Shown: positions 1 to 64,000, counted from the first letter of the stretch. The stretch: DNA of 64,000 bases from Macrostomum lignano (GCA_002269645.1 NIVC01001827.1:124001-188000), one strand, 5' to 3'. Translations and numbers: made by a program. Notes: a model not told the origin generated them from the letters alone.

Positions 1-235
1 ACACCCAGTCAAACCATTGAGTCTTATGGGAAGCTTTCCAAGAAGCGGTGATTTCAGCTAGTGTTCAGTAGTTAATGCGCATGTTTGTCAGTAGCTGAAA
101 AGAGTATTAAATTAACCTTTTTATTCAGCTGTGTCAGCGTAAGACTTGAAATGACTTTGTATGATCAGTGTAAGATTATAATCAGCAAGAGTGCGTTTTA
201 AATTAACAATAATTTTCTACTCATAAAATTACGAA

Positions 236-526
236 TGGTTTTTGGCTAGCGGTTAGAGCGCCGGACTCACGACTCAAAGGTCGGGGGTTCGATTCCTGAC
301 CCATTCGGAACAATTTGTGTCCTTGAGCAAGACACTTAACTCTGCATTGCTTCAGTTCACCCAGCTGTAAAATGGGTGCCAGCATTAGCTGGGGTAATTG
401 AGGCTGTGTGGTGACCCCCCAGTCCTTGGACTGAACAGCCGTACGCAGCCTTCAGATGCGCCTTGCAATAGCTGCGGCTGAGCTGTCGGTTGCACAGCTG
501 GCCATTAGGACAGGTGCAATCTATTA

Positions 527-581
<55 letters not shown>
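236..581 (+). mobile_element. tRNA-derived SINE with CORE-like central domain and (TAT)n tail
   Basis: Pol III A box TGGCTAGCGG (243-252) and B box GGTTCGATTCC (286-296). GTGTCCTTGAGCAAGACACTTAAC...CAGTTCACCCAGCTGTAAAATGGG (317-376) resembles the MIR/CORE consensus as I recall it. 3' (TAT)n tail 521-581. 5' start approximate; no TSD found. Confidence 0.8.
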
Positions 582-582
<1 letters not shown>

Positions 583-657
583 GTTTAAAGTGTAAAGTAT
601 ATGTTGTTCTATCATTGCATACGTATTGCATCTTTGACTATATTAATTAACTGCCAG

Positions 658-943
658 GTACGGCCTGAGCTACTCCGATCACTCCTATTGCAAGCACCAC
701 GCCTCAGGCGGCTGGCAGCGTCAGTCGCCTCAACCAGTTAGCCAGCTCGTATCGCCAGTCAGCTCCGCTGCTGCCGTTGCTGCCGCTTTGTCAGCCGCCG
801 CGTCGGTGTCGGCCTCAGTTGCTCAGCCATTTAGCCAGCAGCAGCAGCTGATCCAGCAGCACCAGCAGCAGCAGGCATTCTACACGCTGAACGATGACAC
901 GGACAATTTGAAGGTTACCTGGCCTGAGGAGGCGGCCGCTTAA
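658..943 (+). CDS. 3'-terminal coding exon of an unidentified gene starting upstream of the window
   Basis: Acceptor ...taactgccag|G at 657/658, then an open GC-rich frame YGLSYSDHSYCKHH...QQQQAFYTLNDDTDNLKVTWPEEAAA* with TAA at 941-943. Ala/Gln-rich composition like other exons here. Not in the ORF track. Confidence 0.6.
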
Positions 944-1094
944 GTTGTCTGCTTTGTTCGTTTTTTAATTTAACCTTGTTTTTGTAGAGTTCAGCTTGTA
1001 CAGCACTGCGATTCTGTGTATGCGTGATGCGTTTTGCGTATTCTTGTTGTGTATAATGCGTTAGTTTAGCACATTTTGGGTCAAGTTAATTATT

Positions 1095-2630
1095 GATTGG
1101 TTGATTGATTGACGGCTGATTAATTGATTGATAGATTCACAACTTATTGATTGATTGATTCACAACTGACTGATTGATTGATTGATTCACAACTGACTGA
1201 TTGATTGATTGATTCACAACTGATTGATTGATTGATTGATTCACAACTGATTGATTGATTCACAACTGATTGATTGATTCACAACTGATTGATTGATTCA
1301 CAACTGACTGATTGATTGATTCACAACTGATTGATTGATTCACAACTGATTGATTGATTGATTCACAACTGACTGATTGATTGATTGATTCACAACTGAC
1401 TGATTGATTGATTGATTCACAACTGACTGATTGATTGATTGATTCACAACTGATTGATTGATTCACAACTGACTGATTGATTGATTCACAACTGACTGAT
1501 TGATTGATTCACAACTGACTGATTGATTGATTGATTCACAACTGATTGATTGATTCACAACTGACTGATTGATTGATTCACAACTGACTGATTGATTGAT
1601 TCACAACTGACTGATTGATTGATTGATTCACAACTGATTAATTGATTCACGACTGATTGATTGATTCACAACTGATTGATTGATTCACAACTGACTGACT
1701 GATTGATTGATTCACAACTGATTGATTGATTCACAACTGACTGACTGATTGATTGATTCACAACTGACTGACTGATTGATTGATTCACAACTGATTGATT
1801 GATTCACAACTGACTGACTGATTGATTGATTCACAACTGATTGATTGATTCATAACTGACTGATTGACTGATTCACAACTGACTGATTGATTCACAACTG
1901 ATTGATTGATTGATTCACAACTGACTGATTGATTGATTGATTCACAACTGACTGATTGATTGATTGATTCACAACTGATTGATTGATTCACAACTGATTG
2001 ATTGATTCACAACTGATTGATTGATTCACAACTGACTGATTGATTGATTCACAACTGATTGATTGATTCACAACTGATTGATTGATTGATTCACAACTGA
2101 CTGATTGATTGATTGATTCACAACTGACTGATTGATTGATTGATTCACAACTGACTGATTGATTGATTGATTCACAACTGATTGATTGATTCACAACTGA
2201 CTGATTGATTGATTCACAACTGACTGATTGATTGATTCACAACTGACTGATTGATTGATTGATTCACAACTGATTGATTGATTCACAACTGACTGATTGA
2301 TTGATTCACAACTGACTGATTGATTGATTCACAACTGACTGATTGATTGATTGATTCACAACTGATTAATTGATTCACGACTGATTGATTGATTCACAAC
2401 TGATTGATTGATTCACAACTGACTGACTGATTGATTGATTCACAACTGATTGATTGATTCACAACTGACTGACTGATTGATTGATTCACAACTGACTGAC
2501 TGATTGATTGATTCACAACTGATTGATTGATTCACAACTGACTGACTGATTGATTGATTCACAACTGATTGATTGATTCATAACTGACTGATTGACTGAT
2601 TCACAACTGACTGATTGATTAATTCACAAA
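1095..2630. repeat. Compound satellite of (GATT)n/(GACT)n blocks punctuated by CACAACT
   Basis: Directly visible tandem array, unit about 19-27 bp. The NQSISCES ORFs are artefacts of it. Confidence 0.95.
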
Positions 2631-4345
2631 AGGTAAAAATGATTTGGGATTAGTATTTGCAGTCAGAAGTTAATGCTGCGTGCAATATACCAGTAACTCT
2701 CAGCTGCAGGCAATTGAGCAATTATTAAATGTATGATGAAGTCTGCTATTGTGTTTCTGTCACAGGCTGTCAGTTCTGAAATTTGGCCAGCCTGTGTTTC
2801 ATTTATATTGAACATTTGCTCGCCTCATCCCAATTCCTCTGCAGCTATATGCATACATGCTACTTACTAGTAGCTGTACTAGTAGTATATGTAGCGCTAA
2901 ATTGCCTGGTGTTTCGTGGCAATTTTTTGCTTGTTATTTTTATTGTTAATTTGGCATGTTGAAGAATTGATAAAATATCGAAATCTGATTACTTATTTCA
3001 TCAGTAGCATCGTCAGTTAATTATTAAAAAAATTTTCTTAGAAACAAACCGGAATGCCGAATTGCTGTTTTTGTATGTAGCAATATTGTTTGAACTGAAA
3101 TTTGGAATAAATCATTATTTATTTTTGTTATCGATTGGTAACAACCTTGCCTACATGTATTGGCTTCAACTGTATTATGCATTAGCCAGCCCCTTTGACT
3201 TCGTATCCTAGGCAACAGCAATCTCTGGTTTTGTGTGTATCACTATATGCTCCATTTGCATAATTTTTTTTATTGTTTAATCCCGTTTGTACAGCATCTC
3301 ACTCATCATCTTGTGTACAGGTGTAGCAAGTTTTTGTTTGAAAGCATATTTTTAACAGAACCATTTTTTACAGGTTTCACTGGTCCTGTCTCTGTACAGT
3401 AGTATATAAGTAATCTTATTGTGCACCCCCCATAGCCCACTGTTTGGTTGCACTGCTCTGCATGATTCTCTCCGCTATATACGAACTTCATCAAGTCTGT
3501 CTACACGTGTCCCGCTTATATAGCAACTTATAACCTTAGTAATATTTTTATATTAAGAAATCGAAATTTCAAATATATACCATTTTTTCTCCTATTTAAG
3601 TGTGCACCAGTTGCTTTGCTGCTATCTCGACTGACAAAATTAGTCATTTATAATTGACAAATTATTAATGTTTCATTTACCTTTAAATTGTATTAACTGA
3701 CGACATATGAAGGTCAACACTCAAAGCACAGAAAGTTGTACAACTGCACATGCCTGACGATTAGACAGTCAGGGCTGCTGTACACCTTGTGTGAGCGTGT
3801 GTGTGAGTGCGTGACTGCGTACAGTAAGTGCTCAGGAGCCAGATTTGCCTCACTGCTGGTAATGCGCCTCAAGGATGCTTATTGCACCCTTGCAAATATC
3901 GCGGAAACCGCTACTCAAATATTACGAACTGGTCACTAGAAGTAGTATCTACTGCAGCCTCTGCAGCATTCCAACTGAAACTGTTCTGTCCTTAGCATGC
4001 TAAGTTTTGCAGTCAAAGCAAATCTGTTACTAAGCAGATAAGCGCCACTAGCTGGTCTTGCGCAGTGTTAGCTCTGGCTCTCTCTCTCCCTCTCTCTCTT
4101 AGCACTTGGTTTGGAGCGCACTGGCTTTATCCAACACGATTAAGAAACTCGGAAGCTATTCCGCCTGAGCATGTCAGGCTTGAGCTTGTTTATGCGAGCC
4201 GAGCCCGCCCCGCCAGGCACACGGATCCAATCTTATCAATTCTTGCTGTGCGAGAGGCCGCCCGCCAGTCGCAGGACTAAAAAAGCCGAGCTAAAAATGC
4301 TTAAAGCCCATGAATTCGGCAAATCTTCGCCCTTTTTGGTTCGGG

Positions 4346-4450
4346 CGTTGCCACCAGCTCCAAGCGATCGAGACTCTCAGAGCCCGCAGCTGAAGTCGCT
4401 GCCGCCAGCTCCAAGCGATCGAGACTCTCAGAGCCCGCAGCTGAAGTCGC
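4346..4450 (+). repeat. 51-bp tandem repeat upstream of the start codon (2 copies; about 2.5 copies in the paralog at about 59560-59700)
   Basis: GCCGCCAGCTCCAAGCGATCGAGACTCTCAGAGCCCGCAGCTGAAGTCGCT occurs twice; the same unit lies upstream of the minus-strand paralog. Confidence 0.9.
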
Positions 4451-4459
4451 TATTCAGCT

Positions 4460-7400
4460 ATGCCGCAATTGGTGAACCCAGCCGCCATTGCCGCACTCGC
4501 CGTCGTCGCCCTGACGCTGACGGCGGCCAGAGGGCAGCCGCAGCCGGTCGGAGAGGCCAATGTGACCATCGGAAGCTGCTCGATCGTCGGCTCCGAGTTC
4601 AATCTGACGATGCCCGACGGTCTCGGCAGCCGTCTGCTCCGCTTCCTGCGGGTGCCGTACGCCGAGCCGCCGGTCGGCGACAGGCGGTTCGCCAAGCCGC
4701 AGCCGTTCAACTTCAGTCGCTCCGACTGCCGGCTGACCGGCGAGGAGGCCGCTGACCCCGAGGAGAACTTGCTCCGCCTCAGCATTCGAACTCCCGACCT
4801 TGCCCCCGCTGATCCGCTGCCCGTCCTGGCGCTGCTGCTCGACGGCTCCTCCGACTTCAATGACAGCCTCGGTCACGAAGTCGGCGACGCTATCGGCACA
4901 AATGTCGTCATGGCAACCATCGGCAGTCGATTCGGCGTCCTTGGCAACGTGCCGGCAGGACAGAACAACGGCCTTGAGGATCAGCGCCTGGCGCTGGAGT
5001 TCCTGCGCGACCAGCTGCACCGATTCGGCGGCGACCCGGCGCGAGTGACGCTGGCCGGCCACGGCGCCGCCGCTGCCGCTGTCGGCCTGCACGCGGTTGG
5101 AAGCGGCGGATTCTCGCGCGTCGTCATGATGAGCGGCTCCATCGCCGCGCCGCTGGGCTGGTCGGCCTCCGCCGAAGTGGCCGCCGCCCTGGACCGCCAG
5201 CTGGCCGCCAGCCTGAGCTGCGGCATCGGAGATGAAGGCCGCCTGCCGCTCGACTGCCTGCGGAGCAAGCCGCTGAAGGACCTGCTGGATGCTGAGTCGC
5301 TGCTCCGGCGGGACTACGGCGACGGCGCTGGTCGGTTCGCGCCGTCCTTCAACGCCTCCTCGCTGCCGGACGCGCTTTGGCGCTCTGGCGCCTTCAACGG
5401 CTCCCTGATGGTCGGCGTCGGAACTGGCGTCGGCCCGGCGCTGGCGGAGCTGGCGCTTCGCGTGCAGGGCGCCGACTGGGGCGCGCTCGACCAGACGGCA
5501 TTTGAGACCGTGAGTGGCGCGCTGCTCTGAGCTGGGGCTGAGCTGAGCTCCCTGATCCCTTCATGCAGTGCCGTTCCAGCCATGCAGCTGCCTGACCCAC
5601 CTGGCCACTTTAGCTGTCACTCACCTAACCCACCTGGCCACTGCAGCTGTCACTTACCTGACCCACCTGGCCACTGCAGCTGTCACTCACCTGACCCACC
5701 TGGCCACTGCAGCTGTCATTCACCTGACCCACCTGGCCACTGTAGCTGTCACTCACCTGACCCACCTGGCCACTGCAGCTGTCACTCACCTGACCCACCT
5801 GGCCACTTTGCAGCTGTCACTCACCTGACCCACCTGGCCACTGCAGCTGCCACTCACCTGACCCACCTGGCCACTTTGCAGCTGCCACTCACCTGACCCA
5901 CCTGGCCACTTTGCAGCTGTCGCTCACCTGACCCACCTGGCCACTTTGCAGCTGTCACTCACCTGACCCACCTGGCCACTTTGCAGCTGTCACTCACCTG
6001 ACCCCCCTGGCCACTTTGCAGCTGTCACTCACCTGACCCACCTGGCCACTTTGCAGCTGCTAATCACCTGACCCACCTGGCCACTTTGCAGCTGCCACTC
6101 ACCTGACCCACCTGGCCACTTTGCAGATCCTGGACCGCGAGTTCGGCCAGTTTCCCCGCCTCCACTCGGCCGGCCGAAACGCCTCGGTCAGCGGGCGCCG
6201 CTACCTCCGGCTGACTCTGTCCGACTGGCCGCACTTCGCCTACGGCGGCCGCGTCCGCCAAATTTTGGCCCGCGCGCTGTCCGACTTTGGCGCCGTCTGT
6301 CCGGTTTGGGAGGCCGCCAACGACATGATTGGCTCAGGCCGGGTGTTCGTCTACCTGCACGATGAGGACGGAGATCCCGCAGCTACACTGTCGGTGGCGA
6401 ATGACGCGAAGGTGCTGCTGGGAGAGCCGCTGGTGCGAGCGAACTACTCAGCTGAGCACAGGAGCCTGTCCAGAATCATGATGCAGCACCTGGTCGATTT
6501 TACTGCTAGTGGAGGTGAGTTCTTCAGGCAGCTGTGTGATTGAAATGCCTGCTCAGAGTTGCTGCTTCAAATGCCTGGTCAGAGTTGCTGCTTCAAATGC
6601 CTGGTCAGAGCTGCTGCTTCAAATGCCTGCTCAGAGTTTCTGCTTCAAATGCCTGCTCAGAGTTTCTGCTTCAAATGCCTGCTCAGAGTTTCTGCTTCAA
6701 ATGCCTGCTCAGAGTTGCTGCTTCAAATGCCTGCTCAGAGTTGCTGCTACAAGAGCCGCTTTCATTGCCTCTTTCAGCTCCCAGTCCCGGCTGGCCCTCC
6801 AGCAGCGCCGGCGCCTTTGATTTCCTGCGCTTCGGCGCCAAAACCGGCGTCAATTCGACAAGCGGCGGCTTCGCCTTCGAGCCCGGCCGCTGTCCGCTCT
6901 GGTCGGCCGAGATGTCGCTGGCCAGCAACCTGTCCGCCTCGCCGCCTCCTCCGCAGCCGCCGCCGCCGCCTCCGCCAGCGCGAATCTCGCCAGGAGGTGC
7001 GCAGCCGTTCTCGAACACGGTGCTGCGGAACTACACCGTGAATATTCTCGGGCTGGGCAGGATGGTCGGCCAGACAATCCGCACCCCCGCTGGCAAAGTG
7101 ATGACGCAGTTTCTCGGCCTGCCCTACGCCAAGCCTCCCATCGGAGGGAAGCGCTTTGCTGTTCCGGAGCCGGCGGATGCGTTCGGTGAGCTGCCGCTAC
7201 CAGCCTCGAGTTCCGCATTGAGTCCCGCATTGAGTCACGTATTGAGTCCCGTATTGAGTCCCGCATTGAGTCCCGTATTGAGTCCCGTATTGAGTCCCGC
7301 ATTGAGTCCCGTATTGAGTCCCGTATTGAGTCCCGTATTGAGTCTTGGATTGAGTCCCGTATTGAGTCCCGCATTGAGTCCCGCATTGAGTCCCGTATTG

Positions 7401-10400
7401 AGTCCCGCATTGAGTCCCGCATTGAGTCACGCATTGAGTCCCGGATTGAGTCCCGGATTCCTGCATTGAGTCCCGCATTGAATCCCGCATTGAGTCCCGT
7501 ATTGAGTCCCGTATTGAGTCACGCATTGAGTCCCGCATTGAGTCCCGTATTGAGTCCCGTATTGAGTCCCGCATTGAGTCCCGCATTGAGTCCCGTATTG
7601 AGTCCCGCATTGAGTCCCGCATTGAGTCCCGTATTGAGTCCCGCATTGAGTCACGCATTGAGTCTCGGATTGAGTCCTGAATTCCCGCATTGAGTCCCGC
7701 ATTGAGTCCCGCATTGAGTCCCACATTGAGTCCTGCCCTAGCAACTCAGCGTTGATCCACGACCGACTTCCTTTTACCCTGCAGGCGAGGACTTCCTAGC
7801 GATAAGCCCGAAGCCCGCGTGTCCGCAGCCGGGGCCGCTCGCGACCTCCGAGGACTGCCTCTACCTGAACTTGTGGACACCCATGCACTCGGACCGGGAC
7901 GTCAATAACCTCCCCGTCTTGGTGTTCCTTCACGGCGGCTTCTTTCAGACTGGCGACGCCTTCGATGAGCGCTGGCGGGGCAGCCACGTGCTGGACCAGG
8001 TGGATGCGATGGTGGTGACGGTCGCCTACAGACTGGGTGAGTGGGTGAGGAGAGGGAGACGAGAGGGTGAGGAGAGGGTGGGGAGAGGGTGAGGAGTGGG
8101 TGAGGAGAGGGTGGAGTGGGTGAAGAGAGGGTGAGGAGAGGGTGGAGTGGGTGAAGAGAGGGTGAGGAGAGGGTGGAGTGGGTGAGGAGAGGGTGAAGAG
8201 AGGGTGAAGAGAGGGTGAGGAGAGGGTGGAGTGGGTGAGGAGAGGGTGAGGAGAGGATGAGGAGTGGATGAGGAGAGGGTGAGGAGAGGGTGAGGAGAGG
8301 GTGAGGAGAGGATGAGGAGTGGATGAGGAGAGGGTGAGGAGAGGGTGAGGAGAGTGTGAAGAGAGACTGAGAAGATGGTAAGTGAGGAGAGGGTTCTCAG
8401 GCCTTTGGTGGGCTGCAGCAGCAATGGAAGGTGATGGGATCTGAGGTGCTCCGGGCTGCAGTAGCAAAGGGGATCTTCCAGCTTCAGTCGCAATGCCTGC
8501 TGATTCCCAGGTGCTCTGGGCTTCCTGTGGCTGCAAAACGCCTCGGTGCCCGCAAACCTTGGCCTCCGAGACCAGGCGCTGGCCCTCCAGTGGGTGCGCT
8601 ACAACGTGCGCTTTTTTGGCGGCAGCCCCAGCAAAATCAGCCTGGTGGGCGCGGAGGCCGGCGCTGCCTCCGTCGGCTTCCACCTGCTGACGGAGCCGCG
8701 GCAGTTCCAGCGCGCCGTCCTTCTGTCGGGCTCGCCGAACTCCCCCTTCGCGGTGTCGCCAATGCCAGACGAAGTGCGGGCGATGCACGAAAATTTTACA
8801 GGTGAGACACCTGCAGATGCCCGTTTGCTTGCAGTTTAGGAGTACTTTGAGTACTGTGCTTGTGCTCAGCACAGTCCGCGCAAGTATTATCTGCCAGACT
8901 GCACAGGTGTCAGCTCATCCTCCCCTCCGACTCCTCAGCCAGCTACCTGAACTGCAGCCAGTCGGCCCCCGCTGAGCTGCTGGACTGCCTGCGCAACCTC
9001 ACCTCCTCGGAAATCGTCAGCGCGGCCGCAGACTTCCAGCGCGACGTCGCCGGCCTCCAGGCGCCCTTCGTCGCCTTCGGACCCGCCCTGGACGCCGACT
9101 TCCTGAAGTCCGACCCGTGGTCGGTGGACGCCTTGCCGCCGGTTCCGCTGCTGCTGGGCGGCGTGGACTTCCCCGGCAACACGCTGGTGCGGCTGCTGCT
9201 GCCCGATGGCCTGAACGTGACGCGAGACCGCGTGCTGGAGGTGAGGTGCACAGCACCTGGGCCAGTCACTGCTGAGTCCCGCACTCCTCTCACCTCCTAC
9301 AGCACCTGGCCCAGCCACTGCTGAGTCCCGCACTCCTCTCACCTCCCACAGCACCTGGGCCAGTCACTGCTGAGTCCCGCACTCCTCTCACCTCCTACAG
9401 CACCTGGGCCAGTCACTGCTGAGTCCCGCACTCCTCTCACCTCCTACAGCACCTGGGCCAGTCACTGCTGAGTCCCGCACTCCTCTCACCTCCTACAGCA
9501 CCTGGGCCAGTCACTGCTGAGTCCCGCACTCCTCTCACCACCCACAGCACCTGGCCCAGTCACTGCTGAGTCCCGCACTCCTCTCACCTCCCACAGCACC
9601 TGGGCCAGTCACTGCTGAGTCCCGCACTCCTCTCATCTCCCACAGCACCTGGCCCAGTCACTGCTGAGTCCCGCACTTCTCTCACCTCCCACAGCACCTG
9701 GGCCAGTCACTGCTGAGTCCCGCACTTCTCTCACCTCCCACAGCACCTGGGCAGTCACTTCTCTCACCACCCACAGCACCTGGGCAGTCACTCCTCTCAC
9801 CTCCCACAGCACCTGGGCCAGTCACTCCTCTCACCTCCCACAGCACCTGGCCCAGTCACTCCTCTCACCACCCACAGCACCTGGGCCAGTCACTCCTCTC
9901 ACCTTCCACAGCACCTGGGCCAGTCACTCCTCTCACCTCCCACAGCACCTGGGCCAGTCACTCCTCTCACCTTCCACAGCACCTGGGCCAGTCACTCCTC
10001 TCACCTTCCACAGCACCTGGGCCAGTCACTCATCTCACCACCCACAGCACCTGGGCCAGTCACTGCGCCACTTCCCCCGCTTCGGCGAGTCGCTGTCCTC
10101 GGTCGGACTGGAAGCCGCGAGTCGCCGCTTCGCCGAATTCCCCAGCTCGACCGCTGACGCCGGCGTCGGGGACGTCAAGGAGGCCCAGCTGCTGTCGCGG
10201 GCGCTGGGCGATCGGCACTTTACCTGTCCTACCTGGAGCTTCATGGCCAAAGCGGCTGCTTTGAGCACTGCTCAGGTTTTCGGCTTCCTGCTCGCCGAGC
10301 CGGCCGAGGAAATCGGGGATCGGCTGGTCGGCGCCAGCCTCTGTGAGCAGGCGGGGCTGAGGGGAGCGGGGAAGCCAGGCAGGTGGGATGAGCTCGCTCA

Positions 10401-11949
10401 GGTTAGCACTGAGGCACTGGTTAAACAGTGCAAATCGCCACTCACTGAAGTGCTCCAAAGCCCCGTCAACCGCTTAGCTCCCTCTCACTGAGGTGCTCCA
10501 AAGCCCCTCCAACCGCTTAGCTCCCACTCACTGAAGTGCTCCAAAGCCCCGTCAACCGCTTAGCTCCCTCTCACTGAGGTGCTCCAAATCCCCGTCAACC
10601 GCTTAGCTCCCACTCACTGAAGTGTCCAAAGCCCCGTCAACCGCTTAGCTCCCACCCACTGAAGTGCTCCAAAGCCCCGTCAACCGCTTAGCTCCCACTC
10701 ACTGAAGTGCTCCAAACCCCCCTCCCAACTGCTTAACTCCCACTCACTGAAGTGCTCCAAAGCCCCGTCAACCGCTTAGCTCCCACTCACTGAAGTGCTC
10801 CAAAGCCCCGTCAACCGCTTAGCTCCCACTCACTGAAGTGCTCCAAACCCCCCCCCCTCCCAACCGCTTAGCTCCCACTCACATAAGTGCTCCAAACCCC
10901 CCCTCCCAACCGCTTAACTCCCACTCACTGAAGTGCTCCAAACCCCCCTCCCAACTGCTTAACTCCCACTCACTGAAGTGCTCCAAAGCCCCGCCAACCG
11001 CTTAACTCCCTCTCACTGAAGTGCTCCAAGCCCCTCCAACCGCTTAACTCCCTCTCACTGAAGTGTCCAAAGCCCCTCCAACCGCTTAACTCCCACTCCA
11101 GCGGATGACGCCGTCTACGCCTTGGGCAGCCCTGCGAGACCCTCCAAGCCGCTTGGCGAGGCGCGCGCCCAACTGTCGGGCTTCCTCGTCCGCAGCCTCG
11201 TCGAGTTCGCCAACAGCGGCAACGTGAGCTGGGAGGCCTACGGGGCCGGAAGCCGGCGGGTGCTGCTGCTGCGCGACTCTGGAAGCGGCGGCTGGAACGT
11301 CAGCTGGCCGCCTCGCTACGTTGAGCACGCGCTCCGCGGACTGGACTGCGCCTTCTGGGACCAGACGCTGCCGTGCGTCGCCTCGCCTGACTGCATCAAC
11401 GACCTCCCTACGCCCTCGCCGACGACACCGACAGAAGCACCGACGGAGACACCAACGGCACCACAGACGGCGACGCCGCAGACGGAGATGACCGATTCTA
11501 CTGGAACACAGGTGACTGGCCAGTCAACTAATTATGACTCTACCTTGTCCTCAAGCTCTACAGGTCCCACCGATCATTCAGAAATCACTGACTCAACACC
11601 CGCACCTACTACACCTACTACTCCGATCCTCCCTTCCGAGACTCCGAACCCGGACGCAGGCGGCCTCGAAACCTGGGCAGTTGCACTCATTTTGGTCTTC
11701 TCCGTTGTCGGCGCTGGCCTGCTGATTGGCAGCGGCTTCTTGCTCTACAGGTGTTATTTTCGGAGTCAGTCAGATGGAGAGAACTTTCCGATGGAGTCAA
11801 ACTCTGGTAGAGCAAATCCACCAAAGAGGCAAGCAGGTCAGCAGCCACCGCCGCAGCAGCAGTATCGTCAGCATGAGCAGCCAGAAAATTATCTGCGTCA
11901 GTCGAGGCCGACTGAAGCCGGCAACAGCAACGGCGGATATACTGGCTGA
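4460..11949 (+). CDS. Type I membrane protein with two tandem non-catalytic carboxyl/cholinesterase-like domains, mucin-like stalk, TM helix and short tail (copy A, about 1277 aa, 8 exons)
   Basis: GT-AG exons with consistent phases: 4460-5509, 6127-6514, 6778-7185, 7785-8036, 8511-8801, 8939-9240, 10048-10342, 11102-11949. Signal peptide (AAIAALAVVALTLTAARG). COesterase motifs twice: RVPYAEPPVG/GLPYAKPPIG, NNGLEDQRLAL/NLGLRDQALAL, FGGDPARVTL/FGGSPSKISL, SEDCLYLNLW, FLHGG. Thr/Pro/Ser stalk; TM WAVALILVFSVVGAGLLIGSGFLLY. Confidence 0.85.
5580..6126. repeat. 33/35-bp minisatellite in intron 1 of copy A
   Basis: Unit CACTCACCTGACCCACCTGGCCACT(TT)GCAGCTGT; the last unit supplies the acceptor TTTGCAG. 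Confidence 0.95.
6540..6750. repeat. 26-bp minisatellite in intron 2 of copy A
   Basis: Unit CTTCAAATGCCTGCTCAGAGTTGCTG. Confidence 0.9.
7215..7735. repeat. 12-bp minisatellite in intron 3 of copy A
   Basis: Unit ATTGAGTCCCG(C/T). Confidence 0.95.
8037..8400. repeat. Purine-rich 11-bp-type repeat in intron 4 of copy A
   Basis: Unit GGGTGAGGAGA, starting at the donor G|GTGAGT. Confidence 0.9.
9245..10065. repeat. 49/34-bp minisatellite in intron 6 of copy A spanning the intron-exon junction
   Basis: Unit CTCACCTCCCACAG|CACCTGGGCCAGTCACT; exon 7 begins CACCTGGGCCAGTCACTGC at 10048. Confidence 0.95.
10430..11100. repeat. About 40-bp minisatellite in intron 7 of copy A
   Basis: Unit AACCGCTTA(A/G)CTCCCACTCACTGAAGTGCTCCAAAGCCCC. 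Confidence 0.95.
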
Positions 11950-12470
11950 AAATTTGTCTTTTAAAATTCTTTCTTTTCTTATTTGAATATTCAGACAGTC
12001 AGCAAGACGTAACCTACATACACGAATATTGCATGTGCAATACACTCAAGTTGATTCACGTATAGTATTTGGCTTAGCTAGCGGTTTGATTGTTCAGAGA
12101 CTCGCTTCACTTGTTATCGTTTTTCTTCTCTCTTGCTCTTATTCTGTTTCGCGAAGCTAATTCAACATTTTGCGCGCGTTATGGACGTACCCACTGTCGA
12201 TGAACGTTAATGGAGAATGGACACTTTTAAGTTTTACATTAGTCAGACGGAGGCTGACTTATCAAAACATTTTTGTTTTAATTATTTAATTTTTTTTCGC
12301 TGATTTGCGCAGTCTTGTCGTTACTAGCGTCGGCTATCTATTGTAAAAGTCCGCGCCTAGCTTCAACGTCGCATATGCGACGGGTTTTTGTGCTGTGCAT
12401 ATATATAGCTATAACGTACCTGTAGGACTTTTGCTGTGACTTTCGCCTACATAATTATACGCGTATGCTG

Positions 12471-12687
12471 TGTAAAACGAGCGAGGTTTGAGATTGTGAG
12501 AAAACCGACTTGGCGCTCAGGCCTGACAATCGATATATTTTATAAGCCGAAGATTGAGGTGGGGTTTGGGTGTTGCACACACACGGGCGCAGCCGCACGT
12601 TGCAAACAACCACCCCCCCCAAACGCAAGCACGTACAAATAGGACTACGAACAACATTAGAATATTTAGGTGCATAGAATGCTCACA
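12471..12687 (-). repeat. 3' LTR of the Gypsy element (217 bp)
   Basis: Direct repeat of 17258-17473, bounded by TGT/ACA. Confidence 0.95.
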
Positions 12688-12755
12688 CCACTTCCCCCCG
12701 GGTTTAAAAAACGCAACACAATGTCTATGGCAAAAGTTCACAGAAAATCAAGCAT

Positions 12756-15700
12756 TCACATTGGGCGATAAAAATCAGGAGGTCTTCGCTCTCTGGCCGA
12801 CCGTCTCGGCAGCTGAGCCTCTTGCTGATTGGTCTCGGTCGCTGTCTCATCCGGTCCGCCGTTACCGTCGAACAGCTGCACCCAGGCATCAGGCGCCTGG
12901 ACCTGAGGGTCCACCAGTCCGTCAGCAGTCTCGTCTGCGGTAGCCTGCAGGTCGTCGCCGGGCCGTAATGAGTTGCGCCGTTCCACAAATGGTTTGAGCC
13001 GGTCGTGGTGCACCACCTGCCTGCGTCGCATCCGCACGCCGGGACCCGAGGCCGGCCGCACTCGGTAGTTGACCTCGCCGAGCCTCTTCAGGATGATGTA
13101 CGGCCCGGTCCAGCGGATACTGAGGCTTTTTGATCTGCCAGGTTTCACCACCTTGCAGCTCAGCATCACCAAGTCGCCCTCTTTGTACGGCCGGAACCGA
13201 GTCTCCATGTTGTACCGCTCGTTGCGCTCGGTCTGCGACGCCTGCAGCTGCTGATGGACACGCGCCCGGCTGTCCAGCAGGCGCCTCTGAGTCGCCTCTG
13301 CAAAGTCCAGCGCATCAGTGAAGCCATCCGATGCTTTGGGCAGCTTGGAGTCGATTGGCAGCCTTGGTGGCCATCCGTGCAGCGTTTGGTACGGCGACAG
13401 GCCCGTGGTCGAGTGCACCGAGCTGTTGAAGGCCCACGTGACGAAGGCAAGTTGGAGGTCCCAGTCGTCCTGATCCTCTGCCACAACCGTCGCTAGCATG
13501 TCACCAAGGGTTCGGTTTCCGCGCTCAACCAGGCCGTTGCCGCTGGGATGGAAAGGGGAAGTGCGGCTTTTCTGCATGCCGAGCCGCTGGCACAGGGACT
13601 GGAACAGATGGCTTTCGAATTGACGCCCTTGGTCGCTGTGGATTGCGTCTGGGACGCCGTGCCGAAGCGCTACCTGCCTGACCAGAGCGTCGGCCACCCG
13701 CTCAGCCTCGATGCTTGGTAGAGCGCAGGTCTCCATCCACTTTGAGAAGCAGTCACAGATGCTCAGCACGTAACTGTTGCCTCGTGGTGTCCTTAGCAGC
13801 GGACCCTTGATATCGATCTGGACCATCTCCCATGGCCTCGACGGCAGTGGAGTCGCTTGCAGTGGTGCTCGCTGCGGCCGACTGCTGTTCTTCCGCCGAA
13901 GACAAGCGGCGCAGCTGGCGACCCAGTTCTTGACGTCGTTGTGCATGCCCGGCCACCAGCAGCGGTCGGCGAGCTTGTCCAGCGTTCGGTCTGTGCCGAG
14001 GTGACCGCTGCAGGCGGCGTCGTGCGCGTCAGCCAGGAACTGCGCACGCAGGTGACTGGGCACCACCGGTTTGCCCTGCCGGACCAGCTCACCGTGTTGC
14101 CCGATCTGGATGTCGCCATTTGCTAGGAATTCTTCGACTCGCTGCCGACAGCCTTTGGACAGGTGGACGAAGCCGTCACTGATCGCCTTGAAGACATTCT
14201 GCAGAAGGCTGTCTCGGAGCTGCTCTGCCAGGAAGTCATCGCGATTTGCCAGTTGAGTGACAGCCGTCCGACTGAGCACGTCTGGCACCACGTTCTCCCG
14301 CCCTGGCCGATAGCAGAGCGCGAAATTGAACTGCTGGATGGTGTCGAGCCAACGTGCCAGTCGACCCTCTGGCTCCTTGGTCTGCAGCAGGCCCTTGAGC
14401 GGCTGGTGATCGGTAAACACAGTGAAGTCTTTCACGTTGCACAGGTAGGCTCTGAAGTGCTTGAGACTCCAAACCAAGGCGAGCAGTTCCCTGTCAGTGG
14501 CCGAGTAATTTCGTTCCGCCTTGTTGAGGGTCCTGGAAGCAAATGCCACTGGAAGCTCCGCGTCTCCGTAACGCTGGCAGAGAACCGCACCCACTGCGAA
14601 GGCGCTGGCGTCGCAGCTCAGGACAAATGGTCGGCGGAAGTCCGGCAGGCGAAGCACAGGTGCTCGCCCAAGTTGCTCCTTGAGCGTCTGGAAGGCCGTC
14701 TCGCACTCGTCTGTCCAGGTGAAGCCCGTCTTCTGTGTTGCAGCATGCAGTGGTGCCGCTGTCTTGCTGAAGTCCCTGATGAATCTACGATAGAAGCACA
14801 ACATGCCGAGGAATCGTCGCACCTCCTCGGCAGAACTTGGTGACTGAATCTTGGCCAGGGCCTCCACTTTGTCCGGATCCGGCCGAATTCCTTCCCGGCT
14901 GACGATGTGGCCCAGGTACTTCACGCTCCTGTGAGCGAACACCGACTTGTCCTTGTTGAGCTTCAGTCCCGCAGCTCGCAGCCGGTCGAAAACTTTGCGC
15001 AGGCTGGCCAGATGCTCTTCGAAGCTCCGACTGAACACGATCAAGTCGTCCACGTAGACTAGCACCTCCTCCCAGGTCAGGCCGGACATAACGAGCTCCA
15101 TTAGCCTCTGGAAGGTCGCAGGAGAGTTGCACATACCGAAGCCCATCTTCTTGAACTGCATAAGGCCTCGTGTGGAATAGAAAGCAGTCTTGTAGCGGTC
15201 TGCCTCGTCGACCACGACCTGGTTGAACCCCTGCTTGCAGTCGATGGTGGTAAACCAAGAGCAGCCCGCCAGAGCATCCATCGATTGTTGCAGGTGCGGC
15301 AGGGGGTAGGCGTCCTTGATGGTCACAGCGTTCAACTGACGCCAGTCGGTGCATAGGCGGATGTCGCCGCTCTTTTTCCGGACGACGATAAGATTGCTGG
15401 CCCAGGGCGAGTTGGAAGGCTCAATGATGTCGTGCTCCAGCATCTGGCCGATTTTCTGGTCGACCTGGTCACGAACCGGCAGCGGAATCGGTCGCTGGCG
15501 CTGCTTGTAGGGCTGCGTGCCGGGCTGCAGCTCGATACGATGTTTCAGCAGCGCGGTGGAGCCGAGGTCGTACTCGTGAGTGCTGAACAGGTCACCGTTC
15601 GCCTTGAGTAGTGCCAGTAGTCTCTGCCTGTCAGCCGCATCCAAGTCAGGGTTGACATCCCAGCAGTCCGACTGCTTGACTGTGCCAGCGCTGTTGTTGA

Positions 15701-16517
15701 TCAGGTCGGCAGCTTCAAAAGAGCCGACGGCCTTGTTGGCGTAGAGTAGCACCTCCTCGGAGCCTAAATTGCACACCCGGACTGGAATCTTCTGATCAGC
15801 TGAAACGGTCAAAACTCTCGAGACAAGCAAACCAGTCGCTTGGGTAAAGTTGGCGTCGGGCTCGAAGATGCCTTGCTCGTCTTCCGACTTGACGCGGAGC
15901 CACACCAGCTTTTCGCTTCGTGCTGGAACACTTGTGTTGCTTTCCACTCGAGCAACGAGGGTGCCGGTCACCATTCGGACGCTTGAGCTGCTGTTGAAGA
16001 ACGGGACTTTCTCTCCGTTGAGGCATACGGTCCTACCAACGATGTCGATCTGAAGCTCTCGGGTGGTTCGGGTGATGAAGTCCATGCCGAGGATGAGATC
16101 CAGACTGATGTTCTCCACCACGTTGAGCTGATGGACAACCTTGACTGACTGGCCGACTTGAATTGTGGCTCGGGCAATCCCGATGCAACTCAGGCGGCCA
16201 CCATCGACCGAAGTCGGGCAGCAGCTTCCACCGGGCTCGATCTGAAGGCCGCAGACTTGCGCGAGGCTGCGGCTGATCAAGGATGTCTGTGCGCCAGTGT
16301 CGAGCAGGAAACTGACCTCCTTGCCTTGCAGAAGCGCACGCACGAAGATTGAGAGTGCAGATTGGGCACTTGATTGACGGGTAGGAGCTGGCCCTTCGCT
16401 GCCAACCCTCAGAAGTTTCCCGACGGCCGAGCCTTTGACGGGCAGACAGCCGCGCCGTGGCCCCAGCCGGAGCAGTTGAAGCAGCGACCTTGGCCCTGAG
16501 ATCCGCCAGCAGGGCAC
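12756..16517 (-). CDS. pol: Gypsy Pol: aspartic protease, reverse transcriptase, RNase H, integrase (probably expressed by -1 frameshift from gag)
   Basis: FLLDTGA (PR); RLCTDWRQLN and YVDDL (RT); LSCDAS...DHQPL (RH); H-H-C-C zinc finger, IDIKG/HSDQG/VERGNRTL (DDE IN); WTGPY (GPY/F). Uninterrupted 1253-codon ORF. Confidence 0.95.
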   Translation of the reverse strand: MPCWRISGPRSLLQLLRLGPRRGCLPVKGSAVGKLLRVGSEGPAPTRQSSAQSALSIFVRALLQGKEVSFLLDTGAQTSLISRSLAQVCGLQIEPGGSCCPTSVDGGRLSCIGIARATIQVGQSVKVVHQLNVVENISLDLILGMDFITRTTRELQIDIVGRTVCLNGEKVPFFNSSSSVRMVTGTLVARVESNTSVPARSEKLVWLRVKSEDEQGIFEPDANFTQATGLLVSRVLTVSADQKIPVRVCNLGSEEVLLYANKAVGSFEAADLINNSAGTVKQSDCWDVNPDLDAADRQRLLALLKANGDLFSTHEYDLGSTALLKHRIELQPGTQPYKQRQRPIPLPVRDQVDQKIGQMLEHDIIEPSNSPWASNLIVVRKKSGDIRLCTDWRQLNAVTIKDAYPLPHLQQSMDALAGCSWFTTIDCKQGFNQVVVDEADRYKTAFYSTRGLMQFKKMGFGMCNSPATFQRLMELVMSGLTWEEVLVYVDDLIVFSRSFEEHLASLRKVFDRLRAAGLKLNKDKSVFAHRSVKYLGHIVSREGIRPDPDKVEALAKIQSPSSAEEVRRFLGMLCFYRRFIRDFSKTAAPLHAATQKTGFTWTDECETAFQTLKEQLGRAPVLRLPDFRRPFVLSCDASAFAVGAVLCQRYGDAELPVAFASRTLNKAERNYSATDRELLALVWSLKHFRAYLCNVKDFTVFTDHQPLKGLLQTKEPEGRLARWLDTIQQFNFALCYRPGRENVVPDVLSRTAVTQLANRDDFLAEQLRDSLLQNVFKAISDGFVHLSKGCRQRVEEFLANGDIQIGQHGELVRQGKPVVPSHLRAQFLADAHDAACSGHLGTDRTLDKLADRCWWPGMHNDVKNWVASCAACLRRKNSSRPQRAPLQATPLPSRPWEMVQIDIKGPLLRTPRGNSYVLSICDCFSKWMETCALPSIEAERVADALVRQVALRHGVPDAIHSDQGRQFESHLFQSLCQRLGMQKSRTSPFHPSGNGLVERGNRTLGDMLATVVAEDQDDWDLQLAFVTWAFNSSVHSTTGLSPYQTLHGWPPRLPIDSKLPKASDGFTDALDFAEATQRRLLDSRARVHQQLQASQTERNERYNMETRFRPYKEGDLVMLSCKVVKPGRSKSLSIRWTGPYIILKRLGEVNYRVRPASGPGVRMRRRQVVHHDRLKPFVERRNSLRPGDDLQATADETADGLVDPQVQAPDAWVQLFDGNGGPDETATETNQQEAQLPRRSARERRPPDFYRPM

Positions 16518-17245
16518 CGGCGGGCGATGTGGCCTTCCTTACCGCACCGAAAGCAGCCTGATGACCGCTGCTGCTGATCTCTCGGCCTGCCGCCACCGCG
16601 TCCTCTCGCGCTGCCGCCCCTCGTCACCGCAGCCGTCAGGGTCTCCAGCTGCTGCTCCAGCCGTGCCAGTCGACCGTCAACCATCGCCACTGCGGGCGAG
16701 TTGCCTGGTTTGCATTTGCTCGCGATTTGCTCCAGCCTCGTGGCCCGCTCGACCAGCTCCTCCAGCGTGCAGGAGTCCAGGTCCCTGTCCTTGAGCAGGG
16801 TGTCACGTATGTCCGCAGTCATCAGCTGAATTATTCGAAATTTCACCTCACGATCTCGCAGCGCCGAGGAGTCATCAGGCCGTGCTGTCATGTACAGCAG
16901 CCTCAAGGAGTACGAAAGCTCTCGCAGGGTCTCTGCGCTGTTTCTCCGTCGATCTTGGAACTCTTCCATGGCGCGATGCTGGCTGGCTGCTCCGCCGAAC
17001 TGCTTTTGTAGCACCTCTTTTATCTTTTTGTAGCTTTTCCTATCAGCCTCCGGCAGATCCCAAACGCATATCTGGGCTTCACCATGCAGCAGGAGCTTCA
17101 GCTTCGAAGCAGATTGTGCGTCGTCCCAGCCTTTGTCCTCTACAAAGTCTTCGAAGACACTGAGCCATTTGTGCACGTTTGACTGGCCGGAGAATTTCGG
17201 CGGTAGCAAAGCAGCATTATTTTCACTTGTGTGAGTTGAGTCCAT
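16409..17245 (-). CDS. gag: Gypsy Gag with two CCHC zinc knuckles
   Basis: PPKFSG, a capsid-like helical region, CFRCGKEGHIARRC and CFNCSGWGHGAAVC. First ATG at about 17245 (MDSTHT). Confidence 0.9.
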   Translation of the reverse strand: MDSTHTSENNAALLPPKFSGQSNVHKWLSVFEDFVEDKGWDDAQSASKLKLLLHGEAQICVWDLPEADRKSYKKIKEVLQKQFGGAASQHRAMEEFQDRRRNSAETLRELSYSLRLLYMTARPDDSSALRDREVKFRIIQLMTADIRDTLLKDRDLDSCTLEELVERATRLEQIASKCKPGNSPAVAMVDGRLARLEQQLETLTAAVTRGGSARGRGGGRPRDQQQRSSGCFRCGKEGHIARRCPAGGSQGQGRCFNCSGWGHGAAVCPSKARPSGNF

Positions 17246-17257
17246 CGCTGCCACCAG

Positions 17258-17473
17258 TGTAAAACGAGCGAGGTTTGAGATTGTGAGAAAACCGACTTGG
17301 CGCTCAGGCCTGACAATCGATATATTTTATAAGCCGAAGATTGAGGTGGGGTTTGGGTGTTGCACACACACGGGCGCAGCCGCACGTTGCAAACAACCAC
17401 CCCCCCAAACGCAAGCACGTACAAATAGGACTACGAACAACATTAGAATATTTAGGTGCATAGAATGCTCACA
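17258..17473 (-). repeat. 5' LTR of the Gypsy element (216 bp)
   Basis: Direct repeat of 12471-12687; followed on the minus strand by the PBS. Confidence 0.95.
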
Positions 17474-18714
17474 GCTGTTTGCCCTGCATCATTGCAATTC
17501 CGTGATTAATTACACTTCCTCTTGCCGTGTGCATGTACACGTGAACTGGTGTAAAATTGGATGCACTGTTTATGAGTGTATTATTACTCTTTGACAATAT
17601 TTTTGGACTAAGCTCGTATAGGTTGAAATCATGAGGGACCAATCGGATTTTTTTTGAAATTTTCAGATACTTCAAGTTATAAAATAGTGAAAAAGGACAC
17701 CGCCAACATTTGAAGTCAAAGCCAACGCGCTTCGACACAAGCATGCAGTCAAGCAGCTTAAACAGCAAATAATTATATTTGAGTTAACCAGAAACTGTAC
17801 AGGGCAGTAGACAAAGTGTGCTCAGTCCCTATCGATAAATGCACAATCAGGTATGAAAACAGAGTAAACGGCCTACAATTCACTGAACTTAATTGGCAAA
17901 GAGATCGGTACGCAAACACTGAGTTTAGAAAATTTTGAGCTGCAAAATGGCTCATCCACCTGCAAGCTGCGCATTCAAACTATAGGCCTGTGATTTTGTG
18001 AAGCTTTACGAGCGTACGTCCTCATTCTTTTATATTTTTTGTTCAGCGAGCATCTCTACCTATAATTTTCTATTTCAAGTTAGATTTAGTTTATTTTTTT
18101 TAATAAAAGCAGCCTTATTTAAGAGTTTTGGACCATACATGTACATGCATATATGATATGAATATGATGATGCTCATGAAGTCAAGGACGACTTAAGTAG
18201 AAGGACGGGAAACCTCGTTTCTTAGAAAATTTTAGAAGGCAAGTTTTCCCGAAAAAATACGCTATGGAGATAAGAAGCAAACTTTTCGACTTGAAATTGT
18301 AAGAATGCTAGAGAAAAACTGACTGGTTGAATTCTGATTCTGAAATAGATTACATCACATAGGCTTTTTATTTATCGTCAGTGTACTGGCTGAATTTTGA
18401 CACTGAATTCAATTGCGTCACATGCAGTGTTGAAAACGTAGTGTGGAAGCATATAGCACAAGACTTGATTTAGATTGCGTAACCATATTGTCAACTTTAA
18501 TTGAGACTGACACTGACTTGCCTGAGAAATTGATTATGTCATAACTGCTTCGTGAGTGAGTGTTGAATTATAAAAGTGCTACAATTTCAAGAGCTAGTCT
18601 AGATGTGAACAGACTGGACTGCTAATGCAGCGACCTGGGTTCGATTCTTAGGAGTGGAAATTTTTTATTTTATGGAAAGCTTTTATTAAAGAATTTATAA
18701 AGGACTAAAGGTGT

Positions 18715-19575
18715 CATGTAAACAATCATTGAAGCGTCATGTAAACAATCATTGAAGCGTCATTTAAAAAATCCTAGAAACGTCATGTAAAAAAATCATA
18801 GAAGCGTTATGTAAAAATCATAGAAGCGTCATATAAAAATCATAGAAGCGTCATGTAAAAATCATAGGAGCGTCATGTAAACAATCATAGAAGCGTCATG
18901 TAAACAATCATAGAAGCGTCATGTAAACAATCATAGAAGCGTCATGTAAACAATCATAGAAACGTCATGTAAACAATCATAGAAGCGTCATGTAAAAAAA
19001 TCATAGAAGCGTCATATAAAAATCATAGAAGCGTCATGTAAAAATCATAGGAGCGTCATGTAAACAATCATAGAAGCGTCATGTAAACAATCATAGAAGC
19101 GTCATGTAAAAAATCATAGAAGCATCATGTAAAAATCATAGAAGCGTTATGTAAAAAATCATAGAAGCGTCATATAAAAATCATAGAAGCGTCATGTAAA
19201 CAATCATAGAAGCGTCATGTAAACAATCATAGAAGCGTCATGTAAAAAATCATAGGAGCGTCATGTAAACAATCATAGAAACGTCATGTAAAAAAATCAT
19301 AGAAGCGTCATGTAAACAATCATAGAAACGTCATGTAAAAAAATCATAGAAGCGTTATGTAAAAAATCATCGAAGCGTCATGTAAAAAATCATAGAAGCG
19401 TCATGTAAAAATCATAGAAGCGTCATGTAAACAATCATAGAAACGTCATGTAAACAATCATAGAAACGTCATGTAAAAAAATCATAGAAGCGTCATGTAA
19501 AAAATCATAGAAGCGTCATGTAAACAATCATAGAAGCGTCATGTAAAATGTCATAGAAGCGTCATCAAAAAATCA
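18715..19575. repeat. About 22-bp minisatellite
   Basis: Unit AATCATAGAAGCGTCATGTAAA(C/A). Confidence 0.95.
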
Positions 19576-20486
19576 TAGTAGCCTCTTATTAAAACTAATG
19601 GAAGTTTCATGTGAAAGTCAAAAGAAGTGTCATGTCAGACATGAAAGAAGTGTCATGTAAAAATTAAATGAAGCTATAGTGCTGTGCTGGGGAGAATTAC
19701 TGAGACGTCAAGCTAGGCTTTCAGAGAATAACTGAGTTTACGTGGGGGGGGGGGTTCTGAGATGTCAAAGCAAAAGTCAGAAGCTACTTCAAAGTACATG
19801 TAGTTTACTCAATTAAAATTTTTTATTTCATTCTTTTTTGGCTCGCCACGGGGGGCGCTGATAGAAGAAGAGTCATGTAAAAAAGAAAAGAAGCACTATG
19901 TATACATAAAAGAAGAGTCATGTCGAATTTTAAAGATTCATTTGGGAATTGCTACGATGTCAAGGCTTGGAGGGAATCGTTATAGTGCTGTGATTCTTAA
20001 AGAAGGAATCACTAAAATGTCAAGGCTTAGGGGAGAAGAATTGCTGAGATTTCAAGGCTTTAGTTTGGGTTAAAGTTAGGTTTAGGTCAGGTTTGGGTTG
20101 AGGTTTAGATTTTAGCGGGTTTCAAGGTTAACAGTGGATTTTTCAGATTCCAAGGTTTATGGGGGGGGGCATCGCTGACATGTCAAGGCTTACGGGGGGA
20201 ATAGCTGAGATGTCAAGGCTCACGGGGAAATAACTGCAGAGATGTCAAGGCTAAAGTCAGAAGCTACATGTAGTTTATTGAAAACTTTTTATTACATTAT
20301 TTGTTGCCTCCTCAGGGGAGGGATCGCTGATAGAAAAAGCGTAATGTAAAAAATAAAAGAAGCTTCATGTCGAAGTTAGGAGATTCATTTGGGAATCCCT
20401 ACGATATCGAGGCTTGCAGGGAATCAATATAATACTGTAGTAGTGCTATAATGACTCTTAGAGAGAATTACTGAAATTTCAATGCT

Positions 20487-20531
20487 TTAGGGTTAGGCTA
20501 GGGTTAGGGTTAGGGTTAGGGTTATGGTTAG
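20487..20531 (+). repeat. Short interstitial telomere-type (TTAGGG)n tract
   Basis: TTAGGGTTAGGCTAGGGTTAGGGTTAGGGTTAGGGTTATGGTTAG; a degenerate copy lies at about 20060-20110. Confidence 0.8.
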
Positions 20532-23500
20532 AAGTTTGACAGGAGATTTTTAAGATTTCAAGGCTACATGTAGCTTATTAAAAAAACGTGTATTGCATTT
20601 TTTGGCTCCCCAACGGGGGGCGTAGATTGCTAGTCTCTATCTAAAAATCACAAAAATGCATGACACAGCTCCAATATTTGGTTTTATGAATCTATTTTAT
20701 CATCTCTGTTACAAATATTTGTTACACAGTCAGGTAAGAATGATAAAATAGACTCATAAAACCAAAGAGCCAAGCCGTGGCATTTTAATGTATTTCAGGC
20801 ACAAGACACGTGAAAATGTACGTAGAATAAAAAATTAACATAGAATCCAATTTTTTTGAAGGAACAGCTTTATGAATATCGATAGAGCAATAAAAAAGGC
20901 ACAACATATCAAAAGATGAACACTGGATCTGCCTCCTATCAAAAGCAATAGCAATTTTTGTGCTGAAAAAATGAATTGAAAACTTCCATCTCCATAGCGT
21001 ATTTTTTCGGAAAAACCTGCCTTCTAAAATTTTCTAAGAAACGAGGTTTCCCGTCCTTCTACTTAAGTCGTCCTTGGCTCGTGTATGTACGTATCAGTTC
21101 CTTGTAGCTCTAATTAAAGACACTAAATATTTTTACAACCAACTGTTTGCAGTTATGCGCACATGTACATGTCAATGCTAAAACGTCTAAGACCAACCAA
21201 GAGACTACACTACACTATAATGAGAGTGAGATCATTTCCCCTTCAATTTAACCACTCAATTACATAATCATGAGCACCAAGGGGAGTTGGATTGCAGCAT
21301 CCAATAGCTTTGGTTTGGAGGCAGTGGTCAAGCACTGCAGTACCTGACTTCGCCAATGTAGAATGACACTGGAGACACTGGATATTGCATACTCTGAGGA
21401 TTTATTTAAAGTTTTATATCATTTACTCTGTAAATGCGAAAAAACTTTGACTTGTTTGTTAATATAAATGTTAAAAGTAACAATGTTTCTCGGAAAAGAT
21501 TTGCGGGATGTTCTAATTAATTTATAATCCCATATCATCATTCACCTTTATGTCCGGACTGGATATGTACGCTGTCGCTGCTGACTACACTCTATAGACT
21601 ATAGTATATGCCAGTGCGGACACAATTGGGTGGTTTTGGCCCCGACCCTTAGCCGTGTCCAAAAAACTTGGGCCATAGGCCTACTTTTGGTATGGAATTA
21701 GGGGCCTATACAGGCTGAGCCTGTATAATACAGCTGTGATCTTCTAAAAACTAAAATTCTATTTCGCAACCAGTTAAATTCTCAAAATCAACAAGTCTTG
21801 TTGAAAATGAAAGGCCTAATAAAAGTCTCAAACTAATTTAATTAAAAAATAATATGGTTACAAAGCTAGGTCTATTTTTTATAATATTGTTATGCCATGA
21901 TGTCTTATTGCTTTAAAAATATATTTAATTTAATAATAGGGAGCCTAGTTGCATTGGCATTGGCATTAGCATTGTTGTTATAAACTAGGCCTAATAATCT
22001 AACATGATAAATATGTTTTTTGACATAAGGTAGGGCCTATTTTTATATTAAATATTATTGGCTTATCCTTGTAAAACAATAAAACTTGTATCATAAGGCC
22101 TAATCATAGAGAATGCAATCCACTTTAGTAATAGCCACTTTGGTAATTGCCATTTTAGTAACAAAAAATGACTAGGCCTAGGCCCTACTTTGATTGATAA
22201 TAGGGTAACAAAGCAGATTTATGACTATTAGCACTATATTTCTATGGTAATTAAATTTAGTAGGGCCTAACAATTAGTTTAATAATTAACATCTCAAATA
22301 TTGTATTTATTTGTATTTCCACATATAGTTAAATTTTCTAGTTAAACTTAAATTATATTATAATTTGTTTAAACTTGCATATTGATTTTGTAATAAATTT
22401 GAAGGCAAAGAAAATTAAGCAAAGCATATAATTTATTGAAATTGGATATTTAAATTAATTAATGAAGCAAAAAATAGATTCTATAATTTTAAGTTGTTGC
22501 TAACTTAGAGATTCTAATGTATATAATATTTGGTCAATTATAAGATATCTCAATGTTGATACATATATCCAACTTACATTCCTATTATCCAAAAAGTATA
22601 ATAGATCAGTTAAAACATTTTTAAATAAACAAGTTAAACATATGCTGTCATTTTTTCTTTAAAGTTTGTTTGCATATTCCTTTGTATCATATCAATTAAT
22701 ATATATCTAGGCCCTATATATATTGCTATTCTTACTTGTTACCACAATGGCTATTACCAAAGTGGACTGTTACTATCATAGATATAGTGTTCCAAATAGA
22801 AATCTAGTACCAATAAACTTATATTGTATTAGATTTAGGCCTATGATCCCCATGGTACCATTAGAATAATTTCTGTCTTATTCTTATAGTACTAGGCTTA
22901 TAAGAATAATTTTTTGCTTATCCATATGGCATTGACAAGATAGCTACTATATTGTTATATTATAATTAAACTGTACTATAAGTAACAAACTAATCTTTTT
23001 CTTACAGTATCTATTAGAAGATAGGACAGACTATTTTGTCATTGTGCCTTGTGGATAAAAAGTTAAGTATTCTTTATAATCTTTATATATAATATCTTTA
23101 GGAAGATAAGGCAACTATCTTGCCAGTATATTATATGGATAAGATAGAAATAATTTTTATAACATGTAGAAGATAAGATAGCTATCTAATTAGTTTATAT
23201 ATAGATATAGATAAGACAAAAATTATTCTTATGAATGTACTGTATAGATAAACACTGTTTTAGATTATATCATTATCAATGGCCTATCTATACTTACTAA
23301 GAAAGTCTTCTACAAACTAGAATTTTATGGTAAACATTAGCCCTTTTTAGCTTGGTATATAATAAAGCTGTGTATAATAATGAATAATAATACAATAGCT
23401 ATATATTGGGTTGAGGGGATAGGTGCATATACTATATTCTGCATATAAGGCAAATAACTCTCCCCCTCCTATGTTGGGGGTGCAATTAAACTTAATGATT

Positions 23501-24359
23501 CCCTAGGAATAGAGGGAGATTGGGCTTAATCTGAGTGTACATAGTAGTTGTACAGTATAAACAGATAGATAAGACTATGTTGAGATTCAATTAGTCTTAT
23601 TATTGGCCCTGTGTTTTAGCTACACAGCATGTGAAATTTAATAAACAAACTTGTGAGCCTCTTAGGCAAGCAGTCAGGAAATTGGTAACTTTCAAATGCT
23701 AATTGTTCTTTGATTTTTAAACTCCAAGAGGAAAGACTTATATTGCTAGAAATATCTTATAACACTGAGTTTAGGGATATCGGTTTCTTGCTTTATATAT
23801 AAAAACAAAAGGCACAGCATTCAAGATAAAACATTCTTTTAACTTCTGACATGTCTTCTGTATATAATTCAATTAAAACCCCCATGTTGAGGTGGCAGCA
23901 ATAGGGTTCAATGTAATAGGTGAATACCCAGTAAAGAGGCTATGGATAACAATGAAATGAAAGAACAATGAAATGATGTTAACTCTAACCCTAACCATTG
24001 ATACCTCTAACTTGAATTATTAAAAGTATAGAAATCAAAGATCTTTTGGATCTCAATCTCAATTTAAAAGTCTTGATAGACTAGAATTTCATGGAGATAT
24101 TGGGTAATATGATTAAATTAGTGAATTGCAACTTGCTTGATAGAGATGATATTAATAGATTATTATTGAATGGAGAGGATTTTGATAGAATTTAGCTTCA
24201 TGAAAAGAATTTGATAAAGTTCTATTTATGGAAAGAATTTTGATAGATTTCTGTTTGATAGAGAGGATTTCAATGGTTTTTACTTTCATGATAATGTGTA
24301 AATATGACTACAAGTAAATATGACTCGTATATAGAACAACTGTGTTGGTGATACAAGTA

Positions 24360-24633
24360 CATACATGCGCAACTGCTAGACAACCTGGCCGATCTGGCCA
24401 CTGTAAATTGTGGTGGACCAGGGGTAAGTTGCAAAAATGCCCACCCCAAAGAATACAGACATATTACTAATTAGATGATGAGGCATTTAGCCCTCATAAG
24501 ACAGTTATAGTTACTCCTGCCGTTTACCCAAAAGCGTTGATTTTGCTTTAGGGTTTCTTTCACAGGTAGGTCGCATTTTTGGTCAAAAAGTAAGTTGCAT
24601 GGCCAGTGTAAATCAGGGGGTTGCGCATGTATG
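24360..24633. mobile_element. hAT-like MITE (274 bp)
   Basis: 14-bp TIR CATACATGCGCAAC / GTTGCGCATGTATG flanked by a perfect 8-bp TSD TACAAGTA (24352-24359, 24634-24641). Confidence 0.8.
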
Positions 24634-25381
24634 TACAAGTAGCAATAGTATAAGGCTACTATTTATTAAGTAGATTTTTTTATTACATTTACCCCAATTG
24701 AAATTGACCTTACCTTACCTTTGATTGGGATTGGCCTAGTTATCCCAGCTCAATAGAATCCTCAATTATCCCAGCTAATTCTAGCATCCATTTTATAGCT
24801 GAATGCCTTCTTAACTCAGCTCTTAGTTCTTAGTTTAGTGTTTGAATACACACGGCAGTTGAATTTCTACTTCAAAAGCATTGCTATTGTAACTGGCATT
24901 ATTAGATACATGTGATTGAGCATTTTGATGACATCCAATTTCCTTCTGGTTTTCTGATTCTTGTCGGCTTAGCTGCAATAGTGTTTTTCCTTTGATCCGG
25001 GAGTATAACTTTCTAGTCTGGTCAATCTCGTTTTGTGAGCTCAGTCGCCCCCCTGAGTGCAACTCAGCCCGATAGTTTGTGTCGGCGTTAGATCAAAGAA
25101 AATTAACCCGCCAGTGTCTAACTCTGCTCCTCTGTACCTCCTAGTATTATTTACCTTTGATGCCGCCCGCCCCGTTTTATGATGGGGCCAGATCTTTGTG
25201 TACGCAAGGCCAGATTAGGAAGTCTGGCTAAAGCTTCAGTGTTGGTGCATTCTTTTTAACTGAAACTCCGACTCAGAACATTCCTAGATTAGATGGCATG
25301 ACTAAACGTTTAAAGCTGCATATCTGTCTTTCGGACTTGTCAAAATTATCTCAGTAATTTTTTTAATCTTCGTTGTCTATA

Positions 25382-25999
25382 GATAGTCATGCGGTTTGTG
25401 TTCTCAGCTCAGATAGTCATGCGGTTTGTGTTCTCAGCTCAGATAGTCATGCGGTTTCAGTTCTCAGCTCAGATAGTCATGCGATTTGTGTTCTCAGCTC
25501 AGATAGTCATGCGGTTTGTGTTCTCAGCTCAGATAGTCATGCGGTTTGTGTTCTCAGCTCAGATAGTCATGCGGTTTCAGTTCTCAGCTCAAATAGTCAT
25601 GCGGTTTGTGTTCTCAGCTCAGATAGTCATGCGGTTTCAGTTCTCAGCTCAGATAGTCATGCGGTTTCAGTTCTCAGCTCAGATAGTCATGCGGTTTCAG
25701 TTCTCAGCTCAGATAGTCATGCGGTTTTGTGTTCTCAGCTCAGATAGTCATGCGATTTGTGTTCTCAGCTCAGATAGTCATGCGGTTTGTGTTCTCAGCT
25801 CAGATAGTCATGCGGTTTGTGTTCTCAGCTCAGATAGTCATGCGGTTTCAGTTCTCAGCTCAAATAGTCATGCGGTTTCAGTTCTCAGCTCAGATAGTCA
25901 TGCGGTTTCAGTTCTCAGCTCAGATAGTCATGCGGTTTCAGTTCTCAGCTCAGATAGTCATGCGGTTTGTGTTCTCAGCTCAGATAGTCATGCGGTTTA
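25382..25999. repeat. 30-bp minisatellite
   Basis: Unit AGATAGTCATGCGGTTT(GT/CA)GTTCTCAGCTC; the SSDSHAVCVL/MRFVFSAQIV ORFs are artefacts. Confidence 0.95.
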
Positions 26000-27716
26000 G
26001 TTATTAATTAGAAATTCATTATTGTATTGTTTTACGGACTATTATAATGGCAACTCAGTTAATTACAGCTATTTATCTGTCAAAACGTTTTTGTAAATGA
26101 GACGCGTAGTTTTGGGTAATTTCATAACTTTTGTGAAGCGATTAGCTTTTAACGTTAATTTCTGCTTGTGTACAGCAAAGCCTGTGCTAAGATTGTTAGC
26201 GCAAACAGTGGCGCACGCGTGGGTGGCGGCTCTGCAAAATGTTAGTATTTCTCTAATAATTGAGATCCGATAGATAGGCTACTAGTTGTCGGGGCTTCTT
26301 AACAGCGCCAAGCCCCAATAAACGAATCGAACGGAAGTGCTTTTTGGCTAGGGTAACCTCTCTCTTCTGTTTGGGGGCTGGTTTAGCTAAGAAATTGATA
26401 GACACTAGCGATAGGCATGCGATAGGTTTGGAGGGAAGGGGGGTTGGGTCGTGTATGCACACTCCACGGACTGATAGCAGGCACTGAGGAATGGCCCGGG
26501 AGGGGGGGGGCTAAAATCTTGGGAATTTTACCCCGCCTGTCTAAGCAGTCAGCCAGGAAGCAACTCTAAATTGCCTACTTTGCCGCGCTTACCTTGTCTA
26601 TAATACTTATCTAGAGCATAACTCTTCTATGAACCCTTTGCCCAAGATAAGGCAGTGCATTTCTTTTGTTTTTTAGCTATTAGCTATGATTTACTACGGC
26701 TTTGTTCAACCATTATTTACAAATTTTGTTTTTTTTATCCTGGGTGTGTTTAAGCGTCCGAAAATGCAAGTCCAAATTCAGTACGCCAGGTGGCATCAGT
26801 CAGTAAAAAAATAAATAATCAAATAAACTACTAACATCTCTGCCCTACCCTTTACACTGCCGAGCATCTACGAGTAACTCAGAAGTTGCAGAAGCATTAC
26901 TCAAATTTGACAATTTATAGAAGTCTTGAAATCCCAAGAATCACAATATTTATAATATTATTTAATATGCTATAAGTATTCATCAGCGCACTAACCGCAG
27001 CCATCTCTGCTTAACTTGTGGCAGCGGCGAAGGCGCTAACCCACTGGGCTAACGACCCCTGTCCTGAATGCGCCACCCAAAGCTTTATTAAGGAGTCCAT
27101 GATCAAGTATAGAATCTGCCACAACTGTTCCCATCTCCTTTAGCCCTGGTATCTGAACGCATAAGGTTTGCTTGGACTCATCACCGGGACAGATTAAATG
27201 AACGATAAAAACGCAGACAAAAGTGTGCTGTCCGCGCGTTTAATAGGTTTAATCTGTCTTGGTGCGCGTCCGTCAGTGTTGGCATTTTGCTGGGCCAGTG
27301 TACGAGCGTGTCAATGTAAAGCGGCACAGCTCTTTTTTCCAATGAATTCAGTCGCGTATATTTTGCATGTATTATATATATTTAAATAACTGACCAAGTT
27401 ATAAGTGTCAGAACTTTCTGGACACCCCTCGTATATATAAACTATTGATACTTTGTGGTTGGAAGTTAAGGAATGAAAAATATTTGGTAAATATGAATTA
27501 CAAAACATACATGTACTGTTTTCCTAAAATGTTTACTGCCTGCCTGTTAGTGGAAAGATTTACGGGTTAAAAGGGTGTTCTAGGAAATGCGATTCTTTAA
27601 AAGTGTGTTACTTTAGACAGCTCAGTGCTTCAATCACGCGTTCACTTTTATTGTGATGCATGGCAAACTGCCAGCAGCTGTTACAGTTAGGCTACCAGCT
27701 GCCTTAGCCGGTTGCC

Positions 27717-30700
27717 ATGACAACGCCGAACTCCGGGCCCGGCAGTCGGCGGGGCTCCGGCGGCGGCGGCAATAGCGCGGTCGCTGGCGGCACCAAAACG
27801 CCGGTCAGAGGCGGCGCGGGCTCAACCGAGGCCAGCCAGCGCGGCTCGCCGAGTCTCAACGCGGCCTACAGCTGCCTGCGCTGGGCCGAGTGCCCGCAGA
27901 ATCTGCTAGACGATCCAGAAGGTGTACTACTGCTGAAACAGTTCATGGAGGACATGAACCCGTCGCATGCCCGCGCATTCGATTTCTATTTCGCTGTTAA
28001 AGGTTTAAAATCCGGCTGCCAGCTCGAAGGCTTAGATAATCCGCGGAAGCTGGTCCGCCTCATCAATAAGAAATACGTGAGCAGAGAGGACTGCGTCCCA
28101 ATCAGCGCCGCGACCCGGGCCGCTATCCAGGCCCGAGTCCGTTCCGGGGACGCCGATCCGGGCCTGTTCGACCCGGCCCTGGACGAGATTGTGCAATTCC
28201 TCACCCACACTGTGTACCCAGCCTTTCTCAAGTCCGATCTGTACATCAACTACGTGGCCTGCGTTGGCAGCGGGTCCGCCTGGCAGCCCTATCTGGCTAG
28301 CGGCCCTGAGCTGGCGGCCTCTCCTGCCGGGCACACGCCGCGCAGCCTGCCAACTGTGCACGAGGATCGGGAACTGCAACAGCAGCTGACCGCTGCAGCA
28401 TCCGCGGCCGCTTCAACCGCCGCCCCTGGCTCCGGCGGTCCGGGTTCGCGCGCCGGTTCCGTGCCCCGCTCTCGTTCCTCGCCGTCGCCAGCGGCAGCTG
28501 CCGGCGTTGTTGCAGCCGTGTCATCAGCGTCGGCTTCAGCTGCCCCGGTGCTGGACCTGACTATCAAGAATCTCTACGCTACCAGATTTCAGCGCGGCCG
28601 CGCTTCGCTGCCAGAGTTTGCCGGCGGGCCGCAGTCTGGGTGAGAGTTCGCTCGGCCATTCTGAGCTTGTGACTGACTTTCCTAGCTAGCTAACTATTTT
28701 TTAGTATATGGATTTTTTAGTGACAGTGAATATCAGTGACCAATTTAGTGGCAGTGAATATCAGTGACCAATTTAGTGGCAGTGAATATCAGTGACCAAT
28801 TTAGTGACAGTGAATATCAGTGACCAATTCAGTGACAGTGAATATCAGTGACCAATTTAGTGACAGTGATTATTAGTGACCAATTCAGTGACAGTGAATA
28901 TCAGTGACCAAATTAGTGACAGTGAATATCAGTGACCAATTTAGTGACAGTAAATATCAGTGACCAATTCAGTGACAGTGAATATCAGTGACCAATTTAG
29001 TGACAGTGAATATCAGTGGCAAATTCAGTGACAATGAATATCAGTGACAAATTCAGTGACAGTGAATATCAGTGACCAATTCAGTGACAGTGAATATCAG
29101 TGGCAAATTCAGTGACAATGAATATCAGTGACCAATTCAGTGACAGTGAATATCAGTGACCAATTCAGTGACAGTGAATATCAGTGGCAAATTCAGTGAC
29201 AATGAATATCAGTGACCAATTCAGTGACAGTGAATATCAGTGACCAATTCAGTGACAGTGATTATTAGCGACAGTGAATATCAGTGACCAATTAAATGAC
29301 AGTGGTTATTAGTGACAATGAATATCAGTGACCAATTCAGTGACAGTGAATATCAGTGACCAATTTAGTGACAGTGATTATTAGTGACAATGAATATCAG
29401 TGACCAATTCAGTGACAGTGAATATCAGTGACCAATTAAGTGACAGTGGTTATTAGTGACAATGAATATCAGTGACCAATTCAGTGACAGTGAATATCAG
29501 TGACCAATTTAGTGGCAGTGAATATCAGTGACCAATTCAGTGACAGTGAATATCAGTGACCAATTTAGTGACAGTGAATATCAGTGAACAATTTAGTGAA
29601 AGTGAATATCAGTGACCAATTTAGTGACACTGACAGTTAGTGATATTCTGGAACATTTTCTTATCAAGACAGAATCAGGGTACTATTTATTTGCTTTAAT
29701 TGAAAAATTCTGAATTTTTTGATAATACGCCAGAACAATAGATTAGCCTAGCTTGTGTATGGAGAAACAGAAAGTATAAATTGGCGAGTGCTTATGTCAG
29801 CCTGCTGGTCTCTGGCTTTGCCCGTGGTGCCGCCGCCGCCGCCTGTGATGTGCGTCTGTGTGTGAGCCGCCGGCCGTGCCGGTAAATCCGCCTGCCTGCA
29901 ATCTAATTCAACCCCCACCCCTCAGCCGTCATCTCGGGCGGCTTCTCCCCTCCTTCCACTTTATCCTCACCTCGCCCATTATTCCTCCTCTCTCCTCTTC
30001 TCCCATACACCTCGCTGCCTTTGAACTCTGCCGCCGTCTACTCACTACTGATGCCGCCGCCGCTCTGCCGACAGCTCAGTTGGTAAGCCAAAAACAGGCT
30101 TGGCGAGAGGCAACAGCGCCTGAATTCTGTGCCAAAAAGGGGGACTTTCTACTAAAACTGAGACGGCTTGTTTCTGCTATTCAAACCTGGCCGTATTATG
30201 ATTAACCTGCTAGCTTCCCAATCGGCCTGTCTGCTTTTGTTCTCCGTTGGTTTTGAGTTAAAAAGCAGCTGAGAAGCAGTGGGGTTGCAGTCTGTAAAAT
30301 TTCCCTAGTCGGCAACTCACTTCCTCTTTGTAGTTCCGCCTCCGACTGTCGTTTGGCCTACCAAACGTTTCTCTTTCTGTGTGTCTGTCGGCTGTTTCTC
30401 GTTCACTTTCTGGTTCGCCGCCTTTTGTATTGAAGCCGTTACGGGAGGGTCCTCCTGGCTTTCCCTGCCTCCCCCTCCCCCCCGGGCCGCTCTCACCAGC
30501 TTTCATTTTTTGCCGCGCCCTGAGCGCTGAGCAGAATTGCAATTTCTTCTTCTTTCATATTATGTATGTATAGCTTTTATTCTGCTTCCAACGCTCAATC
30601 AGCACCGGCCAATGCCATTTCAGTTGTCCGGCTGAGCTTCCCAGTGCCATGGAAAGGCTCTATAAAAATGTTTCTTTGTTCACTCAAAGCTCTTTTTGTT

Positions 30701-32673
30701 TTTTTGCCGCTGTTTTTTTTAGTTTAACAATGCCTCTCCCTGCTCTCTGTTTCTATTGCTCCTCCTTTTGTCTCTAATAGGCGGGGAAGGGAGAGAGAGA
30801 GAGAGTCATTTGGTCGGCTTGCGCCACACCTCAGGGCCCGATCAGGCCAATCCCCTGCCACGGTTTGGCGCGCGGGTACAAAATCATTGATATGGGAGAT
30901 TTTAATGCGAGATTTCACGCGCTTGCCCCCCCCACAACTTTCAAATCCTACAGTATGAGCCAGGCGGCACTGCCCTACCACACTTCCTACGCGCCGGGCT
31001 CCAAGCAGGACTCGGAGCTGCAGTCTTTGTCATCTGACGCCCTCACTGACGACACAGTCTCGCATGCGGACACCTCTAGTAGCTTTGAGCAGCAGCAGCT
31101 CAGCCGGCGCGGCCATCAGCGGGCGATCAGGCGCTCGGCTGACATCAACAAGGAGGACCCGCGGGCGGCCATCATTCCTCGGCCGGCAACTGCCGCCGCT
31201 GGCGGGCCCAGCCGGCCAGCCGGCTGCGATGCGGCCAGCAATCCGGTTGAGTTCGCCCGCCAGCTGGCCGAGAAGCTGCAAGCTGTTCAACGGGATTTGG
31301 GCCGGACAGAGCGGCTAGCCGAGGCCATCGGCCGGCCAGAGCGGCCCACAGGCGCCGGCGTGCTCAACTCCGAGTGGGCCCAGCGACTGCTGGCTCGCAA
31401 TTCTGGCGGCGCCGAGCCGCACAATCCGGAGCAGATACTCGACAATCATCTGGAGACTGTGTTCGACCGGGCTGGGCCGGCCGGAGCTGTCGGCCATCAG
31501 GCCAGCCGGTCCGACACCGAGCACGTCCATCACTACCACTACCATCATCATTACGGCGAGCAAAGCGGGTCGGGCGTAGCCGCTGGCTGTCGCCAATCAA
31601 AGTCGACAAGCTCGCTGGCCGATTCCGGCGTCGGCACGGTGTCCAGCCGCGGCCGGAGCCGCCAGTCGGCCAGTCAGCATCGACAACACACGCTTCCACC
31701 AGCGCCTCCACCGCTGCCGCCAACGGTGCCCCCTCAACTACCGACCTCTCTGTCGATGCCGGCGCCACCCATGTCAGTGCCTGGGCCGCCACAGCCGCTG
31801 ACGGCAGCACCGTCTCTGGCGCCCGGCTTTGCGTCCGGCGGCTCCGTTGGCGTCTCTCAACGTCAGTTGAATTTGCACGTGGCCCAACAGGCGGCCCAGG
31901 CCGGACCCCGGCAGCCGTTTGCCTGCGATCCGAATATGCCGCTGATGGACAAGCCGCTTACAGATAATGTCATTGTGGAGGCGAGCCGGCGGCTGGAGAA
32001 GGTGCGTTGACCGTTTGTACTCTTATTTGTGTGAATGGGAAGAATGTCGGTGGTTGTGTGGGATGTGAATGCAAATAATGTCGGTGATTGTGTGGGATGT
32101 GAATGCAAAGAATGTCGGTGATTGGGTGAAATTTTAATGCAAATAATGTCGGTGATTGTGTGGGATGTGAATGCAAATAATGTCGGTTATTGTGTGGTAT
32201 GTGAATGCAAAGAATGTCGCTGATTGTGTGGGATGTGAATGCAAAGAATGTCGGTGATTGTGTGGTATGTGAATGCAAAGAATGTCGGTGATTGTGTGGT
32301 ATGGGGAAAAATATACCGCTAAGTATGCCCGACCACTCACCTGTTTACCTAGATATCGGTGTCATCGGCGCAGGAGCCGGTGGCCGGCCCGGAGCAGCAG
32401 CAGCAGCAACAACAGCAGCAAGGCCAGCTGACAATCGGGTACTTCCTATTCGGCGAGCCGGTGCCGTTCCGCTGCACGTGGCCTGGCAGGGAGATCACGC
32501 TTGGCCAGTTCAAGCAGCTAATAGCCAAGAAGGGCAGCTTTCGCTACTTCTTCAAGAAGCGCTCAGACGAATTCGTAGTTGGCGGCGCTGTGCACGAGGA
32601 AGTGACGGACGACTCCGAGCTGCTGCCGCTCTGGGAGGGCAAAGTGGTCGGCAAAGTGGAGAAGATCGAATGA
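27717..32673 (+). CDS. axin: Axin (Wnt/beta-catenin destruction-complex scaffold), 3 coding exons
   Basis: Exons 27717-28639, 30954-32001, 32353-32673 (GT-AG, phases 2 and 0). RGS domain (YSCLRWAECPQNLLDDPEG...), SKQDSELQSLSSDA motif, GSK3-binding helix NPVEFARQLAEKLQAVQR, beta-catenin-binding NPEQILDNHLETVF, C-terminal DIX domain (TIGYFLFGEPVPF...FRYFFKK...LPLWEGKVVGKVEKIE*). AATAAA at about 32830. Confidence 0.93.
28720..29640. repeat. 28-bp minisatellite in Axin intron 1
   Basis: Unit CAGTGACAGTGAATATCAGTGACCAATT. Confidence 0.95.
32043..32302. repeat. 34-bp minisatellite in Axin intron 2
   Basis: Unit TGTCGGTGATTGTGTGGGATGTGAATGCAAAGAA. Confidence 0.9.
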
Positions 32674-33289
32674 TTTAGGCCAAGTCGACGATGTTTTCTT
32701 TTTCTCTTTCGTCAAATCGAGATTCCCGTGTGCCTTTTTCTTTTCCTAAATTCGATTTTATTCTACTTGAAAATACTACTGCCCCTGAGAGTAGTACGTA
32801 ATCGCTGAAAGGTTCGTATGGAAATATATAAATAAAAATTACCCTGGCCTATTTACCTACGATGGCCGAGCTCATTTAAGCAAGCGAGCTGTCGGATTTG
32901 CCGAATATTTCATCGAGCTTCCATTAGCTTCCAGATCGGAGCCCATTGCTGCTCTCCTGGATCAATGGCCATTAGCCTTATACTTTGTGTACATACTGTG
33001 TTTTCCTTGGTGCAAACGCTTGTTCATATATTCATTTAATCCTTAAGCCTTGAGTTTTTGCCGTGTTTTTTAAGTCCTATGTTTCAAGTTTTTGTACTTA
33101 ATACCCCACGTTTTTTTACCCCTGGAATTATGAGTTTAGCAGAAACCGGAAATTTCGACATATTTGTAAATTACTTCTCTACTTTCAATTCAGTAGCAAA
33201 AAAGAACGCGTGATCTATTTTATGAAATTAAAAGCACGGGTTAGAGTGACTTGCAGGCTTACAGCTTGCTATTAGTGCAGCCGTAATGT

Positions 33290-35090
33290 ACATCAGCCAG
33301 TGCCACTGGAAATGTACACTGAGGAAGGCAATAAAATTTTGGCGGTTTGGGTGGGGGTAGAGATTTTGTGTGGAATTCGTGGTTGGAGGGTTATGTTGAC
33401 GGGGCGTAAGAGGGCCAATAAACGAGTCCATATAATGTACATAGCAGATCTAGATGGAACAGCAGAGGAAGGCAATAAAAATTGGGCGGCTTGGATGGGG
33501 GTAGAGATTTTGTGTGGAATTCGTGGTCGGAGGGTTATGTTGAGGGGGCGTAAGAGGGCCAATAAACGAGTCCATATATAATGTACATAGCAGATCTAGA
33601 TGGAACAGCAGAGGAAGGCAATAAAATTTTGGCGGTTTGGGTGGGGGTAGAGATTTTGTGTGGGATTCGTGGTTGGAGGGTTATGTTGACGGGGCGTAAG
33701 AGGGCCAATAAACGAGTCCATATAATGTACATAGCAGATCTAGATGGAACAGCAGAGGAAGGCAATAAAATTTGGGCGGTTTGGGTGGGGGTAGAGATTT
33801 TGTGTGGGATTCGTGGTTGGAGGGTTATGTTAACGGGGCGTAAGAGGGCCAATAAACGAGTCCATATAATGTACATAGCAGATCTAGATGGAACAGCAGA
33901 GGAAGGCAATAAAATTTGGGCGGTTTGGGTGGGGGTAGAGATTTTGTGTGGAATTCGTGGTTGGAGGGTTATGTTAACGGGGCGTAAGAGGGCCAATAAA
34001 CGAGTCCATATAATGTACATAGCAGATCTAGATGGAACAGCAGAGGAAGGCAATAAAATTTGGGCGGTTTGGGTGGGGGTAGAGATTTTGTGTGGAATTC
34101 GTGGTTGGAGGGTTATGTTAACGGGGCGTAAGAGGGCCAATAAACGAGTCCATATAATGTACATAGCAGATCTAGATGGAACAGCAGAGGAAGGCAATAA
34201 AATTTGGGCGGTTTGGGTGGGGGTAGAGATTTTGTGTGGGATTCGTGGTTGGAGGGTTATGTTGACGGGGCGTAAGAGGGCCAATAAACGAGTCCATATA
34301 ATGTACATAGCAGATCTAGATGGAACAGCAGAGGAAGGCAATAAAAATTGGGCGGCTTGGATGGGGGTAGAGATTTTGTGTGGAATTCGTGGTCGGAGGG
34401 TTATGTTGAGGGGGCGTAAGAGGGCCAATAAACGAGTCCATATATAATGTACATAGCAGATCTAGATGGAACAGCAGAGGAAGGCAATAAAATTTTGGCG
34501 GTTTGGGTGGGGGTAGAGATTTTGTGTGGAATTCGTGGTTGGAGGGTTATGTTAACGGGGCGTAAGAGGGCCAATAAACGAGTCCATATAATGTACATAG
34601 CAGATCTAGATGGAACAGCAGAGGAAGGCAATAAAATTTGGGCGGTTTGGGTGGGGGTAGAGATTTTGTGTGGGATTCGTGGTTGGAGGGTTATGTTGAC
34701 GGGGCGTAAGAGGGCCAATAAACGAGTCCATATAATGTACATAGCAGATCTAGATGGAACAGCAGAGGAAGGCAATAAAAATTGGGCGGCTTGGATGGGG
34801 GTAGAGATTTTGTGTGGAATTCGTGGTCGGAGGGTTATGTTGAGGGGGCGTAAGAGGGCCAATAAACGAGTCCATATATAATGTACATAGCAGATCTAGA
34901 TGGAACAGCAGAGGAAGGCAATAAAATTTTGGCGGTTTGGGTGGGGGTAGAGATTTTGTGTGGGATTCGTGGTTGGAGGGTTATGTTGACGGGGCGTAAG
35001 AGGGCCAATAAACGAGTCCATATAATGTACATAGCAGATCTAGATGGAACAGCAGAGGAAGGCAATAAAAATTGGGTGGATTGCGTGTGG
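33290..35090. repeat. 144/146-bp tandem satellite, about 12 units
   Basis: Unit AATGTACATAGCAGATCTAGATGGAACAGCAGAGGAAGGCAATAAAAT...AAACGAGTCCATAT, with two variant types. Confidence 0.97.
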
Positions 35091-38000
35091 GGGTAGAGTT
35101 TTTGTGTGGAAATAAAGTGTGGTTTTGTTTAATCATCTACTGAACTGCAAGTAGCTTATACGCAAATGTGCTGAGTAGTCCCTGTGGTTCCGCATATTTA
35201 TTACAGCGAGTGTCAATTGACTTATTGACTTAATGGGCGACAGCATTCGAGACCGTCGGGATATTCAAGGACTTGAATATTCCGGAAGGTCAATTTTTTG
35301 TTATAAAAATGACTTCTCAAGTTCTCAGCCTTTTGTTGTATTATTTGTCAAATGGTGTCTCTCATTGTAGTTCTCCTGTTTGAGTGGGCAAATTATTTGC
35401 TTGCTAGTGCTTCTACCTCTCTCTGGGCTTTATAAAATAACCTTCGATACATATCGGTATACAATTCTTTTTAGTTTAAACCCATAGGCATTATCCAGAG
35501 AGAGGACGAGGAGACAAATTTTCACAGTCAGGCTACTCATCAGGAATTCTATTTTGTTAGTTTGTTCACAGTTTCCTTTCCTGGCTCACTTTTTTCAGCA
35601 AGGCCAGCAAGCCTTCAAGTGCTTTTTTTGTTCATGTTTGCAACCCCGCCAAGCCGTATTGCCTTAGTAATATGCTTATGTAAATGCTTGTGTGCGTATA
35701 TACGAGTACACAAACCGACTGTTGGATTTCTTTGTCAGTGACTAGCATGCTTCATTAATAATACTATGAAATTGTAACTTCCTGCTAACATATTTTACTA
35801 TTGTTATTAATAGTAAATTGTCGAATTTTGTTTGGTCAGGATTGTTTGCTGTCCTGTTAAGATTGGTGCCTTCACACACGCGTCGTTGATACCGAGTTGC
35901 GTCGCTGCTATGCAAATAACGGTGTGTGAAGTGCTTTTTTGTATAATTTTACATTTATTTCTGTTTATTTGAGTTGTATACAGTTAGTTATATATTGAAG
36001 ATTCTAACTGCTGAGCTGTGGCAGACAACACATACTCAACGAATACCGGCCTTGATGCCTATTACTATCGTGTCTAATGTATTTTCTTATATTTATTCAA
36101 TTTTGTACTCCGTGTTTTGCATGAACGTCAGCCTTATTAGCTACTTAAAACATTTTACCGCACAAATTGCTTCTTTCACAAAGCAAATTTGTGCGTCTGC
36201 ATGGGTGTAATTTTTGTATTTTGCACAGAAAACTACTTTACTGTTGCTGTTGGACCTTGCGAATTGTTAAATAATGTTTTTTACACTGTCTTATTCACGC
36301 AGGAACGTATGCACAGTGTTGCTTTGCGGTTTTTTAAATTCCCATTTTAATGCATCTAAATAAAATTTTATACTTGAGATCTTTTATACACGCGCAAGCC
36401 GATTGTAGCTCACAAAGCACATTGTACTATCTAATACTACTTTTATCGAAATTTTTAGTTATTTGATTTCTTGATGCATTGGTCTTATAATTTCAATCAA
36501 AATAGTGTTTTTATGAAACGAAATTAATGCGAATTCTTAAAAAGCTGTATTTTTAATCGTGCTTCTAGGTGTAAAATTTTCGAATTTGATATCTAAACGA
36601 GTCATCTATCTACACGGTACCAATCAGGAAAAAATATATGCAACCACTGTCACCGTAGAAAGAAATACATGTAATGTTTCATGAACAAGTAAAAAGTTAA
36701 GAATCGAAATCCACCATGAACAGCATAAAGTTATACACGTATTTTGGCTGCGTAATATTAACTAGTACATACACACAATTACAAAGAAGTTACATGTGTG
36801 TAAGTTACGAAAAGTGTCTGTTAAAACTTTGGAGCTATATGAAATGAGTTCGACTGGCGCACCAAATGAATCGTTTTGGGTGCTAGAGGTTTGTTTCTTG
36901 CTTTGCCCCGTACTATGTGGCGACGCCCTTGCCAAGTACAGCGATCCTGAGCTTCTTGATACGAATCTATATAACTAATCTAAAAATTTTATACTAAAAT
37001 TAGGGATTCCACATTAATATGATGTAAATTTATTAACGACAAATTGCAGTTTATCACTCATTTAAACAAAACCTGTAAATATACTGCAAAGGATTTCGAA
37101 AAAAACTGTAAAACAAGGTGTTAGAAACTAAAAAATATGATACTTATGTCTTTGAAAATCGTAAATGTTACAATAAGCAACATACATGCTATTTGCTAAG
37201 ATCCTATTTGGCTTTGCATCAACGTTTCAATTTATGCAATTTTACTTTAGCCTTTCTGTAATACTAATCTTTGTGTCGTGCTGGCTAAATATTTAATTAA
37301 TTAATTAATTATTATTAGCTAATTAATTATTTTAACTTAAAGAAAAGTGGCGGATTGAGCATATTTGGCGTACTGTTTATTCTGATCTATTTCAATTTTT
37401 TTCGTCCTGCAATAGACTTTTTCGAGCAAACCGTACAAATACTAAAATATATATAATTTTTCACTTTTGAATGCATAAGTACAAGTTCTGGTCTTATCTG
37501 GGACACCTGACTGATGACAAAACTGATGGAGGCAACCATTGATTCAGATTGTAGCTAATAAGTGATCAAATAAAATTTACCATGCAACTTAGGAAATTGC
37601 TTTCAATTTGTAGTGTTTCTAGGCCTAAAGCTTTATAAGATGGAATGTTTAAAAAAAATAATTTTGTAGTTTAAAGTTTACGATAAAAATATAAAATACA
37701 AAGATTATCTGCTTTTAAAAGCAATGTACCAGAAGATTTTAGCACTTTTCACCATATTAGTCCTTTTTAGTATTCCAATTAGAGGTTTATATCTAGATAC
37801 AAAAAATTCTGCAATAGTTTTGCATAAAGCTGTATAATGTGTTTTAGCATGCTTGCAATTACATCTTGTTTTTATAAATTTTATTATCGAGTAACTCATT
37901 ATAAATTAATTATATGGTCATTAAATTGCTAGAAAATTAGTTTTTTCTAGTGTTTTAATTGTCTGTGGTTACAAATAAGTAATATAAATAGTAGTTTGAT

Positions 38001-38142
38001 ATGTAATAAAAAATATATACACTCCTATATATATAGAAATATGTAACACAGTTCCTAGTGCCATTCGTAATTAAATCTCCAAAAAACACCCCATGCAAGC
38101 AGAGCTCTGGCAGCCGCCACAAAACACAGCTCGCCATCAGGA

Positions 38143-47227
<9,085 letters not shown>

Positions 47228-47619
47228 GTGAGCAGCCAAACCCGACGCGGTCTTGGAAGCCATGAGCCTGAGTTTGTTTTACTGACTTAGTAGTTCAGTA
47301 GATTGTATAGAACATTGTAATTCTCTTATCTTTACTTGATTAATTTTTAAATCTACCTGAAAAATATGGATTTTTCTTGCCTTCATCCCGTGATTAAAAG
47401 AAAACCTATTAGCTCCTTATACCCTCGATTCTTAATGTTTAGTCAGCTGGTTTTTGCATGAATAGGGTCAGAAAATGTCGCAATCACGATTGCTGTAGTA
47501 ATGATCCTAAACTGCTTTTTTATTCTCTGATTGACTTCTGTCTTCCTGATAATTTTGACTGTCCTCTTATCAGCTGTGCTTTTCTACTAAAATTTTGCTG
47601 TCCACTCGCAGGCTGCCCA

Positions 47620-47862
47620 CTGAAGGGTCTGTAGGGGGTGGGGGTAGAGGCTGCCCACTGAAAGGGGAGGGTCGGTGGGGAGGGTAGAGGCTACCCACTG
47701 AAGGGTCTGTGAGGGTGGGGGTAGAGGCTGCCCACTGAAGGGTCTGTGGGGGATGGGGGTAGAGGCTGCCCACTGAAGGGTCTGTGGGGGATGGGGGTAG
47801 AGGCTGCCCACTGAAGGGTCTGTGGGGGATGGGGGTAGAGGCTGCCCACTGAAGGGTCCGTG
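47620..47862. repeat. About 38-bp G-rich minisatellite
   Basis: Unit GGGGTAGAGGCTGCCCACTGAAGGGTCTGTGGGGGAT. Confidence 0.9.
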
Positions 47863-48429
47863 GGAGCTAGTTTAAAACTATTTAGATACTTGTATTTAAA
47901 ACTGCTGTGAATTTTTATTAATTTTAACTTTCTGCTACTTTTATAACTACTTTAAAACTATAGCTGCTGAGTGTCACAATTTTTCGTGACCTATTTTAGC
48001 TCGAATCTAGGGATTAGCTGTGCTCCAAAAATCTCTTCTCGATTTTGTACGTTTTTATACTGTCTTTTTTTCAGTTTTCTGCTAAGCACAGGTCGAATAG
48101 TCGAAAAGTCGTTACTTACTTCTTGGAAAATCAACAACGCTTCCTAGAATGTTTTGTCCGGCTTTGATTTTTCCACCAGCTATTATTTTGTTAATTTAGT
48201 CACCACTCTGTAATTGTTACATTTCACCAGTCTATATGGAAATACAGAGGTTCGACAGCTTTGCCTTTGGCATGTAGAGTTTATTATATATACAGCGATT
48301 TTTGTGCTACTTAACTATCTATGCTCAATTATTAATTTATGCCCTCTATATAGATAGTCAGCCTGTGATCCAAATTGCATGCTTAATGTACTCGTATACT
48401 CGACTGATGTGCGGAATGTGCTCATTCTA

Positions 48430-48550
48430 TGCTTCGACTATGCTCAATCTGTGCTCAGACTATGCTTAATCTGTGCTCAGACTATGCTCAATCTGTGCTC
48501 AGACTATGCTCAATCTGTGCTCAGACTATGCTCAATCTATGCTCCGACTA
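48430..48550. repeat. 22-bp minisatellite
   Basis: Unit CTATGCTCAATCTGTGCTCAGA. Confidence 0.85.
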
Positions 48551-49508
48551 TGGCGACGCCTCCCCGCTGCATCCGGATGCCCGCGGAACCTTGCAGCTAA
48601 GTCAAGCAAAGTCATGCTCCGACTAAGTTCAATCTGTGCTCAGACTATATGCTCATGCCTCAATCTGTGCTTCAAAATCTTTTGATTTTGATTTGATTAG
48701 CTCAGTAAATGGAGGCTAGACACATGCATACAGAGAGGGCTTTTACATGTGAGCCATCTAATAATTTAAATTCAGTTAAGCTTTCCAGATAAACCGATAC
48801 TGAAGACAAAGCCAGATAATTATTCTGAATTTTCACATTTAACTTTCACACTCTTAGTGTTTTAGTCTTTCACACTAGAGCGTTATGGACATTCAAGCAT
48901 ACAAACCTTAGAGATTTAGTATATTTAGAAGATAATTAAGCATTGACTAATTCAGAAAGCACGTGGGTCCAGCAGGGCAGAATTAGGCCACTTTCTTAAT
49001 TTACAAGCAAGGTCACCCAGGGGCCAGCAAACCTGCTCTAATGAGCGCCTTGCCACCATAAATTACCGAACTGTTCACGTACACCCCCGTGTTTGACTTT
49101 CACAGGAGGGTCTCCTTCTTTTAGCTATCTACCCTTATTTATAGTGAAAGTACATTCGCTTTGCGCGGCTCGGGATGAAATGTTTCAACCTTGGACAGGG
49201 GGAGTTGGGCTATAAAAGTAGGGGTGGTGGGGGGGGGAGGAAATGAGTGTACAACGTTAAATTAGACTTTTTCTCAGCGGGGGCAGGGGCGCCCCGCTGC
49301 CGGGCTTGGCTTGGATCGATAAGCCCGTACAGCACCCGTGCAGCGCAGGCAGAAGGGGGCAGGTTATCAAACTGGAAGGGGGCTTTAGGCTAGGAATCGC
49401 TGTAAAATATTGCTATTTAAAAGAGCAATCGACTTAAGACAGACACAACAAGCTGTTAAACTACGAGTCGCGCTCTGTAAAATAGCAGCCGATAAAATTT
49501 TAACAAAA

Positions 49509-50084
49509 ATGAAACTGTTCAAGCTGGTCTTGCTGACCGCTGCCCTGCTGCTGTGCTACTGCTGCTGCTGCGGCGTCCAGGCCTGCGGCAGCTCCGGCGC
49601 GAAGTCCTGCCACGCCGCAACCAGGTCGGCCGTGGCCTACCTCACCCCTCACGGCAGCGGCTACAACGTCTTCGGGGTGATCTCGCTGGAGCAGTCAGGA
49701 GCCAACCTGGTCATCAGCGGCAATGTGACCGGCCTGAACGCCAGCCAGCAGTACGGATTCCACATCCACGAGTCCGGCGACCTCAGCACCGGATGCGGCG
49801 GCGCCCTCGGCCACTACAATCCCTACGGCAAGGACCACGGCGCGCCCACCGACTCCGACCGACACGTCGGAGACTTTGGCAACATTGTCGGCGGATCGGA
49901 CGGAGTGACCAGAGTCAGCATCACCGACAGCGTGGCCTCGCTGGTCAACACCGAGTCGGTACTCGGCCGGTCCATCGTCATCCACGCCGGCGTGGACGAT
50001 CTCGGACGAGGCGGCCATCCGTCGTCAAAGACTACCGGAAATGCCGGAGCCCGGATGGCCTGCGGAGTTATCGGCGTCAAGTGA
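49509..50084 (+). CDS. sod: Secreted Cu/Zn superoxide dismutase (SOD3-like), single coding exon, 191 aa
   Basis: ATG at 49509; signal peptide MKLFKLVLLTAALLLC...; all metal ligands present: GFHIH, GHYNP, DHGAP, RHVGDFGN, VIHAG; ends GNAGARMACGVIG. Confidence 0.93.
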   Translation: MKLFKLVLLTAALLLCYCCCCGVQACGSSGAKSCHAATRSAVAYLTPHGSGYNVFGVISLEQSGANLVISGNVTGLNASQQYGFHIHESGDLSTGCGGALGHYNPYGKDHGAPTDSDRHVGDFGNIVGGSDGVTRVSITDSVASLVNTESVLGRSIVIHAGVDDLGRGGHPSSKTTGNAGARMACGVIGVK

Positions 50085-50984
50085 TCGAGCAGCAGCGGAG
50101 GCCGGCTGGCACAGCACCGAGACTAAACGAATCATTTTATTTTTTATTCGATTTTAAATTGGCGCCAAAATTAACAATAATTTGGGATTGATTTTGCTAA
50201 CTAAAGCGAGTATTATTTGAAAATTTATTTACTCAATATTCAGCAAAAATATTGCCCAAATTCTCTTGGTATAAATTGGCGTCAATTTGAAACTTTTAAC
50301 TTGCCATTTTGAACGCACTGGTATTTCGAAATTAAATTAAGAAAGCCCTTCATATCTTCTTCTATCACACCAACTTCTAAAATTTGGCACATAACGTTGA
50401 GGTTATTTTAGGCTGACAAGCTTTATTTTCGCTAATAATAGCTACATAATAAAAATATGTGTGCATATGATAGAGTAACATGCATCTTTATTAAAAGATG
50501 TCAGTCTAAAAAATCCACAATTTTTTATGCCAATGAAACGTATACTCATATAAAACTACTATATTCCAATAGGTATTTCACTATCGATATACCCTACATT
50601 CCATGCACATTTGAGTACAAAGGTATATATACAAAGCTGTATATATATACCTTAGTTGCCGCATCATATTTCATCAATCTTTATTTCAGATGTTTTATAT
50701 ATGATTAAAAACGAATTCCACACTATCCAATTAGTTCATATCAATCCAATTCACTTAATCACTAACCGCAACCAATACCAAAAAATTGACCAATTCTTAC
50801 ATCAAAGTAATTCATTTGTTTTGCATAATACTATTGTAAATACACTGTTTAGTTAAGAAATTACCACTACATTTCCGGAATACTTTTTTCTGTGTGATAA
50901 GTAGACTGAATTCTTTAACACTTCCACCTGTTTCCAGTATTACGACGGCAATAGAGACAAGAGCGTGACACCTGCTAAAAATGC

Positions 50985-51232
50985 ACTTGTTTCCGGCGTG
51001 ATTTGGCCTGGCCATAGACTGCACTTGTTTCCGGTGTGATATGCCATAGACTGCACTTGTTTCCGGTGTGATTTGGCCTGGCCATAGACTGCACTTGTTT
51101 CCGGTGTGATATGCCATAGACTGCACTTGTTTCCGGTGTGATATGCCATAGACTGCACTTGTTTCCGGTGTGATATGCCATAGACTGCACTTGTTTCCGG
51201 TGTGATATGCCATAGACTGCACTTGTTTCCGG
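50985..51232. repeat. About 30-bp minisatellite
   Basis: Unit GCCATAGACTGCACTTGTTTCCGGTGTGATAT. Confidence 0.9.
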
Positions 51233-51612
51233 TGGGGAGCATACAAAAATATATTGCAGTCTTTGGATGGTCGGTCAATCTTGATAGATTATAAGAAGGA
51301 TAAAAATCGTTCTTTTCCGTTTGTATGAAAGAATTGCTAGCAAAAAGGAACGTCAGATTGAAGTTTTTATATTTTAAATTCAATTGTTTTTTTCATACTT
51401 GTAAAATTATAAAGCTTTATAAAATCAAGACTGCGCGTGAAAAAATCAAGTTGAAACGATTTGATTAAAATAGAAAATCAGCTCAACTAAGATTCAATTG
51501 CATGAAAGGTCAGTCTTATAGATACAAAAGCGTCGCTTTCCACAAGGACTGCAGCAGTAAAAGTTAAACTAAAGCAGTTCGATAACAAATTGTAATGCGG
51601 TACTGGCCAAGT

Positions 51613-54600
51613 CTATTCATGGCGCTGTCGCCACTGTCCGGTGCCCTGCATCTCCACGCTGTGCACCGAGTTTGTCCTCAAGCTGAACTTGTAGAGCAAG
51701 AAGCCAGCTCCGACGAGCAGTACAGCGCCGAGGATGGAGCCCACAACCAGCAGCGCAATGACCCAAGTTTCAAGGCCTGTATCCGGTTCGGGCGTCGCCA
51801 CCGGCGTAGTCTTGGATGGGAGGATCGGAGAGGTGAGTGCGGTTGTTGACATGGTGGCAGCGGTGGGATTCTTAGTTGCTGTTTGGTCAGTGGCGAGCCC
51901 CGTGGTTTCTGTGGGTGCTTCTGTACTAGCGGACCATGTCGGGTCTGTTGGTCTTGGATCGGTTGTCCCAGTTATGCCACTGGTTGCCCGTGGACTGGTA
52001 GGCCTGGATGGATCAGTGATGGAATCGGTAGCGATTGTAGATTCATCAGTCACCTGTGTTTCTCTTGTGAATTCCGTCGCTGTCCAAGTGGAAGTTGGCT
52101 TCGGTGTCTGGGTCGATGCCTCTGTCCAAGTAGTCGATGTCTCAGGCGTCTCCGTCGGTGCCTTCGTGGGCGTCTCCGTCGGTGCCTTCGTGGGCGTCTC
52201 CGTCATCTTCGTCGGTGCCATACTGGGTGTCTCCGTCATCTGCGTCGGTGCCATAGTTGGTGTCTCCGTCTGTGGTGCCGTTGGTGTCTCCGTCGGTGCC
52301 TCTGTCGGTGTCGTCGGCGAGGGCGTAGGGAGGTCGTTGATGCAGTCAGGCGAGGCGACGCACGGCAGCGTCTGGTCCCAGAAGGCGCAGTCCAGTCCGC
52401 GGAGCGCGTGCTCAACGTAGCGAGGCGGCCAGCTGACGTTCCAGCCGCCGCTTCCAGAGTCGCGCAGCAGCAGCACCCGCCGGCTGTCGGCCCCGTAGGC
52501 CTCCCAGCTCACGTTGCCGCTGTTGGCGAACTCGACGAGGCTGCGGACGAGGAAGCCCGACAGTTGGGCGCGCGCCTCGCCAAGCGGCTTGGAGGGTCTC
52601 GCAGGGCTGCCCAAGGCGTAGACGGCGTCATCCGCTGGAGTGGGAGTTAAGCGGTTGGCGGGGCTTTGGAGCACTTCAGTGAGTGGGAGTTAAGCGGTTG
52701 GCGGGGCTTTGGAGCACTTCAGTGAGAGGGAGTTAAGTGGTTAGCAGGGCTTTGGAGCACTTCAGTGAGAGGGAGCTAAGCGGTTGGAGGGATTTGGAGC
52801 ACGTCAGTGAGTGGGAGTTAAGCGGTTGGAGGAGCTTTGGAGCACTTCAGTGAGTGGGAGCTAAGCGGTTGGAGGGGCTTTGGAGCACGTCAGTGAGAGG
52901 CGATTTGCACTGGATAACCAGTGCCTCAGTGCTAACCTGAGCGAGCTCATCCCACCTGCCTGGCTTCCCCGCTCCCCTCAGCCCCGCCTGCTCACAGAGG
53001 CTGGCGCCGACCAGCCGATCCCCGATTTCCTCGGCCGGCTCGGCGAGCAGGAAGCCGAAAACCTGAGCAGTGCTCAAAGCAGCCGCTTTGGCCATGAAGC
53101 TCCAGCTAGGGCAGGTAAAGTGCCGATCGCCCAGCGCCCGCGATAGCAGCTGGGCCTCCTTGACGTCCCCGACGCCGGCGTCAGCGGTCGAGCTGGGGAA
53201 TTCGGCGAAGCGGCGACTCGCGGCCTCCAGTCCGACCGAGGACAGCGACTCGCCGAAGCGGGGGAAGTGGCGCAGTGACTGGCCCAGATGCTGTGGGAGG
53301 TGAGAGGAGTGACTGGCCCAGGTGCTGTGGGTGGTGAGAGGAGTGACTGGCCCAGGTGCAGTGGGAGGTGAGAGGAGTGACTGGCCCAGGTGCTGTGGAA
53401 GGTGAGAGGAGTGACTGGCCCAGGTGCTGTGGGAGGTGAGAGGAGCGAGTGGCCCAGGTGCTGTGGGTGGTGAGAGGAGTGACTGGCCCAGGTGCTGTGG
53501 GTGGTGAGAGGAGTGACTGGGCCAGGTGCTGTGGGAGGTGAGAGGAGCGAGTGGCCCAGGTGCTGTGGGTGGTGAGAGGAGCGAGTGGCCCAGGTGCTGT
53601 GGGAGGTGAGAGGAGCGAGTGGCCCAGGTGCTGTGGGAGGTGAGAGGAGTGACTGGCCCAGGTGCTGTGGGAGGTGAGAGGAGCGAGTGGCCCAGGTGCT
53701 GTGGGTGGTGAGAGGAGTGACTGGCCCAGGTGCTGTGGGAGGTGAGAGGAGCGAGTGGCCCAGGTGCTGTGGGTGGTGAGAGGAGCGAGTGGCCCAGGTG
53801 CTGTGGGAGGTGAGAGGAGTGACTGGCCCAGGTTCTGTGGGAGGTGAGAGGAGTGCAGGACTCAGCAGTGACTGGGCCAGGTGCTGTGGGTGGTGAGAGG
53901 AGTGCGGGACTCAGCAGTGACTGGCCCAGGTGCTGTGGGAGGTGAGAGGAGTGCGGGACTCAGCAGTGACTGGGCCAGGTGCTGTGGGAGGTGAGAGGAG
54001 CGAGTGGCCCAGGTGCTGTGGGTGGTGAGAGGAGTGACTGGCCCAGGTGCTGTGGGAGGTGAGAGGAGTGACTGGGCCAGGTGCTGTGGGAGGTGAGAGG
54101 AGTGACTGGCCCAGGTGCTGTGGGTGGTGAGAGGAGTGACTGGCCCAGGTGCTGTGGGAGGTGAGAGGAGTGACTGGCCCAGGTGCTGTGGGAGGTGAGA
54201 GGAGCGAGTGGCCCAGGTGCTGTGGGTGGTGAGAGGAGCGAGTGGCCCAGGTGCTGTGGGTGGTGAGAGGAGCGAGTGGCCCAGGTGCTGTGGGAGGTGA
54301 GAGGAGCGAGTGGCCCAGGTGCTGTGGGTGGTGAGAGGAGTGACTGGCCCAGGTGCTGTGGGAGGTGAGAGGAGCGAGTGGCCCAGGTGCTGTGGGTGGT
54401 GAGAGGAGCGAGTGGCCCAGGTGCTGTGGGAGGTGAGAGGAGTGACTGGCCCAGGTGCTGTGGGAGGTGAGAGGAGTGACTGGCCCAGGTGCTGTGGGAG
54501 GTGAGAGGAGCGAGTGGCCCAGGTGCTGTGGGTGGTGAGAGGAGCGAGTGGCCCAGGTGCTGTGGGTGGTGAGAGGAGCGAGTGGCCCAGGTGCTGTGGG

Positions 54601-57600
54601 AGGTGAGAGGAGCGAGTGGCCCAGGTGCTGTGGGTGGTGAGAGGAGTGACTGGCCCAGGTGCTGTGGGAGGTGAGAGGAGCGAGTGGCCCAGGTGCTGTG
54701 GGTGGTGAGAGGAGCGAGTGGCCCAGGTGCTGTGGGAGGTGAGAGGAGTGACTGGCCCAGGTGCTGTGGGAGGTGAGAGGAGTGACTGGGCCAGGTGCTG
54801 TGGGAGGTGAGAGGAGCGAGTGGCCCAGGTGCTGTGGGTGGTGAGAGGAGCGAGTGGCCCAGGTGCTGTGGGAGGTGAGAGGAGCGAGTGGCCCAGGTGC
54901 TGTGGGTGGTGAGAGGAGTGACTGGCCCAGGTGCTGTGGGAGGTGAGAGGAGCGAGTGGCCCAGGTGCTGTGGGAGGTGAGAGGAGCGAGTGGCCCAGGT
55001 GCTTTGGGAGGTGAGAGGAGTGACTGGCCCAGGTGCTGTGGGAGGTGAGAGGAGTGACTGGCCCAGGTGCTGTGGGAGGTGAGAGGAGTGCAGGACTCAG
55101 CAGTGACTGGGCCAGGTGCTGTGGGTGGTGAGAGGAGTGCGGGACTCAGCAGTGACTGGCCCAGGTGCTGTGGGAGGTGAGAGGAGTGCGGGACTCAGCA
55201 GTGACTGGGCCAGGTGCTGTGGGAGGTGAGAGGAGTGCGGGACTCAGCAGTGACTGGCCCAGGTGCTGTGGGAGGTGAGAGGAGTGCGGGACTCAGCAGT
55301 GACTGGCCCAGGTGCTGTGGGAGGTGAGAGGAGTGCGGGACTCAGCAGTGACTGGGCCAGGTGCTGTGGGTGGTGAGAGGAGTGCGGGACTCAGCAGTGA
55401 CTGGCCCAGGTGCTGTGCACCTCACCTCCAGCACGCGGTCCCGCGTCACGTTCAGGCCATCGGGCAGCAGCAGCCGCACCAGCGTGTTGCCGGGGGAGTC
55501 CACGCCGCCCAGCAGCAGCGGAACCGGCGGCAAGGCGTCCACCGACCACGGGTCGGACTTCAGGAAGTCGGCGTCCAGGGCGGGTCCGAAGGCGACGAAG
55601 GGCGGCTGGAGGCGGGCGACGTCGCGCTGGAAGTCTGCGGCCGCGCTGACGATTTCCGAGGAGGTGAGGTTGCGCAGGCAGTCCAGCAGCTCAGCGGGGG
55701 CCGACTGGCTGCAGTTCAGGTAGCTGGCTGAGGAGTCGGAGGGGAGGATGAGCTGACACCTGTGCAGTCTGGCAGATAATACTTGCGCGGACTGTGCTGA
55801 GCACAAGCACAGTACTCAAAGTACTCCTAAACTGCAAGCAAACGGGCATCTGCAGGTGTCTCACCTGTAAAATTTTCGTGCATTGCCCGCACTTCGTCTG
55901 GCATTGGCGACACCGCGAAGGGGGAGTTCGGCGAGCCCGACAGAAGGACGGCGCGCTGGAACTGCCGCGGCTCCGCCAGCAGGTGGAAGCCGACGGAGGC
56001 AGCGCCGGCCTCCGCGCCCACCAGGCTGATTTTGCTGGGGCTGCCGCCAAAAAAGCGCACGTTGTAGCGCACCCACTGGAGGGCCAGCGCCTGGTCTCGG
56101 AGGCCAAGGTTTGCGGGCACCGAGGCGTTTTGCAGCCACAGGAAGCCCAGAGCACCTGGGAATCAGCAAGCATTGCGACTGAAGCTGGAAGATCCCCTTT
56201 GCTACTGCAGCCCGGAGCACCTCAGATCCCATCACCTGCCATTGCTGCCGCAGCTCACCAAAGGCCTGAGAACCCTCTCCTCACTTACCATCTCCTCAGT
56301 CTCTCTTCACACTCTCCTCACCCTCTCCTCACCCTCTCCTCATCCACTCCTCATCCTCTCCTCACCCTCTCTTCACCCTCTCCTCACCCACTCCTCAACC
56401 TCTCCTCACCCTCTCCTCACCCTCTCCTCACCCTCTCCTCACCCTCTCCTCACCCTCTCCTCACCTTCTCCTCACCCTCTCCTCACCCACTCACCCAGTC
56501 TGTAGGCGACAGTCACCACCACCGCATCCACCTGGTCCAGCACGTGGCTGCCCCGCCAGCGCTCATCGAAGGCGTCGCCAGTCTGAAAGAAGCCGCCGTG
56601 AAGGAACACCAAGACGGGGAGGTTTTTGACTTCCCGGTCCGAGTGCGCGGGTGTCCACAAGTTCAGGTAGAGGCAGTCCTCGGAGGTCGCGAGTGGCCCC
56701 GGCTGCGGACATGCGGGCTTCGGGCTTATCGCTAGGAAGTCCTCGCCTGCAGGGTAAAAGGAAGTCGGTCGTGGATCAACGCTTAGTTGCTAGGGCAGGA
56801 CTCAATGTGGGACTCAATGTGGGACTCAATGTGGGACTCAATGCGGGACTCAATACGGGACTCAATCCGGGACTCAATACGGGACTCAATGTGGGACTCA
56901 ATGCGGGACTCAATGCAGGACTCGAGGCTGGTAGCGGCAGCTCACCGAACGGATCCGCCGGCTCCGGAACAGCAAAGCGCTTCCCTCCGATGGGAGGCTT
57001 GGCGTAGGGCAGGCCGAGAAACTGCGTCATCACTTTGCCAGCGGGGGTGCGGATCGTCTGGCCGAACGTCAGACCCAGCCCGAGAATATTCACGGTGTAG
57101 TTCCGCAGCACCGTGTTCGAGAACGGCTGCGCACCTCCTGGCGAGATTCGCGGTGGCGGAGGCGGCAGCGGCGGCTGCGGAGGAGGCGGCGAGGCGGACA
57201 GGTTGCTGGCCAGCGACATCTCGGCCGACCAGAGTGGACAGCGGCCGGGCTCGAAGGCGAAGCCGCCGCTTGTCGAATTGACGCCGGTTTTGGCGCCGAA
57301 GCGCAGGAAATCAAAGGCGCCGGCGCTGCTGGAGGGCCAGCCGGGACTGGGAGCTTAAAGAAGAAATGAAAGCGGCTCTTGTAGCAGCAACTCTGAGCAG
57401 GCATTTGAAGCAGCAACTCTGAGCAGGCATTTGAAGCAGCAACTCTGAGCAGGCATTTGAAGCAGCAACTCTGAGCAGGCATTTGAAGCAGCAACTCTGA
57501 GCAGGCATTTGAAGCAGCAACTCTGAGCACTGAGCAGGAATTTGAAGCAGCAACTCTGAGCAGGCATTTGAAGCAGCAACTCTCAGCAGGCATTTCAATC

Positions 57601-59528
57601 ACACAGCTGCCTTAAGAACTCACCTCCACTAGCAGTAAAATCGACCAGGTGCTGCATCATGATTCTGGACAGGCTCCTGTGCTCAGCTGAGTAGTTCGCT
57701 CGCACCAGCGGCTCTCCCAGCAGCACCTTCGCATCATTCGCCACCGACAGTGCAGCTGCGGGATCGCCGTCCTCATCGTGCAGGTAGACGAACACCCGGC
57801 CTGAGCCAATCAGGTCGTTGGCGGCCTCCCAAACCGGACAGACGGCGCCAAAGTCGGACAGCGCGCGGGCCAAAATGTGGCGGACGCGGCCGCCGTAGGC
57901 GAAGTGCGGCCAGTCGGACAGAGTCAGTCGGAGGTAGCGGCGCCCGCTGACCGAGGCGTTTCGGCCGGCCGAGTGGAGGCGGGGAAACTGGCCGAACTCG
58001 CGGTCCAGGATCTGCAAAGTGGCCAGGTGGGTCAGGTGGGTGACAGCTGCAAAGTGGCCAGGTGGGTCAGGTGAGTGACAGCTGCAAAGTGGCCAGGTGG
58101 GTCAGGTGAGTGACAGCTGCAAAGTGGCCAGGTGGGTCAGGTGAGTGACAGCTGCAAAGTGGCCAGGTGGGTCAGGTGAGCGACAGCTGCAGTGGCCAGG
58201 TGGGTCAGGTGAGCGACAGCTGCAGTGGCCAGGTGGGTCAGGCGAGTGGCAGCTGCAGTGGCCAGGTGGATCAGGTGAGTGGCAGCTGCAAAGGGGCCAG
58301 GTGGGTCAGGTGAGTGACAGCTGCAGTGGCCAGGTTGGTCAGGTGAGTGGCAGCTGCAGTGGCCAGGTTGGTCAGGTGAGTGGCAGCTGCAGTGGCCAGG
58401 TGGGTCAGGCAGCTGCATGGCTGGAACGGCACTGCATGAAGGGATCAGGGAGCTCAGCTCAGCCCCAGCTCAGAGCAGCGCGCCACTCACGGTCTCAAAT
58501 GCCGTCTGGTCGAGCGCGCCCCAGTCGGCGCCCTGCACGCGAAGCGCCAGCTCCGCCAGCGCCGGGCCGACGCCAGTTCCGACGCCGACCATCAGGGAGC
58601 CGTTGAAGGCGCCAGAGCGCCAGAGCGCGTCCGGCAGCAAGGAGACGTTGAAGGACGGCGCGAACCGACCAGCGCCGTCGCCGTAGTCCCGCCGGAGCAG
58701 CGACTCAGCATCCAGCAGGTCCTTCAGCGGCTTGCTCCGCAGGCAGTCGAGCGGCAGGCGGCCTTCATCTCCGATGCCGCAGCTCAGGCTGGCGGCCAGC
58801 TGGCGGTCCAGGGCGGCGGCCACTTCGGCGGAGGCCGACCAGCCCAGCGGCGCGGCGATGGAGCCGCTCATCATGACGACGCGCGAGAATCCGCCGCTTC
58901 CAACCGCGTGCAGGCCGACAGCGGCAGCGGCGGCGCCGTGGCCGGCCAGCGTCACTCGCGCCGGGTCGCCGCCGAATCGGTGCAGCTGGTCGCGCAGGAA
59001 CTCCAGCGCCAGGCGCTGATCCTCAAGGCCGTTGTTCTGCCCTGCCGGCACGTTGCCAAGGACGCCGAATCGACTGCCGATGGTTGCCATGACGACATTT
59101 GTGCCGATAGCGTCGCCGACTTCGTGACCGAGGCTGTCATTGAAGTCGGAGGAGCCGTCGAGCAGCAGCGCCAGGACGGGCAGCGGATCAGCGGGGGCAA
59201 GGTCGGGAGTTCGAATGCTGAGGCGGAGCAAGTTCTCCTCGGGGTCAGCGGCCTCCTCGCCGGTCAGCCGGCAGTCGGAGCGGCTGAAGTTGAACGGCTG
59301 CGGCTTGGCGAGCCGCCTGTCGCCGATTGGCGGCTCGGCGTACGGCACCCGCAGGAAGCGGAGCAGGCGGCTGCCGAGACCGTCGGGCATCGTCAGATTG
59401 AACTCGGAGCCGACGATCGAGCAGCTTCCGATGGTCACATTGGCCTCTCCGACCGGCTGCGGCTGCCCTCTGGCCGCCGTCAACGTCAGGGCGACGACGG
59501 CGAGTGCGGCAATGGCGGCTCGGTACAT
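51613..59528 (-). CDS. Inverted paralog (copy B, about 1331 aa) of the tandem pseudo-cholinesterase membrane protein
   Basis: Exons 59528-58491, 58011-57624, 57353-56946, 56746-56495, 56155-55865, 55727-55426, 53290-52996, 52634-51613. Exons 2-7 are identical in length to copy A. Signal peptide MYRAAIAALAVV; longer Thr-rich stalk; TM WVIALLVVGSILGAVLLVGAGFLLY; different 26-aa tail. Confidence 0.85.
53291..55415. repeat. Expanded 34/49-bp junction-spanning minisatellite in intron 6 of copy B
   Basis: Reverse complement of the 9245-10065 array; intron is 2135 bp versus 807 bp in copy A. Confidence 0.95.
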
Positions 59529-60407
59529 CGATTGCGGCGTGGCCAAATAGCAACACCAACTCTGAGTCTCGATCGCTTGGAGCTGGCGGCAGCGACTTCA
59601 GCTGCGGGCTCTGAGAGTCTCGATCGCTTGGAGCTGGCGGCAGCGACTTCAGCTGCGGGCTCTGAGAGTCTCGATCGCTTGGAGAGCTGGCGGCAACGCC
59701 CAAACCGAAAAGGGCGAAGATTTGCCGAATTCTTGGCCTTTGAGCATTTTTAGCTTGGATTTTTATTACTGCGACTGGCGGGCGGCCTCTCGCACAGTAA
59801 AAATTGATAAGATTGGATCCGTGTGCCTTGGTCTCTTTCCAGACTTAGATAAAACTCCGTTGAGCTCAGTGGTATGCACAAGTATTTACAGGCAGCACGG
59901 ACTTTTTCACTACTTCTGGACGAAGGCAACTGAAATGTACTGCGCTCTCATATAGAGCGATCTGTTTGTATTGGAGATGGTTGCTACGGATTATTATTAC
60001 ACATTTATCAACTGCCAGCATGTTTTCACAAGTCCAGTAGCTCCGCTGTGGACTGCTCACGTGACGAGCTTTTTGAAAGTAGATTTGTTTCAAGGACACC
60101 GAATAATAAAAATACCGGTAATATATCTTGCTTAAGCGCGCAAGCAGGAAAACACTGGCTTAGAAAATTAAATTGAAAACATGCTAAATTTGTTCAAAAA
60201 TTTGTCTTAACTGCCAGATGGCATGTCAAATACAAACAATTGCAATGCGATTTTACTGCACTCATACTGAACCTGTCTACTGAAGATGCCAACCAACAGC
60301 AGTCATGCTTGTAGATCAAATTATTACAATCAAATTTGTCTGGCTTATTAAATATGCGAAATACCTTAGTAGCTCACTGCTATTAGTGAGCTACACTGCT
60401 TATGCCA

Positions 60408-60710
60408 GTCAGCGGATGCCACTAATCCCACTGCCAGTAAGCGGATGCCACTAATCCCATTGCCAGTAAGCGGATGCCACTAATCCCACTGCCAGTCAGC
60501 GGATGCCACTAATCCCACTGCCAGTAAGCGGATGCCACTAATCCCACTGCCAGTAAGCGGATGCCACTAATCCCACTGCCAGTCAGCGGATGCCACTAAT
60601 CCCACTGCCAGTCAGCGGATGCCACTAATCCCAATGCCAGTCAGCGGATGCCACCAATCCCATAGCCAGTCAGTGGATGCCACTAATCCCAATGCCAGTA
60701 AGCGGATGCT
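60408..60710. repeat. 29-bp minisatellite
   Basis: Unit GCCAGT(C/A)AGCGGATGCCACTAATCCCACT. Confidence 0.9.
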
Positions 60711-61124
60711 ATGTTTATATTTTCGAATGAGAAAGAATCAAAGCAGTGAAAGAGGCCAGGCAATGTTTCATCTTAATTTTCACATTTATAAATCAATGTA
60801 AACAACACGGCATTATAATATATTTACGCCAAGTATATAAAAATTTACTTAAAGTTAACGCTTAATATAATGATCGAGCATCTAGAGTAGTCTGCGTGGA
60901 TGACAAGATCGTTTAAAACAAAACACACATTAACGCATGCGAGTGCATCCACTAAAATTAAAATATAAGGATAGAAACTATAAAAACACACGTCCTGTTT
61001 GACATTCAAGATTCTTCGGCAATATTGATCGTAACAAATAACAATATAATGCGGCAACTGTGCTCAAAAGCATATACCGAACTTTAGGAACTATAAGGCG
61101 CTTTTGCGACAAAACCCGTTAGAT

Positions 61125-61357
61125 CAGGGGTCGGCTCGCAAAGCCTCTCTATCCGGCCTTCGGGTCCTTTAAACTTTACAACAGCAATCCGGCTCGCTCA
61201 ATTTCTATATCCCTTCTCAGTAATCTCTTCCTCTCCTCTTTCCTATCCTCTTCTATTATTTTCTCGCCTCTCCTTTCTCCTATCTTCCTCTCGTCTCAAT
61301 TTCCTCTCCTCTCACCCCTCATCCGGGCCCTTGAGGTAAAAAGATCGCCGACCCCTG
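61125..61357. mobile_element. hAT (Charlie-like) MITE, 233 bp
   Basis: TIR CAGGGGTCGGC / GCCGACCCCTG; imperfect 8-bp TSD CGTTAGAT / ATTTAGAT. Confidence 0.7.
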
Positions 61358-61714
61358 ATTTAGATAAAAAGAGTTTTACTCTTAACCGACTGCCAGACAA
61401 CATTCATGCGTACTACTGGCGTCACTATTATTATTAAGTACTATTGTGCGAACATTTTATTAGCCGCGCGCAGTGAAGGTTTCGTTGAATCAGAAGACGC
61501 AATCGTTGGAACTGACACGGACGCAAAGATAAATAAACTGATATTTTTTATTACCTATGCCTTTCTTGCATGGTGCAGGAGACGGGAGCTCGACAAATTA
61601 TAAGGATGAGCAAGCCATTATTAAAATACTGTACTCCTATGTACATTTAACACAGAAAATATGTATTTGCTTCGATTTCACAAAAGCAAATCCGGTTCTG
61701 GGAGGTAGTGGCCC

Positions 61715-62995
61715 AGAACTGAGGATCTGGGAGTGTAGCTGCCCAGCTGAGGATCTGGGAGGCTGGCTGCTCAGCTGAGGATCTGGGAGGCTGGCTGCTC
61801 AGCTGAGGATCTGGGAGGCTGGCTGCTCAGCTGAGGATCTGGGAGGCTTAGCCTGAGGATCTGGGAGGCTGGCTGCTCAGCTGAGGATCTGGGAGGCTGG
61901 CTGCTCAGCTGAGGATCTGGGAGGCTGGCTGCTCAGCTGAGGATCTGGGAGGCTGGCTGCTCAGCTGAGGATCTGGGAGGCTTAGCCTGAGGATCTGGGA
62001 GGCTCAGCCTGAGGATCTGGGAGGCTCAGCCTGAGGATCTGGGAGTGTAGCTGGGAGTGTAGCTCAGCCTGAGGATCTGGGAGGCTTAGCCTGAAGATCT
62101 GGGAGACTGGCTGCTAAGCCTGAGGATCTGGGAGGCTGGCTGCTCAGCCTGAGGATCTAGGAGGCTGGCTGCTCAGCCTGAGGATCTGGGAGGCTGGCTG
62201 CTCAGCCTGAGGATCTGGGAGGCTGGCTGCTAAGCCTGAGGATCTGGGAGGCTGGCTGCTCAGCTGAGGATCTGGGAGGCTGGCTGCTCAGCCTGAGGAT
62301 CTGGGAGGCTGGCTGCTCAGCCTGAGGATCTGGGAGGCTGGCTGCTCAGCCTGAGGATCTGGGAGGCTGGCTGCTCAGCCTGAGGATCTGGGAGGCTCAG
62401 CCCGAGGATCTGGGAGTGTAGCTGCCCAGCTGAGGATCTGGGAGGCTGGCTGCTCAGCTGAGAATCTGGGAGGCTTAGCCTGAGGAACTGGGGGCTCAGC
62501 CCGAGAATCTGGGGGCTCAGCCCGAGAATCTGGGGGCTCAGCCCGAGGATCTGGGAGTGTAGCTGCCCAGCTGAGGATCTGGGAGGCTGAATACTCAGCT
62601 GAGGATCTGGGAGGCTGAATACTCAGCTGAGGATCTGGGAGGCTCAGCCTGAGGATCGGGGAGTGTAGCTGGGAGTGTAGCTCAGCCTGAGGATCTGGGA
62701 GTGTAGCTGCCCAGCTGAGGATCGGAGGCTGGCTGCTCAGCTGAGGATCTGGGAGGCTGGCTGCTAAGCTGAGGATCTGGGAGGCTTAGCCTGAGGATCT
62801 GGGAGGCTCAGCCTGAGGATCTGGGAGTGTAGCTGGGAGTGTAGCTCAGCCTGAGGATCTGGGAGTGTAGCTGGGAGTGTAGCTCAGCCTGAGGATCTGG
62901 GAGGCTGGCTGCTCAGCCTGAGGATCTGGGAGGCTGGCTGCTCAGCTTGAGGATCTGGGAGGCTGGCTGCTCAGCCTAAGGATCTGGGAGGGCAG
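61715..62995. repeat. About 28-bp compound minisatellite downstream of SPRYD7
   Basis: Units CTGAGGATCTGGGAGGCTGGCTGCTCAG(C) and variants. Confidence 0.95.
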
Positions 62996-63042
62996 CAGTG
63001 GCTCAGCAACGATTCAAGGCAGGAGCCAGGAGATTCGGGCAG

Positions 63043-63444
63043 CTACAGCAGTTGCTTCTCCTTGATCAGCTCGCGAAAGCCCGCAGGCGGTCCGAAAGCG
63101 AATGCCGCAAAGGCGCAGTCCAGAATTGCGCCATCGTCGACGTAGAATGTGGGGAACACTGTGCCCCTGATCCCCGTGACCGGCGTGTGCATCGGCTTGC
63201 CGTTCAAGAACACCTCCAGGGTCACGTGATCGTATGTGAGGCCAATGACGTCGCCCTCCTGTACCGGGTCGGGCAGCTTAGCAACCGGCTGGTTGCCATG
63301 GTAAATAGCTGCATCGTCGCGCAGGGCCCACGACTCGGCGTCGGAGCCGAGATTGTTAGGCGACTCAAGGTCGCAGCGAACAGTGCCGAGGCCGATGCCC
63401 CAGCTGCCGCAGGACTGCAGCTTCACCTCCCAATAGGCCTTGTC
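63043..63444 (-). CDS. SPRYD7: SPRY domain-containing protein 7, 3'-terminal coding exon (upstream exon(s) probably outside the window)
   Basis: Acceptor ...ccccacag|GAC at 63445/63444. DKAYWEVKLQSCGSWGIG...QEGDVIGLTYDHVTLEVFLNGK...GIRGTVFPTFYVDDGAILDC...PPAGFRELIKEKQLL* matches SPRYD7/CLLD6 as I recall it. Confidence 0.88.
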   Translation of the reverse strand, partial: DKAYWEVKLQSCGSWGIGLGTVRCDLESPNNLGSDAESWALRDDAAIYHGNQPVAKLPDPVQEGDVIGLTYDHVTLEVFLNGKPMHTPVTGIRGTVFPTFYVDDGAILDCAFAAFAFGPPAGFRELIKEKQLL

Positions 63445-63804
63445 CTGTGGGGTTGGATTTCGTGCTGGGGTATTCACACTAAGACAAACTGTGAAGTAGC
63501 AGTCTGCCGGGATCGCGGTCTGCTCTGGAATTTCACTCAAGATTTCGACCAATTTTCCGCCAAGATTACCTATTCGATTTTTTACATTTTGAGTGTTGTT
63601 TTCTGCTGCAAGGAATGGACAAGCGATATCAACCGTGGCGGGCACTACGGTGTCGTACGACTAGTAAGTACTCAGACTCCGTGTAACTCCTTACCATCAG
63701 CGAGGTCATTGCGTATCAGTATCAGCTACGCAATCAGTCTTAGCTATCATACTTTTATCTGTACCGAGCAATAGAAAATCCACTGCGCGTCCCAACGCCT
63801 AAAG

Positions 63805-64000
63805 TCCTAACGACTCTGGATTCCAGGCAAGTCATTGTGCGTTTCCTAACCACTCTGGATTCCAGGCAAGTCATTGTGCGTTTCCTAACCACTCTGGATT
63901 CCAGCAATTCATTGTGCGTTTCCTAACCACTCTGGATTCCAGGCAAGTCCTTGTGCGTTTCCTAACCACTCTGGATTCCAGGCAAGTCATTGTGCGTTTC
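63805..64000. repeat. 39-bp minisatellite running off the window end
   Basis: Unit CCTAACCACTCTGGATTCCAGGCAAGTCATTGTGCGTTT. Confidence 0.9.

Follow-up and report, generated by a model that had tools for sequence, protein, structure and literature searches.

Neuroligins and Drosophila neurotactin, gliotactin and glutactin are membrane-anchored, glycosylated proteins with a cholinesterase (ChE)-fold ectodomain that has no functional catalytic triad (PMC5943944). Non-catalytic ChE-fold proteins act via surface binding patches and four-helix-bundle dimers, and the ChEL domain of thyroglobulin serves for dimerisation and as a chaperone (PMC5943944). Here we report a gene of Macrostomum lignano, copy A, whose predicted product resembles the ChE-like adhesion molecules in its membrane anchor, its glycosylation and a ChE fold without functional triad, but differs from them in having two tandem ChE-like domains (D1 and D2) instead of one and an omega (Cys) loop that is absent or truncated. 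The gene lies in a window of 64,000 nucleotides (GCA_002269645.1, NIVC01001827.1:124001-188000), the whole stretch of DNA that was analysed, which also holds an inverted paralogue, copy B.

Copy A occupies positions 4460-11949 of the plus strand, from the start ATG at 4460 to the stop TGA at 11947-11949. Splice modelling and translation gave 8 coding exons with GT..AG at every intron and a coding sequence of 3834 nt, without internal stop, for a product of 1277 aa. The order of elements in the protein is signal peptide, ChE-like D1, poly-Pro linker, ChE-like D2, Ser/Thr/Pro stalk, one transmembrane (TM) helix and tail, all of which a first-pass annotation of the sequence had located correctly. 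The features of copy A are as follows.

4460-5509, plus strand: exon 1, aa 1-350; signal peptide and N-terminal two thirds of D1 (agrees with PAA63626.1/P0001; hydropathy; ChE alignment)
4460-4534, plus strand: signal peptide, aa 1-25, in exon 1 (hydropathy)
5057-5071, plus strand: dead nucleophile elbow GHGAA of D1, aa 200-204, exon 1 (alignment to ChEs)
6127-6514, plus strand: exon 2, aa 351-480; C-terminal part of D1
6382-6423, plus strand: His-less segment of D1, ATLSVANDAKVLLG, aa 436-449, exon 2
6778-7185, plus strand: exon 3, aa 480-616; D1 end, linker, D2 start
6939-6980, plus strand: poly-Pro linker, SPPPPQPPPPPPPA, aa 534-547, exon 3
7785-8036, plus strand: exon 4, aa 616-700; short Cys loop C628-C640 of D2 (11 residues between) and HGGFF oxyanion-hole region
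8511-8801, plus strand: exon 5, aa 700-797; D2
8648-8662, plus strand: dead nucleophile elbow GAEAG of D2, aa 746-750, exon 5
8939-9240, plus strand: exon 6, aa 797-897; second disulfide pair of D2, C802-C813, and triad-acid position (VDFPG, no Glu)
10048-10342, plus strand: exon 7, aa 898-996; D2 (acceptor choice as in P0001)
10330-11127, plus strand: His-less segment of D2, GASLSDDAVYALG, aa 992-1004, spanning intron 7
11102-11949, plus strand: exon 8, aa 996-1277; D2 end (no His), extra Cys pair C1087/C1093, stalk, TM, tail, stop
11404-11667, plus strand: Ser/Thr/Pro stalk, exon 8
11668-11748, plus strand: TM helix, exon 8
11512-11640, plus strand: optional in-frame stalk intron, 129 nt, GT..AG; removed in PAA63626.1

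The first 17 nt of exon 7 are part of the minisatellite unit of intron 6, and the region is rich in repeats and retroelements.

The model is identical to GenBank PAA63626.1 (P0001, Macrostomum lignano) except for the optional stalk intron (43 aa), whose removal gives 9 coding exons. GenBank BOX15 models are TransDecoder ORFs from RNA-seq-assembled transcripts, which were cut at experimentally found trans-splice and polyA sites (PMC5730564); the transcript support for copy A comes from short-read assembly. Because the model equals this RNA-seq-derived entry, copy A is read from one mRNA, and it is a genuine, transcribed Macrostomum lignano gene. Exon 3 alone (6778-7185) holds the D1 end, the linker and the D2 start without interruption, so that no splicing is needed to join D1 and D2. 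The first-pass annotation was thus right in assuming one gene and one mRNA, whereas its expectation of a protein spliced from exons 2, 3 and 4 has to be revised to 8 (or 9) coding exons with the junction inside the third. M. lignano has polycistronic, trans-spliced precursors (PMC5730564), and many multi-COesterase entries resemble fused tandem genes in which each unit has a signal-peptide-like segment (e.g. Lineus P0129). That two adjacent single-domain genes were misread as one is nevertheless extremely unlikely for copy A: the junction is contiguous and free of stops, no hydrophobic segment, signal peptide or suitable Met is found near the D2 start, a stop, TM or anchor belonging to D1 is lacking, TBONE, a pipeline that splits transcripts at trans-splice sites, did not divide the model, and copy B as well as the homeologous pair repeat the D1-linker-D2 arrangement.

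The Pfam profile PF00135 (COesterase, the type-B carboxylesterase and cholinesterase family; gathering cut-off 27 bits, profile length 515) matched D1 with 159.4 bits (E 2.1e-46, profile positions 24-487) and D2 with 298 bits (E 2e-88, profile positions 9-486). Both matches are far beyond chance and are the two hits that the first-pass annotation had anticipated. The best PDB sequence matches obtained with phmmer are cholinesterases for both domains (D2 2e-52, D1 2e-33). A search with the AF2 model of D1 (pLDDT 84.6, pTM 0.90) in Foldseek returned human AChE and BChE at the top (TM 0.78-0.82, E 1e-31), and most D2 residues have a pLDDT above 90 in a two-domain model; as modelled, D1 and D2 have a ChE-type alpha/beta-hydrolase fold. 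All three ChE disulfides are kept in D2 (C628/C640, C802/C813, C957/C1078), and the second and third in D1 (C254/C266, C408/C518), which is without the omega-loop pair and has C40 and C90 instead. The only hydrophobic segments of copy A are aa 4-24 and aa 1183-1211 (single TM). The protein has 18 N-X-S/T sequons, an even number (14) of ectodomain Cys, a stalk of 88 aa (59% S/T/P) and a Pro/Gln-rich cytoplasmic tail of 66 aa, and its poly-Pro linker sits in a segment of ~40 residues predicted to be disordered. These sequence heuristics point to an extracellular, membrane-associated protein of type-I architecture.

The triad positions were read from three independent alignments (phmmer to PDB, MAFFT and our own HMM), all of which agree. 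In D1, Ser is replaced by Gly (GHGAA) and the acid by Val, and the His position holds Asn, Val or a gap, varying with the aligner; in D2, Ser is replaced by Glu (GAEAG, Glu748), the acid by Pro or Gly and His by Leu. The 20-residue segments of copy A in which the catalytic His of D1 and D2 would be expected contain no His. The absence of Ser from both elbows and of the His, already noticed in the first pass, is thereby upheld and extended to the triad acid, and the AlphaFold modelling suggested at the same time gave an AChE-like D1. In place of the oxyanion GGG, D2 has HGGFF and D1 DGSSD, both degraded forms. In AChE the choline-binding Trp sits on the omega loop; D1 lacks this loop, and that of D2 counts 11 residues, compared with 26 for the ChEs aligned in A1. 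Judged by their sequence, both domains are without the canonical Ser-Glu-His triad and both modules are no longer esterases.

In the M. lignano family, all D2-type units have an acidic residue at the nucleophile position, several unrelated COesterase proteins show Asp-Glu-His patterns, and dehalogenases and epoxide hydrolases illustrate that the alpha/beta-hydrolase fold tolerates an Asp nucleophile. That one or both domains retain some non-canonical hydrolytic or other enzyme activity, for example with Glu748 of D2 as acid nucleophile, is nonetheless very unlikely in copy A, because its D2 has also lost the His (Leu) and the acid (Pro/Gly), its D1 has Gly, Val and no His, neither 20-residue segment offers a His, and the oxyanion motif is degraded in both. 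Unconventional chemistry may exist in relatives of copy A, given the conserved Glu/Asp of D2, the Asp-Glu-His patterns elsewhere and the fact that some M. lignano paralogues retain the His.

The second gene in the window has the following features.

51613-59528, minus strand: copy B, inverted paralogue; 8 exons as in copy A, 1331 aa (corresponds to PAA63630.1)
59528-58491, 58011-57624, 57353-56946, 56746-56495, 56155-55865, 55727-55426, 53290-52996, 52634-51613, minus strand: copy B exons
52053-51811, minus strand: copy B optional stalk intron

The dead motifs of copy B are identical to those of copy A. It has a longer stalk (185 aa; 58-59% Ser/Thr/Pro in the two copies), its own TM helix and a short tail of 25 aa, so that the ectodomains of A and B are nearly identical whereas stalk lengths and cytoplasmic tails differ. 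Both copies retain the disulfide cysteines (2/3 in D1, 3/3 in D2), all 18 sequons and all splice sites. The dN/dS ratio of A versus B (0.42 overall, 0.28 for D1, 0.47 for D2) reflects recent change only, since it is based on just 52 substitutions (24 synonymous and 28 non-synonymous) and the copies seem to have been homogenised by gene conversion. The gene family is amplified in M. lignano and includes a third copy on another contig, PAA85785.1, with a frameshift in exon 4. Its older paralogues, with 37-43% identity, retain the D1(Gly)-D2(Glu/Asp) module; P0125, P0124 and P0133 have Gly at the nucleophile position of D1 and Glu/Asp at that of D2. The conservation of this module, together with that of Cys, sequons and splice sites, indicates that the fold is maintained without catalysis, and the dead residues common to such distant paralogues indicate that catalysis was lost long ago and that the fold persisted afterwards.

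A decaying duplicate, a leftover open frame or a locus without functional protein would be compatible with the loss of all catalytic residues, the strong divergence of D1 (159 bits to Pfam versus 298 for D2), the frameshifted third copy and the repeat- and retroelement-rich setting. We regard this as highly improbable in view of a 3.8-kb frame that is open over 8 exons in both window copies, with 14/14 splice sites intact, a dN/dS below 1, conserved cysteines and glycosylation sequons, an RNA-seq-based gene model, and dead residues shared with the paralogues of 37-43% identity.

A neighbour-joining tree of the domains, which are very divergent and whose deep nodes are without support, placed all M. 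lignano units in one clade (89% bootstrap), with D1-type and D2-type units in separate groups; the Ala/Gly/Pro/Arg-rich composition of the M. lignano sequences could artificially draw them together. The nearest neighbours of this clade are a nematode group (60% bootstrap for M. lignano plus nematodes), followed without support by the ChE clade (97%), outside which the M. lignano sequences lie. Intron 1 in D1 and intron 6 in D2 are both in phase 0 and fall at the same aligned residue. The tree and the common intron argue, with moderate strength, that a single-domain gene underwent internal tandem duplication inside the Macrostomum lineage, after which the two-domain module would have been amplified. 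The phylogeny against neuroligins and AChE envisaged in the first pass thus yielded a single M. lignano clade outside the ChEs, but its reach is limited by the unsupported deep nodes and by two amphioxus 'neuroligin-4-like' sequences, which stand apart from that clade, as the sole neuroligin-like references.

After the ChE-like part the layout is like that of neuroligins, which are also non-catalytic: the stalk is O-glycosylated and leads to one TM helix and a cytoplasmic tail. A flatworm neuroligin orthologue, in which the ectodomain of a synaptic partner of neurexin had been duplicated, is a most improbable reading all the same: in the tree, with its unsupported deep nodes, the M. lignano units stay apart from the two amphioxus sequences, the best 60 PDB sequence matches are all cholinesterases and none a neuroligin, and there are two domains, not one. 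Neuroligin C-termini are class-I PDZ ligands; the tails of copy A (...NGGYTG) and copy B (...WRQRHE) have no such C-terminus.

A search of the literature and expression data found no expression pattern, partner or phenotype for the copy A gene. We consider it probable that copy A encodes a single-pass type-I surface glycoprotein with two dead ChE-fold modules that originated by duplication in Macrostomum, and that it serves in adhesion or as a receptor. The proline-rich linker joins the two non-esterase modules, and the mucin-like Ser/Thr/Pro stalk would hold them off the membrane. The large ChE-fold surface could then be used as a protein- or ligand-binding platform, as in neuroligin, neurotactin, gliotactin, glutactin and thyroglobulin ChEL, giving a cell-surface molecule in which each chain carries two different binding modules. 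Copies A and B would present near-identical ectodomains on stalks of different length, with different tails.

The 18 N-glycosylation sequons, the Ser/Thr/Pro-rich stalks of 88 and 185 aa, whose variable length is also modulated by the optional in-frame intron, the short tails, which are not conserved between A and B and have no recognisable motifs, and the amplified gene family would likewise suit a passive glycocalyx or mucin-like coat of epidermis or gut, protective or anti-adhesive, or a sink for small hydrophobic or cationic molecules. We think this unlikely, because two complete disulfide-stabilised folds of 500 aa, kept in paralogues of 37-43% identity, would make a costly coat, because the elements of a small-ligand gorge are lost, the omega loop being missing or shortened, and because specific partners exist for the characterised dead ChE-fold proteins (PMC5943944).

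Beyond the adhesion or receptor role that we favour, D1 and D2 might dock onto each other via the alpha3(7,8)/alpha10 four-helix bundle to form a single-chain heterodimer, an arrangement that would have evolved at least twice (Macrostomum and Ambulacraria). This bundle normally forms the homodimers of AChE, neuroligin and thyroglobulin. The proposal is quite doubtful; if true, the protein would be a covalent pseudo-dimer, asymmetric and with two binding faces that are not equivalent, and would define an unrecognised class of metazoan surface receptors.

Uncharacterised RefSeq models with two COesterase domains and a C-terminal TM, one or both domains being dead, occur in sea urchins, a starfish and acorn worms, and further multi-COesterase models in a tunicate, a nemertean and bivalves. 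The architecture is therefore recurrent and not unique to Macrostomum, so that of the lineage-specific origin considered in the first-pass annotation only the emergence of the Macrostomum D1-D2 module itself (89% clade, common intron) stands. The ambulacrarian models from Lytechinus (XP_054767789), Diadema (XP_071500051), Acanthaster (XP_022079595 and XP_022100211), Saccoglossus (XP_006825066) and Glandiceps (XP_077983973) resemble copy A in their two COesterase domains and C-terminal TM, and those of Lytechinus and Glandiceps also in an N-terminal hydrophobic segment. Their second domain is dead in all cases, and in the sea urchins both are (GEQ+GDF, GES+GDF). Unlike M. lignano D1, the first domain of starfish and acorn worms has an intact triad; the third ChE disulfide is missing from the ambulacrarian models, and the stalk and tail of the Lytechinus model are far shorter than those of copy A. 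Since their first and second domains fall into clades of their own, apart from the M. lignano clade, the likeness looks convergent rather than orthologous, and the two-domain TM proteins of echinoderms and hemichordates apparently had an independent origin.

By sequence and predicted structure, AChE and BChE are closest to the domains of copy A (Foldseek TM about 0.8 for D1). Both domains of copy A differ from them in the replacement of all three catalytic residues, in a degraded oxyanion hole and in an omega loop, the site of the choline-binding Trp, that is either missing or shortened. Thyroglobulin likewise has a non-catalytic ChE-fold domain inside a larger multi-domain protein of the secretory pathway, but this secreted vertebrate hormone precursor has one, C-terminal, ChEL domain, and the membrane protein of the flatworm has two, both N-terminal. 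Neuroligin and gliotactin share with copy A the type-I orientation, stalk, single TM helix and cytoplasmic tail. Relative to the known "dead esterase" adhesion proteins, that of copy A is a double-domain variant, hitherto uncharacterised.

Copy A, the gene at 4460-11949 on the forward strand of the window, encodes a predicted membrane protein with two cholinesterase (ChE)-like COesterase domains, here called D1 and D2 in their order along the chain. The gene has a G + C fraction of 0.60-0.64 and AT-rich flanks. Eight segments, with a GT donor and a pyrimidine-rich ...AG acceptor at each junction, are joined into a 3834-nt frame (1277 aa) whose spliced translation has zero internal stops.

Exons of copy A in the splice model
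4460-5509, +, exon 1
6127-6514, +, exon 2
6778-7185, +, exon 3
7785-8036, +, exon 4
8511-8801, +, exon 5
8939-9240, +, exon 6
10048-10342, +, exon 7
11102-11949, +, exon 8

The motifs quoted in the first-pass annotation were all found at the expected positions, and its sole descriptive error was the exon count ("2-3-4", actually 8). The model equals GenBank PAA63626.1 (BOX15_Mlig025559g1, 1234 aa), already deposited as a hypothetical protein and named "Carboxylesterase type B domain-containing protein" in UniProt, except for one extra stalk intron in the deposit. The GenBank annotation of M. lignano consists of TransDecoder ORFs of genome-guided RNA-seq transcripts from StringTie, TACO and de novo assembly, which were then split by the pipeline at gene boundaries shown by trans-splicing or polyA reads (Wudarski et al. 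2017, PMC5730564). D1 and D2 were kept on a single transcript after this cutting, and the proposal that both lie in one mRNA is borne out by the RNA-seq-derived PAA63626.1, which carries both. Exon 3 carries, without interruption and with no splicing needed, the last part of D1, a poly-Pro linker (6939-6980) and the first part of D2. Translation and hydropathy revealed neither a hydrophobic leader nor a suitable Met at the start of D2, and neither a stop nor an anchor of its own in D1. Because of this contiguous junction and these missing signals, an artefact of fused gene models is very unlikely for copy A, whose transcript is an RNA-seq assembly; the fused model was rejected on these grounds and on the transcript having been left whole.

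The copy A protein has just two hydrophobic segments, a predicted signal peptide (aa 4-24; likely cleavage near TAARG/QPQ) and a predicted transmembrane (TM) helix (aa 1183-1211). Its ectodomain contains 18 N-X-S/T sequons and 14 cysteines. D2 is followed by a short Cys pair (C1087, C1093), an 88-aa stalk (59% Ser/Thr/Pro) and, past the helix, a Pro/Gln-rich tail of 66 aa ending in ...NGGYTG. By sequence heuristics, this layout is that of a type-I surface glycoprotein.

The two PF00135 (COesterase) matches that had been expected were obtained in a Pfam profile search, with E values of 2.1e-46 for D1 alone and 2e-88 for D2 alone. The closest solved structures by sequence were butyryl- and acetylcholinesterases (D2, 2e-52 over 513 residues; D1, 2e-33), D1 being more diverged than D2. 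AlphaFold2 with a 102-sequence alignment yielded a confident fold for D1 alone (pLDDT 84.6, pTM 0.90), and a Foldseek search with this model returned human AChE/BChE first (TM 0.78-0.82, E about 1e-31). In a two-domain run, D2 reached a pLDDT mostly >90, D1 stayed <50 and the linker <35, with a pTM of 0.63; MAFFT had placed all homologues on D2, so the D1 alignment was only 2 sequences deep and the run says nothing on D1-D2 packing. All three ChE disulfides are kept in D2, and the second and third in D1 (alignments).

Three alignments were used for the catalytic triad: one by phmmer against PDB chains, one by MAFFT with five proteins of the ChE family, and one to our own HMM of 56 triad-bearing ChE-like sequences, in which every domain was scored at the triad and cysteine columns. 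In D1 the nucleophile Ser has become Gly (GHGAA), in D2 it has become Glu (GAEAG). The acid (Glu) position is Val in D1 and, according to a one-residue shift, Pro or Gly in D2. Where His is expected, D2 has Leu and D1 has Asn, Val or a gap, and a search of ~20 residues around the expected site found no His in either domain. The oxyanion motif YGGGF reads DGSSD in D1 and HGGFF in D2. In AChE the omega (Cys) loop makes up one wall of the gorge and bears the choline-binding Trp; D1 has lost this loop together with its two cysteines, and in D2 it is cut to 11 residues. The first-pass claim that neither elbow has a Ser and that no His lies near its expected place agreed in the three alignments, and triad inspection found Ser, acid and His all substituted in both domains. 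Judged by these residues, D1 and D2 are both predicted to be CATALYTICALLY dead by the canonical mechanism, the ChE scaffold apparently being retained and the active site dismantled. Residual catalysis of a non-canonical kind is highly improbable; the one feature left unaccounted for is the acidic residue conserved at the D2 elbow.

Older paralogues were collected by exhaustive HMMER search; a word-indexed search with the full-length query gave 5 M. lignano proteins, low-complexity words having probably swamped the candidates, and a D2-only query was used as well. The family includes A0A1I8I8B3 (P0125; P numbers denote proteins retrieved in the searches), which has 1013 aa and is 43% identical and collinear across both domains, A0A1I8F227 (P0133), and A0A1I8G704 (P0124), which has 3380 aa, is 37% identical and alternates D1-type with D2-type units. 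The nucleophile position in these three is Gly in all D1-type and Glu or Asp in all D2-type units; the loss of Ser is therefore ancestral to the family, and the two-domain module has persisted through deep divergence. His is kept in several older paralogues and lost in the window genes, so that its loss in the latter is secondary.

The phylogeny of each domain proposed in the first-pass annotation was run as a neighbour-joining tree of 59 single domain units (485 HMM columns, 200 bootstraps). Every M. lignano unit, D1-type, D2-type and two single-domain proteins, fell into one clade with 89% support, although the method, long branches and unsupported deep nodes limit the tree, and an Ala/Gly/Pro/Arg-rich composition might inflate this support. 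D1-type and D2-type units formed separate groups (strongest nodes 100% and 89%). Aligned directly, D1 and D2 are 30% identical (E 1e-36), and intron 1 in D1 (AFET|ILDR) and intron 6 in D2 (RVLE|HLGQ) interrupt the same aligned residue, both in phase 0. Taken together, the M. lignano clade, the separate D1-type and D2-type groups and the common intron position indicate that a single-domain gene with introns underwent internal tandem duplication in the Macrostomum lineage.

Tandem ChE-like architecture is not unique to Macrostomum. Among the best 150 of 34,835 matches, most top scorers were predicted proteins that carry two to seven COesterase units. Some, such as a Lineus model, look like merged tandem genes because each unit has its own signal-like segment. 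Coherent models with two COesterase domains (d1, d2) and a C-terminal TM segment, all RefSeq "uncharacterized proteins", were found in Ambulacraria, where they form a conserved family.

Two-domain models with a TM segment
Lytechinus XP_054767789 (P0156), with an N-terminal hydrophobic segment
Diadema XP_071500051 (P0168)
Acanthaster XP_022079595 (P0154)
Acanthaster XP_022100211 (P0165)
Saccoglossus XP_006825066 (P0161)
Glandiceps XP_077983973 (P0142), with an N-terminal hydrophobic segment

In all of these d2 is dead, whereas d1 is dead in sea urchins and intact in starfish and acorn worms. The two domains form separate clades (echinoderm d2 99%, ambulacrarian d2 64%, d1 42-59%), which indicates that the two-domain gene is old in Ambulacraria; it is apparently unrelated to the Macrostomum duplication. 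Of the suggestion that the architecture is lineage-specific, the duplication of the module inside Macrostomum appears to hold, and its restriction to this lineage does not. Phrase searches of the literature found no description of tandem or double cholinesterase-like domains, and searches of full texts and supplements of M. lignano papers found no mention of Mlig025559. The double dead-domain nature, the family and its convergent counterpart appear undescribed. An intron-poor marine metagenome contig from Tara Oceans (L001, 7319 bp) encodes, on one strand (1554-6435), three successive and complete COesterase domains, with one frame change within the second; of the residues looked at, Ser is present in domains 1 and 2 and His in domain 1.

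Copy B (59528-51613, -), located by tblastn and self-blastn, has the same eight exons with intact splice sites and encodes 1331 aa with dead-site motifs identical to those of copy A. Its GenBank counterpart on the same contig is PAA63630.1, and the homeologous model is PAA79327.1. The copies form an inverted pair ~40 kb apart (51613-59828, -, vs 4215-11949, +), and the pairing seems repeated on the homeologous contig (PAA79323.1 with PAA79327.1). Along 4215-11477 (= 59828-52259), identity is 97-99% in exons and about 92-95% in introns, whereas past 11477 / 52259 it drops abruptly, the TM region showing ~73% DNA identity and stalks and tails being barely alignable. This sharp boundary suggests that gene conversion between inverted repeats of an older duplication has homogenised the 5' 7.3 kb, from promoter to D2; the membrane-proximal and cytoplasmic parts have diverged. 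Between the copies, dS is 0.028, dN 0.0115 and omega 0.42 (Nei-Gojobori; 24 synonymous and 28 non-synonymous changes), which is compatible with purifying selection on few events; for long-term constraint, the older paralogues are the stronger evidence. A pseudogene reading of copy A was rejected. A third copy on another contig, PAA85785.1 (P0399), loses the reading frame in exon 4, past ...LYLNLWTP, and stops at 688 aa, either as a pseudogenised copy or through an assembly indel.

Each copy has an optional intron in the stalk.

11512-11640, +, copy A, 129 nt = 43 aa, in frame, stop-free, GT..AG
52053-51811, -, copy B, 243 nt = 81 aa, in frame, stop-free, GT..AG

It is removed in PAA63626.1, PAA79323.1 and PAA63630.1 and kept in PAA79327.1, and has the appearance of an exitron-like switch for stalk length (88 or 45 aa in copy A, 185 or 104 aa in copy B, whose tail has 25 aa).

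Minisatellite arrays occupy 75-100% of six of the seven copy A introns.

Intron minisatellites of copy A
5591-6126, unit 35 nt
6543-6752, unit 26 nt
7208-7733, unit 12 nt
8039-8394, unit 11 nt
9249-10064, unit 49/34 nt
10438-11098, unit 43 nt

Several units include a 3' splice-site motif (TTTGCAG, CCCACAG). The intron-6 array extends 17 nt into exon 7, which suggests that duplication of the intron-exon boundary expanded the repeats. In copy B the same arrays differ in copy number, and its intron 6 measures 2135 nt against 807 nt in A. At 4349-4451, within the segment common to both copies, a 51-bp unit occurs twice (98% match), ending 9 nt upstream of the copy A start codon. Minisatellites and satellites are unusually abundant in the window, which fits the reported genome-wide share of 15% for tandem and simple repeats.

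Large tandem-repeat arrays outside the gene
1092-2629
18713-19674
25381-26002
28714-29643
33321-35111
39706-40205
61694-62996

Four further features lie between the copies.

12756-17254, -, apparently intact Ty3/gypsy-type LTR-retroelement coding region directly 3' of copy A, with long open frames for Gag (zinc knuckle) and for Pol (protease, RT, RNase H, integrase)
27717-28643, +, RGS-domain ORF (E 3e-14)
41015-46352, -, fragmented LINE-like element (endonuclease, RT and RNase H ORFs)
49410-50084, +, Cu/Zn superoxide dismutase ORF (E 4e-42; N-terminal hydrophobic segment), possibly extracellular SOD

Together, the predicted features describe a maintained, glycosylated and disulfide-bonded double ChE scaffold on a cell-surface stalk, without the canonical catalytic apparatus. 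Non-catalytic ChE-fold proteins act via patches on their surface and dimerise through a four-helix bundle (PMC5943944). By analogy, the copy A protein is probably an adhesion or receptor molecule, each chain presenting two non-equivalent modules that would bind as neuroligins, neurotactin, gliotactin, glutactin and the thyroglobulin ChEL domain do. Copies A and B would place the same ectodomain at different distances from the membrane and differ in cytoplasmic coupling. A passive role as glycocalyx or ligand sink is rather unlikely.

Non-catalytic cholinesterase-fold proteins are a textbook case of enzymes turned adhesion molecules. To our knowledge, those characterised so far all have just one such domain, which works as a homodimer. 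The present family is conserved and amplified and has two unlike dead domains per chain, which raises the structural question of whether tandem duplication here takes the place of dimerisation and provides asymmetric binding surfaces. With His in some paralogues and not in others, it is a natural series for the upkeep of a fold after loss of catalysis, with a convergent counterpart in echinoderms and hemichordates, in a flatworm open to genetic manipulation by RNAi and transgenesis. The practical importance of copy A, a deposited hypothetical protein with no phenotype link yet, is modest.

Among known systems, membership of the neuroligins is unsupported. Orthology was rejected on the two domains, the lack of a PDZ-type C-terminus and a position apart from the neuroligin-like references, a placement that is weak because these references amounted to only two amphioxus 'neuroligin-4-like' proteins plus a few long proteins from insects. 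P0060, automatically named "neuroligin-4, X-linked", was discarded as a reference, being a mollusc esterase-like protein instead. Neuroligin orthology, pseudogene and fused model are improbable even when taken jointly. Cholinesterases are the nearest characterised proteins by sequence and predicted structure, but their catalytic features are absent here. The functionally nearest are the cholinesterase-like adhesion molecules, with which the copy A protein would share a dead ChE domain, an extracellular position and attachment to the membrane.
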